Source of the DNA: a virus | UHGV virus genome: UHGV-0140551 | Strand: one strand, 5' to 3' | DNA length: 19,891 nt | Part shown: one piece after another, positions 1 to 19,891 of the stretch | Position numbering within the stretch: the stretch's first letter is position 1 | Layout of the letters: every line of letters starts with the position of its first letter | Position numbers and translations under genes: made by a program | Notes under the pieces: generated by a model | What the model was told of the DNA's origin: nothing | What the model saw: the letters and a program-made list of their open reading frames with translations, nothing else | Database searches by the model: none

Positions 1-136
1 TTGTTTCATAACACGCTTTGGATGTAGCGCGAATACGTTATCAGTTAAGACGCTCCTATTAACACCCCACAGCGAACAAACACTTACCATATAAAACAAC
101 TAGTTAAAGTAATTTTTAATGCAGTGAATTGCAGTG

Positions 137-1186
137 TTATGCAACCTCTGCCGCCACATTGTCGCCAACATACAGCGATAACGGATTGAGGGTTACAGCT
201 TGTTCAAGGTGGTCAGGAGCAAAGTGCGCATACTTCATTGTTTCTCGAATATTGGCATGTCCGAGAATTTTCTGCAGCACCAGTATATTCCCTCCGTTCA
301 TCATAAAATGCGCACCAAAAGTATGACGCAAAACGTGCGTCTTCTGCCCTTCCGTCAATTCAATATTCGTTAGTTTGAGCATCTTTTTAAACTCCTGATA
401 GCAGGGTTTAAACATTCTGCCTTGACGTACGGACAACTCGTCGTACAGCCATTTAGGAATAGGAACTGTGCGATTCTTCTTACCTTTGGTTTTGGTGAAC
501 GTTAGTTTATATGGAGAAAGTTGAGGTCGGGTCAATCTCTCCGCTTCCCCCCATCGAGCGCCGGTTGCAAGGCACACCTTAACAATCATGGTGAGGTCTT
601 CTTTGCCGTATTGCTCGCAGGCTCGAAACAGCTCCGGGAGCTGAGACAAAGTTAGCCAGGACATTTCTTTCTCAGCTTCTTTGAATACTCGGATCCCATC
701 AAGTGGATTGGGTAGGCTCCACTCCCCTAACCGGCGGAGCTCATTAAACACTGCTTCTAGGTATTGTTGTTCGCGATTGACGGTTATAGGTTTGGCGATC
801 CATTTCGAGGGGTCTTTATGATAACCATTGTCTATTTCACCACGTAATCGACGGTCACGATAATGAGCCCAGTCTTTCGCGGTAAGGCGAGATGCAATCG
901 GGTCGCCAAGTCCATTACATACGATTTGAAGCTTTGCAAATCTCGACTTACTGGCGACTAACGCTTGACCGTGCAAATTGTGCCAAAGCTGAATAATCTC
1001 GCTTAAGCGTCGGCGGTCTTCTTTCTTGCCGAGCCACGGCTTATCTTCACTCTCGCTTTTGGTAAATGCTTCAAATGCCTCGGCCTCACCTTTGGTATTG
1101 AACTGCCGACGTATACGCCGCCCTTCTCGACCATTTGGATAGAGTTCACACAACCATTTTCCACTTTTTTGTTTACTTACAGTCAT
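137..1186 (-). CDS. int: Tyrosine-type site-specific integrase (P2 Int-like)
   Basis: 349-aa ORF with the C-terminal catalytic region HVLRHTFGAHFMMNGGNILVLQKILGHANIRETMKYAH typical of phage tyrosine recombinases. It sits at the prophage edge and overlaps the att core. Confidence 0.93.
   Translation of the reverse strand: MTVSKQKSGKWLCELYPNGREGRRIRRQFNTKGEAEAFEAFTKSESEDKPWLGKKEDRRRLSEIIQLWHNLHGQALVASKSRFAKLQIVCNGLGDPIASRLTAKDWAHYRDRRLRGEIDNGYHKDPSKWIAKPITVNREQQYLEAVFNELRRLGEWSLPNPLDGIRVFKEAEKEMSWLTLSQLPELFRACEQYGKEDLTMIVKVCLATGARWGEAERLTRPQLSPYKLTFTKTKGKKNRTVPIPKWLYDELSVRQGRMFKPCYQEFKKMLKLTNIELTEGQKTHVLRHTFGAHFMMNGGNILVLQKILGHANIRETMKYAHFAPDHLEQAVTLNPLSLYVGDNVAAEVA
142..170. repeat. Left attachment-site repeat (attL core), overlapping the 3' end of int
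   Basis: CAACCTCTGCCGCCACATTGTCGCCAACA matches 19829-19857 at 25 of 29 positions, with the first 15 identical. It encodes the last codons of the integrase (…VGDNVAAEVA). Confidence 0.7.
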
Positions 1187-1210
1187 TGCGATACCGAGGC
1201 TAAAAGAAAA

Positions 1211-1549
1211 TTAATTACAAAGGGCTGTAGCGGCATCAATCACCGGTGAAATTGAAATTTTAACGCCGTCATACTCAGGGTCATCCTTCCATACGTCATC
1301 TAAGTTAGACCCCTCCAGCTTTCCTGATTTAACAGCATCTACCGCCATGCCATTCAGAGGATATCTATCATCAGTTTTGATGTCATACACAAAAGCATAA
1401 GCACGGTTAACACATGATACCTTTGCCTTTTCAAAGGTTAGAGGCCACTTGTCACCATATGCAGCGCCGTCTATCTCTTTAAACTTCTCAGCGGCTATGG
1501 CTGAGGAAGAAAGTGCAATGCAGACTATCGCAAATATAAACTTTTTCAT
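1211..1549 (-). CDS. Small secreted protein with an N-terminal signal peptide; cargo gene between repressor and integrase
   Basis: 112-aa ORF beginning MKKFIFAIVCIALSSSAIAA (a typical Sec signal), with a perfect AAGGAG ribosome-binding site. That site overlaps the stop codon of the upstream repressor gene. Confidence 0.75.
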   Translation of the reverse strand: MKKFIFAIVCIALSSSAIAAEKFKEIDGAAYGDKWPLTFEKAKVSCVNRAYAFVYDIKTDDRYPLNGMAVDAVKSGKLEGSNLDDVWKDDPEYDGVKISISPVIDAATALCN

Positions 1550-1558
1550 TACTGCTCC

Positions 1559-2404
1559 TTAAACATGCTTTTCCAAAGTAAAAATAACCGCACCTGATGG
1601 TGTGATATCTGAAATATTACATTCAAACTCAGCAGACTTATTTGATAACCTGACCTTTCCGCCTGGCAACCTGATTACGTCAAAAACATCGAGTGCGCCA
1701 TCAATACCAATAAGCCAGCGACCATTTCCTATCTTCGAGTTAGAACTATCAACAAGCCAAGATGTGCTCACACCATCAATAAACACTAAATCATCAGTAT
1801 TTGATGGAACCATAGATATATCAGGAGTCCAGCGTCCGATATCTTTGAGTTCGCCAGCCTCGAGGCGGCACTTTCTAATCGTTAAAGCATTTGCCGGTTC
1901 ACCATCATTACTGTTACGCATCTGGCCTTTTCCGGTTGATAACCATTCTAACGATACGCCAGTATCAAGGGCGCAAGTGACAACCACGTCACCGGGGAAA
2001 AAATCGCGTCTAACCCAAGTGCTTATAGTGCCGGAAGATATACCTAATAAATCTCCAAGCTCTTTTTGCAGAGTAAAACCATACGCATCGAGAATCCGAC
2101 GCAGAACCGCCCTCCCTCCATTTGCCATGATTTCATCATAGAGTTGCTTACCTTTAAGCTTAGTTTTCACCACTTCAAATCTTGCATTTGCAAGCTCACC
2201 ATTAATTAGCCATCGCAGGTCAGCTCCAGTATCAAGAGCACACTCAACGAAAACGTTGCTAGGGATTACGTTTCTAGCAAGCCAGCTACTCACGTTGTTT
2301 GCATGTATGCCAAGCCTTTCGGCTAGTTCCTTTTGCTGCTTAAAGCCGTATGCAGAAAGGACACGTTCCAATGCGGCAGACGCATTAACATCATTTTTAG
2401 ACAT
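1559..2404 (-). CDS. CI-type immunity repressor (186 CI-like) with two tandem N-terminal HTH repeats
   Basis: Start trimmed to the ATG at 2402-2404 (MSKNDVNASAALERVLSAYGF…); the longer ORF N-terminus is cysteine-rich junk that would overlap the divergent operon. Two homologous about 60-aa HTH segments (LERVLSAYGFKQQKELAERLGI… and LRRILDAYGFTLQKELGDLLGI…) precede a distinct C-terminal domain. Confidence 0.8.
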   Translation of the reverse strand: MSKNDVNASAALERVLSAYGFKQQKELAERLGIHANNVSSWLARNVIPSNVFVECALDTGADLRWLINGELANARFEVVKTKLKGKQLYDEIMANGGRAVLRRILDAYGFTLQKELGDLLGISSGTISTWVRRDFFPGDVVVTCALDTGVSLEWLSTGKGQMRNSNDGEPANALTIRKCRLEAGELKDIGRWTPDISMVPSNTDDLVFIDGVSTSWLVDSSNSKIGNGRWLIGIDGALDVFDVIRLPGGKVRLSNKSAEFECNISDITPSGAVIFTLEKHV

Positions 2405-2425
2405 ATGACACCAACAAGAATTTTG

Positions 2426-2454
2426 TTTACAACCAAAATTTAGCGATCTATATT
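2426..2454 (+). promoter_or_regulatory. Candidate early lytic promoter (pR-like): -35 TTTACA, 17-bp spacer, -10 TATATT
   Basis: Sigma70-like hexamers with ideal spacing, sitting between the repressor start and the first early gene at 2518. Confidence 0.5.
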
Positions 2455-2517
2455 GGTGCTCACCGACCAAGATGCACACCACTGCACTACATTTCAAACA
2501 ACAGGAGATAATGCGAT

Positions 2518-2889
2518 ATGTCAGATGCAAAATCAATCTCGACGCACGACTCGCAAAACTCACAAAATCAAACTGTGCTGCTAGACCCAACACAGTTTGA
2601 TGCCATCGTTACCGCCATGCTGCCAGCTCTACAGACAATGATTCGCTCCGCTATGTCAGACACGATGACTGTGAAAGACTTCGCCGCTACTCGCGGTGTT
2701 AGCGAGCGTCTGGTCTGGCAATGGCTCGATGAGGGAGTCCTTCTCAAAGCTCCGACCAAAGACTTTTCCAACAAAGAGGAAGCTGCTAAACGAAGCCGAA
2801 CCCTCGTAAATGTAAAAGCATGGCGCGATAAGCTGACTCAACAAGCGATTGATTGTCGCTACATCGACCAGCGCACCGCTCTTAACTGA
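2518..2889 (+). CDS. Cox/Apl-like early regulator or excisionase (HTH protein, first gene of the early operon)
   Basis: 123-aa ORF with an AGGAG ribosome-binding site. It sits in the position of 186 apl / P2 cox and has an HTH-like segment (VKDFAATRGVSERLVWQWLDEGVL). Confidence 0.6.
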   Translation: MSDAKSISTHDSQNSQNQTVLLDPTQFDAIVTAMLPALQTMIRSAMSDTMTVKDFAATRGVSERLVWQWLDEGVLLKAPTKDFSNKEEAAKRSRTLVNVKAWRDKLTQQAIDCRYIDQRTALN

Positions 2890-2921
2890 ATTTGATTATG
2901 CAAGTTAGAGGGAATTTAACC

Positions 2922-3431
2922 ATGTTTGATTTTCAGGTTTCCAAACATCCCCACTATGACGAAGCATGCCGCATTTTCGCACAGCGTCACAACATGGCGA
3001 AGCTGGCCGAGCGTGCAGGTATGAACGTTCAAACGTTACGTAACAAGCTCAACCCGGAACAGCCTCACCAGTTCACGCCGCCTGAATTGTGGCTGCTGAC
3101 TGACCTGACCGAAGACTCAACCCTCATTGATGGTTTTTTAGCGCAGATTCACTGCCTACCATGCGTGCCGGTTAATGAGTTGGCTAAAGACAAATTGCAG
3201 TCTTATGTCATGCGCGCGATGCGTGAACTCGGCGAACTGGCGAGCGGCGCGGTATCTGATGAACGTCTGACCACTGCCCGTAAGCACAACATGATTGAAA
3301 GCGTTAACTCCGGCATTCGCATGTTGTCATTGTCGGCTCTGGCGCTGCATGCACGTCTGCAGACTAATCCAGCTATGTCGAGCGTGGTCGATACCATGAG
3401 CGGTATTGGCGCATCGTTTGGTCTGATTTGA
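2922..3431 (+). CDS. cII: Phage regulatory CII family protein (186 CII-like)
   Basis: Lies immediately after the apl-like gene, as 186 cII does. Start set to the ATG at 2922, which has a GAGGG ribosome-binding site, rather than the TTG at 2892. Confidence 0.6.
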   Translation: MFDFQVSKHPHYDEACRIFAQRHNMAKLAERAGMNVQTLRNKLNPEQPHQFTPPELWLLTDLTEDSTLIDGFLAQIHCLPCVPVNELAKDKLQSYVMRAMRELGELASGAVSDERLTTARKHNMIESVNSGIRMLSLSALALHARLQTNPAMSSVVDTMSGIGASFGLI

Positions 3432-3432
3432 G

Positions 3433-3639
3433 GTGCGTATGCTGAAAAGTGAACCGTCATTCGCATCGCTGCTCGTTAAGCAAAGCCCCGGCATGCACTA
3501 CGGCCACGGCTGGATCGCAGGTAAGGACGGCAAGCGCTGGCACCCGAGCCACTCGCAGGCTGATTTACTGGCTGGCCTCTCTACTCAAAAGCGGGGGGAA
3601 TCATGGCTATCGAAGCTGTTTCCGCGACTGTTCCGCTAA
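3433..3639 (+). CDS. Small early protein, positionally equivalent to 186 fil
   Basis: 68-aa ORF directly after the cII stop in the early operon. No motif recognised. Confidence 0.4.
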   Translation: MRMLKSEPSFASLLVKQSPGMHYGHGWIAGKDGKRWHPSHSQADLLAGLSTQKRGESWLSKLFPRLFR

Positions 3640-3941
3640 AAGCGGGTGAACGTCTGGCCGGTCTCAATCATGTTGCCGAATTGCGCGCGAGATATTGGGG
3701 CGATAGCTGGAAAGAGGTTGAACGTTTTGTCGATGATATGCGCGATAAACGTGACCCACAATTTGAAGAAAATAATCGGGCGCTGGCCGCTATTTTCTTT
3801 CTGGCAAAAATACCGGCGGCTCGTCATGAACTCGAATTAAGTGAGCTGACTACTGACGAGAAAAAGGCGCTTATTACAGCGATGAATCATTTTCGTGCAG
3901 TAGTGAGCTTATTTCCCAAACGGCTAACCATGCCGAATTAA
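3603..3941 (+). CDS. Early hypothetical protein, positionally equivalent to 186 dhr
   Basis: 112-aa ORF whose ATG is preceded by GGGGGGA. It overlaps the previous ORF by 37 nt in another frame. Confidence 0.5.
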   Translation: MAIEAVSATVPLKAGERLAGLNHVAELRARYWGDSWKEVERFVDDMRDKRDPQFEENNRALAAIFFLAKIPAARHELELSELTTDEKKALITAMNHFRAVVSLFPKRLTMPN

Positions 3942-4008
3942 TCCAAACAGAAATTTAATGGCGTAAACCCGCCGGGCATCTTATTGCCCGAAAGCAGGAG
4001 AGTTAATT

Positions 4009-4236
4009 ATGCGTAATACCGAAATCCGTAGTTTTAACACTGATAGCGATGCGCTGGCCGTATTGCTGACCGATGCAAAAAAAGAAGAGCGTAAAGACCG
4101 CGCGCTCGCTGTTTCCATCCGCCTTGAGGCGCTGGCTATTCATATTACCAGAGAGGGTATGAGCGGCACCGAAGCTGCCGAACTGCTGCGCCGTGAAGCA
4201 ACCCGCTTTGAGAATGAATCACAGGAGCTGCACTAA
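4009..4236 (+). CDS. Small acidic early protein (possibly DUF2732-like, as in P2-like phages)
   Basis: 75-aa ORF with an AGGAGA ribosome-binding site, placed before the TraR-like gene as in P2/186 early operons. Confidence 0.5.
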   Translation: MRNTEIRSFNTDSDALAVLLTDAKKEERKDRALAVSIRLEALAIHITREGMSGTEAAELLRREATRFENESQELH

Positions 4237-4457
4237 TGGCCGACGCAATGGATTTAGCACAACTGCGCGAGCAGGAAGACCGCGAACGCCACATCAGCAA
4301 CGCACGCACCCGTATCGCTGCACCTTCCCGTTTTCTTTGCGAGGAATGTGACACACCAATCCCGGAAGCTCGCCGCATTGCGATTCCGGGCGTGGCTTTT
4401 TGCATAACCTGCCAGCAAATAGCAGAGCTAAAAAACAAACACTATCGGGGGGTATAA
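4236..4457 (+). CDS. TraR/DksA-family C4 zinc-finger protein
   Basis: 73-aa ORF with CEEC…(17 residues)…CITC spacing, characteristic of TraR/DksA zinc fingers. The ATG overlaps the stop of the upstream gene. Confidence 0.75.
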   Translation: MADAMDLAQLREQEDRERHISNARTRIAAPSRFLCEECDTPIPEARRIAIPGVAFCITCQQIAELKNKHYRGV

Positions 4458-4458
4458 A

Positions 4459-6681
4459 TTGGCTGTTCAATTCGCTTATCCGTGGAACGTCCCACGGTCG
4501 GCAATCTCCAGCCCATACCTTACTTATGAGCAACAGCATCGCCGCGACCGTATGTTCGCGGCTTTGCTGCATGCAAAAAAGGTGCTTTCTCTCCAGCCCG
4601 ACTGCGTGCGGTTAGATGTTTATCGCACTGCTGCGGTGCTGGAGCAAAATCAGGGTAGTCAACGAGCCAATGCATTTTTAATCAGCTTCTGCAAAAAGGC
4701 ATTGCCGCGTCTTGAACTGGTCGCAAAAAAATACGAATGCGCTGGTATCAACAGCAAGGTATCAACCGCTGTTTTTGGAAGTCATTTTGATACTCAGCAA
4801 ATGCAATATCTGTCGTCACGCATGGTTAATATGGTCGCCCAATATAACCGTCTCCCGGACATGTCGCGCGCTGATGTTGACCTGTTGGCCGCTGATATTG
4901 CTAATTTCATTCGTGGTGAACTTGCCAACATTAATGACCACGGATTCGGCGAGCTTAAAACGCTGTACACCTGGTATATTCGTGCTGGCTTTATTTCCCT
5001 CCAATTCAACGTTATCCCACCACATTGGGAGCGGGTTGAAAAAAAATATGTCGGTGCGGATGAAATCGCACCGGCTATCGCCAAAATGTTTAACGATGGG
5101 TGGTGGCGCGGTCGTTTGCGCCGTGTTGCAGCTACGTGGCGCGAACACCTGCAAATTGCAGTCGGCAACGTCAGTAAGAAAAAAAACACTTACGCGAGTA
5201 AAAACTGCGTGACTGACTGGCGTGAACAAAAGCGCCGCACTCGTGAATTTCTCAAAGGTCTGGATCTCGAAGACGAAGACGGCAACCGTATCAGCCTAAT
5301 TGAAAAATATGATGGCTCAGTTGCTAACCCTGCGATTCGCCGCTGTGAGCTCATGACCCGCATTCGTGGGTTTGAAAACATCTGTAATGAGCTCGGTTAT
5401 GTCGGTGAGTTTTACACTCTAACCGCGCCGTCAAAATATCACGCCACGACTAAAGCCGGTTACCGTAACAGCAAATGGAGCGGTGCCAGCCCGGCTGACA
5501 CGCAAAACTATCTAACCGGTATCTGGGCGCGTATCCGTGCCAAACTACATCGGGAAGATGTCCGTATTTTCGGTATTCGTGTCGCCGAGCCCCATCACGA
5601 CGGCACTCCACACTGGCACATGCTGATGTTCATGCTGCCGGAAGATGTTGAATATGTTCGCTCCATCGTCCGTAAATACGCATGGAAAGAAGACCGCCAC
5701 GAACTGAAAAGCGATAAATCCAAAAAAGCACGTTTCCACGCCGAGTCCATTGACCCGGAGAAAGGCAGCGCAACCGGCTATGTTGCTAAATACATTTCAA
5801 AAAATATCGACGGTTATGCTCTCGATGGTGAAACCGATGATGAAAGCGGTGAGCTGCTGAAAGAGACAGCCCCCGCCGTTTCAGCATGGGCTGCGCGCTG
5901 GCACATCCGTCAGTTTCAGTTTATTGGTGGTGCGCCGGTGACGGTTTACCGTGAGTTGCGTCGCCTCGCTGATACCGAAACCGCGCACGGTCTGAGCGTT
6001 GAGTTTGCCGCCGTCCATGATGCCGCCGACGCTGGTGACTGGGCTGGTTATGTTAATGCTCAGGGTGGGCCGTTTGTCCGTCGCGATGATTTACAGGTGC
6101 GCACACTGTATGAACCGCGCACCGAGCTTAATCAGTACGGTGAGGAAACGGTATGTATTAAGGGGGTCTACGATTCCTCCATAGGTGCAGGAAGCCCGAT
6201 TTTAACCCGGCTCACTCAGTGGAAGATTGTTCCGAAGCGTGCTGTTGATTTGGCCGTTGACCTTCAGGACGGCAAAGCCGTCCCTCGGAGTTCTGTCAAT
6301 AACTGTACGGGAAGCGAAAGCGATCCACCGATACTGGATTTAACAAAACCACTGAGTCGGCGTGAAAGACGAGAATTGACCAACCGACTCAGGAAGCAAA
6401 AGCCAGCAGCACGGCGAAAATTCATCCACGGAACGGATGAGCAAAACGCAGCTATAGCTAAAACTATCGATGAGATACATCTGACAACCGGCATTAATAT
6501 CAGCCGGGGCGAAGCCCTGCACCTGATGGCCGGTGGTAAAAGTTGTTTTGATGGTAAATGGCTACGCGGAACGGCCAAAGGAGAAATATTTTCCGCAGCA
6601 CCATCGCATGAGGCTAAAGCTCGGAAAATCCTTAATCGTGTTGCGGCGATGGCTGAAGCATCAAAACCAATACATGGGTAA
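4459..6681 (+). CDS. Replication initiation endonuclease (P2 gpA-like rolling-circle initiator)
   Basis: 740-aa ORF with an HUH-type metal-binding motif (TPHWHMLMF) and a tyrosine-rich catalytic segment (GYVAKYISKNIDGY). The start is a TTG at 4459 with a GGGGGG ribosome-binding site; the alternative ATG at 4552 is not excluded. Confidence 0.85.
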   Translation: MAVQFAYPWNVPRSAISSPYLTYEQQHRRDRMFAALLHAKKVLSLQPDCVRLDVYRTAAVLEQNQGSQRANAFLISFCKKALPRLELVAKKYECAGINSKVSTAVFGSHFDTQQMQYLSSRMVNMVAQYNRLPDMSRADVDLLAADIANFIRGELANINDHGFGELKTLYTWYIRAGFISLQFNVIPPHWERVEKKYVGADEIAPAIAKMFNDGWWRGRLRRVAATWREHLQIAVGNVSKKKNTYASKNCVTDWREQKRRTREFLKGLDLEDEDGNRISLIEKYDGSVANPAIRRCELMTRIRGFENICNELGYVGEFYTLTAPSKYHATTKAGYRNSKWSGASPADTQNYLTGIWARIRAKLHREDVRIFGIRVAEPHHDGTPHWHMLMFMLPEDVEYVRSIVRKYAWKEDRHELKSDKSKKARFHAESIDPEKGSATGYVAKYISKNIDGYALDGETDDESGELLKETAPAVSAWAARWHIRQFQFIGGAPVTVYRELRRLADTETAHGLSVEFAAVHDAADAGDWAGYVNAQGGPFVRRDDLQVRTLYEPRTELNQYGEETVCIKGVYDSSIGAGSPILTRLTQWKIVPKRAVDLAVDLQDGKAVPRSSVNNCTGSESDPPILDLTKPLSRRERRELTNRLRKQKPAARRKFIHGTDEQNAAIAKTIDEIHLTTGINISRGEALHLMAGGKSCFDGKWLRGTAKGEIFSAAPSHEAKARKILNRVAAMAEASKPIHG

Positions 6682-6755
6682 TTCATATCCATATCATGCA
6701 CATACAGCAATCGCTCTATTCGTTTTTTTTCTTCCCATCTTTTGCCAATACGTGC

Positions 6756-6775
6756 TACTGTATAAATATACAGTA
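6756..6775. promoter_or_regulatory. LexA operator (SOS box) TACTGTATAAATATACAGTA
   Basis: CTGT-N8-ACAG with 19 of 20 matches to the consensus TACTGTATATATATACAGTA. It lies 20 bp upstream of the ORF at 6795 and overlaps an AT-rich -10-like region. Confidence 0.85.
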
Positions 6776-6794
6776 ACCCTGTGGGAGGGATTTC

Positions 6795-6977
6795 ATGGTT
6801 GGCGAACATTTCAGCCGAACGCAGCAAAAGTGGGCTTGTGTGCAATTTATTGCCGAGGTATCTCTGATTGCAAACTGCAAGCCATCAGACTTAAAGCTCG
6901 CGCTCACTCTCATTGCAGACCTAGCAAACAGCGAAAATAACGAAACCGAAGATGATAATTTTTATAAGGCTGATTAG
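6795..6977 (+). CDS. LexA-regulated small protein, candidate Tum-like antirepressor (N-terminal part)
   Basis: 60-aa ORF with a GGGAGGG ribosome-binding site 6 nt upstream, directly downstream of the LexA box and immediately before the DinI-like gene. 186 tum has the same arrangement. Confidence 0.5.
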   Translation: MVGEHFSRTQQKWACVQFIAEVSLIANCKPSDLKLALTLIADLANSENNETEDDNFYKAD

Positions 6978-6980
6978 ATT

Positions 6981-7214
6981 ATGAGAATCAATATCACGTT
7001 GGATAAAGAGCAAAAAATTAGTCAGGCAACATTGGATGCACTTGAGGCTGAACTGTACCGCAATCTTCAACCTATTTACCCAAAGACTGCTATCCGAATT
7101 CGCAAGGGCTCCGCTAATGGCGTTGAACTAAGCGGTTTGAAACTGGACGAAGATAAAAAACGAGTAATGGAAATCATGCAGCAGGTATGGGAGGACGATA
7201 GCTGGCTGCATTAA
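6981..7214 (+). CDS. DinI-family protein (Tum C-terminal / Orf97-like)
   Basis: 77-aa ORF with clear similarity to DinI (MRI…ALE.EL.RR…MEI.Q.VWEDD…W), in a LexA-controlled operon. Confidence 0.8.
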   Translation: MRINITLDKEQKISQATLDALEAELYRNLQPIYPKTAIRIRKGSANGVELSGLKLDEDKKRVMEIMQQVWEDDSWLH

Positions 7215-7220
7215 CAAACG

Positions 7221-7255
7221 CCGCCGGTGCTGAAACTTGCTTTCAGTGCTGGCGG
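7221..7255 (+). terminator. Stable hairpin immediately after the DinI-like stop codon (15-bp stem with G-U pairs, 5-nt loop); no clear U-tract
   Basis: CCGCCGGTGCTGAAA-cttgc-TTTCAGTGCTGGCGG. Could be a weak terminator, an RNA stability element or a processing site. Confidence 0.35.
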
Positions 7256-7347
7256 GGTTGAACAACGAGCTACGCGAGGCGTTAGCCGGTCATAGCGTCG
7301 CAAATACTTCAACCGTCTGCTGGTTAAATAATTCGAGGTTTTTGTAC

Positions 7348-7542
7348 ATGCAAAATCCCCTTTCATCGAAAAATGACCCGTTTGCCGATTGGGCAAAGAA
7401 TCTGACTTTAATGGCTTTAAATAACGACCTGAGCTCTCGCGAGGTGGAAAGCTACACCGCAAAAATGGTCGAGCAGGCCGGTAAAGATGAGCTATCAGTC
7501 GTTATCAAACACCTGTTAAATCACATCAGAATGCGCAAATAA
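7348..7542 (+). CDS. Small hypothetical protein (64 aa)
   Basis: Start trimmed to the ATG at 7348, which has a GAGG ribosome-binding site 8 nt upstream (MQNPLSSKNDPFADWAKN…). No recognisable motif. Confidence 0.45.
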   Translation: MQNPLSSKNDPFADWAKNLTLMALNNDLSSREVESYTAKMVEQAGKDELSVVIKHLLNHIRMRK

Positions 7543-7558
7543 GAGGAACTATATAAAT

Positions 7559-7660
7559 ATGTTATCTATCGTTTATGAAAATCCGTGGACGACGATTTTT
7601 CTGATGATTGTTGCCAGCATGTGCCTCAACAGTGTTATTGGCGCATTGCGCGGCCATTAA
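7559..7660 (+). CDS. Small hydrophobic, probably membrane-spanning peptide (33 aa), not in the supplied ORF track
   Basis: ATG at 7559 to TAA at 7658-7660, translating to MLSIVYENPWTTIFLMIVASMCLNSVIGALRGH. It starts 17 nt after the preceding ORF and is followed by a rho-independent terminator. Below the length cut-off of the ORF track. Confidence 0.35.
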   Translation: MLSIVYENPWTTIFLMIVASMCLNSVIGALRGH

Positions 7661-7682
7661 TCGCGACAAAACCAGACTAAAA

Positions 7683-7708
7683 CCGGCACCCTGAATGCCG
7701 GTTTTTTT
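7683..7708 (+). terminator. Rho-independent terminator ending the early/SOS operon (bidirectional architecture)
   Basis: CCGGCA-ccctgaa-TGCCGG followed by TTTTTTT, and preceded by an A-run. Confidence 0.8.
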
Positions 7709-7868
7709 ATGCCATTTTTCCGCGAATTTCCCGTTTTTTAGTCGTGCATGCATTAGGTGCATGGTTTTGCATGCGTCAGTCTTGCCCGTTCTGTCCGTGC
7801 GCCGCCAGAGCTAGCGCGGATCCAGAGTTGTCATGCAACTGCATTAAAACCGCCCCATAAAGCGGGCA

Positions 7869-7887
7869 GGCGTGGCGGGGAAAGCAT
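7869..7887. other. cos cohesive-end site (186-type)
   Basis: GGCGTGGCGGGGAAAGCAT matches, from memory, the 19-nt cohesive end of coliphage 186 and 17 of 19 positions of P2 cos (GGCGAGGCGGGGAAAGCAC). It lies between the replication gene and the portal remnant, as expected. Confidence 0.7.
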
Positions 7888-8106
7888 TGCGCGCCAGCAG
7901 TGATGCGTAATAATAAAAATTATCCTCTGAGCGCGTCGTGATGGCGCTGTCGTGGTCGCTGCTGGTTCGTTGGTGGTCGAGTGTGTTCGTGCGCGTGAGA
8001 CGCATCTGATGCGTGATGGTGGTGTGCATGGAAAAGCCACCAGGAGCAGCGGCTTTACAGGAGTGGCAGGATTCAAACTGCTAATTATGTTTCTACTATG
8101 ATTAAA

Positions 8107-9111
8107 CTAATTTACATGTATGTAGAGTTCACCGTCGCCAGACCAATCGGGACACTCTAAAACAAGCCCAAACTGCTTGAATATTTCATCAATGATTATT
8201 GTTATCTCCCGAAAATCACCAAAACCTGTAATGTGCTGGTCATTAAACTTCCCATAAAGATTCTGAAAAGCAATGCCTAATTCTGATAATTGATATCTTA
8301 TCTTTGAGTTGGATAGTGTAAGGGATAGCTTTGGATCGTATTCTTTAATATTGATGTTTAGAGAATGGACATAACCCATCGCATAAGCATAAGAGTTGAT
8401 GATTAGCCTGATACGTTTTTTTACTTCAAGATACATGTCATTCAGAGAAATATTACCGTACTTATAACCCCAGATGAGTTTTTCAATCTCGTCAGATACT
8501 TCATTTACAACAGTGTCAAGATTCTCTAAAAATAAATCGATAGTTTCTTGAGGGGCAGACCCCGAAGACATGTAATTAGCGAGATATTCAGACCATGCAC
8601 GCGTGGCTGAGATAAGAAGCGCGCTACCATACTCGTTGACTGTAAAGTTTTGGGCTAAGCATGTTAGTAAGTTTTTTTCATGTACGTGCACTAATTCATG
8701 GTGAATGCGATGGATGACTGCGAGGTATCCTTCTTCTTTCAGTTTTAAGAAGCTACCATCATTGAAAAGCTCAACAAAAAAATCAATCGATAGCACAAGG
8801 GTATATTCTTCACATAGCCCATCATTGCCAATTTTTGTTACTAACTGCCCGACGGCTGCGCCCTGTTTGCTATTGGTAAATGAACTAGGGGATTTGTGTT
8901 GGTAAGAGGATGTTACCTTTTGAAGAGCTTCACTGAAGTTATAGGAAACAATCACGCATTTTAATTTGGAGATATCAAGATTGAGATTTTTTGTTAAAGC
9001 TCGGATAGCTTCTAGTGTGAAATTACCGATATTATTTGCTTCTTGCTCAGTAGCGAAACCTTCGAGGGTTATTTTAAAATCAGTTTCCAAAATATTAATC
9101 TCCGCGCCCAT
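8107..9111 (-). CDS. AT-rich accessory protein with an HExxH (zinc-metallopeptidase-like) motif; candidate anti-phage or abortive-infection gene in the cos-portal hotspot
   Basis: 334-aa ORF of markedly lower GC than the flanking phage genes. It contains HRIHHELVHVHEKN (HELVH at residues 138-142), has no Walker A motif and no transmembrane segments, and sits where P2-like phages carry variable accessory genes. Confidence 0.7.
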   Translation of the reverse strand: MGAEINILETDFKITLEGFATEQEANNIGNFTLEAIRALTKNLNLDISKLKCVIVSYNFSEALQKVTSSYQHKSPSSFTNSKQGAAVGQLVTKIGNDGLCEEYTLVLSIDFFVELFNDGSFLKLKEEGYLAVIHRIHHELVHVHEKNLLTCLAQNFTVNEYGSALLISATRAWSEYLANYMSSGSAPQETIDLFLENLDTVVNEVSDEIEKLIWGYKYGNISLNDMYLEVKKRIRLIINSYAYAMGYVHSLNINIKEYDPKLSLTLSNSKIRYQLSELGIAFQNLYGKFNDQHITGFGDFREITIIIDEIFKQFGLVLECPDWSGDGELYIHVN

Positions 9112-9128
9112 TGTTTTGATATTCGATG

Positions 9129-9157
9129 CACTATAGCTTTCGCAGATTGCATCTTCA
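9129..9157 (-). promoter_or_regulatory. Candidate own promoter for the 334-aa gene: -35 TTGAAG, 17-bp spacer, -10 TATAGT (minus strand)
   Basis: Hexamers read on the minus strand in the 78-bp gap between the portal remnant and the gene. The predicted leader is short and lacks a strong SD. Confidence 0.35.
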
Positions 9158-9188
9158 ATAATGAGCGCAGAGATTGTGGCGGCCTAAG

Positions 9189-9722
9189 TTATTCTGGGTT
9201 GTCGAGGGTGTACTCTTTGAATCTGATGACCTCCATGCCGAGCCAGTCATTTACCTCCCTGAACCTGTCCTGTAGCGGCGACAGCTCGTTGCGCACAAAT
9301 ACCTTTGCCACCTTCTCAACATCACCGAGTGAACCGATATTCTCGGGCTTGCCGCCCATGAGCTGGAACGGTACGCGGTGCGCGTCCATCAGATCGGCGG
9401 CACTGGCCTTCTTGATGTTGAAAAAGTCATCCTTTGTGGCGACCTCGCTCAGTGGCACGATTTTGATGCCGTCCGGTTTTCCGCCGGGAGCGTAGAAAAA
9501 CAGGTTCTTAAAGTTGCCGAGCCCTTTTGAGTTGCGCATCGCCTCGCGCAGCGATTCGACGTCGGTCGCGCTCTGCGCCGGGTCAGTCACATACATGATG
9601 TAGCCTGCGTGCGCGCCGTTCTGATAATACTTGCGGCGGAACAGCGTCGCGGATTCATTCAGCCAAGCGGAATTGACCGTCCAGTCAGCCGAGATTGTGC
9701 CGTACCAAATTGACGCGACGCT
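9189..9722 (-). pseudogene. Portal protein (P2 gpQ-like), 3' fragment only
   Basis: The frame is open from 9722 down to the stop at 9189, with a portal-like C-terminal translation (…FFYAPGGKPDGIKIVPLSEVATKDDFFNIK…VFVRNELSPLQDRFREVNDWLGMEVIRFKEY…). The N-terminal half is absent; a stop lies at 9723-9725 and a J-like frame begins on the opposite strand. Confidence 0.6.
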
Positions 9723-9969
9723 CTACGTTTACCCCGGCCCCGAGTCTGAGCCCATCAGGCAGGCATCAGAACAAAAGCTGCAGAGTTACATCAGCGCGCA
9801 GCACCGCCTCGGGCGTGATATCCGTCTGTCGGCCATTTACGCGGCGCTGCATGTTGAGGGGGTGCAGCGTGTCGAACTGGCATCACCGCAGGCCGACATT
9901 GTGCTGAGTAAGTCGCAGGCGTCGAATTGTACTGAGTACCAGATAACTATCGGGGGCTCGGATGAGTGA
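9700..9969 (+). pseudogene. Baseplate assembly protein J (P2 gpJ-like), C-terminal fragment only
   Basis: The translation …LYVYPGPESEPIRQ…QHRLGRDIRLSAIYAALHVEGVQRVELASP…ITIGGSDE resembles the gpJ C-terminus. Only about 90 residues are present and the stop overlaps the gpI start, as in P2. Confidence 0.6.
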
Positions 9970-10570
9970 CCGGCTATTACCCGTTGGCTCGTCGCCGCTG
10001 GAGGTTGCCGCCGCCGCTGCGTTCTCTGAGATTCAGCGCGTGCCGGTACCGCTGCGCACCCTGTGGAACTGGCGCACCTGCCCGGTAAAGCTGCTGCCGT
10101 ATCTGGCGTGGGCGCTGTCGGTCGACAGGTGGGATGAGAAATGGCCGGAGGCGACAAAGCGCAACGTCTGCGCGTCCTCGTTTTTCGTCCATCAGCACAA
10201 AGGCACCATCAGCGCATTGCGTCGGGTCGTCGAGCCGCTCGGCTTTCTGATTGAGGTGCGCGAGTGGTGGCAACTCGACGAGGAGCCAGGCACATTCCGC
10301 CTCGTTGTTGGCGTCCTCGACAGCGGCATCACTGACGAAATGTATCAGGAGCTTGAGCGCCTGATTGAAGACGCCAAACCGGCAAGTCGCCACCTGACCG
10401 GGCTGGCTATCAGTCTGAGCTCGACCGGCGAACTGTATGTCGGCGCGGGATGCTATCACGGCGACGCGCTGACTGTTTACCCCTACACCCCCGAGGAGAT
10501 TGTCGTCGGCGGTGAATATTACCCGGCCTCGGCCATCCATTTGATTGATAACCTGAGAGTGAACGCATGA
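9962..10570 (+). CDS. Baseplate/tail protein I (P2 gpI-like)
   Basis: 202-aa ORF with conserved gpI segments (LLPYLAWALSVDRWDEKW, DAKPASRHL) and the typical start overlap with J. Confidence 0.85.
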   Translation: MSDRLLPVGSSPLEVAAAAAFSEIQRVPVPLRTLWNWRTCPVKLLPYLAWALSVDRWDEKWPEATKRNVCASSFFVHQHKGTISALRRVVEPLGFLIEVREWWQLDEEPGTFRLVVGVLDSGITDEMYQELERLIEDAKPASRHLTGLAISLSSTGELYVGAGCYHGDALTVYPYTPEEIVVGGEYYPASAIHLIDNLRVNA

Positions 10571-11523
10571 CCGCAAAATATTTTGCCATTCTGACCAATC
10601 AGGGCGCGGCGCGGCTGGCGAACGCGGCGGCACTCGGTACCAAACTCAACCTGACGCAGATGGCCGTCGGTGATGCGAATGGTACGTTGCCGACCCCTGA
10701 CCCGGCGCAGACGAAGCTCATTAACCAGAAACGCATCGCGCCGCTGAACCTGCTGACCGTTGACCCGGCCAATACCAGTCAGATTATCGCGGAACAGATT
10801 ATTCCCGAGAATGAAGGTGGTTTCTGGATCCGCGAGATTGGTCTCTATGACGATGATGGTATTCTGATTGCCGTGGCGAACTGTCCGGAGACCTACAAGC
10901 CACAACTGCAGGAGGGAAGCGGTCGCACGCAGACCATTCGCATGATTCTGATTGTGTCGAACACATCGGCAATCACCCTGAAAATCGACCCGGCAGTCGT
11001 GCTGGCAACGCGCCAGTATGTCGACGACAAGATTATCGAGGTGAAAGGATATGCTGATAACCTGATGAAAAAACATGTTGAGGCCGCCAATCCACACAAG
11101 CAGTACCCGTTAATCGCTAATGCTCTGAAAGAAATGGTTGACGCGGGACTGGCCGGCGACGTTCTTAAAAACCTTGGTTTGGGAGAGGGAGCAAAATTAG
11201 GCGCAGCGGTGTGTGTGACCGGCTCTACAGGCTATATGACTATCCCGGCAATGGTCGCCGGGAAAGAACGGGTGATCATATTGCAGTGGTTTGGTGCTAC
11301 TACAACTGATTATGTGACACCAGTAACTGCGAATTTCCCTATTGCATTCCCAAATGAGTGCATGATTCCGTTATTTAGTGATGTATCAACTGGGGCAGTT
11401 GATTTGAGTTCTACAGCCGCATATAGCTTAGCGGTGGGCCGATCATACTATACGACGGTAACAAGAACTCAGATTACATGTGCTGGCTACGGTGGCTTTA
11501 GAGTTTTCGCGATTGGATGGTGA
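10567..11523 (+). CDS. Tail fibre protein (P2 gpH-like): constant N-terminal region fused to the currently expressed variable C-terminal segment
   Basis: N-terminus matches the conserved gpH start ([18 protein letters not shown]…[22 protein letters not shown]…[18 protein letters not shown]…). A recombination site lies inside the gene at 11162-11187. Confidence 0.85.
11162..11187. repeat. Invertase crossover site (hix/gix-like), left copy, inside the tail fibre gene
   Basis: TTCTTAAAAACCTTGGTTTGGGAGAG resembles hix/gix sites and is an imperfect inverted repeat of 12711-12736. Confidence 0.6.
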
Positions 11524-11948
11524 TTAATATGTTTTATTCTGCAAAAGAAAATGCGTTCTACGCTGATGAGCTAAAAAGTATTTATGAAAATGCAGGTAGC
11601 TGGCCTGACGATGCCGTTGAAGTAGACTATTCCGTATTCGTTGAGTTTGCCGGAGAATCACCTAACGGAAAATTACGCGCTCCTAATTCTGATGGTTTAC
11701 CTGAATGGATAGATATTCCCGAACCAACTGAAGAGGAAATTATTGCGTTGGCAGAAGCCGAAAAATCGCGACTGCGTGCTTCAGCTGACTCTGAAATAGA
11801 ATGGCGGCAGGACGCCGTTGATGCGGGGATCGCGACGGAAGAAGAAACTGTTTCATTAGCCGAATGGAAAAAATACCGGGTGCTGCTGATGCGAGTTGAT
11901 ACAGCAGACCCGGACTGGCCTACTCCTCCGGCGACTCAGGCCAGTTGA
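11517..11948 (+). CDS. Tail fibre assembly chaperone (gpG/U-like), paired with the current fibre tip
   Basis: 143-aa ORF with the typical motif [10 protein letters not shown]…WPDDAVEV…; an alternative start is the ATG at 11529. Its 3' end overlaps the convergent paralogue. Confidence 0.85.
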
Positions 11949-12351
11949 TATCTGGTGCGCTGGATATGTCCACAGATTCCAGCGCATCGAGATAATCCAG
12001 CCACTCGTTATACTGGGCCTTCTCGTCGTCTGTAAGTCGCCCCAGCGCAGCTTTACCCGGCCACTGCTTGCTGTTTATATACTCATTAGCCTGATCGATA
12101 CGATACTGTTTTTCAGCTTCAGCTGCTGCGATTTCCTCCTCATGGCTTAAAGGTGGAATGTCTACCCATGCCGGCATTCCATCCTCAGTAGCTCCACGAG
12201 TTTTACCCTCTGGTGGCATCCCCGAATATTCAGTGAATGTCTCATCTGAGACGGCTATGAGATCGTCAGGCCAGTTTCTACTCGCTTCATAAACATCTCT
12301 GAGCTCATCAGGGTAGAAAGCGTTATTTAATGCTGAATAAAAATAAGCCAT
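11920..12351 (-). CDS. Alternative tail fibre assembly chaperone (U'-like) in inverted orientation
   Basis: 143-aa paralogue ([22 protein letters not shown]…WPDDLIAV…) on the opposite strand, convergent with and overlapping the 11517-11948 gene by 29 nt. Confidence 0.8.
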
Positions 12352-12354
12352 TTA

Positions 12355-12726
12355 TTAATACCCCACAGCAAAATAGTTAAACCCGCCAGCGCCGATGGAT
12401 GATTCAGCGTTGGTTCCTGTCTGATAAGCGCGTAGCTGGAAATTAGTTCTCGTAAAATCCTGGGCGGTTAACGCAAAACCTTGACCTGTACCCCCAACAC
12501 TCTGGTCTGTTGCAACAACACATAGCGCCCTGGTTGGAAACGCAATCGGGAATGATACTGTTTCTGGGGATGTTCTCGTTATGGCTATTGCCCATTGAAG
12601 AATTAACCCGCCTGGCAGGTATTGATACCCCGAATCGGCTCGCTGATTACCAAATGAAGACATGTCCGGAATCTGTCCGGAACCAGTGCCAACATTTTTT
12701 TTTGCCGCATCTCCTAAACCAACCTT
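12355..12726 (-). CDS. Alternative tail fibre C-terminal segment (Sv'-like), lacking its own start; expressed only after inversion
   Basis: The frame is open from the recombination site at about 12726 to the stop at 12355. Its …KVGLGDAAKKNVGTGSGQIP… mirrors …[13 protein letters not shown]… at the left site, and its stop is followed by the chaperone start. Confidence 0.65.
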   Translation of the reverse strand, partial: KVGLGDAAKKNVGTGSGQIPDMSSFGNQRADSGYQYLPGGLILQWAIAITRTSPETVSFPIAFPTRALCVVATDQSVGGTGQGFALTAQDFTRTNFQLRAYQTGTNAESSIGAGGFNYFAVGY

Positions 12727-12736
12727 TTAGAAAATG
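12711..12736. repeat. Invertase crossover site (hix/gix-like), right copy
   Basis: CTCCTAAACCAACCTTTTAGAAAATG matches the reverse complement of 11162-11187 at about 18 of 24 positions. Confidence 0.55.
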
Positions 12737-12788
12737 CAGATATTCCGTTCAGCTGGCATGATCCCGACTTTTTACCGGGTTATTTCTC

Positions 12789-13031
12789 ATGTTTATCGGT
12801 TATGTACGTGTATCAACAAATGACCAGAACACCGCATTACAGCGAAATGAACTGGAGTGCGCAGGATGCGAGCTGATTTTCGAAGATAAAATCAGCGGCA
12901 AAACATCAGACTGGCCGGGGCTAAAGAGGTTACTCAGAACCTTGTCAGAGGGCGATACGCTTGTGGTCTGGAAACTGGATCGCCTCGGGTATCTCAACGC
13001 TATACAAAAAATTTCCCGCATCCGTTGCTGA
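12789..13031 (+). pseudogene. Serine DNA invertase (Gin/Hin/Pin family), truncated after about 68 conserved residues
   Basis: MFIGYVRVSTNDQNTALQRNELECAGCELIFEDKISGKT…GDTLVVWKLDRLG closely matches invertase N-termini, then diverges to 12 unrelated residues and a stop. The remaining catalytic part and the C-terminal DNA-binding HTH are missing. Confidence 0.8.
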
Positions 13032-13129
13032 TGTCTCAATGTGTCAGACATCACCCAACACTGACAAATAGCCCCTCAACAGACCAGCCAGGACAATAAC
13101 ACTTGCCCACTAACCACGGAGTTAACCGG

Positions 13130-14308
13130 ATGAGTGATTTTCACCACGGCGTGCAGGTGCTTGAGATTAACGACGGCACCCGCGTCATTTCCACTGTTGC
13201 AACCGCAATTGTCGGCATGGTCTGCACGGCCAGCGATGCGGATGCCGAGACATTCCCCCTCAACGAACCGGTATTGATTACCAATGTGCAGAGCGCCATT
13301 GCAAAAGCCGGTAAAAAAGGCACGTTGTCTGCCTCCCTGCAGGCCATCGCCGACCAGTCAAAACCTGTCACAGTTGTCGTGCGTGTTGCCGAAGGTACCG
13401 GAGAAGACGCCGAAGCGCAGACCATTTCCAATATCATCGGCGGCACGGATGAGAGCGGTAAATATACCGGCATCAAGGCGCTGTTGACTGCCGAAGCAGT
13501 CACCGGCGTTAAGCCGCGCATTCTCGGCGTGCCGGGTCTCGATACCAAAGAGGTCGCAGTCGCACTTGCTTCGGTCTGTATCAGCCTGCGCGCCTTTGGC
13601 TATATCAGCGCATGGGGTTGTAAAACCATTTCCGAGGCGATGGCCTATCGCGAGAATTTCAGCCAGCGCGAGCTGATGGTCATCTGGCCTGATTTCCTTG
13701 CATGGGATACCACCACAAACGCCACCGCACCGGCATACGCAACTGCGCGCGCACTCGGCCTGCGTGCCTATATCGACCAGACCGTCGGCTGGCACAAAAC
13801 CCTGTCTAACATCGGCGTGCAGGGTGTTACCGGCATCAGTGCGTCAGTGTTTTGGGATTTGCAGGCATCCGGCACCGATGCTGATCTGCTCAACGAGGCC
13901 GGGCTCACAACACTGGTGCGTAAGGATGGCTTCCGCTTTTGGGGTAACCGCACCTGCTCTGATGACCCGCTTTTCCTGTTTGAGAACTACACCCGCACCG
14001 CGCAGGTGCTGGCCGACACGATGGCCGAGGCGCACATGTGGGCGGTCGATAAGCCCATCACCGCATCACTTATCCGTGACATTGTCGACGGCATTAACGC
14101 CAAATTCCGCGAGCTGAAATCAAACGGCTACATCGTGGACGGTGAATGCTGGTTTGACGAGGAATCGAACGATAAGGAAACCCTCAAGGCCGGGAAACTG
14201 TATATCGACTACGACTATACACCGGTTCCACCACTGGAAAGCCTGACCCTGCGCCAGCGTATCACCGATAAATATCTGGTAAATCTGGCCGAATCGGTCA
14301 ACAGCTAA
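13130..14308 (+). CDS. Contractile tail sheath protein (P2 gpFI-like)
   Basis: Starts MSDFHHGVQVLEINDGTRVISTVATAIVGMV, as P2 FI does. ATG at 13130 with a GGAG ribosome-binding site; the TTG at 13103 is rejected. Confidence 0.93.
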   Translation: MSDFHHGVQVLEINDGTRVISTVATAIVGMVCTASDADAETFPLNEPVLITNVQSAIAKAGKKGTLSASLQAIADQSKPVTVVVRVAEGTGEDAEAQTISNIIGGTDESGKYTGIKALLTAEAVTGVKPRILGVPGLDTKEVAVALASVCISLRAFGYISAWGCKTISEAMAYRENFSQRELMVIWPDFLAWDTTTNATAPAYATARALGLRAYIDQTVGWHKTLSNIGVQGVTGISASVFWDLQASGTDADLLNEAGLTTLVRKDGFRFWGNRTCSDDPLFLFENYTRTAQVLADTMAEAHMWAVDKPITASLIRDIVDGINAKFRELKSNGYIVDGECWFDEESNDKETLKAGKLYIDYDYTPVPPLESLTLRQRITDKYLVNLAESVNS

Positions 14309-14323
14309 GGAGCCTGAAACAAC

Positions 14324-14842
14324 ATGGCACTACCCCGCAAACTTAAATATCTGAACATGTTCAATGACGGCCTTAGCTACATGGGCGTTGTTGAATCCGT
14401 GACGCTGCCGAAGCTGACCCGCAAGCTCGAAAACTATCGCGGCGGCGGCATGAATGGCGCGGCGGCGATTGACCTTGGTCTCGACGATGATGCGCTCACC
14501 GTCGAATGGTCTGTCGGTGGCCTGCCTGATGTGGCGCTGTGGGCGCAGTACGCCGCGCCGGGTGCTGACGCTGTGCCGTTGCGTTTTGCTGGCTCTTACC
14601 AACGTGACGACACTGGCGAAATCGTGGCGGTCGAGGTGGTCATGCGTGGCCGTCATAAAGAAATCGACGGCGGCGAGAATAAGCAGGGTGAAAACACCTC
14701 GACCAAACTGTCGACCGTATGCACCTATTACCGCCTCACGATTGATGGTAGCGACGTCATCGAAATCGATACCGTCAACATGGTTGAGAAGGTGAACGGC
14801 GTCGACCGTCTGGAACAGCACCGCCGCGCAATCGGGCTGTAA
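14324..14842 (+). CDS. Tail tube protein (P2 gpFII-like)
   Basis: 172-aa ORF directly after the sheath gene, with an AGGAG ribosome-binding site and a conserved FII-like sequence. Confidence 0.9.
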   Translation: MALPRKLKYLNMFNDGLSYMGVVESVTLPKLTRKLENYRGGGMNGAAAIDLGLDDDALTVEWSVGGLPDVALWAQYAAPGADAVPLRFAGSYQRDDTGEIVAVEVVMRGRHKEIDGGENKQGENTSTKLSTVCTYYRLTIDGSDVIEIDTVNMVEKVNGVDRLEQHRRAIGL

Positions 14843-14850
14843 TTCCCTGA

Positions 14851-14879
14851 CCGGTCAGCACTGCTGGCCGGTTATTAAT
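14851..14879 (+). terminator. Hairpin plus U-rich tract between the tube gene and gene E (possible attenuator)
   Basis: CCGGTCAGC-act-GCTGGCCGG (9-bp stem, one G-U pair) followed by TTATTAAT. Confidence 0.4.
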
Positions 14880-14905
14880 CCCCATTCAGAGCAGAGAAAA
14901 ACATC

Positions 14906-15241
14906 ATGGCAAAAGCACCACGTAAAACCGCTGAATTTGTTGATATGGCTGGCAATGAAATTGACACCGTAAACCCGAACGTCGTGACCCTCGACAAGCC
15001 GATTAAGCGCGCCGGTCAGACGATTGATAAAGTCACACTGATTGAGCCGAACGCCGGTACCCTGCGCGGTGTCAGTCTGGCAGCGGTGGCGCAGTCCGAA
15101 GTCGATGCGCTGATTAAGGTATTGCCACGCATGACCTACCCCGCGCTTACGGCGCAGGAGCTTACCGCAATGAACCTGCCCGATATGCTGTCGCTGGCCG
15201 CTAAGGTGATTGGTTTTTTGTCACCGGCTTCGGCGGAGTAG
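14906..15241 (+). CDS. Tail assembly chaperone gpE
   Basis: 111-aa ORF in the conserved position, containing the slippery heptamer T_TTT_TTG at 15214-15220. Confidence 0.85.
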   Translation: MAKAPRKTAEFVDMAGNEIDTVNPNVVTLDKPIKRAGQTIDKVTLIEPNAGTLRGVSLAAVAQSEVDALIKVLPRMTYPALTAQELTAMNLPDMLSLAAKVIGFLSPASAE

Positions 15242-15393
15242 ATTTCCCGCCCGACCTGTCGACCGATGACCTGATGGCGGATATCGCGGTGATATTCCAC
15301 TGGCCGCTATCAGAGCTCTATTCCCTGAGCCTGACCGAGCTCATCACATGGCGCGAAAAGGCGCTGCAGCGTAGCGGACACCACAATGAGTAA
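14906..15393 (+). CDS. gpE+E' extended product made by programmed -1 ribosomal frameshift at 15214-15220
   Basis: After a -1 shift at TTTTTTG the frame reads VTGFGGVDFPPDLSTDDLMADIAVIFHWPLSELYSLSLTELITWREKALQRSGHHNE and stops at 15391-15393, overlapping the tape-measure start. This is the P2 E/E' arrangement. Confidence 0.75.
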
Positions 15394-17828
15394 TAACCTG
15401 AGACTTGAGGTTTTGCTGAAAGCGGTCGACCAGGCGACCCGACCGCTTAAATCCATCCAGACCGCGAGTAAAACCCTGTCGGGCGATATTCGCGAAACAC
15501 AAAAAGGGCTGCGTGACCTGAATGGTCAGGCGTCAAAAATCGACGGCTTTCGTAAGGCCAGTGCGCAACTGGCCGTGACCAGTCAGGCGCTTGAGAAAGC
15601 GAAACGCGAAGCCGGTGAACTGGCCGTGCAGTTTAAAAACTCCACCAGTCCGACCCGCGCGCAGGCGCAGGCACTCGAAGCGGCAAAGCGTGCTGCCTCT
15701 GAGCTACAGACGAAGTACAACAGTCTGAGAACGTCTGTACAGCGCCAGCGCTCCGAACTGATGCAGGCCGGTATTAATACCCGCACCCTTTCTGCCGATG
15801 AGCGTCGGCTCAAAACCTCCATCAGCGAAACGACGGCGCAGCTTAACCGCCAGCGTGAGGCACTCGCGCGTCAGTGCGCAGCAGGCGAAATTAGGCCGGG
15901 TGAAAGAGCGATATAAATCAGGCAAGGAGCTTGCCGGTAACATGGCCGCTGCAGGGGCTGCCGGGGTAGGTATCGCGACAGCGGGAACGATGGCCGGGGT
16001 GAAATTACTGATGCCCGGTTATGACTTTGCGCAGAAAAATTCCGAGCTGCAGGCCGTGCTCGGGGTCGATAAGCAGTCGCCAGAAATGGAGGCGCTACGC
16101 AAACAGGCACGCCAGCTCGGTGACAATACAGCCGCTTCTGCTGATGATGCAGCCAGTGCGCAGATTATTATCGCCAAAGGGGGCGGCGATGCGGCAGCCA
16201 TTCAGGCGACGACACCGGTCACCCTCAATATGGCGCTTGCCAACCGTCGCACGATGGAAGAAAACGCCGCATTACTGATGGGGATGCGCTCTGCGTTTCA
16301 GCTTTCCAATGACAAGGTGGCGCACATTGGCGACGTTCTGTCGACGGTGATGAATAAAACTGCTGCCGATTTCGACGGGCTGAGCGATGCGCTGACATAC
16401 GCCGCGCCGGTGGCGAAAAATGCCGGTGTCAGCATTGAAGAAACTGCCGCAATGGTGGGCGCCCTGCATGACGCCAAAATCACCGGCTCGATGGCCGGCA
16501 CCGGGAGCCGTGCGGTTTTAAGCCGCCTGCAGGCTCCGACCGGTAAAGCGTGGGATGCGCTTAAGGAGCTGGGGGTCAAAACTTCCGACAGTAAAGGCAA
16601 CACGCGCCCGATTTTTACCATCCTCAAGGAAATGCAGGCCAGTTTTGAGCGTAACAATCTCGGCACCGGTCAACAAGCCGAATACATGAAAACGATATTC
16701 GGTGAGGAAGCCAGTTCGGCGGCGGCGGTGCTCATGACTGCCGCCTCAACCGGCAAACTTGACCAGCTAACCTCCACCCTGAAAGCCTCAGACGGAAAAA
16801 CCGCAGAGCTTGTTAAAATTATGCAGGATAACTTAGGTGGCGACTTCAAAGAGTTTCAATCCGCTTATGAGGCCGTCGGTACCGACCTCTACGACCAGCA
16901 AGATAGCTCATTGCGTCAGCTAACTCAGACAGCAACACGGTATGTGCTAAAGCTTGATGACTGGATCAAAGACAACAAGGAGTTAGCGGAAACTATCGGC
17001 ATCATCGCCGGTGGTGCGCTGGCGCTGATTGGTATCATCGGCGGCATTGGTCTCGTTGCGTGGCCGGTTGTCATGGGGATTAATGCCATTATCGCCGCTG
17101 CTGGCGTGCTGGGTACGGTCTTTACTGTCGTCGGTAGTGCCATTGCGACAGCGCTCGGTGCGATTACCTGGCCGATAGTGGCCGTCGGTGCGGCGATTGT
17201 GGCGGGGGCGCTACTCATCCGTAAATATTGGGAGCCCATCAGCGCATTTTTCTCGGGAGTGATTGAGGGCATCATGAGTGCCTTTGCCCCAGTCGGGGAA
17301 ATGTTCGCTCCACTGGCTCCCATTTTTGATGGTCTCGGCGAGAAACTGCGCGGCGTCTGGCAGTGGTTTAAAGACCTGATAGCACCGGTTAAGGCCACGC
17401 AGGAAACGCTTGATAGCTGCAAAAGTGTCGGCGTCATATTTGGTCAGGCACTGGCCTCTGCCTTGATGGCTCCGCTCAATGTTTTTAACAAGCTGCGCAG
17501 CGGTGTCGACTGGCTTCTCGAAAAGCTCGGCATCATCAACAAAGAGTCGGACAGCCTCGACCAGACCGCCGCCAAAACCAATGCCGCCACACAGGGTAAT
17601 TCCTACATCCCGGCAACCAGCACATATGGCGGCTATCAGGCTTATCAGCCAGTTACCGCACCGGCGGGGCGCTCTTACATTGACCAGAGCAAAAGCGAAT
17701 ACAACATCAATCTGCCGGGAGGTGTTGCGCCGGGGCATCAGCTTGACAGACAACTACGCGACACGCTCGAACAGATTGAGCGCGATAAACGCGCCCGCCA
17801 GCGTGCCAACATGACCCACGACTATTGA
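15386..17828 (+). pseudogene. Tail tape-measure protein (P2 gpT-like), split by a frameshift at about 15865-15871
   Basis: Two ORFs (15386-15916 and 15798-17828) together cover a gpT-like protein. The frame switches between …QREALAR and VSAQQAKLG… inside a CGCGCG tract, consistent with a 2-nt contraction of a CG repeat. Confidence 0.7.
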
Positions 17829-17841
17829 GGGGGATTAAACG

Positions 17842-18327
17842 ATGATGCTTGCTCTCGGAATGTTTGTGTTTGAACTTCGCACCCTGCCTTACCAGTCGAT
17901 GCAGCATTCGAAAGATTATCGCTGGGTGTCCAATGACCGGGTGGGTAAACCACCTGCCTATCAGTTTCTTGGCGAGGGGGAAACCTCTATACAGCTTGCT
18001 GGTACGCTATACCCCGCTATCACTGGCGGTTGGATCTCACTTAAGGCTGTAGAGGTGATGGCCAATGAAGGCAGAGCGTGGCCGTTGATAGAGGGAACCG
18101 GAAATATCCTCGGGATGTATATCGTCGATAAAGTATCGACTACACGCACCGAGTTTTTCAGTGATGGTGCGGCCAGAAAGATTGATTTCACGCTTTCGCT
18201 AAAACGGGTTGATGAATCGCTGACAGAGATGTTTGGTGACCTGAATAAACAGGCCAGTGAGCTTCTCGGCTCTGCCGGTAATTTGACAGATAAACTGCAG
18301 GGTATGCCCGGAGGTTTCACTGCATGA
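17842..18327 (+). CDS. Tail protein gpU
   Basis: 161-aa ORF with a GAGGGGG ribosome-binding site in the conserved T-U-D order; the translation resembles P2 gpU. Confidence 0.85.
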   Translation: MMLALGMFVFELRTLPYQSMQHSKDYRWVSNDRVGKPPAYQFLGEGETSIQLAGTLYPAITGGWISLKAVEVMANEGRAWPLIEGTGNILGMYIVDKVSTTRTEFFSDGAARKIDFTLSLKRVDESLTEMFGDLNKQASELLGSAGNLTDKLQGMPGGFTA

Positions 18328-19493
18328 TAACGGGGATGGCAATTGACGCCGGTGCCAGCCTTGCACCGGCTTTTATGCTGACGCTGAACAGTCAGGACAT
18401 TACCAGCAACTTCAGCGACCGGCTGATTTCTCTCACCATGACGGACAATAGGGGCTTTGAAGCTGACCAGCTCGACATTGAGCTCGATGACACCGATGGG
18501 AAAGTCGAGTTACCCCTGCGCGGGGCAGTGCTGACGTTGTGGCTTGGCTGGCAGGGTTCGGCGCTGCTGAATAAGGGGGATTTTACGGTCGATGAGATTG
18601 AGCACCGGGGGGCTCCTGATACCCTGACCATCCGGGCGCGCAGCGCGGACTTTCGCGGCACGCTAAATTCCAGGCGTGAAGAGTCATGGCACGACACCAC
18701 CATCGGCGAACTGGTCAGTACCATCGCAAAGCGCAACAAACTGACGGCCAGCATTGCGGAATCGCTGAAAAAAATCCCGGTACCGCATATCGACCAGTCG
18801 CAGGAATCCGACGCGGTATTTTTGAGTCGACTGGCTGACCGCAACGGGGCAACGGTATCGGTGAAGGCAGGGAAACTGTTGTTTCTGAAAGCCGGTAGTG
18901 CGATGACGGCCAGCGGCAAACCCGTCCCGCAAATGACGCTGACCCGCAGTGATGGTGACCGTCATCAGTTTGCCATTGCCGACCGTGGGGCTTATACCGG
19001 CGTCACTGCTAAATGGTTGCACACCAAAGACCCGAAGCCACAAAAGCAGAAAGTAACGCTGAAACGCAAGCCAAAAGAGAAGCACCTGCGCGCACTGGAA
19101 CACCCAAAAGCAAAGCCGGTCAGCAAAAAGACAAAGGTCAAAAAAGAACAGGAAGCACGTGAGGGTGAGTACATGGCCGGTGAAGCCGATAACGTGCTGG
19201 CGCTGACGACAGTCTATGCCTCAAAGGCACAGGCGATGCGCGCCGCTCAGGCTAAGTGGGATAAACTGCAGCGAGGTGTTGCGGAGTTTTCAATCACACT
19301 GGCGCTAGGGCGAGCGGATTTATTTCCTGAGACGCCTGTACGCGTGTCAGGCTTTAAGCGCGTCATAGACGAGCAGGCATGGTTAATCAGCAAGGTGACC
19401 CACAACCTCAATAATAACGGTTTCACGACGGGCTTAGAGCTTGAGGTTAAACTCTCCGATGTGGAGTACAGCTCAGAAGAAAATGAGGAGTGA
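18324..19493 (+). CDS. Late control gene D protein (gpD, tail/baseplate hub)
   Basis: 389-aa ORF overlapping the U stop (ATGA), in the conserved position, with a gpD-like sequence. Confidence 0.88.
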   Translation: MITGMAIDAGASLAPAFMLTLNSQDITSNFSDRLISLTMTDNRGFEADQLDIELDDTDGKVELPLRGAVLTLWLGWQGSALLNKGDFTVDEIEHRGAPDTLTIRARSADFRGTLNSRREESWHDTTIGELVSTIAKRNKLTASIAESLKKIPVPHIDQSQESDAVFLSRLADRNGATVSVKAGKLLFLKAGSAMTASGKPVPQMTLTRSDGDRHQFAIADRGAYTGVTAKWLHTKDPKPQKQKVTLKRKPKEKHLRALEHPKAKPVSKKTKVKKEQEAREGEYMAGEADNVLALTTVYASKAQAMRAAQAKWDKLQRGVAEFSITLALGRADLFPETPVRVSGFKRVIDEQAWLISKVTHNLNNNGFTTGLELEVKLSDVEYSSEENEE

Positions 19494-19568
19494 AAAAGCA
19501 AACCAAAACTTGCAAATGCAATTTTGAAGTTTATTATTCCCTCAGATACGCCAGCAGGGGAAATAATT

Positions 19569-19787
19569 ATGATGCACTGCCCGTTATGCCAAAACGCCGC
19601 ACATGCTCGCACTAGCCGGTACCTTAGCACCGAAACAAAAGAACGTTATCACCAGTGCCAGAACATAAATTGCGGATGTACATTTATCACTTTTGAGACG
19701 CTATCAAGATTCATTGTGAAACCGGGTACTGTTGATCCTGCTCCGCCACACCCCATCAGAAACCAACAACAGCAACTTTGGCTTTGA
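19569..19787 (+). CDS. ogr: Ogr/Delta-family zinc-finger late-gene transcription activator
   Basis: MMHCPLCQNAAHARTSRYLSTETKERYHQCQNINCGCTFITFE closely matches P2 Ogr (CxxC…CxxxxC zinc finger). The longer ORF N-terminus is rejected. Confidence 0.9.
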   Translation: MMHCPLCQNAAHARTSRYLSTETKERYHQCQNINCGCTFITFETLSRFIVKPGTVDPAPPHPIRNQQQQLWL

Positions 19788-19809
19788 ACCTGCTTCGGCA
19801 GGTTTTTTT
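19787..19809 (+). terminator. Rho-independent terminator after ogr
   Basis: AACCTGC-ttcg-GCAGGTT followed by TTTTTTT. Confidence 0.8.
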
Positions 19810-19828
19810 ATATCTGTCGCCATCGCTC

Positions 19829-19857
19829 CAACCTCTGCCGCCAATTTGCCGCCACCA
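19829..19857. repeat. Right attachment-site repeat (attR core)
   Basis: CAACCTCTGCCGCCAATTTGCCGCCACCA, an imperfect direct repeat of 142-170. Confidence 0.7.
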
Positions 19858-19862
19858 CCAAT

Positions 19863-19891
19863 AAAAAAGGGGTTAGCAATTCGCTAACCCC
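19863..19891 (-). terminator. Rho-independent terminator of a leftward-transcribed flanking (host) gene
   Basis: GGGGTTAGC-aattc-GCTAACCCC preceded on the plus strand by AAAAAA, which is a U-tract on the minus strand. It lies just outside attR. Confidence 0.6.

What the first reader, a model, noticed from the sequence alone, without database searches (positions are those of the whole stretch)
1211..1561. Secreted small protein gene translationally coupled to the repressor: lysogen-expressed conversion candidate
Seen in sequence: the 112-aa ORF has a typical cleavable signal peptide, and its perfect SD (AAGGAG) overlaps the repressor stop codon, so it is transcribed and translated with CI in the lysogenic transcript. 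Inference: genes expressed from the immunity transcript are classic lysogenic-conversion or superinfection-exclusion genes; a periplasmic or secreted product could block phage DNA entry or alter the cell envelope.
Basis: inference. Interest (0 to 1): 0.5.

Follow-up and report, generated by a model that had tools for sequence, protein, structure and literature searches.

The report
Prophage periplasmic YebY-like cargo gene
A small secreted protein gene sits between the repressor and integrase genes of a 186/PSP3-like prophage; it is a known but uncharacterised phage relative of the E. coli periplasmic protein YebY, one of many alternative envelope-directed cargo genes at that position, and most plausibly helps the lysogen at the cell envelope, for instance by excluding other phages.

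Summary
On the minus strand, 1549..1211 encodes a 112-aa protein with a signal peptide. Its AAGGAG (1560..1555) overlaps the TAA stop of the cI repressor (1561..1559). The gene lies 24 nt upstream of int, with no terminator-like site in either junction.

The protein is a DUF2511/YebY-family member: Pfam E = 1e-18, PDB 7N0J E = 4e-8, conserved Trp and Cys pair, and only YebY and MlbQ as fold matches. It is the homologue of Salmonella phage PSP3 orf28 (phrog_2950, function unknown). A 2021 YebY paper had already noted this repressor–recombinase context.

It is accessory, not core. Phage 186 lacks it. Among 59 related loci with both cI and int, 17 carry DUF2511, 20 have cI abutting int, 21 carry other cargo and one has a disrupted cI. 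About 14 of about 15 cargo families start with a signal peptide or membrane helix.

DUF2511 alleles are old and reassort independently of cI and int. One example has cI and int at 98% identity and the ORF at 64%. Divergence is concentrated in residues 79–112, under overall purifying selection.

The closest functional precedent is Glo of Vibrio phage K139, a periplasmic exclusion protein in cI–orf2–glo–int. It is not homologous.

Lysogen expression and the function are inferred, not shown. Interest is modest.

The parts
1211..1549 (-). CDS of the 112-aa DUF2511/YebY-family preprotein (homologue of PSP3 orf28)
   Evidence: ORF list and translation. Pfam PF10709 E = 1.1e-18. phrog_2950 E = 1.8e-55. 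PDB 7N0J YebY E = 3.8e-8. 66% identical to PSP3 orf28.
1493..1549 (-). Signal peptide coding part (residues 1-19: MKKFIFAIVCIALSSSAIA). It resembles the type-B allele, whereas the mature part resembles type A.
   Evidence: Hydrophobicity 2.95 and an A-x-A site. Ala20-Glu21-Lys22 is invariant or nearly invariant in 22 homologues. 16/20 residues identical to type B against 41% identity in residues 79-112.
1555..1560 (-). Shine-Dalgarno AAGGAG, 5 nt before the ATG, overlapping the cI stop codon (1559-1561) by two bases
   Evidence: Sequence read directly. TAAGGAG/TAAGGGA conserved at the cI stop in 30 of 31 related loci.
1214..1315 (-). Hypervariable C-terminal third (residues 79-112). It distinguishes allele types A and B and includes the conserved C-terminal Cys111.
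   Evidence: 14/34 residues identical between types A and B, against 43/58 for residues 21-78. Nucleotide identity drops to 48-51% between flanks that are 93-100% identical. dN is 0.6-0.75. AF2 pLDDT is below 50 at residues 79-98.
1412..1414 (-). Codon of Cys46, partner of Cys111 (codon 1217-1219). The pair aligns with the YebY Cys48-Cys113 disulfide.
   Evidence: HMMER alignment to 7N0J. Cys46 is invariant and Cys111 nearly invariant in 22 homologues. The disulfide is described in PMC8689200.
1559..2404 (-). cI repressor (281 aa; two Phage_CI_repr HTH domains plus Phage_CI_C), first gene of the leftward operon
   Evidence: Pfam E = 1.5e-47 and 4.6e-19. phrog_4. Annotated as CI in E. coli and in phage relatives.
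137..1186 (-). Tyrosine integrase, last gene of the operon. There is no SD, and a conserved GCCTCGGT lies 14 nt upstream of the ATG. The prophage end is near position 43.
   Evidence: Pfam Int_N and Phage_integrase. Junction sequences. E. coli matches begin at window position 43, next to yfiB.
2508..2536 (-). Candidate pL (TTGATT-17-CATTAT), a consensus match only. It faces the candidate pR at 2426-2454 (+).
   Evidence: Own scan, 8/12 matches. pR-like site 10/12. The face-to-face pR/pL layout is annotated in 186 and K139.

Best explanation
Shown by sequence:
- This is a real, selectively maintained gene. It encodes a small Sec-exported, disulfide-stabilised periplasmic protein of the DUF2511 (YebY/MlbQ) fold.
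- It occupies a variable cargo slot between cI and int of a 186/PSP3-like (Eganvirus-type) prophage.

Inferred from operon anatomy and from annotated relatives:
- It is transcribed with cI and int from the lysogenic promoter, and from the CII-dependent establishment promoter. It is then translated from its own strong SD next to the cI stop, so it would be made in lysogens.

Inferred mechanism, which is my commitment:
- The mature protein of about 10 kDa acts in the periplasm as a binder or blocker that protects the lysogen. Most likely this is superinfection exclusion after adsorption: it would bind a component that an incoming phage needs to cross the periplasm or inner membrane. The variable C-terminal third (residues 79-112) would set which target is recognised.

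Rough probabilities:
- Real periplasmic protein: 0.9.
- Lysogen-expressed accessory factor acting at the envelope: 0.75.
- Phage exclusion specifically: about 0.4.
For: Family and fold:
- Pfam DUF2511, YebY 7N0J, conserved Trp35 and Cys46/Cys111.
- YebY and MlbQ are the only significant Foldseek matches.
- YebY is periplasmic with a Cys48-Cys113 disulfide (PMC8689200).

Operon:
- Gaps of 9 nt and 24 nt, and no terminator-like site in the junctions.
- In 186 and K139 the lysogenic operon is annotated as running from pL through cI and int.

Accessory cargo slot:
- Of 59 cI+int loci, 17 carry DUF2511, 20 are empty, 21 carry other cargo and one has a disrupted cI.
- About 14 of about 15 cargo families begin with a signal peptide, lipobox or TM helix. 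Only 2 of 18 control proteins do.
- One locus carries a second secreted ORF beside DUF2511.

Allele behaviour typical of specificity cassettes:
- cI 98% and Int 98% identical while the ORF is 64-65% identical. ORF dS is 1.6, against 0.12 for cI and 0.57 for int.
- Divergence is focused in residues 79-112. dN/dS is 0.1-0.4, about 2-9 times that of cI and int.

Precedents at the same position:
- K139 Glo is annotated 'periplasmic protein; involved in phage exclusion' in PL-cI-orf2-glo-int, and is described as a soluble periplasmic Sie protein (PMC3952083).
- The cI-int interval of K139-like Vibrio phages is a described anti-phage hotspot (PMC9122126).
- TP-J34 ltp lies between int and the repressor.

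What the family is known to do: both studied members bind or dampen something outside the cytoplasm. MlbQ binds a lantibiotic, and YebY lowers YebZ copper import.
Against: - There are no expression data and no phenotype for this gene or for any phage homologue. phrog_2950 is 'unknown function'.
- There is no match to any PADLOC defence model.
- There is no sequence or profile similarity to Glo, so the precedent is positional only.
- No pairwise signal of positive selection was seen. The diversity looks like old alleles exchanged by recombination, which also fits functions other than an arms race.
- Lysogenic-operon cargo can equally be virulence or fitness factors.
- The chromosomal homologue works in copper uptake, not phage defence.
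- The AF2 model is only moderate (pLDDT 68) and poorest in the variable segment.
- The prophage in this window is itself defective. Protection of this particular element from superinfecting relatives is therefore of less obvious benefit to the phage, though it may still benefit the host.
Confidence: 0.4

Rival explanations
1. Host-physiology conversion through copper. The prophage protein acts like chromosomal YebY on the host YebZ/YobA copper importer. It would throttle copper entry, and with it copper-dependent MarR derepression, so changing copper handling or antibiotic tolerance of the lysogen.
For: - It belongs to the same Pfam family and fold as YebY, with the Trp and the disulfide pair conserved.
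- YebY co-expressed with YebZ lowers cellular copper, and the AZY proteins feed the mar response (PMC11923076).
- The hosts named for the phage homologues are all Enterobacterales (Escherichia, Salmonella, Klebsiella, Enterobacter, Pantoea). DUF2511/YebY-containing copD operons are reported from Salmonella, Enterobacter cloacae and Klebsiella as well as E. coli and Shigella.
Against: - Identity to YebY is only about 30%. The phage clade forms one tight cluster, with its nearest other DUF2511 clusters at 40% identity or less.
- Residues shared with enterobacterial YebY orthologues are few (12 invariant positions) and look like fold and signal-peptide positions. There are 8 fixed group-specific differences.
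- No yobA or yebZ partner is nearby.
- A dosage-type modulator would not be expected to exist as deeply diverged alleles with a hypervariable C-terminal third.
- The other occupants of the slot are unrelated envelope proteins.
Confidence: 0.2
2. MlbQ-like immunity. The periplasmic protein sequesters an envelope-targeting peptide antibiotic or bacteriocin, for example a lipid-II-directed toxin. Lysogens would then be protected against competitors rather than against phages.
For: - MlbQ, a lantibiotic self-resistance protein proposed to bind NAI-107, is the other structurally characterised member of the family. It is the second-best fold match.
- A variable surface segment would suit ligand specificity.
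Against: - MlbQ is a lipoprotein encoded with ABC transporters in a producer cluster. Here there is no lipobox, no transporter and no toxin gene nearby.
- Fold similarity to MlbQ is weak (E = 0.04, 21% identity).
- Lantibiotics do not normally reach the enterobacterial periplasm (general knowledge).
Confidence: 0.12
3. There is no lysogen-benefit function. The ORF would be a passenger whose main role is structural or regulatory for the operon, for instance spacing and setting the level of int translation. Alternatively, it acts only during establishment or lytic growth of the phage itself.
For: - int has no SD and lies 24 nt after the ORF, with a conserved GCCTCGGT leader. Its translation may therefore depend on upstream ribosomes.
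- In relatives with an empty slot, cI abuts or overlaps int.
Against: - The protein sequence itself is conserved under purifying selection, with an intact signal peptide and Cys pair in all alleles. A spacer role does not require that.
- The ORF is kept intact and 100% identical in decaying prophages that carry different deletions.
- Export to the periplasm makes a role in cytoplasmic regulation unlikely.
Confidence: 0.1

Closest known systems
Salmonella phage PSP3 orf28 (NP_958085) and its homologues in phages SEN1, SW9, SI22, Midge, vB_EcoM-613R3 and RCIP0057 (PHROG 2950)
   Same: These are homologous (63-84% aa identity), have the same 112-aa length, and sit at the same position between cI and int. 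phrog_2950 matches full length.
   Different: The window allele is a recombinant, with a type-B-like signal peptide on a type-A mature domain. None of these homologues has a tested function.
E. coli YebY (PDB 7N0J), DUF2511, third gene of the yobA-yebZ-yebY copper-uptake operon
   Same: Same Pfam family, signal peptide, conserved Trp and Cys-Cys disulfide pair. It is the best sequence and fold match.
   Different: Identity is about 30%. The gene context is a phage lysogenic operon rather than AZY. The phage proteins form a separate subfamily. PMC8689200 already recorded that some yebY homologues lie between a XerD-type recombinase gene and a phage CI repressor gene.
Glo of Vibrio cholerae phage K139 (P2-related)
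   Same: It is a small Sec-exported soluble periplasmic protein. It is encoded immediately upstream of int in the PL-cI-...-int lysogenic operon and is annotated as involved in phage exclusion.
   Different: There is no detectable sequence or profile similarity. K139 has an extra orf2 between cI and glo. The resemblance is positional and topological, not membership.
MlbQ (PDB 2MVO), lantibiotic self-resistance lipoprotein of Microbispora
   Same: DUF2511 fold with the disulfide in the same place. It is an extracytoplasmic binder.
   Different: It is a lipoprotein with a long linker from a Gram-positive antibiotic cluster. Identity is 21% and there is no lipobox here.
cI-int anti-phage hotspot of K139-like Vibrionaceae prophages (Rousset et al. 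2022)
   Same: It is a variable cargo interval between the repressor and integrase of P2-related prophages.
   Different: The Vibrio hotspot holds cytoplasmic defence systems such as RM, Septu and PARIS. The enterobacterial slot found here holds one or two small genes that are almost all envelope-directed, and none matches PADLOC defence proteins apart from weak WYL-domain hits.

Membership tests
DUF2511 / YebY family (Pfam PF10709) | Match to the family HMM above the curated cut-off | tested here: met
   67.8 bits against a cut-off of 21, E = 1.1e-18, covering profile positions 5-87 of 87.
DUF2511 / YebY family (Pfam PF10709) | N-terminal signal peptide (extracytoplasmic location) | tested here: met
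   Basic n-region, hydrophobic core (H = 2.95) and an A-x-A site. This is a heuristic only, with no dedicated predictor and no experiment.
DUF2511 / YebY family (Pfam PF10709) | Two strictly conserved Cys forming the disulfide (YebY Cys48-Cys113), and the conserved Trp (YebY Trp37) | tested here: met
   Cys46, Cys111 and Trp35 align with them. Trp35 and Cys46 are invariant and Cys111 nearly invariant in 22 phage-clade sequences.
DUF2511 / YebY family (Pfam PF10709) | Fold: four-stranded antiparallel sheet packed by helices | tested here: inconclusive
   The AF2 model has four strands plus helices, but mean pLDDT is only 67.9. YebY (E = 2e-4, TM 0.5-0.6) and MlbQ are the only significant PDB matches.
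AZY-type YebY orthologue (copper uptake operon) | Encoded with yobA (CopC) and yebZ (CopD) | tested here: not met
   The neighbours are cI and int in the window and in all cI-linked loci.
Prophage superinfection-exclusion proteins of the lysogenic operon (functional class, e.g. K139 Glo) | Encoded in the repressor-integrase operon and co-directional with it | tested here: met
   Gaps of 9 nt and 24 nt, same strand, no terminator-like site between the genes.
Prophage superinfection-exclusion proteins of the lysogenic operon (functional class, e.g. K139 Glo) | Homology to Glo | tested here: not met
   BLASTP gives no alignment. hhalign probability is 1%.
Prophage superinfection-exclusion proteins of the lysogenic operon (functional class, e.g. 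K139 Glo) | Expression in lysogens and reduced plating or DNA entry of superinfecting phage | not testable with these tools
   This needs transcript mapping and plaque or DNA-entry assays.
Classical moron (autonomous transcription unit) | Own promoter and terminator, and deviant base composition | tested here: not met
   Promoter- and terminator-like sites are at chance level and none flanks the ORF. GC is 0.41-0.42, like the neighbouring cI.
MlbQ-type immunity lipoprotein | Lipobox with a lipidated Cys at the cleavage site, and adjacent ABC transporter genes | tested here: not met
   Cleavage is of the signal peptidase I type. The only early Cys (Cys10) lies inside the hydrophobic core. There is no transporter nearby.
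Known anti-phage defence systems (PADLOC-DB) | Match to a defence-protein model | tested here: not met
   No family at E <= 0.01. Sie proteins may be under-represented in a library of defence-system models (my assumption, not checked).

The most novel reading that the evidence does not exclude
The YebY/MlbQ fold has been recruited by enterobacterial 186/PSP3-like phages as a soluble periplasmic superinfection-exclusion factor, with target specificity set by the exchangeable C-terminal third (allele types A and B and others). More generally, the cI-int junction of these phages would be an unrecognised hotspot that carries almost exclusively envelope-acting cargo, expressed from the immunity transcript. 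If so, it would be the Enterobacterales counterpart of the K139 glo locus and of the Vibrio cI-int defence hotspot. It would also give the first phage-related function for DUF2511.
Probability: 0.35. Interest if true: 0.6.

Novelty: new member of a known kind. Interest (0 to 1): 0.35.

Why it matters
If the exclusion reading is right, it would give a function to a widespread domain of unknown function. It would also supply a small, easily tested periplasmic anti-phage protein with natural specificity variants.

It would further flag the repressor–integrase junction of P2/186-like prophages in Enterobacterales as a place to mine envelope-level exclusion and conversion genes. Current defence-system catalogues, built around cytoplasmic systems, miss these.

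If the copper reading is right instead, a prophage would be tuning the host copper import pathway linked to mar-dependent antibiotic tolerance.

Either way the gene is rare. About 1% of complete E. coli genomes carry the module. The finding as it stands is an annotated gene of unknown function in a plausible but unproven role.

Tried and rejected
- PADLOC scan of the ORF and nine other slot cargo proteins found nothing for the ORF. There were only weak WYL hits for one cargo.
- Foldseek against BFVD viral structures gave no match at E <= 0.001.
- BLASTP and hhalign against K139 Glo showed no similarity, so homology to Glo is rejected.
- RNA folding of both junctions gave structures no more stable than shuffles. 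A structure-enforced coupling or attenuator is therefore not supported.
- The promoter/terminator scan found nothing beyond chance, so the classical-moron reading is rejected.
- Rfam on the whole window gave no hits.
- The genome-contig scan with the family alignment returned only three loci, in Escherichia sp. and two Enterobacter. This was too few for a context survey.
- blastn 'distant' of the ORF in E. coli genomes under-detects diverged alleles: 24 genomes, against 67 that carry at least 80% of the 3.5-kb query.
- Proteomics papers mentioning DUF2511 were checked. In one the peptide clearly resembles chromosomal YebY, and in the other the origin cannot be told. Neither is informative.
- The K139 primary papers (PMC93736, PMC135448) are not held. 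Glo's properties are therefore cited from the GenBank annotation and from a secondary paper.
- I considered capture of host yebY by aberrant excision, because some P2-like prophages sit next to yebY. I rejected it as an explanation for this locus: the gene orientation and position do not fit, and identity to YebY is only about 30%.
- The 344-aa 'extended cI' ORF starting at GTG 2593 is an artefact of ORF listing. Homologues start at the ATG at 2404.
Full report
**1. What is in the sequence**

The finding lies on the minus strand. An ATG at 1549 opens a 112-aa ORF that ends at 1211. Read on that strand, the upstream junction is ...GAA AAG CAT GTT TAA GGAGCAGTA ATG. The hexamer AAGGAG (1560..1555) shares two bases with the stop codon (1561..1559) of the preceding gene and lies 5 nt before the start codon.

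The preceding gene (2404..1559) is a 281-aa CI repressor with two Phage_CI_repr domains and a Phage_CI_C domain. The following gene (1186..137) is a tyrosine integrase, 24 nt downstream and without a recognisable SD. On the plus strand come a Cox/Apl-like gene, cII, a DUF5347 gene and the replication gene A. This is the layout of a 186/PSP3-type (Eganvirus) prophage.

Complete E. coli genomes carry this region at up to 100% identity, beginning at window position 43, next to yfiB.

The N-terminus MKKFIFAIVCIALSSSAIA|AEK has a basic n-region, a strongly hydrophobic core and an A-x-A cleavage motif. There is no lipobox. The predicted mature protein is 93 aa, 10.2 kDa, pI 4.6.

The one part that is not demonstrated is translational coupling. 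The geometry allows it. However, the gene has its own strong SD, and the junction RNA folds no better than shuffled sequence.

**2. What the protein is**

- It matches Pfam DUF2511 (PF10709, 67.8 bits, cut-off 21).
- It matches PHROG 2950 over its full length, a family of unknown function.
- Its only PDB sequence match is E. coli YebY, 7N0J (E = 3.8e-8).
- Trp35, Cys46 and Cys111 align with YebY Trp37 and with the Cys48–Cys113 disulfide.
- An AlphaFold2 model from 22 homologues is of moderate quality (pLDDT 67.9, lowest at residues 79–98). [quoted passage not shown]

YebY is an experimentally periplasmic, disulfide-bonded monomer (PMC8689200). When co-expressed with the importer YebZ, it lowers copper uptake (PMC11923076).

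A search of 1.84 billion cluster representatives gives 490 DUF2511 clusters. The phage-type proteins fall into a single cluster, whose nearest neighbours are at most 40% identical.

**3. It is already an annotated phage gene**

tblastn finds the gene in ten phage records, covering seven distinct phages: PSP3 (orf28), SEN1, SW9, SI22, Midge ('putative periplasmic protein'), vB_EcoM-613R3 and Klebsiella phage RCIP0057. Identity is 63–84%, and in the two records examined in detail (PSP3, Midge) it lies between cI and int.

The 2021 YebY structure paper already remarks that in a number of Enterobacteriaceae yebY homologues lie between a XerD-type recombinase and a phage CI repressor.

No paper in the library gives a function for the phage protein.

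**4. Is it in the lysogenic transcript?**

This is inferred, not shown. Three lines support it:

- The three genes are co-directional, with 9-nt and 24-nt gaps.
- The consensus scan finds no terminator-like site between them. Its promoter-like hits are at the chance level: 5 found against 4.9 expected.
- In the curated records of 186 and K139, one promoter (pL/PL), plus the CII-activated pE in 186, transcribes cI and then int. The predicted terminator lies beyond att.

A pR-like site (2426–2454, plus strand) faces a weak pL-like site (2536–2508, minus strand), as in 186. Base composition does not set the gene apart from cI. It is operon-embedded cargo rather than a classical moron.

**5. Accessory or core?**

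Phage 186 lacks the gene: there cI abuts int, and an orf69 follows int.

I anchored a search on Int in viral contigs and classified what lies between cI and int. Of the 59 loci with both genes:

| Slot content | Loci |
|---|---|
| DUF2511 gene | 17 |
| Empty (gap of 1–75 nt) | 20 |
| Other co-directional ORFs | 21 |
| Disrupted cI | 1 |

- One of the empty loci, L046, has an Int 93% identical to the window's.
- One of the DUF2511 loci, L084, carries a divergent copy. It matches Pfam DUF2511 at E = 1e-13 and is about 45% identical to the distant viral homologue in L035.
- The other cargo belongs to about 14 unrelated families.
- Including DUF2511, there are about 15 cargo families. About 14 of them begin with a signal peptide, a lipobox (the DUF7424 protein in L060) or a membrane helix. 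By the same crude hydrophobicity measure, only 2 of 18 other proteins of the window do.
- One locus, L012, carries a second secreted ORF between cI and the DUF2511 gene.

The gene is one occupant of a variable slot that is strongly biased towards envelope proteins.

**6. How the gene varies**

Alleles reassort independently of their neighbours. Five loci have CI 97.5–98.6% and Int about 98% identical to the window, yet their DUF2511 protein is only 64–65% identical. Other loci show the reverse pattern.

Against L021, nucleotide identity runs as follows:

- 93–100% across cI;
- down to 48–51% in the 3' third of the ORF;
- back up within int.

Synonymous divergence is 1.6 for the ORF, against 0.12 for cI and 0.57 for int. 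dN/dS for the ORF is 0.1–0.4, which is purifying selection but 2–9 times the value for cI or int.

Two main mature types exist:

- A: ...NLDDVWKDDPEYDGVKISISPVIDAATALCN
- B: ...DLKEVLKKDPRDPLERADIGPVFSEAIALCE

They share 74% identity in residues 21–78 and 41% in residues 79–112. The window allele is itself a recombinant, combining a type-B-like signal peptide with a type-A mature domain.

This is the behaviour of old specificity cassettes exchanged by recombination. It is compatible with diversification of target recognition but does not prove it.

**7. Mechanism**

Both studied family members act outside the cytoplasm by binding or dampening something.

The closest precedent for the gene's position is Glo of the P2-related Vibrio phage K139. 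Glo is a soluble periplasmic protein encoded just upstream of int in PL–cI–orf2–glo–int, and it is annotated as involved in phage exclusion (PMC3952083).

The cI–int interval of K139-like phages has also been described as an anti-phage hotspot (PMC9122126). The Sie lipoprotein gene ltp of phage TP-J34 likewise lies between int and the repressor.

Glo shows no sequence or profile similarity to the present protein. This is an analogy of position and compartment, not membership.

Putting this together, I favour a lysogen-expressed periplasmic binder that blocks a step of superinfection after adsorption. The variable C-terminal third would be the specificity surface. I put this at about 0.4.

The rivals are:

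- modulation of the host YebZ/YobA copper importer (0.2);
- MlbQ-like sequestration of an envelope-targeting peptide or bacteriocin (0.12);
- a mainly operon-structural role, or a role limited to the establishment phase (0.1).

The remaining probability goes to functions not considered here.

Evidence against the favoured reading:

- there is no phenotype or expression data for any homologue;
- there is no PADLOC match;
- there is no pairwise signature of positive selection.

**8. Context caveat**

The prophage in the window is defective. The portal gene is reduced to its last 135 codons and abuts a C-terminal fragment of the baseplate gene J. Terminase, capsid, lysis and most baseplate genes are therefore absent.

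That junction occurs in none of 5,426 complete E. coli genomes. The copy in E. coli MB06232, which is 100% identical over window positions 43–3500, carries a different deletion.

The ORF is 99.7–100% identical at the nucleotide level over its full length in 17 E. coli genomes. About 67 of 5,426 genomes (1.2%) carry at least 80% of the first 3.5 kb of the window. All the listed records among them have a DUF2511 gene there.

**9. Verdict**

- The gene is a member of a known family, at a position already noted in the literature.
- The new elements here are modest:
  - the cI–int junction in enterobacterial 186/PSP3-like prophages is a variable slot dominated by envelope-directed cargo;
  - the DUF2511 alleles behave as exchangeable cassettes with a hypervariable C-terminal third.

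Noticed in passing
window 9189-9969: The prophage is defective. The portal gene is cut to its C-terminal 135 codons (minus strand) and directly abuts a C-terminal baseplate-J fragment (plus strand). Terminase, capsid, lysis and most baseplate genes are missing. This junction is found in none of 5,426 complete E. coli genomes, and the otherwise identical copy in E. coli MB06232 has a different deletion.
   Followed up: partly
window 10567-12663: The tail-fibre region holds a fibre gene and an assembly gene on the plus strand. A second assembly gene and a C-terminal fibre fragment follow on the minus strand, with a 57-nt, 77% inverted repeat (11532-11588 / 12286-12342). It looks like an alternative or invertible fibre cassette, but no invertase gene was seen.
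   Followed up: no
L012 3570-3974: One related viral contig carries an extra 134-aa ORF with a signal peptide (no Pfam or PADLOC match) inserted between cI and the DUF2511 gene. The slot can therefore hold two secreted cargo genes.
   Followed up: partly
L096-L114 (e.g. L096 3501-5206): A group of P2-like prophages (Int 56-62% identical) lies about 350 bp from a host yebY orthologue on the opposite strand. These phages therefore integrate next to the chromosomal DUF2511 gene. Most of them also have a LexA-box-like palindrome (TACTGT-N8-ACAGTA) just upstream of int and no CI homologue.
   Followed up: no
L035 2832-3194; L036 1069-1656; L037 12-257: More distant DUF2511 genes (44-49% identical) sit at the ogr end of P2-like prophages, next to host mug/rpoD in L035 and L036. 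In L036 the domain is fused to an N-terminal zinc-ribbon and hydrophobic segment. DUF2511 may be recurrent cargo at a second prophage position, or it may be a host gene at the attachment site.
   Followed up: no
window 1187-1210 and related loci: int has no Shine-Dalgarno sequence. A conserved GCCTCGGT lies 14 nt upstream of its ATG in every DUF2511-bearing locus with Int at least 90% identical, and a related CTCGGT occurs in more distant ones. Its function is unknown.
   Followed up: partly
window 2405-2593: The ORF list extends cI to 344 aa from a GTG at 2593. Homologues and RefSeq annotation start at the ATG at 2404, so the extension overlaps the divergent promoter region and is an artefact.
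   Followed up: yes
L060 2824-3498; L051 2917-3420; L063 2874-3473: Other occupants of the cI-int slot include a DUF7424 lipoprotein, a bPH/GRAM plus SHOCT protein (the only cargo without an N-terminal hydrophobic segment) and membrane-anchored proteins with a weak WYL-domain match. All are uncharacterised.
   Followed up: partly

Follow-up and report, generated by a model that had tools for sequence, protein, structure and literature searches.

The CI immunity repressor encoded in the 19,891-nucleotide stretch of UHGV virus genome UHGV-0140551 analyzed here (the window) is a variant of the phage 186 CI family that carries two helix-turn-helix (HTH) domains per subunit, as opposed to one in the ~190 aa type. 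Sequence comparisons indicate that the second of these domains (HTH2) together with the C-terminal domain is a complete single-HTH CI, and that the first (HTH1) is an N-terminal addition. The explanation that we favor, with some reserve, is that the added HTH1 fronts this conserved single-HTH repressor on a hybrid operator, in which HTH1 would bind a class-specific arm and HTH2 a conserved one.

The source element is a defective P2/186-like E. coli prophage of the PSP3-like kind (Eganvirus), and the context of its switch matches the 186 type, with cI-int running leftward and facing apl/cox-cII-...-A running rightward (Table 1). The leftward operon on the minus strand comprises int (137-1186), a DUF2511 gene (1211-1549) and cI, while the rightward operon on the plus strand begins with an apl-like gene followed by cII (PF06892, 2892-3431) and A (4459-6681). 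A homologue of the apl-like gene is annotated as Cox-like in phage Midge, and its counterpart in PsP3 is described as a singleton (Nilsson et al. 2011). The cI product, labeled 'phage repressor protein CI' in RefSeq, is 91.5% identical to the CI of Salmonella phages SW9/SI22 and 73% identical to that of PSP3. The double-HTH architecture is widespread and no peculiarity of this prophage: it is also seen in PSP3, SW9, SEN1 and Midge as well as in numerous prophages, its range spans over 50 species of Enterobacterales, and 124 of the 5426 complete E. coli genomes contain it. NCBIfam holds no family model for either the double-HTH CI or tumA, and in the openly accessible literature on PF07022 repressors, tandem- or dual-HTH phage repressors and PsP3 CI that we searched, we found no account of this architecture. 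That literature credits PsP3 CI with no more than 'a longer C-terminal domain' relative to 186 CI (PMC3448106), a picture that the two-HTH architecture corrects.

Table 1. Features of the cI switch region and of the tumAB locus, in window coordinates.
Feature	Position	Strand	Basis and remarks
cI immunity repressor gene	1559-2404	-	ORF and translation; ATG 2402-2404; 281 aa plus stop; PSP3-type double-HTH CI
C-terminal oligomerization domain, 186 CI type, residues 176-281	1562-1879	-	PF16452
HTH2, residues 96-158, ancestral-position copy, nearly invariant	1931-2119	-	helix 3 SSGTISTWVRR
Inter-domain linker, residues 71-95	2120-2194	-	disordered 72-81, conserved LKGK motif, helix 86-95
HTH1, residues 8-70, added variable class-defining copy	2195-2383	-	domain HMM; helix 3 about HANNVSSWLAR
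Probable cI Shine-Dalgarno GGTG	2409-2412	-	4 nt upstream of ATG, inside CACCAACAAG; presumed RBS role
Class-specific palindrome AATTTTG/CAAAATT, candidate HTH1 half-sites	2419-2425 / 2434-2440		inverted repeat I18 straddling -35
Predicted lytic promoter pR	2426-2454	+	-35 TTTACA 2426-2431, 17-nt spacer, -10 TATATT 2449-2454; 10/12 consensus
Candidate hybrid operator unit CCAAAA-TTTA-GCGATC in pR spacer	2433-2448		one occurrence in window
Conserved arm GCGATC, candidate HTH2 half-site	2443-2448		abuts pR -10; includes GATC Dam site
pR to apl-like gene region	2461-2488		earlier second half-site 2461-2471; direct repeats TGCAC 2473-2477 and 2483-2487, 10 bp apart
First lytic-operon gene, Apl/Cox analogue, 123 aa	2518-2889	+	phrog_3554; weak match to Cox-like excisionase phrog_575
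Perfect LexA box CTGTATAAATATACAG	6758-6773	+	sole 0-mismatch match in window; 21 nt upstream of tumA
tumA, 60 aa, antirepressor	6795-6977	+	translation, PSP3 annotation
tumB, 77 aa, DinI homologue	6981-7214	+	translation, PSP3 annotation

The initial annotation had proposed that CI contains two paralogous copies of the DNA-binding domain of 186-type repressors followed by a separate C-terminal domain, and domain searches and structure predictions bear this out. Residues 7-70 and 93-156 align without gaps at 31 of 64 identical positions (48%, E 8e-24), a repeat far beyond chance, and a custom domain HMM places the HTH copies at residues 8-70 and 96-158. Similarly, Pfam finds PF07022 (Phage_CI_repr) in two stretches (E 1.5e-47) and PF16452 (Phage_CI_C) at residues 176-269 (E 4.6e-19), and the N-terminal domain of 186 CI resembles both HTH1 (41% identity, E 1.6e-15) and HTH2 (38%, E 6e-15). 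AlphaFold2 folds the second repeat, like the first, as a five-helix bundle (HTH1 helices at 8-19, 24-31, 35-44, 49-59 and 63-68; HTH2 helices at 97-108, 113-120, 124-132, 138-148 and 152-157), and the best structural match of these bundles is the N-terminal domain of 2fjr. The models place disordered linkers at residues 72-81 and 161-170, with pLDDT below 50 for residues 72-81 and 73-80, and contain no defined arrangement of HTH1 relative to HTH2 (pTM 0.42 at full length and 0.58 for residues 1-165). The linker helix at 86-95 aligns with the N-terminus MQLDELEGGK of single-HTH relatives; K84, G85, L88, Y89, G96 and G97 are invariant in or near the linker, and M93, a possible internal start for a short isoform, is not conserved. 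The C-terminal domain superposes on that of 186 (Foldseek against 2fkd_A, TM 0.88, rmsd 1.7 Å over 107 columns), a fold likeness that, judged from monomer models, is compatible with a heptamer-of-dimers wheel. LexA C-terminal domains were retrieved only as distant Foldseek matches (E 1e-5 to 1e-3, TM about 0.55) that rank below the 186 match, and Pfam gave no Peptidase_S24 match in CI down to E 0.1, the domain that, with its Ser/Lys dyad and Ala-Gly cleavage site, marks self-cleaving repressors of the LexA and lambda CI kind.

Comparison with single-HTH homologues revealed that the two heads of CI, both genuine, are not equivalent, HTH1 being the added and variable one. 186 CI (2fjr), as well as some 100 representatives of single-HTH clusters, aligns to residues 95-280. 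The sole HTH of 196-aa CIs from Rahnella, Ewingella, Franconibacter and Citrobacter prophages matches HTH2 at ~90% identity and has the same helix 3, and these proteins share 50% identity with residues 96-281 as a whole. In a nearest-neighbor analysis the HTH2 copies group with these proteins and the HTH1 copies among themselves. Across 56 double-HTH CIs, mean pairwise identity is 0.81 in HTH2, 0.57 in HTH1 and 0.47 in the C-terminal domain, while codons that differ synonymously make up an equal fraction of all three domains (0.60-0.62). Synonymous sites are therefore equally saturated, and selection acts on the CI protein. We also considered that HTH2 conservation might be a DNA-level effect, through recent recombination or an embedded FL-like site, and rejected this, since synonymous divergence is as high there as in HTH1 and the C-terminal domain. 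The helix-3 surface residues of HTH2 are invariant; in HTH1 the invariant residues across more than 50 species are those of the core and HTH (R14, Y19, Q24, K25, S39, W41, R44, C55, T59, G60, W65 and L66).

The DNA around pR is divided in a comparable fashion. The promoter frame is common to 29 HTH1 classes, and 186 has a matching frame annotated as pR. When these classes are aligned on pR, spacer positions 12-17, which hold GCGATC, carry 0.89 bit per position, as compared to 0.22 for positions 1-7. The GCGATC arm is present irrespective of HTH1 class or apl type, with GATC itself in most, not all, HTH1 classes, and it has a related counterpart in TGCAAGT, the half-site in HTH2-only relatives. 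It lies 10 bp from the variable arm, and the resulting unit occupies the position of the central pR operator of 186, where 186 has TCTCTCAATTGGGAGA at spacer positions 2-17. Similarly, HTH2-only relatives have the operator ACTTGCAAATGCAAGT in the pR spacer, 11 of 16 positions of which match the Kosakonia-class unit AATCGCATTTGCGATT. Helices 2-3 of HTH1 co-vary with the left arm (Mantel r 0.67), also when the C-terminal domain is accounted for (partial r 0.61, p 2e-4), and no such co-variation is seen for HTH2 (partial r 0.06). The AATTTTG/CAAAATT palindrome occurs once in the window at 0 mismatches; loci that share this HTH1 class keep it (SW9, L009, L032, and as a variant L008), and loci of other classes lack it. 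Other classes contain two units exactly 21 bp apart whose arms are identical between units, for example ACTCA-N4-CGATT twice in Midge and GAGCAC-N4-GTGATY twice in L047, and left arms match better within a locus than between loci (p 1e-4). In the window the unit 21 bp upstream (2412-2427) is degenerate, with only a left-arm-like CAACAA remaining. The doubled units of related loci are confined to pR within about 6 kb. To look for distal FL/FR-like sites, we scanned the window with the hybrid unit, a symmetric unit of the GCGAT type and the HTH1 palindrome; matches away from pR did not exceed the chance level, although weak or different sites could escape such pattern scans. Scans of related loci gave units at pR only.

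These alignments also redirect the search for operator half-sites. Two imperfect repeats flanking pR, CACCAACAAG and CACCGACCAAG, had been put forward as half-sites; both exist, at slightly different coordinates than first given (2409-2418 and 2461-2471), as a short pair that requires one indel and does not appear in repeat-finder output. Neither is convincing in that role. The CACC of CACCAACAAG is the reverse complement of the probable cI Shine-Dalgarno sequence and recurs in most immunity classes, while CACCGACCAAG reads CATCGACCAAG in most relatives, is common to phages of three HTH1 classes and follows the type of apl/cox-like gene that lies downstream. From the comparative data, the palindrome at 2419-2440 and GCGATC at 2443-2448 are better candidates. 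The 2461-2488 region as a whole is nearly identical in three HTH1 classes and has other sequence where the apl type differs, and it probably contains sites for the Apl/Cox-like protein and/or pL. According to one study (PMC7498355) and the annotation of 186, 186 Apl binds between pR and pL, on direct repeats with a spacing of one helical turn. We considered, and discarded, the conserved right half of the intergenic region (2455-2517) as the location of an HTH2 site: its three versions follow the apl/cox gene, and HTH2 is constant.

The perfect LexA box and tumAB in the window are, as far as homology indicates, an SOS-induction module acting on CI, as in Tum-type rather than self-cleavage induction. 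TumB matches a DinI equivalog model, the upstream gene in PSP3 is reported to be the antirepressor (PMC3121763), and tumAB is 96-98% identical at the nucleotide level between phages of three HTH1 classes.

Taken together, the hybrid-operator explanation would work as follows. HTH2 would retain its ancestral role and read the conserved half-site (T/A)GCGATC directly upstream of the pR -10, while HTH1, on a flexible tether of roughly 17 residues, would read the class-specific A/T-rich half-sites CAAAATT and AATTTTG; both heads together would cover pR from -35 to -10 and thereby turn off the lytic operon. HTH1 and its arms vary together and HTH2 and its arm are fixed; we therefore propose that HTH1 sets immunity specificity. 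The probable reason why HTH2 is held constant is that one LexA-controlled TumA has to inactivate CI whatever the immunity class. The assignment of heads to arms, the number of chains per unit (one chain, or two chains of a dimer) and the target of TumA are inferred. The initial annotation had suggested that a tandem repressor would recognize composite operators within one polypeptide and so alter immunity; the comparative data fit an operator for two heads with one head tied to specificity, although the heads are unequal.

Several observations temper this explanation. The HTH1 coding sequence lies less than 150 bp from the variable DNA, so that the correlation could arise, in the absence of any contact, from a recombination block inherited as a unit. 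GCGATC might serve the promoter or Dam methylation instead of being an operator arm. In HTH2-only relatives whose helix 3 is identical, the corresponding arm reads TGCAAGT, TTTGAGG or AATAAGG, each only a partial match to TGCGATC. Operator layouts also differ among classes: the Kosakonia class has a symmetric GATCGC-N4-GCGATC, the Pectobacterium/Brenneria class has large palindromes with outer GCGAT arms, and arm spacing is variable in L008. The degenerate upstream unit of the window, the lack of above-chance matches to distal sites and the undefined mutual arrangement of the heads in the AlphaFold2 models likewise speak against it.

The comparisons suggest that new immunities arise when a second head is added and not when the first is changed. 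A further-reaching reading, which we offer tentatively, is that CI is a natural 'single-chain heterodimer' composed of a frozen HTH2 anchor and an exchangeable HTH1 cassette. HTH2 would anchor the protein on an invariant half-site and stay compatible with the shared antirepressor TumA, HTH1 and about 30 bp of adjacent DNA would form a compact cassette that sets immunity, and new specificities would come about through adding or swapping the second head, not through mutating the first. Tandem HTH architectures would, on the same reading, have had at least three independent origins within the Phage_CI_repr family, represented by the PSP3 type, the Klebsiella phage 4LV2017 type and the P0180/P0193/P0194 type.

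The symmetric units seen in several classes (Kosakonia, L030, L046, L041 and L037), along with the clean HTH1-class-specific palindrome at 2419-2440, fit a different stoichiometry, in which each head pairs with its twin in the partner subunit and a four-headed dimer sits on two adjacent operators with no intrachain composite site. The HTH1 pair would then occupy AATTTTG/CAAAATT and the HTH2 pair symmetric operators of the GATCGC-N4-GCGATC type, one four-headed dimer taking the place of several 186 CI dimers. HTH2-only loci have one symmetric pR unit and double-HTH loci often two units 21 bp apart, a pattern that would fit two heads per unit and four per dimer. We nevertheless regard twin pairing as unlikely: GCGATC is without a symmetric partner at the expected place in the window, in PSP3, in Midge and in the Pectobacterium/Brenneria classes, and the Midge units repeat one asymmetric arm pair, ACTCA...CGATT, a pattern left unaccounted for by a symmetric dimer.

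Alternatively, only HTH1 might bind the operator, with HTH2 serving as a scaffold or docking surface for TumA, for wheel subunits or for non-specific wrapping, and GCGATC would then be a promoter or Dam feature. Such invariance as that of HTH2 would be unusual in the reading head of an immunity repressor, the conservation of tumAB across immunity classes demands a conserved part of CI as its target, GATC is missing from some classes, and the 186 CI wheel wraps poorly defined flanking DNA (PMC3675496). On the other hand, an HTH2-type domain is the sole HTH of the 196-aa relatives and must bind operators there, and the invariant part of HTH2 includes its helix-3 surface. The conserved arm stands at the correct 10-bp distance and at the 186 operator position; a sigma-70 promoter does not depend on GCGATC at positions -18 to -13, and neither 186 nor the HTH2-only phages have it. 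We therefore consider it rather improbable that HTH1 binds alone. Least credible by far is a neutral or decaying duplication, in which HTH1 drifts without a role and the pR-proximal variable DNA drifts along: HTH1 is indeed less conserved than HTH2, but its fold is intact, its core and HTH residues are invariant, the C-terminal domain is less conserved than HTH1, members of a class retain their class-specific palindromes and repeats across genera, and tandem HTH architectures have arisen at least three times in the family.

The 186 switch is among the few phage switches that are understood quantitatively, and its repressor is a wheel of single-headed subunits. Two heads per subunit in a widespread relative change the stoichiometry of heads to operators and suggest another way of encoding immunity. 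New here, from sequence comparison, are the split into an HTH2 core and an HTH1 addition, the constraint on HTH2, the co-variation of the class-dependent HTH1 with the DNA around the pR -35 and the conservation of the GCGATC arm across classes. If the hybrid-operator explanation is true, it would account for the ability of many heteroimmune PSP3-like phages to share tumAB and one repressor core and yet be immune only to themselves, and the system would supply parts for orthogonal repressors, namely a fixed anchor head and exchangeable specificity heads with matching half-sites. Double-HTH CI is common among prophages of Klebsiella, Enterobacter, Salmonella and E. coli; the practical weight of these findings is moderate.

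Among the closest known systems is 186 CI itself (PDB 2fjr, 2fkd; Eganvirus), which has the same PF07022 and PF16452 domains and the same gene order, with int-cI leftward and apl-cII rightward. It has one HTH per chain and 192 aa, whereas the double-HTH CI has two and 281 aa. The candidate operator unit here lies, like the central operator of 186, in the pR spacer, and relatives of the double-HTH CI have units two helical turns apart. 186 has three symmetric pR operators (inverted repeats of about 16-17 bp, spaced two helical turns apart) and distal FL and FR sites about 300 bp to either side; the candidate unit here is, unlike the symmetric 186 operators, a hybrid in which one arm stays constant between immunity classes and the other is specific to the class. 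In sequence, the Apl analogue has no relation to 186 Apl. Induction in 186 proceeds through the LexA-controlled antirepressor Tum, which is here split into tumA and tumB.

Linked HTH units that read adjacent major grooves are familiar from engineered single-chain 434/P22 repressors, AraC/MarA, POU and paired domains, and heterologous heads yield hybrid operators; these proteins are artificial or unrelated and are without a 186-type oligomerization domain. The cluster A mycobacteriophage immunity repressor is described as monomeric and as reading an asymmetric site with two domains (PMC9283540). It is an analogy only: the family is unrelated, the second module is not a duplicated HTH, and there are many 'stoperator' sites. 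Single-HTH CIs of the HTH2 type, from Rahnella, Ewingella, Chimaeribacter, Franconibacter and Citrobacter prophages (192-196 aa; loci L055-L079), are without HTH1 and the linker. Their loci have a pR-spacer operator that resembles the conserved arm of the double-HTH loci, in the form of one symmetric palindrome, ACTTGCA-AA-TGCAAGT, in contrast to the hybrid or doubled units of the latter. Finally, the CIs of PSP3, SW9, SI22, SEN1, Midge, RCIP0057 and vB_EcoM-613R3 are full-length double-HTH proteins, 67-92% identical, and the CI described here is a member of this group. The PSP3-group phages share the switch layout and tumAB found here, and have different HTH1 classes and different DNA around pR.

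The 281-aa repressor encoded by cI carries two helix-turn-helix (HTH) domains: its residues 7-70 are 48% identical to residues 93-156 in a gap-free alignment (E 8e-24), and Pfam finds two Phage_CI_repr stretches (PF07022, E 1.5e-47) together with one Phage_CI_C domain (PF16452) at 176-269. AlphaFold2 models contain two five-helix bundles (pLDDT ~80-90 each) followed by a beta-rich domain, with disordered segments between the bundles (72-81) and at 161-170; at pTM values of 0.42 and 0.58 these models define no arrangement of the two heads. The C-terminal domain superposes on that of 186 CI (2fkd; TM 0.88, rmsd 1.7 Å), while the N-terminal fragment finds its top structural match in the N-terminal domain of 186 CI, then in P22 c2 and 434 Cro. 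The duplication proposed in the initial annotation is thus borne out, since by the bundles and structural matches the second repeat, too, has a predicted HTH fold.

The two heads, HTH1 (residues ~8-70) and HTH2 (~96-158), are differently constrained. Among 56 distinct double-HTH CIs, mean pairwise identity is 0.57 for HTH1, 0.44 for the inter-domain linker, 0.81 for HTH2, 0.27 for the second linker and 0.47 for the C-terminal domain. Because the fraction of synonymously different codons among identical residues is equal (0.60-0.62) across HTH1, HTH2 and the C-terminal domain, these comparisons argue that HTH2 is kept by protein-level selection rather than by recent shared DNA. The exposed helix 3 (T126 to R133) is among the invariant parts of HTH2, the opposite of the usual reading head of a heteroimmune repressor. 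HTH1 behaves as such a head, its helices 2-3 forming discrete classes.

Several alignments bear on the origin of the two copies. The 186 CI (2fjr) aligns to residues 100-274 of the window CI, and the single-HTH CIs (~190 aa) picked up by scanning 1.84 billion representatives cover its residues 95-280. Prophages of Rahnella, Ewingella, Chimaeribacter, Franconibacter and Citrobacter, here called HTH2-only phages, encode 192-196-aa CIs that are 50% identical to residues 96-281, with an HTH ~90% identical to HTH2, helix 3 (SSGTISTWVRR) included, and an N-terminus, MQLDELEGGK, that matches the helix at 86-95 directly before HTH2. By nearest neighbour among 175 HTH domains, HTH2 copies cluster with those of the HTH2-only phages and HTH1 copies with each other. 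This grouping and the single-HTH alignments point to HTH1 and its linker as an N-terminal addition to a complete repressor, a single event for the PSP3 type. Sibling HTHs are mutually closest in the Klebsiella phage 4LV2017 type and in P0180, P0193 and P0194, a sign of two or more additional independent duplications, or of conversion. Two HTH copies also occur in the Phage_CI_repr repressors of 4LV2017 (locus L003), P0138, P0158, P0205, P0180, P0193 and P0194, and three in P0247; in all of these the copies are most closely related to one another, which again suggests independent duplications. In 4LV2017 the helix-3 sequences of both HTHs are nearly identical, and the DNA upstream has a single type of repeated half-site, with three direct copies of TGTGA.

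Features of the window, with coordinates and strand
Feature	Position	Strand	Remark
int	137-1186	-	
DUF2511 gene	1211-1549	-	
cI	1559-2404	-	
Palindrome AATTTTG / CAAAATT	2419-2425 / 2434-2440		across -35
pR -35, TTTACA	2426-2431		predicted
Candidate unit CCAAAA-TTTA-GCGATC	2433-2448		left arm + GCGATC; unique in window
GCGATC	2443-2448		conserved arm
pR -10, TATATT	2449-2454		predicted
Apl/Cox analogue (apl-like)	2518-2889	+	
cII	2892-3431	+	
fil	after cII	+	more genes follow up to A
Replication gene A	4459-6681	+	
LexA box CTGTATAAATATACAG	6758-6773		perfect; before tumA
tumA	6795-6977		60 aa
tumB	6981-7214		DinI-like, 77 aa
N-terminal fibre ORF + assembly gene	tail-fibre region (10567-12663)	+	fibre ORF 318 aa
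Second assembly-like ORF	11920-12351	-	
Fibre C-terminal fragment	12355-12663	-	

The predicted pR lies in the frame of the annotated 186 pR, and at all loci compared the cI-apl intergenic region splits into two blocks. The first begins at the cI start, extends halfway into the pR spacer and varies by HTH1 class. The second, bounded by the -10 and the apl start, comes in three versions, and these track which type of apl/cox gene lies downstream rather than HTH2. This block holds direct repeats one helical turn apart (in the window TGCAC at 2473-2477 and 2483-2487, 10 bp apart), as do the Apl sites of 186 according to its annotation and PMC7498355. Where the apl/cox gene is of another type, the repeats differ (ATGCAC-N4-ATGCAC or CACACCACATGTAACACC); such repeats are probably bound by an excisionase-like regulator or belong to pL. 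Within the 5′ part of the apl-like gene lies a 14-nt inverted repeat, ATCAAACTGTGCTG / CAACACAGTTTGAT (2567-2601, 93% complementary), to which direct copies of CAAAATCAA(T/A)CT at 2528 and 2563 are related. Neither of the two possible half-sites in the initial annotation is convincing as an operator: the one at 2461-2471 sits in the apl-linked block, and the one at 2409-2418 holds CACC, which is complementary to the probable Shine-Dalgarno of cI (GGTG) and recurs in most classes.

When 29 HTH1 classes were aligned at pR, information content per position was 1.68 bit in the -35 hexamer, 0.22 bit at spacer positions 1-7, 0.89 bit at positions 12-17 (consensus GCGATC) and 1.21 bit in the -10 hexamer, with an A/T-rich stretch at positions 8-11. 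Variation in the left arm, the class-specific part of the candidate operator unit, follows that in HTH1 helices 2-3 (Mantel r 0.67; with the C-terminal domain controlled for, partial r 0.61; p 2e-4); its correlation with the C-terminal domain is slight (partial r 0.09), and with HTH2 there is none (partial r 0.06). Physical linkage of HTH1 to this variable DNA could by itself produce such a correlation. Operator layouts vary from class to class. In several classes a second unit sharing these arms lies exactly 21 bp upstream, for example in Midge (CACTCAAAATCGATT and AACTCATTTTCGATT) and at locus L047 (GAGCACGAAAGTGATT and GAGCACATTTGTGATC), and neither pattern has another occurrence in ~6 kb. 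Left-arm matches average 2.83/6 within a locus vs 1.92/6 between loci (p 1e-4). The 186 design is similar, with 16-bp units in the pR spacer two turns apart. In the window, only a left-arm-like CAACAA (2412-2417), overlapping the ribosome-binding site region, is found 21 bp upstream of the unit, and a scan of the window gave no distal FL/FR-like copies above chance. The palindrome across the -35 is kept at three other loci of the same HTH1 class (Salmonella phage SW9, Yokenella and Buttiauxella).

The conserved arm, GCGATC, could instead be a Dam or promoter element. At this position 186 has GGGAGA and the HTH2-only phages CAAGTT, so GCGATC is not a general promoter feature. The HTH2-only phages have a single symmetric unit, ACTTGCA-AA-TGCAAGT, also in the pR spacer. 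Its agreement with the symmetric unit of the Kosakonia class (AATCGCATTTGCGATT) at 11/16 positions, the half-site similarity being only partial, links the conserved arm to the HTH2-type head. A GATC Dam-methylation site directly upstream of the pR -10 (window 2445-2448) is present in ~2/3 of the immunity classes, and its methylation state could affect repressor binding or pR activity.

From these sequence comparisons we propose, with moderate confidence, that the repressor reads a hybrid operator. HTH2 would read the conserved arm beside the -10, and HTH1, on a flexible tether of ~17 residues, would read the class-specific arms next to that arm and around the -35; the two would jointly occlude pR, and immunity would be set by HTH1 with its DNA. 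HTH2, the C-terminal domain and TumA would form the constant core. One chain may read both arms of a unit, or two chains of a dimer may share them; the palindrome of HTH1-type arms in the window suggests that both dimer subunits take part in operator reading.

The induction module may bear on the same asymmetry. Together tumA and tumB are a split version of the 186 Tum antirepressor, and in PSP3 the upstream gene (tumA) has been reported as the antirepressor (PMC3121763). Because tumAB is near-identical (96-98% nucleotide identity) in PSP3, SEN1, SW9, SI22, Midge and RCIP0057, a set covering three HTH1 classes, the part of CI that the antirepressor recognises must be a conserved one. The obvious candidate target is HTH2, and this role would explain its frozen surface. 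Directly 3′ of tumB (window ~7217-7285) there is a second small deletion or rearrangement of ~340 bp relative to E. coli 1008S13 (L087 25186-25523).

The window is a PSP3-like E. coli prophage (Eganvirus; P2/186 family). Over 1100-3500 it is 100% identical to the E. coli MB06232 chromosome, 124 of 5426 complete E. coli genomes have related sequence, and in strain 1008S13 yfiB adjoins the prophage. Compared with the intact prophage of that strain (L087 27980-37914), ~9.9 kb is missing at junction 9674, a deletion that starts within the portal gene, ends within the baseplate J gene and takes out terminase, capsid, lysis and some baseplate genes. The copy in the window is accordingly defective, yet its immunity region is intact. 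The DUF2511 (YebY-like, signal-peptide-bearing) gene that separates int from cI in the lysogenic operon is kept in PSP3 (gp28), SW9 and Midge and looks like a lysogeny-expressed cargo gene. Similarly, a 334-aa ORF (8107-9111, minus strand; phrog_11743) between the tum region and the portal-gene remnant is probably cargo. The layout of the tail-fibre region is reminiscent of invertible host-range segments.

Full-length double-HTH architecture is shared by the CIs of SW9 and SI22 (91.5% identity to the window CI), PSP3, SEN1 and 613R3 (~73%), and Midge and RCIP0057 (67%), as well as by hundreds of database clusters from Klebsiella, Enterobacter, Salmonella, Kosakonia and others; it occurs at ~50 of 80 loci from one-genome-per-species contigs of Enterobacterales. 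Since the window CI belongs to the already sequenced PSP3 group, the double-HTH CI is not a new object. Nilsson et al. 2011 (PMC3448106) credit PsP3 CI with no more than 'a longer C-terminal domain' than 186 CI, and no description of the HTH duplication was found in the freely accessible literature searched. Neither the unequal constraint on the two heads nor the hybrid-operator reading appears to have an earlier description. By its domains, fold, context and induction module this CI is a member of the 186-type family, from which it departs in having two heads per subunit.

Follow-up and report, generated by a model that had tools for sequence, protein, structure and literature searches.

Phage 186 carries tum, whose product is a LexA-controlled inhibitor of the CI repressor (PMC7708051). 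In the 186 record (U32222), tum begins 18 nt beyond a LexA site, which itself begins at the -10 of an SOS-dependent promoter, p95 (-35 TTCACA, -10 TACTGT), and shorter DinI-like products of tum are annotated there too, as an earlier note on the DNA studied here had stated. Lemire et al. (2011) wrote that 186 Tum looks as if an antirepressor had been fused to DinI, and reported that a stop codon splits the tum region in Fels-2 and PSP3 (PMC3121763). The two parts have separate entries in the PSP3 record (AY135486), where tumA (29134–29316) is annotated as "similar to 5' end 186 tum; UV induction of prophage" and tumB (29320–29553) as "similar to dinI and 3' end of 186 tum". That the upstream of these two genes carries antirepressor activity goes back to a personal communication of G. 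E. Christie, given via Bunny et al. 2002 and cited here in the form in which PMC3121763 relays it. For E. coli HS, the Phollow study (PMC12055606) reported that the induction of the P2-like prophage DuoHS by mitomycin C was lost in delta-tum and in lexA(Ind-).

The window, i.e., the whole stretch of 19,891 nt that was analysed (UHGV virus genome UHGV-0140551), covers the early genes and the beginning of the late region of a prophage that belongs to the P2 family and is of the 186/PSP3 type (Eganvirus). Its landmarks upstream of the module discussed here are the following:

137–1186, minus strand: integrase, first in the gene order and followed by a small ORF
1559–2404, minus strand: cI, encoding the immunity repressor (281 aa) on which TumA presumably acts (Pfam Phage_CI_repr in two stretches, and Phage_CI_C)
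4459–6681: gene A, the rolling-circle replicase (Phage_GPA match), followed by the LexA-box module and then the late genes

After cI come, in order, a Cox/Apl-like gene, cII, fil, other small genes and a gene for a DksA/TraR-like zinc-finger protein. The synteny of the window, with a tandem-HTH CI upstream, matches that of PSP3 and 613R3. The CI repressor, which the earlier note had proposed as the partner of the small upstream protein, is a real gene, in which two tandem HTH domains, at about residues 1–85 and 86–170, are joined to a C-terminal domain of the 186 type at about 171–281; residues 100–274 align with the 186 CI structure (2FJR) at E=4e-21. A Pfam scan of this CI did not find an S24 peptidase (autocleavage) domain. 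Induction of the lambda type, through autocleavage of CI, was considered and rejected, because the C-terminus matches Phage_CI_C and 186 CI and not S24. The presumed target is therefore a repressor of the 186 CI family, as seen from the matches to Phage_CI_repr, Phage_CI_C and 2FJR, and since it is devoid of an S24 domain, inactivation in the manner of lambda would be impossible and an antirepressor would be needed.

The module itself begins just downstream of gene A, and consists of these features:

6732–6737, plus strand: putative -35 hexamer (TTCCCA) of a p95-like SOS promoter, placed by alignment with the annotated -35 of 186 p95 (TTCACA)
6756–6761, plus strand: putative -10 hexamer (TACTGT), the same as the annotated -10 of 186 p95, which doubles as the left arm of the LexA box
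6756–6775, plus strand: predicted LexA (SOS) box, TACTGTATAAATATACAGTA, which agrees with the consensus TACTGTATATATATACAGTA at 19 of 20 positions and has a single mismatch
6783–6789, plus strand: Shine-Dalgarno sequence GGGAGGG for tumA, read from the sequence and ending 5 nt 5' of the ATG
6795–6977, plus strand: tumA, predicted 60-aa antirepressor forming a two-helix hairpin, named by homology to PSP3 TumA
6981–7214, plus strand: tumB, 77-aa protein of the DinI family (Pfam DinI PF06183, E=7.4e-24)

The LexA box, which had been noticed beforehand as a 19-of-20 match, is the sole site with three or fewer mismatches in the 19.9-kb window, and none of 200 dinucleotide-preserving shuffles contained a LexA-like site at that threshold. 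The core CTGT-N8-ACAG occurs once only in the whole window, at 6756–6775, and is unbroken in 158 of the 159 related viral loci for which upstream DNA is available; the boxes of the related loci have 1–4 mismatches to the consensus and lie 17–22 nt 5' of the start codon. The earlier note had placed the box 20 bp upstream of the 60-aa ORF; the order stands, and the gap to the ATG at 6795 is 19 nt. The succession of a 60-aa ORF and a DinI-family ORF that it had described was found as stated, with a gap of 3 nt.

The putative promoter was recognised through its relatives. A generic sigma-70 promoter scan of 6600–8200 called no consensus promoter, and the two hexamers are poor, weak matches, so that the promoter is assigned by homology to the characterised p95 of 186 alone. 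This homology is extensive: an alignment of the window with PSP3, 613R3 and 186 is near-invariant from a run of T 5' of the -35 through the LexA box, and the spacing between the two hexamers (18 nt) matches that of 186. Judged from this alignment, the predicted promoter and operator of the window are orthologous to 186 p95. The LexA box overlaps the promoter of the antirepressor gene as it does in the 186-type system and, since the -10 sits within its left arm, bound LexA would occlude the promoter.

The first gene of the module, tumA, reads from the ATG at 6795 to a stop codon at 6975–6977. Its product differs from PSP3 TumA by a single residue (N55I), and the TumA family comprises 208 homologous clusters at 90% identity, nearly all of them of about 60 aa. 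Over 31 alleles, dN/dS is about 0.10, and on this basis tumA is a real coding gene evolving under purifying selection. The AlphaFold model places helices at residues 2–25 and 30–55, with pLDDT above 90 at residues 11–40. The exact TumA sequence is present on at least 1000 public contigs, as is the exact TumB sequence, and 141 of 5426 complete E. coli genomes carry a match. The protein is nonetheless thinly annotated: the exact sequence is named 'TumA' in UniRef and 'hypothetical protein' at NCBI, its PHROG (phrog_1993) is labelled 'unknown function', and neither Pfam nor NCBIfam holds a family model that matches it. A PDB sequence search with the TumA profile gave no credible relative, the matches being short and of low complexity (a designed repeat protein and S100P).

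The second gene, tumB, begins 3 nt after the tumA stop codon. Its product matches PF06183 over its full length (84.3 bits against a gathering score of 24.2), aligns end-to-end with E. coli DinI (1GHH, E=2.6e-9), the acidic C-terminal helix included, and is 47% identical to residues 71–145 of 186 Tum (E=5e-28). It also differs from its PSP3 counterpart by a single residue (P30A). Set against the chromosomal DinI (PDB 1GHH, 7YWA), TumB falls under the NCBIfam equivalog cut-off (52 bits versus 111), and by these comparisons it is a phage paralogue of DinI.

Further features lie downstream of tumB:

7214–7287, plus strand: conserved 74-nt element enclosing a hairpin, at the distal end of the operon cargo, 95.9% identical to 186 30341–30414
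7217–7259, plus strand: strong hairpin without a U tract (folding energy -38.5 kcal/mol, z-score -4.1)
7348–7542, plus strand: 64-aa ORF, putative third gene of the SOS operon (phrog_2454, E=4.6e-40)
7679–7709, plus strand: t95b-like intrinsic terminator, stem ACCGGCA/TGCCGGT followed by T7, the T run being read directly

The hairpin after tumB was considered as an intrinsic terminator and rejected because the U tract is absent. The 74-nt element that encloses it has its 186 counterpart (30341–30414) downstream of orf97, and was found in 12 of 80 loci with TumA-type proteins and in 28 of 80 with Tum of the 186 type; an Rfam search of the whole window returned no match, the conserved hairpin included. 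The tumB gene and the 64-aa ORF are on the same strand and have no intrinsic terminator between them. The stem at 7679–7709, the sequence of which resembles the annotated 186 terminator t95b, was called on the minus strand by the terminator scan, and the T run on the plus strand was read from the sequence, which suggests a bidirectional terminator. The SOS transcript would thus probably comprise tumA, tumB and the 64-aa ORF and end at 7679–7709.

The closest relatives of this module are already in the databases. The region 6650–7350 is 94.5–95% identical to the Salmonella phages PSP3, SEN1, SW9 and SI22, and 96% identical to Escherichia phage Midge and to a Klebsiella phage. The near-identical ORFs of 60 and 77 aa adjoin each other and lie between gene A and the cos/late region, as in the PSP3-type split module. 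The module is hence a rediscovery of the split tum operon of the PSP3/Fels-2 type, which has been annotated in PSP3 since 2002, and is not new. The earlier note had proposed, from the letters and from knowledge of 186, an SOS circuit with the antirepressor and DinI-like parts of Tum in separate ORFs, and this proposal is supported by PSP3 tumA/tumB, by the p95 alignment and by the published description (PMC3121763). We consider that the SOS-induction operon, as judged from its sequence, is real and probably functional.

How TumA relates to the N-terminal half of 186 Tum had to be approached with profiles. BLASTP of TumA against 186 Tum gave no alignment, even at E<=100. Alignment of the two families with hhalign gave a probability of 87.5% with a narrow profile and of 95.3% with a broader one (E=2.4e-8); the latter alignment keeps the same register without a gap for 53 columns, and the two families have a motif in common, RV-x-[FM]IA ... 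C-x3-D-x2-[IL]AL-x-LIA[ED][IL]A. The AlphaFold model of a 63-aa protein of the 186 type has helices at residues 2–22 and 28–47, and in both the TumA and the 186-type models two helices form a hairpin whose turn carries the conserved Cys. An exhaustive HMM search with the TumA profile returned 36 representatives, essentially all of them small stand-alone proteins, and no fused Tum of the 186 type; two long matches to the profile (931 and 773 aa) look spurious, consisting of repeated short stretches. Because the profile match is joined by the predicted fold and by an identical genomic position and promoter, TumA and the N-half of 186 Tum are taken as distant homologues, the homology of the antirepressor domains holding at the level of remote homology only. 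The DinI moiety is not fused to the antirepressor in the window, where the stop codon at 6975–6977 separates the two ORFs; one pair of modules is found in two layouts, split in PSP3, Fels-2 and the window and fused in 186. Stand-alone N-halves of the 186 type also exist, as ORFs of 63–76 aa named "Tum protein" in Salmonella, Kluyvera, Klebsiella and Edwardsiella, and their existence indicates that the splitting of Tum recurs in both the TumA-type and the 186-type branches.

The two types were surveyed in 80 viral loci with TumA-type proteins and 80 with N-halves of the 186 type. The ORF is 60–61 aa long in 79 of the 80 TumA-type loci, and the dinI-like part is fused to it in none (0/80); the 186-type loci have a fused ORF of 146 aa in 77 of 80 and a fused dinI-like part in 79 of 80. 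A LexA box stands in front of tumA in all 80 loci of its type. The dinI-like gene is less constant there, being separate with a 3-nt spacer in 46 loci, further downstream in one and absent in 33; in one locus of the last group (L050), the slot after tumA is filled with unrelated cargo, two ORFs of 156 and 198 aa. Because it can be absent or replaced by other cargo, the dinI-like gene is, across the surveyed loci, optional, and what stays constant downstream of the LexA box is tumA. In the Gifsy prophages, deletion of the dinI homologue had no measurable effect on induction (PMC3121763), and by analogy a role for TumB in induction is doubtful.

The type of antirepressor goes together with the type of CI. 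Among loci with upstream DNA, the CI beside TumA was of the PSP3 type in 69 of 70 (62 tandem-HTH and 7 single-HTH), and the CI beside 186-type Tum was of the 186 type in 68 of 69, so that the two types track each other in 137 of 139 loci, with L069 and L132 as the exceptions; the Fisher p of this pairing, 1e-37, overstates the independence of loci that are related by descent. In the Yersinia 186-like phages, the DNA from cII to A is about 88% identical to the window, yet cI and tum both differ. That these phages share the intervening DNA and differ at just those two genes fits a co-selection of cognate TumA/CI pairs. Among the CIs linked to TumA, identity to the window CI is 42–100% in the first HTH, which can also be absent, 60–100% in the second HTH and down to 34% in the C-terminal domain. 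The second HTH being the best kept part of the TumA-linked repressors, there is a hint that TumA may recognise it; the hint is a tentative one, because L132 pairs an HTH2 that is 62% identical with a Tum of the 186 type. Correlations between TumA and CI-domain identities were weak and confounded by shared ancestry, and were set aside as evidence.

The best available experimental parallel comes from a different branch. The delta-tum primers published for E. coli HS (supplement of PMC12055606) are an exact match to the sequences on either side of a 62-aa ORF found in L207, a locus from IMG/VR and not the HS genome itself; they had no match among the first 165 loci, and L207 came from a separate scan of the collection. 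In this locus, the 62-aa ORF has a LexA box 5' of it and is followed, 10 nt on, by a separate 77-aa DinI-like gene, the product of which is 79% identical to TumB. Aligned with the TumA profile, the 62-aa HS-type Tum gave a probability of 66% in hhalign, in the same register, and the CI of L207 is of a third type (191 aa, one HTH, 37% identity). Since the primers remove just the 62-aa ORF, and leave the DinI-like gene intact, the small upstream ORF alone is, by this correspondence with HS, what a split module requires for induction.

From these comparisons we consider it very likely that the window module serves SOS induction of a prophage resembling PSP3 and 186 (Eganvirus, P2 family) and acts from LexA through TumA on CI. 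In the lysogen, as homology to the 186 promoter would have it, host LexA would sit on the box over the -10 of the weak p95-type promoter just downstream of gene A, and keep tumA and tumB silent. Upon DNA damage, activated RecA would promote the self-cleavage of LexA and the operon would be transcribed. TumA, by analogy with 186 Tum, the PSP3 report and the HS deletion, would then bind the non-cleavable CI (1559–2404) and free the lytic promoter, leading to lytic growth. TumB, the translation of which is probably coupled to that of TumA, would be optional; speculatively, in line with a suggestion of the earlier note, it may modulate RecA filaments and, with them, the strength or duration of the SOS response.

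Other readings of the module were weighed against this one. The operon could be SOS-regulated cargo (a moron) of use to the host or the phage when DNA is damaged, for example a DinI-like device for tuning RecA, and not the switch for induction, in a prophage whose induction takes another route or does not respond to SOS at all. P2 proper is not known to be SOS-inducible, which would suit such a reading, and so would the variability of the slot after tumA, with unrelated cargo in some relatives, as well as the presence of orf97 in the same operon of 186. Against it, tumA is constant in the surveyed loci of its type (80/80), always behind a LexA box; its type tracks that of a CI that has no autocleavage domain, and E. 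coli HS loses induction when the corresponding small ORF is deleted. We therefore regard the cargo reading as improbable. It is more improbable still, in our estimation, that the DinI-like TumB is the active inducer, via RecA or CI, and the 60-aa ORF a leader or accessory peptide. This idea draws on 186, where the DinI-like and antirepressor parts are fused and a modulating effect on induction is annotated for the shorter DinI-like products, but it is contradicted by the 33 TumA loci (of 80) that have no dinI-like gene and retain the LexA box and tumA, by the purifying selection on tumA, by the PSP3 report, which, as relayed, credits the upstream gene with antirepressor activity, and by the HS deletion, which took the upstream ORF alone.

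A chance origin of the 60-aa ORF, with the LexA box controlling the dinI-like gene only, is the least credible of these alternatives and we give it next to no weight: in its favour, the ORF is short, matches no family in Pfam or NCBIfam and is a 'hypothetical protein' at NCBI, but 208 clusters of constant length, a dN/dS of about 0.10 over 31 alleles, a good Shine-Dalgarno sequence, a confident predicted fold and a dedicated PHROG family all speak against chance. The reading in which LexA controls TumA and TumA inactivates CI is the one that we retain.

A wider proposal can be attached to it, which we put forward as a conjecture with the chances rather against it: TumA may belong with the N-half of 186 Tum and with the 62-aa HS Tum to a single superfamily of antirepressors that are about 60 aa long and fold as helical hairpins, each type matched to the operator-proximal HTH of its own CI, with TumA targeting HTH2. 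If true, co-resident P2-family prophages would have a simple specificity code that lets them be induced orthogonally. The pairing of antirepressor and CI types offers in any case a starting point for the study of induction specificity and of crosstalk among co-resident prophages. The discovery value of the module itself is small, given the PSP3 annotation since 2002, the description in the literature and the identical protein on at least 1000 public contigs. It is of some practical use for annotation, because TumA is a 'hypothetical protein' at NCBI, of 'unknown function' in PHROGs and without a Pfam or NCBIfam model: SOS-inducible prophages of the P2 family can be flagged by a LexA box and a tumA-like ORF that come after gene A.

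Among the known systems, Gifsy-1/2/3 (GfoA, GftA and GfhA), as described (PMC3121763), also have a LexA-repressed operon with a small antirepressor and a DinI homologue, and a non-cleavable repressor, but they are lambdoid, have the gene order reversed (dinI first) and carry repressors of another family. DuoHS shares the split layout, with a LexA box, a small ORF and then a separate DinI-like gene, although its small protein belongs to a third sequence branch and its CI to a third type. In 186, the promoter likewise lies downstream of gene A, with a LexA box over the -10 and with promoter DNA that can be aligned, and 186 also has in common with the window a non-cleavable CI whose C-terminal domain is the same, the 74-nt element and the terminator (t95b in 186); 186 differs in having one Tum of 146 aa, with internal starts leading to DinI-like products, in place of the two ORFs of the window, a CI with one HTH instead of two, and orf97 in the operon where the window has the 64-aa ORF. 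PSP3 stands closest: its two ORFs are as long as those of the window and likewise 3 nt apart, its LexA box and promoter are identical, the pair also lies between the replicase gene and cos, and its CI has the tandem-HTH architecture too. The first HTH of its CI has diverged from that of the window, so that the immunity specificities of the two probably differ, and the flanking genes are just about 83% identical overall to those of the window; PSP3 and the window do not differ in kind.

The family of the predicted 60-aa antirepressor TumA (6795-6977, +) is an annotation gap: neither Pfam nor NCBIfam holds a model for it, PHROGs lists it as phrog_1993 with the label "unknown function", and the protein is called "hypothetical protein" in NCBI records as against TumA in Salmonella phage PSP3 and in UniRef. 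The immunity repressor CI (1559-2404, -), the presumed target of TumA, is built from two tandem Phage_CI_repr helix-turn-helix (HTH) domains, which share 51% identity, followed by a 186-type C-terminal domain, whereas the CI of coliphage 186 has a single HTH. Immunity specificity may be set by the first domain, HTH1, since among relatives this is the part of CI that varies most (42–100% identity), and since it is missing from CI in 7 TumA-linked loci. Antirepressor and repressor types were found in exceptional pairings in two loci, one (L069) with TumA alongside a 186-type CI and the other (L132) with a 186-type fused Tum alongside a PSP3-type tandem-HTH CI; these may be recombinants in which inducibility has been changed or lost.

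Features in the window and in related viral loci
6690-6707: 18-nt block CATATCATGnACATACAG, shortly 3′ of the stop codon of gene A and ahead of the SOS promoter
7214-7287: 74-nt element directly after the tumB stop, containing a hairpin at 7217-7259
7348-7542: conserved 64-aa ORF (phrog_2454, labelled unknown function) between tumB and the t95b-like terminator
L050, 7014-8482: slot behind tumA, holding unrelated cargo (156-aa and 198-aa ORFs)
L207, within 7300-7799: LexA box TACTGTAAATATAAACAGTG, then a 62-aa ORF, a 10-nt gap and a DinI-like gene

A split Tum module of a third type was present at 7300-7799 of L207, an IMG/VR locus from a separate collection scan, and this locus was matched exactly by the published E. 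coli HS delta-tum primers, designed for the P2-like prophage DuoHS (PMC12055606). Its DinI-like protein shares 79% identity with TumB, and its CI, of 191 aa and with a single HTH, is 37% identical to that of the window. The slot behind tumA, from which the dinI-like gene is missing in 33 of the 80 TumA-type loci, acts as a variable, SOS-controlled cargo site, given the unrelated ORFs that fill it in L050.

In an alignment of the window, PSP3, 613R3 and 186, the 18-nt block was without variation except at the n position, and the roughly 20 nt directly after it diverged. At the other end of the operon, the hairpin (15 bp, -38.5 kcal/mol, z-score -4.1) lacks a U tract and had no match in Rfam. 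The 74-nt element around it, found in 12/80 TumA and 28/80 186-type loci, invariably lies at the distal end of the cargo that the SOS operon carries, and may serve as a boundary between modules or affect RNA stability; the stretch behind orf97 in phage 186 matches it with 95.9% identity. The 64-aa ORF, which may be co-transcribed under SOS control, takes the position that orf97 holds in 186.

Follow-up and report, generated by a model that had tools for sequence, protein, structure and literature searches.

A 33-codon open-reading frame (ORF) lying just upstream of a strong terminator in a P2-family prophage is, judged by the way its sequence has evolved, a real and evolutionarily maintained gene for a predicted membrane-spanning peptide. 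A gene for a 64-aa protein usually sits just upstream, and the distribution of the two genes across related loci indicates that the peptide gene is autonomous: the 64-aa gene is not needed for its persistence. The peptide is accessory and non-essential, and its gene is the last one before the terminator t95b and cos in many 186/PSP3-like P2-family phages of Enterobacterales. Because phages 186 and PSP3 lack it and many of its copies are dead, the peptide is dispensable for phage growth. To the general statement that it is an autonomous, selected small membrane protein belonging to the tum operon, we give a probability of about 0.6. Any specific activity is a considerably more tentative matter, and the activities proposed below are offered as possibilities.

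The prophage and its cos-proximal region

The stretch of DNA analysed here (the window; 19,891 nucleotides) is a 186/PSP3-type prophage of the P2 family, and the matching phage records belong to the genus Eganvirus. It is 99.8-99.9% identical to a prophage in E. coli 1008S13, minus two deletions. The first removed a 69-aa gene that is flanked in 1008S13 by a hairpin element in two direct copies; the second, of about 9.9 kb, extends from inside the portal gene Q to inside the baseplate gene J. The window prophage is defective because of these deletions. In the intact sister prophage, the gene order is A, tumAB, the 64-aa gene and the peptide gene, cos, a 334-aa gene and Q. The whole segment is found in 57 of 5426 complete E. 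coli genomes. The features of the window that bear on the peptide gene are as follows.

137-1186, minus strand: integrase, followed by CI, cII and fil
4459-6681: replication gene A
6732-6775, plus strand: p95-like SOS promoter and LexA box, with the -35 element TTCCCA at 6732-6737 and the -10 element TACTGT at 6756-6761
6795-6977, plus strand: tumA, the antirepressor half of a split tum gene (60 aa; phrog_1993 match; 98% identical to PSP3 TumA)
6981-7214, plus strand: tumB, a DinI-family protein (77 aa; Pfam DinI PF06183, E = 7e-24)
7217-7290, plus strand: hairpin element of the kind found at cassette borders, with a 15-16-bp stem and no U tract (from RNA folding and conserved copies)
7293-7349, minus strand: remnant (the first 19 codons) of a gene of ~143 aa, found by tblastn; the start codons of this gene and of the 64-aa gene overlap (CATG)
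7348-7542, plus strand: 64-aa protein of phrog_2454, predicted to form three helices (profile E = 4.6e-40 over residues 1-64 of 64)
7559-7660, plus strand: 33-aa predicted single-pass membrane peptide gene, recognised by hydropathy, frame conservation, dN/dS and deposits as a hypothetical protein
7679-7712, plus strand: intrinsic terminator, a bidirectional A-tract/T-tract hairpin homologous to t95b of 186, ~160 nt before cos
7869-7887, no strand assigned: cos, found by pattern match to GGCGTGGCGGGGAAAGCAT, which we take to be the P2/186-type cohesive-end sequence; linear phage records end there
beyond cos, minus strand: 334-aa gene

The coordinates and order that an earlier note on this DNA had given for the two ORFs and the terminator are confirmed from the sequence, with one correction: the gap between the ORFs is 16 nt, not 17. 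The 64-aa ORF starts with an ATG at 7348 and stops at 7540-7542, with a GAGG 9 nt ahead of the ATG. The peptide ORF runs from an ATG at 7559 to a stop at 7658-7660 and encodes MLSIVYENPWTTIFLMIVASMCLNSVIGALRGH. Its likely ribosome-binding site, AAGAGGA, overlaps the stop of the 64-aa gene and lies 11-12 nt before the peptide ATG; this rather long spacing suggests that initiation of the peptide is weak.

The placement of the genes in the tin/old position of P2 holds up. They lie between gene A and Q, beside cos, in a region of variable content, and this accessory region between gene A and cos corresponds to the cos-proximal gpA-gpQ hotspot of P2-like phages, which is occupied in P2 by tin and old and elsewhere by many defence systems (Rousset et al., 2022; PMC9122126). 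In the locus tables of the supplement to that study (PMC9122126), the 64-aa proteins WP_001544861 and WP_000551925 are listed only as ‘hypothetical’. The slot is also that of orf97 in phage 186; the order in the window is a LexA-controlled promoter, tumA, tumB/DinI, accessory gene(s), the t95b homologue and cos.

Evidence that the 33-codon frame is a gene

Our sample comprised 53 related loci found via the 64-aa protein, annotated phage and E. coli records, and 50 loci found via the peptide core. The latter were retrieved with a back-translated peptide core that required a conserved stretch of 27 nt, so this side of the sample misses decayed copies that lack the 64-aa gene. Among 48 distinct relatives carrying the 64-aa gene, 35 have an intact 33-codon frame, at a spacing of 15-16 nt. 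The frame is broken or replaced in the other 13, which shows that the peptide ORF is readily lost. Start loss, frameshift or stop codons have broken it in ten loci (L012, L020, L021, L028, L043, L049, L050, L056, L057 and L059), and other cargo takes its place in L008 (from which L055 does not differ along this stretch) and in L058. L040 has lost the peptide ATG; a longer frame remains open there from an in-frame ATG located five codons further upstream.

Where the frame is intact, it is under purifying selection, as the comparison of relatives suggested by the earlier note now establishes. Pairwise dN/dS among intact copies is 0.31, the lowest of the six frames, the other five ranging from 0.50 to 1.77. 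Along a minimum-spanning tree we counted 49 synonymous and 52 nonsynonymous events, with synonymous sites making up 23% of all sites (p = 2e-8). Where the 64-aa gene is missing but the peptide is kept (12 loci), dN/dS stands at 0.24 (p = 6e-9), against 1.0 and 1.4 for the two other sense frames, and the selection signal among these loci is independent of the 27-nt core requirement. Selection on the peptide appears somewhat weaker in a reduced lineage in which the 143-aa gene is truncated (omega 0.48, p = 0.03). Retention of the frame in relatives, together with an excess of synonymous changes in that frame only, places the ORF above chance; its length alone would be insufficient.

We considered whether the frame could have arisen by chance in DNA that is conserved for other reasons, either as part of the terminator/cos arm (packaging signals, recombination homology) or as an RNA. 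Several observations are in keeping with this idea: the ORF is short, its distance from cos never exceeds about 210 nt, it adjoins the highly conserved cos flank, and weak Rfam matches fall over its 3’ end. However, the synonymous excess is confined to the peptide frame, and 186 and PSP3 package their DNA without this segment. The Rfam matches are far under threshold and are accounted for by the terminator; at the gathering score, Rfam returns nothing. A chance frame is thus very unlikely.

It is harder still to credit that the true gene is on the opposite strand, where PGAP and several phage records annotate minus-strand ORFs of 66-90 aa, including those in O157:H7 (WP_001177885), Midge, SW9 (as ‘aI protein’) and SEN1. 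Across relatives these ORFs range from absent to 137 aa, fall in two frames, cross the bidirectional terminator, and are missing in L051-L054, where the peptide is intact. The antisense frames have omega values of 0.5-1.75, compared with 0.31 for the sense frame. We regard the minus-strand ORFs as artefacts, given that their frame and length vary and that they are absent from loci with an intact peptide.

The predicted product is strongly hydrophobic. Its GRAVY is 1.02, and its best 19-residue window (residues 12-30) has a mean of 2.09 on the Kyte-Doolittle scale, which is sufficient for one transmembrane helix; the reading of the peptide as a single-helix membrane species is therefore well founded. 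A short acidic N-terminus (YENPW) precedes a helix that extends from about W10/T12 to L30 and is followed by a C-terminal Arg. The net charge is 0, and R31, near the C-terminal end, is the sole basic residue. By the positive-inside rule, this position of R31 would place the C-terminus in the cytoplasm.

Substitutions in the peptide are conservative (I/V/L/M exchanges), with further variation at residue 21 and the last two residues. Among 21 peptide variants, Y6, E7, W10, T11, T12, F14, L15, C22, L23, S25, I27 and L30 are invariant, and N24 is altered once. S20, N24 and G28 form an almost invariant small/polar stripe on the helix.

No family in Pfam, PHROGs, NCBIfam or PADLOC matches the peptide. 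When 1.84 billion representative proteins were searched exhaustively with HMMER, only 5 relatives emerged, none of which links it to a known small-protein family. It is absent from a census of Salmonella small proteins, the supplements of which we searched, and a literature search with the peptide and protein sequences returned no mention. The pair had been described as unannotated. This does not apply to the 64-aa gene, which is annotated in RefSeq (WP_001544861) and belongs to phrog_2454. It does apply to the peptide in RefSeq, where PGAP annotation omits it, though GenBank and UniProt hold entries for it as an ‘uncharacterised protein’. Several variants are deposited, each on about 900 to >1000 contigs; the copy in Klebsiella phage ST147-VIM1phi7.1 is QBQ71544.1. 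Annotation pipelines systematically miss small membrane proteins, and here RefSeq skips a selected gene present on thousands of enterobacterial contigs. Some RefSeq records instead place non-conserved antisense ORFs over the peptide region.

The peptide gene and its upstream neighbours

The 64-aa gene shows its own signature of selection. Its own frame has a dN/dS of 0.14-0.31, whereas the remaining sense frames are close to 1, which indicates that this ORF, too, is under purifying selection. Its 54 homologues, at 73-97% identity, come only from Enterobacterales or from unnamed metagenome records. An AF2 model consists of three helices (pLDDT 69). Foldseek matched it to nothing significant in the PDB, and a profile run against the PDB sequences likewise returned nothing. 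Pfam, NCBIfam and PADLOC gave no match, and phrog_2454, a family without known function, is the only family among the libraries to match. A genome scan with the 64-aa protein also returned a Clostridium LuxR-type match (L009), which we discarded: it shares a short motif only, and Pfam does not support it.

Most related loci (about 38) carry upstream of the 64-aa gene, on the minus strand, a full gene of ~143 aa, for example WP_000042038 of O157:H7. The window retains 19 codons of it. Library searches found no family for the 143-aa protein. Its AlphaFold model (pLDDT 72) has a winged-helix-like fold at the N-terminus and a hydrophobic helix at the C-terminus, and its Foldseek matches are all winged-helix regulators, none of them significant (E > 0.1). 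The window pair is what remains of a three-gene cassette in which the genes of the 64-aa protein and the peptide were accompanied by the minus-strand gene of the winged-helix-like 143-aa protein.

If the cassette is the working unit, the window copy could be a functionless relic that was left when the 143-aa gene was deleted. The full 143-aa gene stands back-to-back with the 64-aa gene in most relatives, and the apparently weaker selection on the peptide in the truncated lineage (omega 0.48) points in the same direction. Against this, only one truncated-lineage locus fails to keep both the peptide and the 64-aa gene intact, and purifying selection on the peptide persists even where neither of the other genes is present. 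We consider a relic unlikely, and favour the reading of the peptide gene as a functional gene in its own right.

Evidence for this autonomy comes from loci in which the 64-aa gene is missing. The peptide ORF is intact without it in 12 loci, 11 from the peptide-side search and the isolated phage SEN1, and stands behind at least four different upstream contexts. In SEN1, L112 and L113, a precise deletion fuses the hairpin element to the ribosome-binding site of the peptide. In L102 the sequence upstream of the peptide is entirely different and provides a stronger ribosome-binding site. Two groups of loci (L064, L091, L093, L098 and L109 in one; L082, L090 and L106 in the second) retain from the 64-aa gene no more than its last ~50 nt, next to a different 334-aa minus-strand gene.

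These loci bear directly on the suggestion that the 64-aa protein might be an antidote to the peptide. According to this suggestion, the peptide would be a membrane-depolarising toxin neutralised by the 64-aa protein, in a module resembling type II toxin-antitoxin systems or in an SOS-induced locus like those of TisB and DinQ. The gene order (a small soluble protein, then a hydrophobic peptide) and the tight 16-nt spacing would suit such a pair, and the peptide resembles type I toxins in size and hydrophobicity (33 aa; hydropathy window 2.09). The frequent loss of the peptide ORF from loci that keep the 64-aa gene is also what one would see for orphan antitoxins. But a type II pair should show co-dependence, and this is not what we found: the peptide stands alone and under selection in 12 loci, and the 64-aa gene stands without an intact peptide in 13 of 48. 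Selection on the peptide without the 64-aa gene, taken with the presence of the 64-aa gene beside dead peptide ORFs, rules out an obligatory toxin/antidote relation. In L102, moreover, the peptide lacking its supposed antidote has the stronger ribosome-binding site.

The hallmarks of a TisB/DinQ-like locus are likewise missing. The peptide gene has no LexA box of its own. Its ribosome-binding site is not sequestered, as the fold of 7525-7625 is no better than that of shuffled sequences (z = -0.3). Across relatives there is no conserved minus-strand promoter, and no antisense or divergent small-RNA antitoxin with a promoter emerged from the consensus scan of 6600-8150, from the relatives or from Rfam. 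Neither gene resembles a toxin or antitoxin family in Pfam, NCBIfam or PADLOC. We conclude that a toxin/antidote pair is improbable. The pair is not a unit, and the experimental focus moves to the peptide alone.

Expression, proposed role and comparison with known systems

The description of the pair as lying downstream of an SOS-controlled module is sound. A 20-nt LexA box, TACTGTATAAATATACAGTA at 6756-6775, overlaps the -10 element of the p95-like promoter, whose -35 and -10 elements are separated by 18 nt as read from the sequence; promoter and box align with the annotated p95 and LexA site of 186. A LexA-boxed promoter in this 186-like architecture makes SOS read-through into the pair, and hence co-transcription of the pair from that promoter, plausible. 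A sigma-70 consensus scan of 6600-8150 called no promoter on either strand, including the interval between the DinI-family gene and the 64-aa gene; this simple scan also fails to call the p95-like promoter itself. By eye and by scan, the window contains no convincing promoter before the 64-aa gene or before the peptide.

Two hairpins lie on the presumed path of transcription. The first (7217-7262) is part of a conserved element of ~75 nt, which folds at -41 kcal/mol (z = -3.7). The element is present in 42 distinct copies in related loci, and it marks cassette borders also in 186, PSP3, SW9, SEN1 and a Klebsiella phage. Pairing of its stem is kept over 23 distinct copies, with compensatory changes at 4 of 16 pairs and many G-U pairs that are workable only in plus-strand RNA. 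The copy in 186 comes after orf97 but before t95b, where the p95 transcript is annotated to end, from which it follows that RNA polymerase reads through it in 186. The element could still end a portion of transcripts. In relatives with a full 143-aa gene, read-through from the LexA promoter would be antisense to that gene.

The second hairpin, AAAACCGGCACCCTGAATGCCGGTTTTTTT at 7679-7708, follows the peptide gene. Its stability relative to shuffled sequences (z = -4.8) and its homology to t95b bear out the strong rho-independent terminator that had been described here.

Taking these features together, and by homology with 186, we propose that the pair is co-transcribed with tum, at the distal end of the LexA-repressed operon. 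RNA polymerase would pass through the U-less hairpin element and stop at the t95b homologue, and the peptide would be synthesised chiefly once DNA is damaged or the prophage induced. It would then be inserted into the inner membrane with its C-terminus inside. An Asn within a transmembrane helix is a driver of helix association, and the S20/N24/G28 stripe might, somewhat more speculatively, mediate self-association or binding to another inner-membrane protein. By such contacts the peptide could modulate a membrane process, either the exclusion of incoming phage DNA or lysis and membrane physiology at induction. In its most specific form, which we put forward with low confidence, the proposal is that the peptide acts as a hitherto unrecognised prophage-induction effector from the tum operon and as the cos-side anchor of the cassette region, and that its Ser20/Asn24/Gly28 face engages an inner-membrane target for exclusion or for tuning of the membrane or lysis, alone or as the membrane component of a new three-part system that would include the 143-aa and 64-aa proteins. 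Should the SOS-controlled tum operon prove to be its source, the peptide would represent a phage counterpart of the host’s SOS membrane peptides. It would also offer a simple handle on the effect that P2-like prophages have on the envelope of an induced cell, or on the way in which they keep rivals out.

The closest point of comparison is the SOS operon of 186. The GenBank record of this phage (NC_001317) annotates a LexA-repressed p95, tum, t95a with "partial termination", orf97, and t95b as the "p95 transcript terminator". The LexA-boxed promoter, tum/DinI, t95b and the cos flank of the window are homologous and colinear with those of 186, and both phages carry accessory gene(s) between tum and t95b. 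The window thus has the features of a 186-type tum operon, with a LexA box over the -10 element upstream of tum, and a distal accessory gene and t95b before cos. The two loci also differ. The tum gene is split into tumA and tumB in the window, as in PSP3 but unlike in 186, and the t95a hairpin of 186 is replaced by the different, U-less hairpin element. The cargo is unrelated: the pair has no homology to Orf97, nor to the 69-aa gp37-like cargo, and Orf97 has 243 aa compared with the 33 of the peptide. Like the peptide, Orf97 begins with hydrophobic helices, as seen in its sequence, and the annotation of orf97 states that "expression from plasmid blocks 186 infection". The exclusion role proposed for the peptide would parallel that of this unrelated membrane protein in the same slot, a likeness of position only.

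With the P2 hotspot cargo, tin and old, the pair shares a genomic slot whose content turns over fast by cassette exchange. Neither member of the pair resembles known defence proteins in PADLOC. The peptide, moreover, stays beside the terminator while the cargo upstream of it changes, and so behaves as an anchor gene rather than as variable cargo.

TisB and DinQ are small hydrophobic inner-membrane peptides of 27-29 aa, close in size to the 33-aa peptide, and a link to LexA control is possible for the peptide as well. The peptide has no sequence similarity to either. Its LexA box lies ~800 nt upstream, before other genes, unlike the boxes that TisB and DinQ loci have of their own. Its helix, with a net charge of 0 and a single Arg, also differs from those of TisB and DinQ in not being amphipathic and cationic.

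A further comparison is with regulatory small inner-membrane proteins such as MgrB, AcrZ, MgtS and SgrT, which bind larger membrane proteins, as well as with small phage exclusion proteins. The peptide is similar to MgrB, AcrZ, MgtS and SgrT in size and in having a single transmembrane helix, and has no homology to them. The conservation of S20, C22, N24, S25 and G28 within its helix would suit helix-helix contacts, as with MgrB-type proteins. The peptide is best described as an uncharacterised case of a familiar class, the small membrane proteins that phages carry as accessory genes, at a hotspot that was already known.

The peptide gene beneath minus-strand annotations

In public annotations the 33-aa single-pass membrane peptide ORF, its terminator and even the cos site are overlain by hypothetical proteins on the opposite strand:

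Window 7562-7762 and 7844-8029, minus strand: annotated hypothetical proteins
Related locus L004, 3274-3543, minus strand: annotated hypothetical protein
Related locus L002, 2734-3006, minus strand: annotated hypothetical protein

Neither frame nor length is conserved among these ORFs, which look like annotation artefacts. A real small peptide gene is hidden by these apparently artefactual annotations.

The peptide ORF also occurs at loci that lack an intact copy of the 64-aa gene usually found just 5' of it. In eight of these (L064, L091, L093, L098, L109, L082, L090 and L106), CAGAAT in the residual 3' end of the 64-aa gene has become a perfect TATAAT, placed ~26-31 nt 5' of the peptide ATG. 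This hexamer may be a newly arisen peptide promoter; the -35 region of the candidate is weak. Loci L078, L086 and L110 form a third group, in which the 64-aa gene is reduced to its last ~30 codons and the peptide carries L31 in place of R31. The peptide stop is lost in L078 and L086, giving products of 40 and 60 aa, and the peptide in this group may be a decaying copy.

Partner, cargo and deleted genes

Several further features of the window stand out:

Window 7293-7349, minus strand: remnant of the 143-aa gene (full-length, for example, at L004 2613-3050)
Window 8107-9111, minus strand: 334-aa gene between cos and portal gene Q
Window ~9674: junction of a ~9.9 kb deletion relative to the near-identical E. 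coli 1008S13 prophage, with one end within portal gene Q and the other within baseplate gene J
Window 10567-13031: tail-fibre region with two sets of fibre C-terminus and assembly chaperone in opposite orientations

The start codons of the 143-aa and 64-aa genes overlap, and the promoter of each must lie inside the other gene. The 143-aa protein family is confined to Enterobacterales; its predicted model has a winged-helix-like N-terminal domain and a hydrophobic C-terminal helix. The 334-aa product matches phrog_11743 and has no match in Pfam, NCBIfam or PADLOC. Its gene, an uncharacterised cargo gene of the hotspot, is a candidate defence or exclusion gene.

Because the ~9.9 kb deletion removed head, lysis and some baseplate genes, the window prophage cannot make particles. 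In the tail-fibre region a truncated resolvase/invertase gene encodes no more than 80 aa, so the host-range switch there is probably frozen.

A hairpin element at cassette borders

A conserved element of ~75 nt, forming a very stable, U-less hairpin, recurs among the loci:

Window 7217-7290: hairpin element
L060 3841-3915: further copy
L061 2025-2095 and 2430-2500: further copies
L001, L062 and L063: further copies

The stem remains paired, with G-U pairs that are strand-specific and with compensatory changes in some places, and the element has no Rfam family match. It may act as a signal for RNA processing or RNA stabilisation.

Compared with the 1008S13 prophage, the window lacks a 69-aa gp37-like gene. 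The lost stretch lies precisely between two directly repeated copies of the element (window 7217-7285 against L005 11513-11581 and 11918-11986), a clean case of repeat-mediated cassette loss. Cassette exchange uses the hairpin element as a substrate.

The element marks accessory-cassette borders in 186, PSP3, SW9, SEN1 and one Klebsiella phage.

Follow-up and report, generated by a model that had tools for sequence, protein, structure and literature searches.

Whether a cos site can still serve an element that has neither terminase nor capsid genes is the question raised by positions 7709–8106 of the window, that is, of the whole stretch of DNA analyzed. The original prediction held that an intact 186-type cos had been kept here, together with replication and regulatory genes, in a capsid-less element of about 19.7 kb that a co-resident P2/186-like helper could package in trans. 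The actual length is 19,891 bp. The explanation that we regard as quite probable is a plainer one: the region is an orphan, ancestral 186-like cos in a prophage crippled by a 9,933-bp deletion, and the element excises, probably replicates, and stays behind as an unpackaged circle.

A 19-nt cohesive end, GGCGTGGCGGGGAAAGCAT, lies on the plus strand at 7869–7887. It matches exactly the annotated cos of phage 186 (U32222.1) and of PSP3 (AY135486.1), and the site is therefore intact and of 186 type, as had been predicted. The cohesive ends of P2 and P4 depart from this 19-mer at two positions. Within the family pattern GGCG[T/A]GGCGGGGAAAGCA[T/C] it represents the 186/PSP3 variant, which is the commonest one among 110 cos regions of IMG/VR. 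Its placement is also that of the family, with the replication/SOS region on one side and the leftward portal-terminase operon on the other. On the left of cos are replicase A, a LexA box, a DinI-like ORF and a terminator; on the right are a tW-like terminator and a remnant of the portal gene, with a 1-kb insertion between these two.

Positions 7709–8106 are effectively non-coding, bounded by a terminator at 7679–7705 and by the stop codon, at 8107, of a 334-residue ORF. The cos region itself has two terminators as its limits, and its extent of about 400 bp of non-coding DNA is as predicted. The left terminator (7679–7705) is a Rho-independent hairpin, an inverted repeat with a 12-pair stem and T-runs on both sides, which ends the rightward SOS operon in the position of t95b of 186. 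The right one, at 8031–8056 on the minus strand, serves the leftward portal operon, is the equivalent of 186 tW and P2 tQ, and forms the right edge of the ancestral cos region; its computed stem covers 8036–8050, and the wider limits were read from the alignment with tW and tQ. Between them, alignment and the conservation profile delimit a core block at 7832–7895 that is common to 186, PSP3, P2 and P4. A dyad at 7850–7869 abuts the cut site in this block, and the conserved TGCGCGCC follows directly to the right. An Rfam scan of 7400–8300 for RNA families gave sub-threshold matches only.

RefSeq annotates a single ORF within 7709–8106. It encodes a 61-residue hypothetical protein (WP_000557532.1, in the sibling prophage described below; L002 9291–9476) and runs across the cos cut site at 7844–8029 on the minus strand. 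It was rejected as a real gene, having no family match and a frame that is broken by 1-nt indels relative to 186 and PSP3, and is probably a spurious gene call.

Compared with the cos of 186 and PSP3 (Peduoviridae, Eganvirus), the region has an identical 19-nt end, a right flank that is 86–88% identical as far as the portal-operon terminator, a left flank with the same TGCATG block and dyad, and the same placement between SOS operon and portal gene. It differs in that the 1-kb insertion with the 334-residue ORF parts the terminator from the portal gene, and in that its cognate terminase is gone, along with the capsid genes and most of portal. Judged by its sequence, the region is an ordinary packaging site, the ancestral cos of a temperate E. 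coli phage of the 186/PSP3-like kind (Eganvirus). It agrees with the P2/186-family (Peduoviridae) cos in every feature that can be tested, and cleavage at this site, with 5′ cohesive ends as the product, is predicted. The case is a routine one, in which a prophage crippled not long ago carries a packaging site of a familiar type.

The repeats beside cos had been put forward as possible terminase-binding elements. The motifs are indeed there: GATGCGT occurs at 7902–7908 and 8008–8014, with its reverse complement at 8000–8006, and CGTGATGG occurs at 7937–7944 and 8012–8019. Each of the two is rarer than in dinucleotide shuffles, a test applied only after the motifs had been picked, and when all 7-mers and 8-mers repeated in the region are counted without bias, there is no excess over such shuffles (P = 0.13–0.7). 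Both motifs lie in a GT-rich right flank, 7896–8030, defined by alignment, profile and shuffles. This flank shows moderate conservation among P2/186-like phages, and the P4-like satellites (n = 26) lack it. In the alignment, GATGCGT is not conserved in 186 or PSP3.

A helper-versus-satellite comparison shows which parts of the flanks are shared. By a search pattern confined to the core, 103 distinct cos regions were drawn from IMG/VR and sorted by neighboring gene, 73 lying beside portal (P2-like phages) and 26 beside psu (P4-like satellites). Columns 7846–7886 of the resulting conservation profile are fixed by the search pattern, and the other columns are free. The two groups have only about 7743–7895 in common, a span of some 150 bp from about −126 to +27. 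Outside the pattern-fixed columns they share the TGCATG-rich stretch at 7743–7777, positions 7832–7845, and TGCGCGCC at 7888–7895; both 7743–7777 and 7832–7895 are 80–100% conserved in the P2-like and in the P4-like group. To the right, from 7896 on, the satellites are unrelated, and moderate similarity among the phages reaches as far as the terminator of the portal operon.

Since the satellites use the same terminase as the phages, the shared span of about 150 bp (7743–7895) is likely to be the terminase recognition region. TGCAT occurs seven times and TGCATG five times in 7740–7868, and none of 2,000 shuffles matched these counts. From conservation and this enrichment, the TGCATG-rich block at 7743–7777 emerges as the strongest candidate for an element left of cos that the terminase recognizes. 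GATGCGT and CGTGATGG in the right flank were dismissed as the primary recognition signal, because the P4-like satellites are without this flank and GATGCGT is unconserved in 186 and PSP3; it is thus unlikely that these repeats are the terminase-binding elements they were taken for. The map obtained, which shows the cos flanks common to all users of a P2-family terminase, agrees with the account in the literature of a core cos signal common to P2 and P4 (Ziermann and Calendar 1990, as relayed in PMC9122126 and PMC2231350). The P2/P4 terminase takes closed circles as its substrate, with a cos of 55 bp (PMC2231350). PMC9611059 and PMC7552001 hold nothing on P2 cos recognition or size limits.

The history of the element can be read from an intact sibling, a prophage of 30.5 kb between yfiB and rplS in E. 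coli 1008S13. The shared blocks are 99.8–100% identical to this prophage, and the cos region (7699–8118) is identical. Block-wise comparison shows that 9,933 bp of the 1008S13 prophage are missing from the window. The missing stretch begins with the N-terminal part of the portal gene and the genes for large terminase, scaffold, major capsid, small terminase and head completion, and continues through X, holin, endolysin, LysB/C, R, S, V and W to the N-terminal part of J. The breakpoints share 1 nt of microhomology, and this 1-nt overlap lies at the deletion junction, 9674–9675, which recurs in independent contigs. According to annotation and comparison with the sibling, the portal remnant (9189–9674, minus strand) comprises the C-terminal 162 of 348 codons, and the remnant of baseplate gene J (9675–9969, plus strand) the C-terminal 98 codons or so.

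The tape-measure gene, on the plus strand, carries a second lesion: compared with the 1008S13 prophage it has lost 2 nt at 15864–15865, which shifts its frame. Intact relatives, among isolates and sequencing runs, are 100% identical right of the junction, have the same fiber module, and carry complete V, W and J. The remaining 19,891 bp amount to about 65–67% of the parental genome of about 30 kb. Near-identity to an intact phage, the 9,933-bp deletion and the 2-nt frameshift are together what a defective prophage would show, and by this comparison the element is a recent, doubly damaged deletion derivative of a 186-like prophage.

The tape-measure gene is split at 15864/15865 into fragments of 176 and about 628 residues, and the 176-residue piece is found only in contigs of this lineage. 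A 69-bp sequence is present in a single copy in the window (7217–7285) and as two direct repeats in 1008S13. The window is without 405 bp, an interval that includes one of the 69-bp repeats and carries an ORF of 69 residues in 1008S13.

The gene map is of the 186 type by PHROG, Pfam and RefSeq annotation. It starts with integrase, a YebY-like ORF, CI, an ORF in the Apl/Cox position, CII, Fil, a TraR/DksA-like ORF and replicase A. The LexA box, a 60-residue ORF, a DinI-family ORF, cos, the 334-residue ORF of low G+C, and the portal and J remnants come next. They are followed by I, a tail fiber with its chaperone, an inverted alternative fiber/chaperone module and a truncated invertase, and the map ends with sheath, tube, E, tape measure, U, D and an activator of the Ogr/Delta family. 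Integrase, CI, CII, replicase A, the SOS operon and Ogr/B are thus retained, and the claim that replication and regulatory genes accompany cos holds. The description as capsid-less is right in that terminase, capsid, scaffold and lysis genes are absent, but makes no mention of the portal remnant and a block of about 10 kb of tail genes.

A perfect LexA box, CTGTATAAATATACAG, lies at 6758–6773 on the plus strand, upstream of the 60-residue and DinI-family ORFs, and box and ORFs occupy the position of the p95/tum SOS operon of 186. The box suggests that the element is still SOS-inducible. The late-gene activator of the Ogr/Delta family, at 19569–19787 on the plus strand, is identified by family searches as a homologue of 186 B.

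The tail-fiber module is of the invertible type. At 11517–13031, a fiber C-terminus and chaperone are followed by an inverted alternative chaperone and fiber C-terminus. The invertase gene beside the module is cut to 80 residues, and it is a pseudogene in 1008S13 as well. The segment 11187–12699 of the module has no megablast match in 1008S13, and intact relatives with the same module exist.

Whether such an element should be called a satellite can be judged from its genes. A satellite would have no virion structural genes of its own; here sheath, tube, E, tape measure (frameshifted), U, D, I, tail fiber and chaperone are present. Genes for exploiting a helper or redirecting its capsid (sid, psu, delta, epsilon) and an independent replicon are both lacking: all ORFs with an assigned function are 186-type genes, the replicon is the phage's own A, and only the ancestral Ogr/B is present. 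As in a satellite, the cos matches the terminase of a helper. Because structural genes are present and piracy genes are not, the element is not a P4-like satellite.

P4 and P4-like satellites share with the element the P2-family cos core (window 7743–7895), an integrase and an Ogr/Delta-family activator, and the packaging substrate of P4 is a closed circle (PMC2231350). P4, however, is an evolved element of 11.6 kb with its own replicon, sid, psu, delta and epsilon, and no tail genes, whereas the present element is a 186-like phage with a hole, and the two have nothing in common right of about +27. No psu homologue is present in the element; a tblastn search with psu matched small P4-like loci only. 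The cos-type SaPIs, and other satellites with a copy of the helper's cos, are likewise terminase-less elements that depend on a cos matched to the helper (PMC5052747). They differ in belonging to an unrelated lineage with Gram-positive hosts and in having evolved piracy with interference genes, none of which are seen here.

Defective (cryptic) prophages of E. coli resemble the element in the combination of a large deletion with a structural-gene frameshift, in the phage att site, and in near-identity to intact relatives. Unlike them, it still excises, and its regulatory/replication module is complete and its packaging site unaltered. A single recent deletion with a 1-nt breakpoint match, a frameshifted tape measure and some 10 kb of now-useless tail genes argue against a dedicated capsid-less satellite. 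On its gene content, the element is a defective prophage and not an evolved satellite, and nothing in it suggests satellite evolution.

The window, read from its two ends, is the excised circular attP form, with position 19891 joined to 1. This joint is contiguous in the attR of 1008S13, and position 43 onward matches attL, by which attP is reconstituted. The 13-bp att core, AGTTAAGACGCTC, was located by comparison of attL and attR at 43–55, at the 3′ end of rplS. The window corresponds to NODE_1_length_19946, a contig of ERZ1754902, less a 55-nt overlap. The start of the contig (window 1–55) is the last 55-mer common to attP and attR; a break of the SPAdes contig here, at a branch of the assembly graph, would imply integrated copies in the same sample, which suggests that excised and integrated forms coexisted in ERZ1754902.

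The same deletion junction is found in circular contigs of ERZ1755190, ERZ1755283 and ERZ1755337, and in integrated contigs with host flanks from ERZ1755106 (both attL and attR) and from a separate MEGAHIT assembly, ERZ27234110. Integration is at the phage att site, attL having the yfiB/dgcN flank (L006, L010) and attR the rplS-trmD-rimM flank (L157, L158). Thus SPAdes and MEGAHIT contigs from at least two submissions carry the junction, integrated (yfiB/rplS) as well as circular. The deletion and the excision are both real. A search of 5,426 complete E. coli genomes, PLSDB plasmids, GenBank phages, IMG/VR and GTDB representatives did not find the junction, which was matched only in a metagenome collection and an assembly index.

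A course of events is proposed for the crippled prophage. In the intact phage, the terminase would recognize the closed circular genome, nick it at 7869 and 7887, 19 nt apart, and bring the DNA into the prohead. A single illegitimate deletion of 9,933 bp took away the cognate terminase together with capsid, scaffold and lysis genes; most of portal and a portion of the baseplate went with them. With its cognate terminase deleted, the cos is therefore an orphan. That it is unchanged may be ascribed to the recency of the deletion, and the site is probably an unselected relic.

Excision is retained, as the contigs in attP form show. After SOS induction the circle would excise and replicate, and being able neither to be packaged nor to lyse the cell, circles would accumulate. 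The excised circle probably replicates, and replication of an unpackageable circle would account for the finding that in several assemblies circles are no less common than integrated copies. For the orphan cos to be cut and its DNA packaged, the terminase would have to come from a P2-family phage of another immunity type, either resident in the same cell or superinfecting it.

Cutting and packaging by a terminase in trans is possible in principle by analogy with cosmids, and since cosmids with such a cos are packaged by P2, it is biochemically plausible. According to the literature, packaging in trans is open to any circle with a P2-family cos (PMC2231350, PMC9942202). P2/P4-cos cosmids of 5–10 kb were packaged (PMC2231350), and a cos plasmid was packaged by a P2 lysogen with its own cos deleted, the yield being best at P2 or P4 length (PMC9942202). 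Multimeric P4 DNA fills heads of P2 size (bioRxiv 10.64898/2026.03.30.715334, citing Shore 1978). The cosmids (P4cos-3, -5, -8 and pACK57) are like the element in being circular replicons with a P2-family cos and no packaging genes (PMC2231350, PMC9942202). They are unlike it in being laboratory constructs with demonstrated transduction, the element being a natural one known from sequence, and its 19.9 kb, about 65–67% of the parental genome, compares with the P2 or P4 length at which cosmids are best packaged. The proposal of helper packaging in trans is thus feasible by the literature on cos circles, but the public assemblies show no sign of packaging: cos is uncut, host flanks are present, and no contig of helper length outranks the element.

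That the element acts as an accidental satellite, excising and replicating after SOS induction, with its Ogr/B switching on the late genes of a co-resident P2-family prophage whose terminase then cuts the cos of the element and packages the 19.9-kb circle into full-size capsids, by which it would spread, is improbable, although several observations fit. The cos region is the same as that of the intact sibling, and integrase, A, the LexA box and the Ogr/Delta-family gene are kept. The trans-packaging of P2/P4-cos cosmids, with under-length DNA accepted, and of multimeric P4 DNA in P2-size heads, provides a precedent. Circles in attP form are at least as common as integrated copies in several assemblies, and the element has about 3.5 times the k-mer coverage of the neighboring chromosome in ERZ1755106, a rough estimate from contig coverages. 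As the longest contig in several assemblies, and at this coverage, the circular form would also fit encapsidated DNA, which counts against our main reading.

The same holds for the host flanks. Two attL contigs, L006 and L010, have no differences over 11,250 bp of the element, and their yfiB flanks (L006 15048–15532 against L010 11251–11735) differ at 2 of 485 positions. An identical element beside differing host flanks might be a sign that it has moved from host to host. The two SNPs could stem from distinct hosts, from a recombination tract, or from a consensus over mixed strains at low coverage, and the last of these weakens them as a sign of transfer.

Several findings stand against accidental packaging. 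Every contig passes uncut through cos, the place at which mature virion DNA would have its ends, and host chromosome flanks were assembled from the same samples of the same study. The 9674 junction is passed without a branch and the element is the longest contig, which points to neither a near-identical sibling nor a fully assembled 30-kb helper being evident. The element has no satellite-type genes or sign of adaptation, and it carries some 10 kb of tail genes, among which the tape measure is broken. The retained CI would repress a helper of the same immunity type. In addition, the junction is missing from the 5,426 complete E. coli genomes and from IMG/VR.

A related reading is that the one deletion made an instant proto-satellite, whose SOS-induced circles are packaged and spread beside a P2-family phage of another immunity type. 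Such a proto-satellite would keep excision, replication, Ogr/B and cos, being without lysis and head genes, and the over-represented circles and the identical element beside slightly different host flanks would be traces of its spread. We consider this distinctly improbable. If helper-dependent transfer were true, the element would document one route for the origin of phage satellites. On the preferred reading, of an orphan cos in a defective prophage, its value is modest: it is a natural example of a possible satellite beginning, in which cos, excision, replication and a late-gene activator were left by one deletion.

It is very improbable that the 19.9-kb circle is a stably kept plasmid-like replicon (a phage-plasmid state) instead of a transient excision product. 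Circular contigs recur, replicase A and the origin are retained, and the circle is over-represented relative to the host flank, all of which would suit a plasmid. Integrated copies with both att junctions nevertheless occur in the same study, and the contig break at the last 55-mer shared by attP and attR implies integrated copies in the same sample. No partition or plasmid-maintenance gene was named by PHROG or Pfam among the ORFs tested. Neither 186 nor P2 is known to persist as a plasmid.

That the deletion and the circle are assembly artefacts, the true sequence being an intact 30-kb prophage, is hardly credible: the k-mer coverage is low (about 5.4–5.7) and several of the assemblies probably come from one study, yet SPAdes (k = 55) and MEGAHIT (k = 119) assemblies of different submissions have exactly this junction in common, in integrated as well as circular contigs, and the 13-bp att core is shorter than k, so that this direct repeat cannot close a false circle, and the contig holds attP-specific k-mers.

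The element is the longest or near-longest contig, with a k-mer coverage of about 5.1–6.5, across ERZ1754891–ERZ1755337 (ENA), and it was met in Logan runs SRR1214034–SRR1215958. Similar coverage across what is apparently one large study suggests a common source strain or replicate runs. The sample accessions gave no match in a literature search.

The 334-residue ORF between cos and the portal gene (8107–9111, minus strand, 38% G+C) has no assigned function. Searches of Pfam, PADLOC, NCBIfam and PDB sequences gave no match, and PHROG matches were to families of unknown function only. At least 26 complete E. coli genomes carry the ORF, as does phage vB_EcoM-613R3. Its place is the variable hotspot beside cos, in which anti-phage systems of P2-like phages are located (PMC9122126).

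Follow-up and report, generated by a model that had tools for sequence, protein, structure and literature searches.

Defense systems related in design or position and the prophage locus

Lit, the cell death peptidase encoded by the cryptic prophage e14, is the classic single-gene metalloprotease effector. Its activity is triggered by the T4 Gol peptide in complex with EF-Tu; Lit, latent up to that point, then cleaves EF-Tu, and the infection is aborted. To our knowledge, metalloprotease effectors are rare among the characterized anti-phage systems. In phage P2, the genes old and tin are located on the replication-gene side of cos. The region between GpA (replication) and GpQ (portal) is a documented defense hotspot of P2-like phages (PMC9122126; PMC13586616). 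DUF2971, an ADP-ribosyltransferase-like domain, makes up Aristaios, a single-gene abortive-infection system of lactococci that has been validated (PMC11381338; PMC12522546).

The DNA analyzed here (the window, 19,891 nucleotides in full) belongs to a defective 186-like E. coli prophage. The features that define the locus are as follows:

7869..7887, plus strand: cos cohesive-end site, identical to phage 186 bases 1-19, annotated as cos
approx 8063..9175, no strand: AT-rich cargo insert of ~1.1 kb, limits set against phage 186 by pairwise alignments
8107..9111, minus strand: CDS of a 334-aa zincin-like protein (ORF list and translation)
9189..9674, minus strand: 3' remnant of the portal gene (186 W / P2 Q), from alignment to 186 W

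The initial annotation had placed the ORF between cos and the portal remnant, and had described the replication-portal region of P2-like phages as a site of defense-gene exchange; the coordinates above agree with the former and the published hotspot with the latter (PMC9122126; PMC13586616). The portal homology continues to 9674, so the remnant is longer than its 135-aa ORF suggests. At this point it joins a baseplate-gene fragment via a 9.9-kb deletion, and a blastn comparison showed that position 9674 of the window joins positions 11537 and 21471 of the intact prophage of strain 1008S13.

The 186-type phage records match both flanks of the insert but lack its middle part. The insert has a GC content of 0.376 (computed for 8046-9175), and the ORF itself has a GC of 0.375 with a GC3 of 0.36, compared with 0.516 for the rest of the window and 0.556 (GC3 0.74) for the adjacent portal remnant, as expected from the earlier description of an ORF more AT-rich than its neighbors (37.5% vs 51.6%). 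The gene was found in 26 of 5,426 E. coli genomes, corresponding to 26 of the 253 genomes that match the region. Among 50,697 phage records it was present in one, which is also the only carrier among the 38 records matching the region by DNA; the 37 others show that 186-like phages do not universally carry it there. In prophages whose portal protein is identical, the slot holds an nSTAND1 NTPase, a DUF2188 gene or nothing. Comparison of the slot across related prophages thus revealed the cargo variability that had been anticipated, and the foreign GC content, the rarity of the gene and the slot exchange bear out its earlier description as horizontally acquired. The gene is a single-gene mobile cargo of the cos-portal slot, located inside the GpA-GpQ hotspot and exchanged there with the nSTAND1 NTPase. 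It resembles P2 old/tin and the other GpA-GpQ systems in its hotspot, in rapid cargo replacement and in being a single-gene module of foreign composition. It differs from old/tin in that the proteins are unrelated and in that it lies on the portal side of cos, in the direction of the late operon.

Coding region and translational start

The program-made ORF list gives the zincin-like ORF as 8107..9111 on the minus strand, with an ATG start and 334 aa, as initially annotated. The span then reported, 8107-9188, holds for its coding part (8107-9111), but positions 9112-9188 are noncoding, a 77-nt spacer that reaches to the stop codon of the portal gene. Translation probably begins at a TTG at 9090, yielding a 327-aa protein:

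9088..9103, minus strand: GGAG Shine-Dalgarno-like element (9103-9100) and probable TTG start (9090-9088), from sequence

This start is considered probable because GGAG is positioned 9 nt upstream of the TTG, the N-terminus of most homologs (M-E-x-D) falls at the matching point, the RefSeq annotation of one genome gives 327 aa, and an AlphaFold2 pLDDT below 50 is assigned to residues 1-7 of the 334-aa version. Residue numbers below refer to the 334-aa translation. The gene is under purifying selection, with a dN/dS of 0.16-0.30 between enterobacterial copies.

Predicted fold and active site

The translation contains a single HExxH motif (HELVH, residues 138-142), where the initial annotation had noticed it, within HHELVHVHE at 137-145 and the longer stretch HRIHHELVHVHEKN at 134-147; ~0.02 such motifs are expected from the protein's own composition. 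The codons concerned are:

8686..8700, minus strand: HExxH codons for H138, E139, L, V and H142, the proposed two zinc ligands and catalytic base (from sequence)
8575..8595, minus strand: WSEYLAN codons for residues 173-179; E175, on the following helix, is proposed to be the third ligand of the zinc

Structure prediction with AlphaFold2 gave a model with a pLDDT of 90.7 and a pTM of 0.90, in which a beta/alpha subdomain forms the N-terminal part. Helix 126-148 with HExxH and helix 160-185 with E175 come next, and residues 188-313 make up a helical C-terminal domain. In the model, HExxH is predicted on an alpha-helix and the proposed Glu ligand on the next helix, as in the zincins/gluzincins of clan MA, and the predicted fold corresponds to a thermolysin-like catalytic domain. 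Across 73 relatives sharing 17-50% identity (mostly 17-26%) with the window protein, E139 and H142 are conserved in all 73 and H138 in 72; W173 is found in 68, and E175 and A178 in 72 each. The family signatures are HHELxHVH(D/E) and W-S-E-Y-x-A-N. The fold and the conservation of the motif among homologs support the metallopeptidase-type reading proposed earlier. H138 and H142, together with E175, would bind zinc, with E139 acting as the catalytic base. The best explanation is that the gene product is a zinc metallopeptidase, soluble and cytoplasmic, belonging to a gluzincin-like family not described before; zinc binding and peptidase activity are predicted with high confidence.

The absence of a Walker A motif, an HTH and a transmembrane segment, also noted initially, was confirmed: a motif scan revealed no Walker A in the 334-aa protein, no HTH family of Pfam matched it, and its Kyte-Doolittle hydrophobicity peaks at 1.19 over 19 residues, too low for a transmembrane segment to be expected. 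Scans against Pfam, NCBIfam and PADLOC gave no meaningful match. PADLOC 2.0, whose models presumably include an AbiH profile, returned 0 families for the window protein at E up to 10, and the relationship to AbiH suggested in the initial annotation was not borne out. PHROG 11743 matched from end to end (E 2.8e-157); the PHROGs matches are families of unknown function only. Searching PDB sequences with the protein alone or with either family profile yielded nothing relevant, and Foldseek against PDB and BFVD gave nothing at E <= 0.001, the best BFVD structural match (E 9e-3) being a 'Peptidase' of 250 aa. Scanning the window for Rfam families and tRNAs returned nothing, hence no RNA partner was detected in it.

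Among described metallopeptidases, the E175 helix resembles the Glu-bearing helix of the gluzincins. The identity to the gluzincins/thermolysin-like families (MA(E): M1 aminopeptidases, M4 thermolysin, M9 collagenase, M30) is 9-13%, with no sequence match in PDB or Pfam, and the window family differs from them in its own signatures and its distinct C-terminal helical domain. M1 aminopeptidases are characterized by an HExxH-x18-E spacing and the exopeptidase motif GxMEN. The window protein has 32 residues between HExxH and E (H142 to E175) instead of 18, lacks GxMEN and has no Pfam Peptidase_M1 match, and it was not assigned to this family. Lit (MEROPS U49, Peptidase_U49) is comparable in being a single-gene, ~300-aa cytoplasmic HExxH metallopeptidase from a defective E. 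coli prophage, as far as the predicted properties of the window protein go. Homology to Lit was rejected: BLASTP found nothing, hhalign of the family profile against Lit gave 14% probability over the 18-residue HExxH helix only, and the window protein has no Peptidase_U49 match in Pfam and no Lit match in PADLOC.

An HExxH metallopeptidase motif on a mobile element could also mark the product as a regulatory protease resembling ImmA/IrrE or CapP: it would cleave a repressor and control induction of the element or a neighboring system. One distant relative has a CapP match over the motif (E 0.005), and an IrrE-like phage protein is included among the weak structural matches in BFVD. However, the CapP match is weak and confined to that relative, no Peptidase_M78 (ImmA/IrrE) match was found in Pfam, and the gene lacks an accompanying HTH repressor in the prophage slot, in the integron cassette described below and in most other contexts. 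Induction of phage 186 is, moreover, already explained by Tum/DinI under LexA control (186 annotation). We consider such a regulatory role very improbable.

Expression signals and relation to the late operon

The signals identified around the gene are as follows:

9130..9158, minus strand: sigma-70-like promoter candidate TTGAAG (9158-9153), 17-nt spacer, TATAGT (9135-9130), from a consensus scan
8033..8056, minus strand: intrinsic-terminator-like hairpin and U run downstream of the cargo gene, from a terminator scan

The initial annotation had credited the gene with its own sigma70-like promoter candidate. The candidate is present inside the inserted module, and both TTGAAG and TATAGT are invariant in five copies (E. 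coli, Salmonella, Klebsiella, Citrobacter) with 80-100% protein identity. Only 9 of its 12 positions agree with the consensus, however, and the region contains 5 such sites compared with 4.3 +/- 2.2 in shuffled sequence, so it is not significant on its own. The terminator RNA folds into a 9-bp stem followed by UUUU and corresponds by positional homology, with a diverged sequence, to terminator tW of phage 186 (bases 164-187 in the 186 annotation). The RNA fold and terminator scan detected no comparable hairpin in the portal-cargo spacer. The promoter-like element, the ribosome-binding site, the ORF and the terminator could together make up a self-contained single-gene module; no partner, immunity or antitoxin gene is present within its 1.1 kb.

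The same arrangement is consistent with an accessory protease that benefits the phage in its lytic cycle, co-transcribed with the terminase-portal late operon and serving in counter-defense against a host immune protein or in exclusion of satellites or co-infecting phages during packaging. The cargo gene is co-directional with the portal gene and directly downstream of it, with no terminator between the two and the tW-like terminator following the cargo gene. In two IMG/VR contigs (L046 and L048), the gene order is terminase, portal, Ogr-like gene and zincin homolog; the homolog overlaps the Ogr-like gene by 4 nt, as the latter does the portal gene, and is therefore inside the late packaging operon. 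A function in the lytic cycle accounts for this layout no less well than does defense expressed by the lysogen. The zincin proteins of these contigs are 51-56% identical to the window protein and the portal protein only 33%, which indicates that placement downstream of the portal gene recurs in a distant P2-like lineage. The lack of a portal-cargo terminator and the operon embedding in this second lineage, neither noted in the initial annotation, lend a late lytic or counter-defense role some plausibility. Against it, the gene is dispensable for 186-like phages (absent from 37 of the 38 records matching the region by DNA), no virulent phage carrying it was found by tblastn in the 50,697 phage records, most family members lie outside any phage, and other cargo found in this slot is read from the opposite strand. 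In the window the late promoter region is deleted while the ORF is intact, although the deletion may be recent. On balance, a lytic-cycle role appears rather unlikely. If it were true, the gene would be a case of counter-defense or anti-satellite cargo, of which we know few others in the P2 hotspot.

Family distribution and links to defense genes

A profile search retrieved 355 clusters at 50% identity, a lower bound for the family in Proteobacteria and Firmicutes, consisting mostly of single-domain proteins of 305-340 aa. Most members are found outside phages, in an integron cassette, defense islands, plasmids and Firmicutes. The integron cassette, from Pseudoalteromonas, is a single-gene cassette flanked by attC sites. 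A two-gene system was rejected: the 1,211-aa apparent operon partner in Marinarcus is PutA, and the 813-aa neighbor in Vibrio has no PDB or PADLOC match.

Outside P2-like prophages, 20 contexts were compared, of which 7 have recognized defense genes within ~8 kb (a small sample, to be read as a qualitative count) and 8 carry mobile-element markers. The homolog neighborhoods include type I RM; type III RM with an adjacent HEPN_AbiV; nSTAND3 with an SMC-like ATPase; an adjacent TIR protein with Shedu (E 1e-152); AbiO/Nhi (E 7e-185); a DpdF-like helicase; and Pycsar. Several other contexts are housekeeping or uninformative, for example beside putA or sbcB. In two representatives, P0142 and P0204, an N-terminal DUF2971 precedes a whole zincin-like domain at the C-terminus, and the DUF2971 part of these fusions matches the PADLOC candidate PDC-S31 (E 3e-38). 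The family is thus tied by fusion to DUF2971, PDC-S31 and Aristaios, whereas the window protein itself has no DUF2971 domain.

Some neighborhoods point in another direction, namely to a host-fitness or toxin-type moron unrelated to defense, such as an interbacterial or virulence protease or an element-stabilizing addiction toxin. T6SS Hcp/DUF4225 and Tlde1-domain genes occur at a distance of 2-3 kb from the Serratia and Kosakonia homologs, a Bradyrhizobium homolog is found among NEL and Fic effector-type genes, and the gene variant is very abundant in Salmonella serovars (>1,000 contigs). T6SS genes are near just 2 of ~20 homologs, however, and the window protein has no signal peptide, transmembrane segment or secretion-associated Pfam domain; the missing partner, immunity or antitoxin gene in the 1.1-kb module and the likewise single-gene integron cassette also argue against this explanation, which we regard as improbable.

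Based on genomic context and one domain fusion, the gene is probably an anti-phage defense gene, and we infer an anti-phage role with moderate confidence. A literature search (accessions, PDC-S31, zincin/HExxH with defense, DefensePredictor) retrieved no report of a characterization or anti-phage test. The window protein, WP_001622301, is listed in Table S5 of Rousset et al. 2022 (PMC9122126) only as 'hypothetical'; it is absent from the other available supplementary files of that study, including Table S2 (tested systems), and from the available supplements of PMC13092281 and PMC9519451.

Proposed mode of action

As an anti-phage gene, it would shield the lysogen from other phages by proteolysis. 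Either a latent protease would be switched on by a phage product and cut an essential host factor, following the logic of Lit, or a phage protein would be cut directly. Phage-triggered proteolysis with Lit logic is the best reading, with about an even chance of being correct, and the abortive-infection mode, the trigger and the substrate can be suggested with low confidence. If the gene does defend, it adds a protease family unrelated to Lit and much more widely spread, with the same minimal one-gene design, and would give a function to a protein that occurs in 26 complete E. coli genomes and on >1,000 contigs from Salmonella. Testing the hypothesis would cost little, since the gene is ~1 kb and four point mutants are obvious.

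More tentatively, and with somewhat less than an even chance of holding, the protein could be the first representative of a widespread group of one-protein immune proteases, in which a single zincin domain both senses a phage product and carries out proteolysis. Such a family would spread as minimal cassettes via prophage cargo slots, integrons and defense islands, and in some lineages the domain would have lost its catalytic residues and become the sensor for a fused ADP-ribosyltransferase effector. Through coupling to the packaging operon, the protease might also be turned by the helper phage against satellites or co-infecting phages. The zincin site of the P0142 fusion is degenerate (H138R, E175A), which suggests a non-catalytic role of the zincin domain in that fusion. 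The DUF2971 fusion and the degenerate-site variant could provide a natural handle on a protease fold reused as a sensor. On a Pseudomonas megaplasmid, a DUF2971 gene is located 7 kb from a zincin homolog.

Organization of the cargo gene in a defective 186-like prophage

The window represents a 186-like prophage (Peduoviridae). Strain 1008S13 carries an intact 30.5-kb version, flanked by yfiB and rplS (locus L026). Alignment to phage 186 placed the HExxH-encoding cargo gene between cos and the portal remnant, as described in the initial annotation. It is the sole gene of an insert module of ~1.1 kb (roughly 8063–9175), extra relative to phage 186, between the portal stop codon and terminator tW.

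Features of the cargo region
7869–7887: cos end, 19 nt (alignment to phage 186)
8056–8033: tW-like hairpin and U run after the cargo gene (terminator scan, RNA fold)
8107–9111, minus strand: cargo ORF, 334 aa (ORF list)
9090, minus strand: probable TTG start, giving 327 aa, with GGAG 9 nt upstream
9158–9130, minus strand: sigma-70-like site (TTGAAG, 17 nt, TATAGT)
9189: portal stop codon (alignment to phage 186)
9674: 9.9-kb deletion junction (window versus L026 11537/21471; seen within window 9597–9700)

Compared with the 1008S13 copy, the window lacks 9.9 kb; the loss begins midway through the portal gene and extends to a baseplate gene, leaving the portal gene's 3′ third fused to a baseplate-gene fragment. 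The terminase, scaffold, capsid, lysis and several tail genes are missing, along with the late promoter region upstream of the terminase; judged by gene content, the prophage is defective (cryptic) owing to the loss of terminase, capsid and lysis genes. The cargo ORF is intact, 563 bp from the junction.

The ORF list and translation agreed with the earlier description of a 334-aa protein with HExxH near residue 138 (residues 134–147, HRIHHELVHVHEKN); the motif occurs once, against ~0.02 occurrences expected from the protein's own composition. Scanning of the protein likewise detected neither a Walker A motif nor a hydrophobic stretch of membrane-segment length. The ORF is indeed AT-rich, with 37.5% GC against 51.6% in the rest of the window and 36% GC3 against 74% in the portal remnant. 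Translation likely starts at the TTG, as suggested by the GGAG, the M-E-x-D N-terminus of homologues at this position, a 327-aa RefSeq call in one genome and the low pLDDT (<50) of residues 1–7 in the structural model. The sigma-70-like site proposed as promoter was present, with both hexamers unchanged across five copies of the cargo gene, but it matches at 9 of 12 positions and such sites were no more numerous than in shuffled sequence. No terminator was found in the 77-nt spacer between the portal and cargo genes.

The cargo protein as a predicted gluzincin

The initial annotation could name no family for the protein, and none in Pfam, NCBIfam or PADLOC matched it; PHROG 11743 (function unknown) covers it end to end. 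A word-indexed search retrieved 78 relatives down to 42% identity, and every named one, from Enterobacterales, Shewanella and Psychromonas, carried the label hypothetical. In 33 of them, H137, H138, E139, H142, E145, N147 and W173-S-E-Y-x-A-N179 were invariant. An exhaustive profile search yielded 355 clusters at 50% identity, most of them single-domain proteins of 305–340 aa. In a set of 73 of these clusters, 17–50% (mostly 17–26%) identical to the window protein, E139 and H142 were kept in all 73 and H138, E175 and A178 each in 72, so that the HExxH motif is conserved among distant homologues. The AlphaFold2 model, run on the alignment (pLDDT 90.7, pTM 0.90), comprised an N-terminal beta/alpha subdomain, the HExxH helix (126–148), the E175 helix (160–185), a helical C-terminal domain and a terminal beta-hairpin. 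The conservation and the modeled fold bear out the metallopeptidase-type reading: the protein is very probably a remote, unclassified gluzincin-type metallopeptidase with an intact, strongly conserved predicted active site.

Several known families were considered and set aside. The M1 aminopeptidases differ in ligand spacing, and their GxMEN motif is absent. The phage-triggered peptidase Lit of prophage e14 aligned over the motif helix alone (hhalign, 14%). The likeness to AbiH, raised earlier on size, was not upheld by any Pfam or PADLOC match. Neither database matched the protein to ImmA-like proteases, and a regulatory protease of that type is very improbable.

Distribution and variability of the slot

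The protein is encoded by one of 50,697 phage records (vB_EcoM-613R3), and the gene by 26 of 5,426 complete E. coli genomes, always on the chromosome and immediately downstream of the portal gene. It is not universal at this position, since phages 186, PSP3, SEN1 and EtG and Yersinia and Salmonella relatives match in the flanks alone. Slot contents were compared by portal protein WP_000517961.1 among 253 E. coli genomes matching this region. Beside the identical portal protein, the slot of other prophages was empty or held one of two genes on the opposite strand to the cargo gene, transcribed towards the portal, which confirms the cargo variability expected earlier.

Alternative slot genes in E. 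coli prophages
L027 2867–4084: nSTAND1-domain NTPase, 405 aa
L028 1865–2176: DUF2188 protein, 103 aa

The Enterobacter homologue (L031) likewise has a DUF2188 gene nearby. Salmonella (90% identity, >1,000 contigs) and Klebsiella (80% identity) versions of the cargo gene occupy the same site with the same 77-nt spacer. Its dN/dS was 0.16–0.30 and that of the portal fragment at most 0.10, indicating at the codon level a gene that is functional, yet faster-evolving than the adjacent structural gene.

Genomic contexts and the proposed role in defence

The GpA–GpQ interval serves P2-like phages as their main defence hotspot (PMC9122126; PMC13586616), and a STAND-type NTPase alternates with the cargo gene in the same slot. 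Elsewhere, homologues were found beside type I RM (Psychromonas), between type III RM and a HEPN_AbiV gene (metagenomic contig), close to an integrase, an nSTAND3 protein and an SMC-like ATPase (Rhizobium), divergent from a TIR protein with Shedu 5 kb away (E 1e-152; Colwellia), 3 kb from AbiO/Nhi (E 7e-185; Bacillus), close to a DpdF-like helicase and integrase (Alteromonadaceae MAG), 5.5 kb from Pycsar (Paenibacillus plasmid), and as a one-gene integron cassette between attC sites (Pseudoalteromonas). A high content of defence genes is reported for chromosomal integron cassettes (bioRxiv 10.1101/2024.07.02.601686). The remaining contexts were rich in mobile elements but ambiguous, or housekeeping; overall, recognised defence neighbours occurred in 7 of 20 contexts, a raw count of qualitative value only.

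Two representatives join the whole zincin domain to an N-terminal DUF2971 region matching PADLOC candidate PDC-S31 (E 3e-38). An ADP-ribosyltransferase-like domain with DarT and AbiGi among its relatives (PMC12522546), DUF2971 forms Aristaios, a validated lactococcal single-gene abortive-infection system (PMC11381338). One of the fusions has lost H138 and E175, which suggests that the zincin domain may also have a non-catalytic role, such as sensing.

It is proposed that a cytoplasmic zinc protease would make the lysogen immune by proteolysis, either triggered by phage or directed at it, a reading given about even chances. The logic of phage-triggered proteolysis would be that of Lit, without homology to it. 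The main rival, a lytic-cycle accessory or counter-defence protease, draws on a placement that lets the late packaging operon read into the cargo gene. In two IMG/VR P2-like contigs (portal 33% and zincin homologue 51–56% identical to the window's), an Ogr-like zinc-finger gene precedes the homologue, with a 4-nt overlap at each junction from the portal gene through the Ogr-like gene to the zincin gene.

Ogr-like gene in the IMG/VR contigs
L046 4639–4965 and L048 4624–4950: Cys-rich protein, 108 aa, between the portal gene and zincin homologue, with a 4-nt overlap with both

By eye, this protein resembles Ogr/Delta late activators (CPECG...CxC...C). The read-through placement and these overlaps make late-lytic expression a recurrent possibility. 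However, most 186-like phages do without the cargo gene, it is absent from virulent phages, and its homologues lie mostly outside phages, so a lytic-cycle role is considered unlikely. A toxin or host-fitness moron is more doubtful still.

Rousset et al. (2022; PMC9122126) include WP_001622301, the E. coli protein, among the P2 loci of Table S5 under the label 'hypothetical'; it was not found in their tested-systems table or the other supplementary files examined, and the literature search found no mention of the cargo protein beyond Table S5. The family is uncharacterised, while its fold and kind of locus are known, which makes the gene a good, cheap experimental target rather than a categorical surprise.

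Other features of the homologue loci and window prophage

In Pseudoalteromonas phenolica chromosome 2 (L015 9891–11140), the homologue cassette lies within a long array of attC-like repeats (TAACAA...GCGTTAG) parting small same-strand ORFs, apparently a sedentary chromosomal integron. A 190-aa serine recombinase (Resolvase) gene is divergent from, and just upstream of, the homologues of Serratia fonticola (L023 5042–5614) and Enterobacter ludwigii (L031 3116–3685), hinting at another small mobile unit.

Window positions 1–55 are identical to the sequence after the right end of the 1008S13 prophage (L026 32008–32062), not to the left flank, and 43–55 are common to both matches; the start of the window may thus be an attR-like or permuted junction, with 43–55 as a possible att core. 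Positions 7217–7285 (69 bp) align twice in L026 (8675–9148), bracketing ~340 bp with a small hypothetical gene that the window lacks, pointing to repeat-mediated loss of this segment on the replication-gene side of cos. Positions 11187–12699 (tail-fibre C-terminus, assembly, inversion segment) are unmatched in the otherwise 99.8–100% identical 1008S13 prophage and look like a host-range cassette swap. The minus-strand ORF at 7844–8029, called by RefSeq at the equivalent place in related genomes as a 61-aa hypothetical (WP_000557532.1), is probably not a real gene, as it spans cos and the homologue of gene-free phage 186 bases 1–163. A further small accessory gene, encoding a 112-aa DUF2511 protein (1211–1549, minus strand), lies between the integrase and CI repressor, where a minor hotspot of P2 has been reported. 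Phage 186 carries orf97 (L007 2105–2836) on the replication-gene side of cos, annotated such that its plasmid expression 'blocks 186 infection'; the equivalent position holds different small ORFs in the window and a 243-aa ORF in a Salmonella prophage (L029).

Follow-up and report, generated by a model that had tools for sequence, protein, structure and literature searches.

The window, i.e., the entire 19,891-bp stretch of DNA analyzed here, is a defective P2/186-type temperate phage of E. coli, in which one simple deletion has joined the 3' part of the portal gene Q to the 3' part of the baseplate gene J. Defective phages of this type are already well known, and the element is notable only for its recurrence as a closed circle in several public assemblies. 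We consider it probable that a single illegitimate deletion gave rise to the defective phage and that its attP form derives from an excised, replicating circle.

The deletion was mapped on the intact prophage of E. coli 1008S13 (L003; NZ_CP147053.1, 4094084-4124645), which lies between yfiB and rplS and shares 99.8-99.9% nucleotide identity with the window on either side of the junction. In BLAST alignments, window 7217-9674 corresponds to L003 9080-11537 with 5 mismatches and window 9674-11189 to L003 21471-22986 with 1 mismatch, while L003 11538-21470, i.e., 9,933 bp, is absent from the window. Megablast against three collections likewise places the switch in homology at a single base, window 9674. 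The original prediction had postulated a single internal deletion, and this part of it stands: since the flanks are collinear with an intact prophage of 99.8-99.9% identity and are joined at one point, one simple deletion produced the junction. The predicted loss of about 13 kb is an overestimate, as the window lacks 9,933 bp of its nearest intact relative; the parental genome is put at 29,824 bp, of which the 19,891-bp derivative represents 67%. An alignment of the breakpoints for microhomology had also been suggested, and against the intact prophage it yields a single shared T (GCGGAATT/GACCGTCC).

The two gene fragments that meet at the junction are readily recognized. The portal fragment is 100% identical to WP_000517961.1 of the intact prophage and matches positions 183-341 of 344 of PHROG 68 ("portal protein"; E 4e-83); with Pfam Phage_portal it scores 27 bits, which is under the family cut-off because only a fragment of the protein is left. 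It has neither a start codon nor a promoter of its own, the first in-frame ATG being located at 9596. The gpJ fragment, in turn, is 100% identical to the matching part of the intact 302-aa gpJ, scores 24.3 bits with Pfam Baseplate_J (over the 21.1 cut-off), and matches positions 132-228 of 228 of PHROG 4226 ("baseplate protein"; E 2e-43). Thus, the leftward portal-like frame and the rightward gpJ-like C-terminal frame that had been noticed from the letters were both correctly placed and named. The minus-strand frame is open from 9722 to its stop at 9189, and the plus-strand frame from a TTG at 9631 to its stop at 9969, so that the two overlap on opposite strands over 9631-9722, as had also been noted; however, since neither strand shows homology past 9674, this overlap is a chance extension of each open frame into antisense sequence of its neighbor. 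When 8900-10400 is compared with phage records by megablast, it divides in the same way, the left half matching portal genes at 99.5% identity to phage vB_EcoM-613R3 and the right half matching the baseplate J and I genes at 96% to phage Midge.

Table 1. Coordinates of the features discussed in the text, in window positions.
Feature	Position	Strand	Remarks
Attachment-site core AGTTAAGACGCTC	43-55		13-nt repeat flanked by both phage arms (attP)
Tyrosine integrase, 349 aa, intact	137-1186	minus	Pfam Int_N and Phage_integrase; 100% identical to L003
186-type CI repressor, 281 aa, intact	1559-2404	minus	Pfam Phage_CI_repr and Phage_CI_C; 100% identical to L003
First early gene, weakly Cox-like; candidate excisionase/repressor	2518-2889	plus	apl/cox position; 100% identical to L003
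Replication endonuclease gpA, intact	4552-6681	plus	Pfam Phage_GPA; 709/709 residues identical to L003
Perfect LexA box	6758-6773	plus
60-aa ORF	6795-6977	plus	position of 186 tum
cos, 19-nt cohesive-end sequence GGCGTGGCGGGGAAAGCAT	7869-7887	plus	two mismatches to P2 cos
Portal (gpQ) 3' fragment	9189-9674	minus	residues 188-348 of 348 (161 codons)
Deletion junction	9674/9675		L003 11537 joined to L003 21471; T at 9674 assignable to either side
Baseplate gpJ 3' fragment	9675-9969	plus	residues 206-302 of 302 (97 codons; coding 9676-9969)
Tail gene I	9962-10570	plus	Pfam Tail_P2_I
Tail gene H	10567-11523	plus	Pfam Phage_tail_fib
Tail gene G	11517-11948	plus	Pfam Caudo_TAP
Sheath FI, tube FII and gpE, all intact	13130-15241	plus	100% identical to L003; Pfam families
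Tape-measure gene T, broken	15386-17828	plus	2-bp deletion at 15864/15865; first frame stops at 15916
gpU, gpD and ogr-like late activator, all intact	17842-19787	plus	100% identical to L003

Since Q and J are transcribed divergently, the deletion took the 5' ends of both genes together with the whole interval between them. Besides the truncated Q and J, whose remnants abut at 9674 between flanks collinear with the intact prophage, 14 of the 44 phage proteins of L003 have no match anywhere in the window by tblastn, in agreement with the predicted absence of morphogenetic and lysis genes. These are the terminase ATPase (large subunit), scaffold O, capsid N, small terminase M, L, and X, as well as the holin, GH24 lysozyme, LysB, LysC, R, S, V, and W. 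The set of genes that forms particles is hence reduced to the 161 C-terminal codons of the portal, with P, O, N, M, and L unmatched, and no member of the lysis cassette (holin, GH24 lysozyme, LysB, or LysC) is matched in the window. Based on this gene content, the element is predicted to be unable to build particles or to lyse the cell.

The deletion is not the sole lesion, and in this respect the original prediction, which had attributed the defect to it, holds only in part. The tape-measure gene T has lost 2 bp in a GC run in comparison with two intact relatives, which leaves a 176-aa ORF followed by an out-of-frame remainder, and this frameshifted allele occurs in every related contig of the lineage. 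The remaining tail genes are largely preserved, with I being 100% identical to L003, whereas G and the C-terminal part of H come from a different cassette. The tail-fiber tip cassette as a whole (11189-13031) is swapped relative to the 99.9% identical L003. It contains an inverted alternative fiber C-terminus (12355-12663, minus) and an inverted chaperone gene (11920-12351, minus), and an 80-aa remnant of a serine invertase adjoins it (12789-13031). The region looks like a frozen invertible segment of the Mu-G/P1-C type, and several contigs from other samples break at approximately 11170-11290.

In P2 and 186, the late promoters of the P-Q, O-to-S, and V-to-G operons lie between Q and J. From this gene order, we take three of the four late promoters, including the one upstream of V, to have been located in the deleted interval. 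The P2 late-promoter dyad TGT-N12-ACA has no strict match upstream of P/O, V, or FI in the intact relative L003, and the statement on lost promoters is therefore one of gene order and P2/186 knowledge only. Furthermore, 8533-10200 contains no sigma-70-like plus-strand site that could drive J'-I-H-G, and the total of sigma-70-like sites around the junction is no higher than in shuffled sequences.

As for the origin of the deletion, illegitimate recombination with at most 1 bp shared is proposed to have removed the 9,933 bp from a P2/186-type phage of approximately 29.8 kb, with breakpoints at portal codon 187/188 and at codon 205 of the baseplate gene J. The packaging, head, and lysis genes would have been lost in this step along with the tail and baseplate genes R, S, V, and W, and the 19.9-kb product would form no capsids, package no DNA, finish no baseplate, and cause no lysis. 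The 2-bp frameshift in the tape-measure gene would have arisen either earlier or later than the deletion. Recombination mediated by repeats, an IS element, or the integrase was considered and rejected, as neither a direct repeat common to both breakpoints nor an IS remnant was found; on visual inspection, a gap has to be allowed before the left breakpoint looks like the att core, and the right breakpoint shows no such likeness. In the intact phage, a 10-bp inverted repeat (GGCTGACCGG / CCAGTCAGCC) encloses the right breakpoint (L003 21460-21487) within its 8-nt loop. This hairpin is a possible replication-pause site, for which the evidence is too weak to build on.

The junction has a narrow distribution. 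None of 5,426 complete E. coli genomes carries it by megablast (72 match one or both halves, in no case adjacent to each other), and no junction-spanning match is found by megablast in the phage or plasmid collections, nor an exact match of the 40-nt junction in IMG/VR or among the GTDB representative genomes. The 40-nt junction occurs in only one of the collections searched, that of metagenomes, in OLDH01000001.1, which is 100% identical to window 663-15089. Further contigs were recovered with two allele-specific proteins, i.e., the 135-aa ORF of the portal stub and the 176-aa product of the frameshifted T. Contigs of the lineage thus come from seven metaSPAdes assemblies (ERZ1754488, ERZ1754891, ERZ1754902, ERZ1755106, ERZ1755270, ERZ1755283, and ERZ1755337), from the MEGAHIT assembly ERZ27234110, and from Logan assemblies of SRR1211531, SRR1214034, SRR1215507, and SRR1215958; every one of them matches the window at 100% identity except L018, which has one SNP. 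Other contigs recovered with the 135-aa ORF (L006, L008-L010, L013, and L014) were set aside, as they have an intact terminase and a portal gene split by frameshifts, which is different from the Q'/J' deletion. No publication naming the sample or contig accessions with the element was found.

The original prediction had called for verification that the junction is not an assembly artefact. The same junction is present in at least five assemblies produced by metaSPAdes and MEGAHIT, which resolves this concern, and it is a real molecule. It is identical in ERZ1754902, ERZ1754488, ERZ1755106 (also listed as OLDH01000001.1), ERZ1755283, ERZ1755337, and ERZ27234110, and it stands at 100% identity in seven contigs (L004, L005, L007, L011, L012, L018, and L019). 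That the junction is instead a chimera of assembly or amplification and that the real phage is intact might be suspected from its absence from the complete E. coli, phage, plasmid, IMG/VR, and GTDB-representative collections and from the fact that every junction contig comes from a low-coverage short-read assembly. However, a breakpoint overlap of only 1 bp offers no shared k-mer to mislead a de Bruijn assembler and makes a k-mer misjoin impossible, and the identical junction in at least six assemblies, from two assemblers and two ENA batches, answers the worry. Additionally, no contig recovered from these samples carries the deleted genes beside this allele, and the second lineage-specific lesion, the frameshift in T, co-occurs with the junction. 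We therefore regard a chimera as exceedingly improbable.

The coverage of the element is near-constant over at least seven assemblies (5.14, 5.37, 5.38, 5.54, 5.67, 5.69, and 6.52, among ERZ1754488 to ERZ1755337). Replicates, one culture sampled repeatedly, or a shared contaminant are possible sources of this uniformity, and because the coverages of the main batch are so oddly alike (5.1-6.5), the independent observations may be as few as two batches. An element that is clonal across many samples at near-constant coverage would also suit a deletion engineered in a laboratory strain. Against this, the junction shows no scar, cassette, FRT/lox site, or restriction-site logic; the breakpoints fall inside two coding sequences with a 1-bp overlap, leaving stubs of Q and J, unlike a designed deletion; and a natural seawater isolate carries an independent deletion of the same type. 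Such an origin is hardly credible.

Outside the deleted interval, the element retains the gene order of a P2/186-type phage, namely int-CI, cox/apl-CII-fil-...-gpA ... cos-Q ... J-I-H-G-FI-FII-E-T-U-D-ogr, with Pfam families in the order Phage_CI_repr, Phage_CP76, Phage_186_Fil, Phage_GPA, Tail_P2_I, Phage_sheath_1, Phage_tube, Phage_P2_GpU, and Phage_GPD. At the nucleotide level, the element is approximately 88% identical to phages Midge, RCIP0057, SW9, and PSP3. By tblastn, all early proteins match L003 at 100% identity, as do I, FI, FII, E, U, D, and the ogr-like protein. Regulation, replication, cos, and part of the tail cluster are therefore present as the original prediction stated, in the form of CI, a Cox-like protein, CII, Fil, gpA, DinI, cos, and the I-to-D genes; CII, Fil, and DinI are likewise kept at 100% protein identity. 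The assignment of the first early gene depends on a weak match to PHROG 575 ("Cox-like excisionase and repressor"; E 8e-5), with PHROG 3554 matched as well. Ahead of the 186-type CI helix-turn-helix and CI_C, the repressor has an extra N-terminal helix-turn-helix region at residues ~10-70.

The motif CTGT-N8-ACAG occurs once in the window, as the LexA box (CTGTATAAATATACAG), which lies 22 bp upstream of the 60-aa ORF, a homolog of which is annotated as "UV induction of prophage" in ON470592.1. The box and the ORF, given its position, probably form an SOS induction circuit. Judged from intact genes and this one LexA box, the element is predicted to be competent for replication and inducible by the SOS response. 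For the cos sequence, 0.01 matches are expected by chance, and both ends of the linear record of phage Midge fall inside the same 19-mer, GGCGTGGCGGGGAAAGCAT.

Several genes accompany these modules. Between int and CI lies a gene of the DUF2511/YebY family (1211-1549, minus), which is probably lysogenic-conversion cargo. Between cos and the portal stop, 7844-9160 holds two genes of unknown function, coding for 61 and 334 aa, where the corresponding gap in phage Midge is only 187 bp. The 334-aa gene, beside the portal stub, belongs to PHROG 11743 (unknown function), has its own promoter-like site at 9158-9130, and gives no match in Pfam or PADLOC. In P2-like phages, the gap between cos and the portal gene is a known hotspot for cargo. 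Elsewhere, a 69-bp direct repeat that flanks a 69-aa ORF in two copies in L003 (8675-9148) is present as one copy without the ORF in the window (7217-7285), which suggests that recombination between the repeats removed 405 bp.

The original prediction spoke of a prophage; what the window shows is the attP form in circular permutation, and other samples contain the integrated form. The core AGTTAAGACGCTC is the longest sequence common to attL and attR of the intact prophage. Window 1-55 corresponds to L003 32008-32062, i.e., the attR arm followed by the 13-nt core, and window 19891 to L003 32007, while from window 43 onward the sequence follows L003 from 1501, i.e., the attL core and then int. 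Because its ends map in this way to the attR arm, core, and attL of L003, the window is a circular permutation carrying attP (P-core-P'). Five contigs (L012, L018, L019, L021, and L027) run unbroken through D-ogr-core-int, and attP continuity is seen in ERZ1755337, ERZ1755283, ERZ1754488, ERZ1754891, and SRR1215507. The integrated form is equally evident, since attL is crossed by two contigs (L007 and L011), which lead from int into yfiB and dgcN, and attR by two others (L022 and L023), which lead from D-ogr into rplS, trmD, rimM, rpsP, and ffh. These flanks, which are 98.6-98.8% identical to E. coli, come from ERZ1755106 and ERZ27234110 and place the element in the chromosome at the phage att site, the 3' end of rplS (ribosomal protein L19). 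A comparison of window 1-97 and 19850-19891 with L003 1440-1540 and 31990-32090 indicates that the last L19 codons lie in the 13-nt core AGTTAAGACGCTC and that the stop codon in the lysogen comes from the phage arm, TGA instead of TAA.

The ends of the contigs carry further information. Two NODE_1 contigs are 19,946 bp long, i.e., 19,891 + 55; one of them was computed to end on the 55-mer at window 43-97, and the other, ending at window 1, appears to repeat window 1-55. The repeated 55-mers are the last k-mers that attP has in common with attL and with attR, and this pattern is the expectation for a k=55 graph in which integrated and attP forms coexist. A k=55 branch node at the first base of the window accounts for the position at which the window starts. 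All contigs are uninterrupted through cos, which argues against linear DNA derived from virions. In ERZ1755106, the prophage contig has a coverage of 5.69 and the contig that continues into the chromosome 3.95, and the element is NODE_1, the longest contig, in five assemblies. Contig topology and the coverage values in contig names thus suggest that copies of the element outnumber those of the chromosome.

How the attP signal arises is the point at which the readings diverge. In the proposed scheme, the integrase, the Cox-like protein, CI, the LexA-controlled induction gene, gpA, and cos are left intact by the deletion, and integration at the 3' end of rplS and the formation of attP junctions continue. 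Excision to a circle that could replicate without lytic killing of the host would be the most likely source of these junctions. The main alternative is that the deletion is real and that attP stems from a tandem double lysogen (B-O-P'...P-O-P'...P-O-B') rather than from excised circles. A tandem lysogen would give the same assembly graph at approximately 2x chromosomal coverage, which agrees with 5.69 versus 3.95 in ERZ1755106 and with contigs that end exactly on the att branch k-mers. However, both Int and the Cox-like gene are intact, and excision of a P2-like prophage without head genes was demonstrated experimentally for Sp13, a defective prophage described below. Moreover, if the phage part of NODE_3 has the coverage of NODE_1, its chromosomal part would be at approximately 1.6 and the ratio would exceed 3, as a rough calculation from contig headers. 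Finally, ERZ27234110 gave attL and attR contigs only, which means that a single-copy integrated state exists. We therefore judge the tandem lysogen unlikely and favor excision and replication as the origin of the attP form.

The combination of retained cos, int, replication, and immunity with absent capsid genes is also that of a satellite, and the element might accordingly be a helper-dependent, satellite-like entity packaged by a co-infecting P2/186-like phage. Its 100% identity across two ENA batches and the presence of Sp13 DNA in DNase-resistant particles would be in line with such a lifestyle. Nevertheless, what is found is a phage from which one segment has gone, with dead stubs of genes left at the junction and the remainder 100% identical, and not an adapted satellite. 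No genes for capsid-size redirection or helper derepression appear in the Pfam and PHROG gene tables for the ORFs that were profiled. From general knowledge of cos phages, neither the monomer, at 67% of the parent, nor a dimer, at 133%, is likely to fit a P2-size head; the contigs continue through cos; and the frameshift in T suggests decay. Dead stubs, missing helper-exploitation genes, an awkward size, and further decay make a satellite lifestyle very unlikely. Also very unlikely is the more ambitious proposal that the circle could be a self-replicating, SOS-inducible, non-lytic episome of a clonal E. coli lineage, maintained above chromosome copy number and mobilizable via cos by a P2/186-type helper.

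The defective phage provides a precisely mapped case of prophage decay by one illegitimate deletion, for which an intact parent and an independent sister deletion are both available. For annotation, it would be wrong to count this circular 19.9-kb contig as a complete phage, a plasmid, or a satellite, and a circular contig with its ends on att-core k-mers is a sign that integrated and attP forms are mixed. If reads were to confirm a copy number above that of the chromosome, the element would join Sp13 as a second head-less prophage of the P2 type that remains active in excision and replication. If the mobilizable-episome reading were true, it would offer a natural snapshot of a helper-type phage becoming a satellite or plasmid-like element.

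Among known systems, R-type tailocins, i.e., pyocins derived from P2 tails, share with the element a P2-type sheath, tube, U, D, I, and H and the lack of head genes. However, tailocins possess a full baseplate, tape measure, and lysis cassette and are devoid of int and replication genes, whereas the element has lost R, S, V, W, and its lysis genes, retains only a truncated J, and carries a frameshift in T. P4-like satellites resemble it in being integrative, in having their own replication and a helper-type cos, and in lacking capsid genes. P4 differs in its primase-helicase (alpha), sid/psu/delta, and epsilon genes, its 11.6-kb genome for a small capsid, and its lack of tail genes; no P4-type satellite gene was found among the Pfam and PHROG results for the element, which is a truncated helper-type phage and not a P4-like satellite.

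Closer comparisons are provided by two prophages of the same lineage. The intact prophage of 1008S13 shares the att core and the integration site with the element, and its early proteins are identical; it differs in that the 9,933 bp spanning Q to J are present, the tape-measure gene is unbroken, two 69-bp repeats enclose a 69-aa ORF, and the tail-fiber tip cassette is another one. The prophage of E. coli MB06232 (NZ_CM129885.1, L015 14966-15767), of the same lineage (99.9%) and at the same site, has also undergone one internal deletion, which is an independent loss of 11,586 bp that fused capsid N' to gpE' with a 2-bp overlap at the junction. In contrast to the element, its portal, terminase, and scaffold genes are still present, and those for lysis, baseplate, fiber, sheath, and tube are gone. 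This independent 11.6-kb deletion indicates that such deletions recur in the lineage.

A further counterpart is Sp13, a P2-like defective prophage of E. coli O157:H7 Sakai without head and packaging genes, which excises and circularizes spontaneously, is amplified approximately 30-fold on mitomycin C, and whose DNA is present in DNase-resistant particles (Asadulghani et al. 2009, PMC2669165). Like the element, Sp13 is of the P2 family, has kept integration and replication, and has lost its head and packaging genes; in contrast to the element, most of its morphogenetic genes are missing, and a P4 epsilon-like gene is present. Sp13 is a different phage with a different deletion, given that the junction occurs in none of the complete genomes, those of O157 included. 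For Sp13, excision, circularization, and amplification have been demonstrated, and the attP contigs suggest the same behavior in the element.

Follow-up and report, generated by a model that had tools for sequence, protein, structure and literature searches.

A split tape-measure gene beside a (CG)3 tract in a defective 186-like prophage of Escherichia coli

The viral DNA analysed here (UHGV-0140551; 19,891 nucleotides, the whole of which is referred to as the window) encodes a tape-measure protein in two overlapping reading frames. This raises the question of whether the gene has been inactivated by a genuine mutation or whether the split originates from repeat slippage, a sequencing error, or a functional arrangement of two products. 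The data presented below make it very probable that the window carries a genuine, heritable 2-bp deletion (GG) in the tape-measure gene of a 186-like (Eganvirus, P2-family) prophage of E. coli, as a part of ordinary decay. A frameshift pseudogene in a defective prophage is an already known kind of event, with no new mechanism involved.

The split gene and its identity

The tape-measure stretch (2,443 nt) shows 87.7% nucleotide identity to gene G of phage 186 and 76.9% to phage P2 (over 99-100% of the query), and its counterparts in many 186-like phages of Salmonella, Yersinia, and Escherichia show 86-90% identity. In the 186 annotation, G is the tail length tape-measure protein, homologue of P2 T. 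A domain search identified PF10145 (PhageMin_Tail) at residues 101-302 of the second ORF (E = 6.4e-44; 150.7 bits, cut-off 33.2), and returned no domain above threshold for the first ORF (176 aa). As in 186, the genes follow the order sheath, tube, E, E', T, U, D, B/ogr. Mapping of the annotations of 186 and of the E. coli 1008S13 prophage (locus L003) onto the window places the tail assembly chaperone genes E and E' at 14906-15241 and 15274-15393, and the tail genes U (17842-18327) and D (18324-19493), downstream of the tape-measure gene, are intact, all of them on the forward strand. Nucleotide identity to 186 G, the PF10145 domain, and the E-E'-T-U-D synteny bear out the preliminary description of this gene as gpT-like, and more precisely of the gpT/186 G type. 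The length is also similar (814 aa in the window after repair, 812 aa in 186). Unlike in 186 G and P2 T, however, a 2-nt deletion disrupts the frame of the window copy after codon 162.

The 5' fragment of this pseudogene (15386-15916, forward strand; 176 aa) comprises 162 native codons followed by 14 out-of-frame codons (QCAAGEIRPGERAI) and a stop, its C-terminal end being ...NRQREALARQCAAGEIRPGERAI*, and shares its start and first 162 residues with the intact protein of 1008S13. The 3' remainder, from V163 to the end (15870-17828, forward strand), lies in frame +1 with respect to the 5' fragment and holds the PhageMin_Tail domain as well as a hydrophobic segment. As a mechanically called ORF, this second part extends from an ATG at 15798 to 17828 on the forward strand (676 aa, opening with MSVGSKPPSAKRRRSLTASVRHSRVSAQQAKLG...), and overlaps the first ORF by 119 nt (15798-15916). 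The frames switch at CTCGCGCG (15863-15870), with (CG)3 at 15865-15870. The sequence across the site is GAG GCA CTC GCG CGT CAG, and the conserved protein can be followed in frame 1 through R162 (codon 15869-15871) and in frame 2 from V (GTC, 15870-15872). Both the ORF translations and these frame positions agree with the earlier account, which had described two overlapping ORFs with a frame switch inside 15860-15875. Gene callers place the start of the second ORF at ATG 15942, with an AAGGAG 12 nt upstream, giving a product of 628 aa; for this reason, an exact look-up of the 676-aa mechanical ORF found no record, and that of the 176-aa ORF succeeded.

Members of this family are characterized by one uninterrupted ORF of about 812-815 codons, in place of which the window shows the split into 176 and 676 aa. 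Re-insertion of GG after 15864 restores an uninterrupted ORF of 814 aa, whose product differs by 1 residue from the intact protein of 1008S13 and by 2 from that of E. coli MB06232 (locus L004), the gene being intact and 2,445 nt long in both strains. Since the uninterrupted ORF is present only after this re-insertion, the gene is a pseudogene of the P2/186-type tape-measure family. Roughly 1,440 complete E. coli genomes carry the gene; the listed matches are annotated as tape measure protein, and the gene is annotated as intact in 1008S13, MB06232, and a third locus, from E. coli EC6622 (L081).

The P2 tape measure sits in the tube lumen (bioRxiv 10.64898/2026.09.14.750843), and tail length is dictated by the tape measure (PMC13585406). 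With the frame shifted after codon 162 of 814, the native start would yield a 176-aa product devoid of PhageMin_Tail and of everything beyond it. The gene is most likely non-functional, because the tape measure is needed for a tail of defined length. The lesion appears to be recent, as the repaired gene is only 1-2 aa away from its intact relatives and carries no other damage. In annotation, the gene should be named a tape-measure pseudogene, and not two hypothetical proteins.

The lost bases and the adjacent (CG)3 tract

The missing GG maps between 15864 and 15865 on the forward strand, where all intact relatives read CACT-GG-CGCGCG. In the alignment, 1008S13, MB06232, phage 186, and phage PHB48 read CACTGGCGCGCGTCAG, as opposed to CACT--CGCGCGTCAG in the window. 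The reading CACTGGCGCGCG is shared by five relatives, among them two E. coli prophages with 99.8-99.9% identity to the window, and the ancestral state at the site is CTGGCGCGCG. The lost bases are the third base of codon L160 and the first base of codon A161. Their placement is unique, since no other contiguous 2-nt deletion yields the sequence of the window. This deletion is the only indel in the 7.2 kb (12700-19891) aligned with the closest relative, 1008S13.

The deletion adjoins a (CG)3 tract (15865-15870, forward strand) that has the same number of units as in the intact relatives, TGG(CG)3T in these and T(CG)3T in the window. Such tracts are ordinary in this DNA, as the window holds 7 CGCGCG and 17 GCGCGC. 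Accordingly, of the 2-nt change in a (CG)n tract that had been proposed from the window alone, the 2-nt frameshift stands, but the bases lost are GG, they lie 5' of the tract, and the (CG)3 count has not changed.

Alternating GC sequences are known hotspots for -2 frameshifts, as exemplified by the NarI site (GGCGCC), and the lesion is a -2 event touching an alternating GC run. It could consequently be postulated that replication slippage took one CG or GC unit out of a (CG)4 or (GC)3 tract in a NarI-type event, possibly at a reversible contingency locus. This origin is nevertheless very improbable. Had the ancestral CTGGCGCGCGTC lost a GC or CG unit, the result would be CTGGCGCGTC instead of the observed CTCGCGCGTC, so that an extra G->C change would be needed, whereas one deletion of GG explains the window. 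A (CG)4 ancestor was searched for in GTDB genomes and IMG/VR with GGCACTNGCGCGCGTCAG..., in which N is variable. Among the 59 relatives in these viral and genome collections with an exact match to the surrounding 30-mer, none has the (CG)4 allele; all 59 contigs (IMG/VR and GTDB representative genomes) matching GGCACTNGCGCGCGTCAGTGCGCAGCAGGC have a G at N, a wobble position. A megablast search with a synthetic (CG)4 query recovered 16 complete E. coli genomes, none of which matched it fully, and the best match in complete E. coli genomes (98.9%) had one mismatch, at the G. The comparison with homologous prophages that had been suggested as a check for (CG)4 has therefore spoken against the loss of a CG unit.

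Neither of the two signs of a contingency locus was found. The first is a difference of whole repeat units from the ancestor, and the tract is (CG)3 in both alleles, with the GG 5' of it. The second is a polymorphism of repeat length among relatives; the tract is the same in 59/59 contigs, and a further 34/34 IMG/VR contigs with conserved anchors keep the intact 73-nt spacing across the site. A templated mutation at a quasi-palindrome was also considered and discarded, because the ancestral CACTGGCGCGCGTCAGTG is an imperfect 18-nt palindrome that the deletion makes no more perfect.

Alternative accounts of the split

An E. coli protein of 628 aa, GAB5128689.1, clusters with the 628-aa product at 98% identity and is indexed in 27 blocks of the assembly collection, among which 24 carrier contigs were read. 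These belong to a sister prophage at the same rplS site (contigs L075-L080; E. coli GCA_052859745.1 and about 24 other contigs), whose tape-measure gene is 93% identical to that of the window. The sister gene is broken in codon 166 by a 1-nt deletion (A; GCGCACAGCAG -> GCGCCAGCAG), 14 nt downstream of the window deletion, which leaves ORFs of 169 and 628 aa (L075 9937-9938, also in L076-L080; the intact counterpart is at about 994 of L081). In EC6622, a 99.8% identical relative of the sister lineage, the tape-measure gene is intact. The sister deletion is an event separate from that of the window.

The presence of ΔGG (codons 160/161) and ΔA (codon 166) in two sister lineages at the same yfiB/rplS site is the basis for proposing that the break is non-neutral, owing either to a local indel hotspot or to selection that disarms the tail and keeps the 628-aa product. 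Relatedly, the element could be a helper-dependent, satellite-like derivative, for which a helper phage would supply heads, baseplate, lysis, and tape measure. Little credence can be given to these proposals. In a search of a protein collection that favoured proteins of the query's length, and in which breaks were located at residues 63-281, about 5-6 of about 65 truncated N-terminal fragments break within codons 157-169, versus about 3.8 expected. A hotspot at these codons is not supported, as there is no clear excess of breaks and the spacing is normal in 34/34 IMG/VR contigs. The two breaks within 15 nt are a coincidence worth recording that provides no evidence of mechanism, with a chance of roughly 0.05 given the search route.

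The preliminary description had left room for a sequencing error at the dinucleotide repeat. An error of sequencing or assembly at this GC-rich tract, in a gene that is really intact, would be in line with the composition of the site (67% GC over 60 nt), with the low k-mer coverage of the fetched contigs (about 4-6x, from the contig names), and with the fact that the allele is missing from all curated complete genomes. Judged from assemblies, however, there is very little likelihood of such an error. In the ENA/Logan assembly collection, an exact match to the 176-aa product is recorded for 30 blocks, among which 24 carrier contigs were read. The ten loci that were fetched, from ten sample accessions, all carry the mutated site and are 100% identical to the window there and over their whole length, except for one SNP in L005. 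Three contig-naming styles are represented among them (ENA NODE_, ENA k119_, and Logan contigs). Examples of the carriers are ERZ1755283 NODE_1 (19,875 nt), ERZ1754488 NODE_1 (19,946 nt), ERZ1755106, ERZ1755270, ERZ1754891, and ERZ27234110 (a k119 contig) in ENA, and SRR1215958, SRR1215507, SRR1211531, and SRR1214034 among the Logan assemblies. An artefact would be irreproducible across independent libraries, and the ten loci are identical at the site.

The recurrence of the same sequence in ten sample accessions and under three naming styles excludes a random error, and the fact that the site reads as intact in every relative fetched or matched makes a systematic one very unlikely. In addition, the lesion is the sole indel in the 7.2-kb alignment, and the loss of both bases of a GG is, as a matter of general knowledge, not typical of systematic sequencing error. 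The error alternative can thus be regarded as effectively refuted. As the carrier assemblies are clonal (100% identical), they demonstrate that the sequence is reproducible, and are not evidence of repeated origin. A 31-mer spanning the mutation had 0 matches among GTDB representative genomes, in IMG/VR, and among JGI metagenome contigs, and the deletion allele was not found in complete E. coli RefSeq genomes. It is the allele of a single clone, which to date has appeared in no other data than these read sets. A frameshift beside a short dinucleotide run, then, need not mean slippage or sequencing error, and here the near-identical relatives together with an exact look-up of the truncated product in public assemblies settled both questions without reads.

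It is exceedingly unlikely that the split is functional, that is, that a +1/-2 ribosomal frameshift restores the tape measure or that separate products of 176 and 628 aa have been selected. In its favour are the near-identical 169 + 628 aa split that an independent deletion has produced at the same chromosomal site in the sister lineage and the AAGGAG upstream of the internal ATG 15942, but the sister was found via the same 628-aa gene call, and other fragments break anywhere from residue 63 to residue 281, without a clear excess at residues 157-169. Moreover, the window element, having lost baseplate and head genes, could not use a tape measure. No slippery sequence with a stimulatory element was seen when the 119-nt overlap (15798-15916) was read by eye, which revealed no prfB-like CUU UGA, no X XXY YYZ heptamer at the frame junction, and no homopolymer (A/T) run. 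The frame change is missing from every other relative examined (186, PHB48, 1008S13, MB06232, EC6622, and the 59 + 34 contigs), and consequently it is not a conserved recoding signal.

P2-family phages do possess a programmed -1 frameshift, that of E/E', in the same tail operon and directly upstream of the tape-measure gene (186 annotation). This frameshift, which all relatives conserve and which is intact in the window, maps within 14906-15393, about 600 nt upstream. In contrast, the lesion at 15864/15865 is not conserved; it is a mutation unrelated to the E/E' programmed frameshift. Recoding as a rescue of the broken gene was rejected on these grounds. The 628-aa C-terminal product predicted by gene callers may be made from the internal ATG.

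Decay of the resident prophage

The GG deletion is accompanied by larger lesions. Compared with the 1008S13 prophage, the window is missing 9,933 bp (L003 2039-11971), with the junction at 9674-9675 and 1 nt of microhomology. The missing segment contained the N-terminal portion of the portal gene, both terminase subunits, scaffold, capsid, head completion, X, holin, endolysin, LysB/LysC, R, S, V, W, and the 5' portion of J. The portal remnant is an ORF at 9189-9596 on the reverse strand. A truncated invertase gene is common to the window and 1008S13, with an 80-aa Resolvase ORF at 12789-13031. The element still has int, cI, replication gene A, cos, and B/ogr. The other signs of decay that had been suspected are thereby confirmed in the 9.9-kb deletion and the truncated invertase, and the idea of a genuine inactivating mutation consistent with them is supported by a 2-nt frameshift that is reproducible in assemblies.

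The prophages of 1008S13 (NZ_CP147053) and MB06232 (NZ_CM129885) are located between yfiB and rplS. Both share with the window the integration site, the att core, and 99.8-99.9% nucleotide identity over shared regions, but, unlike the window, both have an intact tape-measure gene. Furthermore, the 1008S13 prophage retains all the morphogenesis genes lost from the window, and that of MB06232 carries a deletion of another extent, running from capsid to E'. Different lesions in three near-identical prophages that occupy one site are what is usually seen when a resident prophage decays vertically. The same pattern, several independent lesions in near-identical copies, is that of defective ('grounded') prophages, whose decay is treated as general background in PMC6379469 and PMC7744054. 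There is no substantive difference from other defective prophages; the window copy retains int, cI, the replication gene, cos, ogr, and an attP-type junction, and should be annotated as a defective 186-like prophage.

Truncated N-terminal fragments of the tape measure are present in public data in many lengths, and the gene is a large mutational target. Besides the tape measure, the same clonal element has lost genes for head, packaging, lysis, and baseplate, about 9.9 kb in all. An element unable to build heads or baseplates would incur no further cost from losing the tape measure, and the frameshift would be a single neutral step by which a defective prophage decays.

The window corresponds to one complete circle of 19,891 bp, in which positions 19787-19891 are joined to 1-97; ERZ1754488 NODE_1 equals the window plus a 55-nt overlap. 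The 13-nt attachment core AGTTAAGACGCTC lies at 43-55 (forward strand), where the end of the window joins its start in an attP-type junction. Contigs L005, L006, L008, and L014 likewise run from the ogr side through this core into the int side, and L009 and L010 contain an integrated attR junction into rplS-trmD-rimM-rpsP-ffh. The occurrence of both types of junction indicates that the element is integrated, and that either an excised circle or a tandem copy is present in addition. At 7869-7887 (forward strand), the cos 19-mer GGCGTGGCGGGGAAAGCAT is identical to the cohesive end of phage 186, so a helper phage of the 186/P2 type could in principle package the 19.9-kb circle. A search of a plasmid collection gave no close match to the element (best 86%), and the best phage match was 89.6%. 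Among 5,426 complete E. coli genomes, the best match to the chromosomal flank from rplS to ffh (L009 4879-8482) has 99.5% identity, which implies that the host clone is not represented in this set.

Some other features of the element were recorded. Two hypothetical genes, of 334 aa (8107-9111) and 66 aa (7562-7762), both on the reverse strand, lie between cos and the portal remnant, where 186 has none; the region between cos and portal in P2-like phages is a known site for accessory or defence cargo. A PADLOC scan of the accessory ORFs near cos and int, including these two, yielded nothing significant. Downstream of a DinI-like (Tum-type) gene, the 69 nt at 7217-7285 align twice to the MB06232 prophage (L004 10764-11237), once on each side of about 337 nt absent from the window, so that the difference is a small repeat-flanked indel. 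Finally, the region 11186-12700, where the C-terminal end of the tail fibre, the tail-fibre assembly genes, and the sequence preceding the truncated invertase are located, has no similarity to the 1008S13 prophage, which is otherwise 99.9% identical, and looks like the exchange of a host-range cassette.
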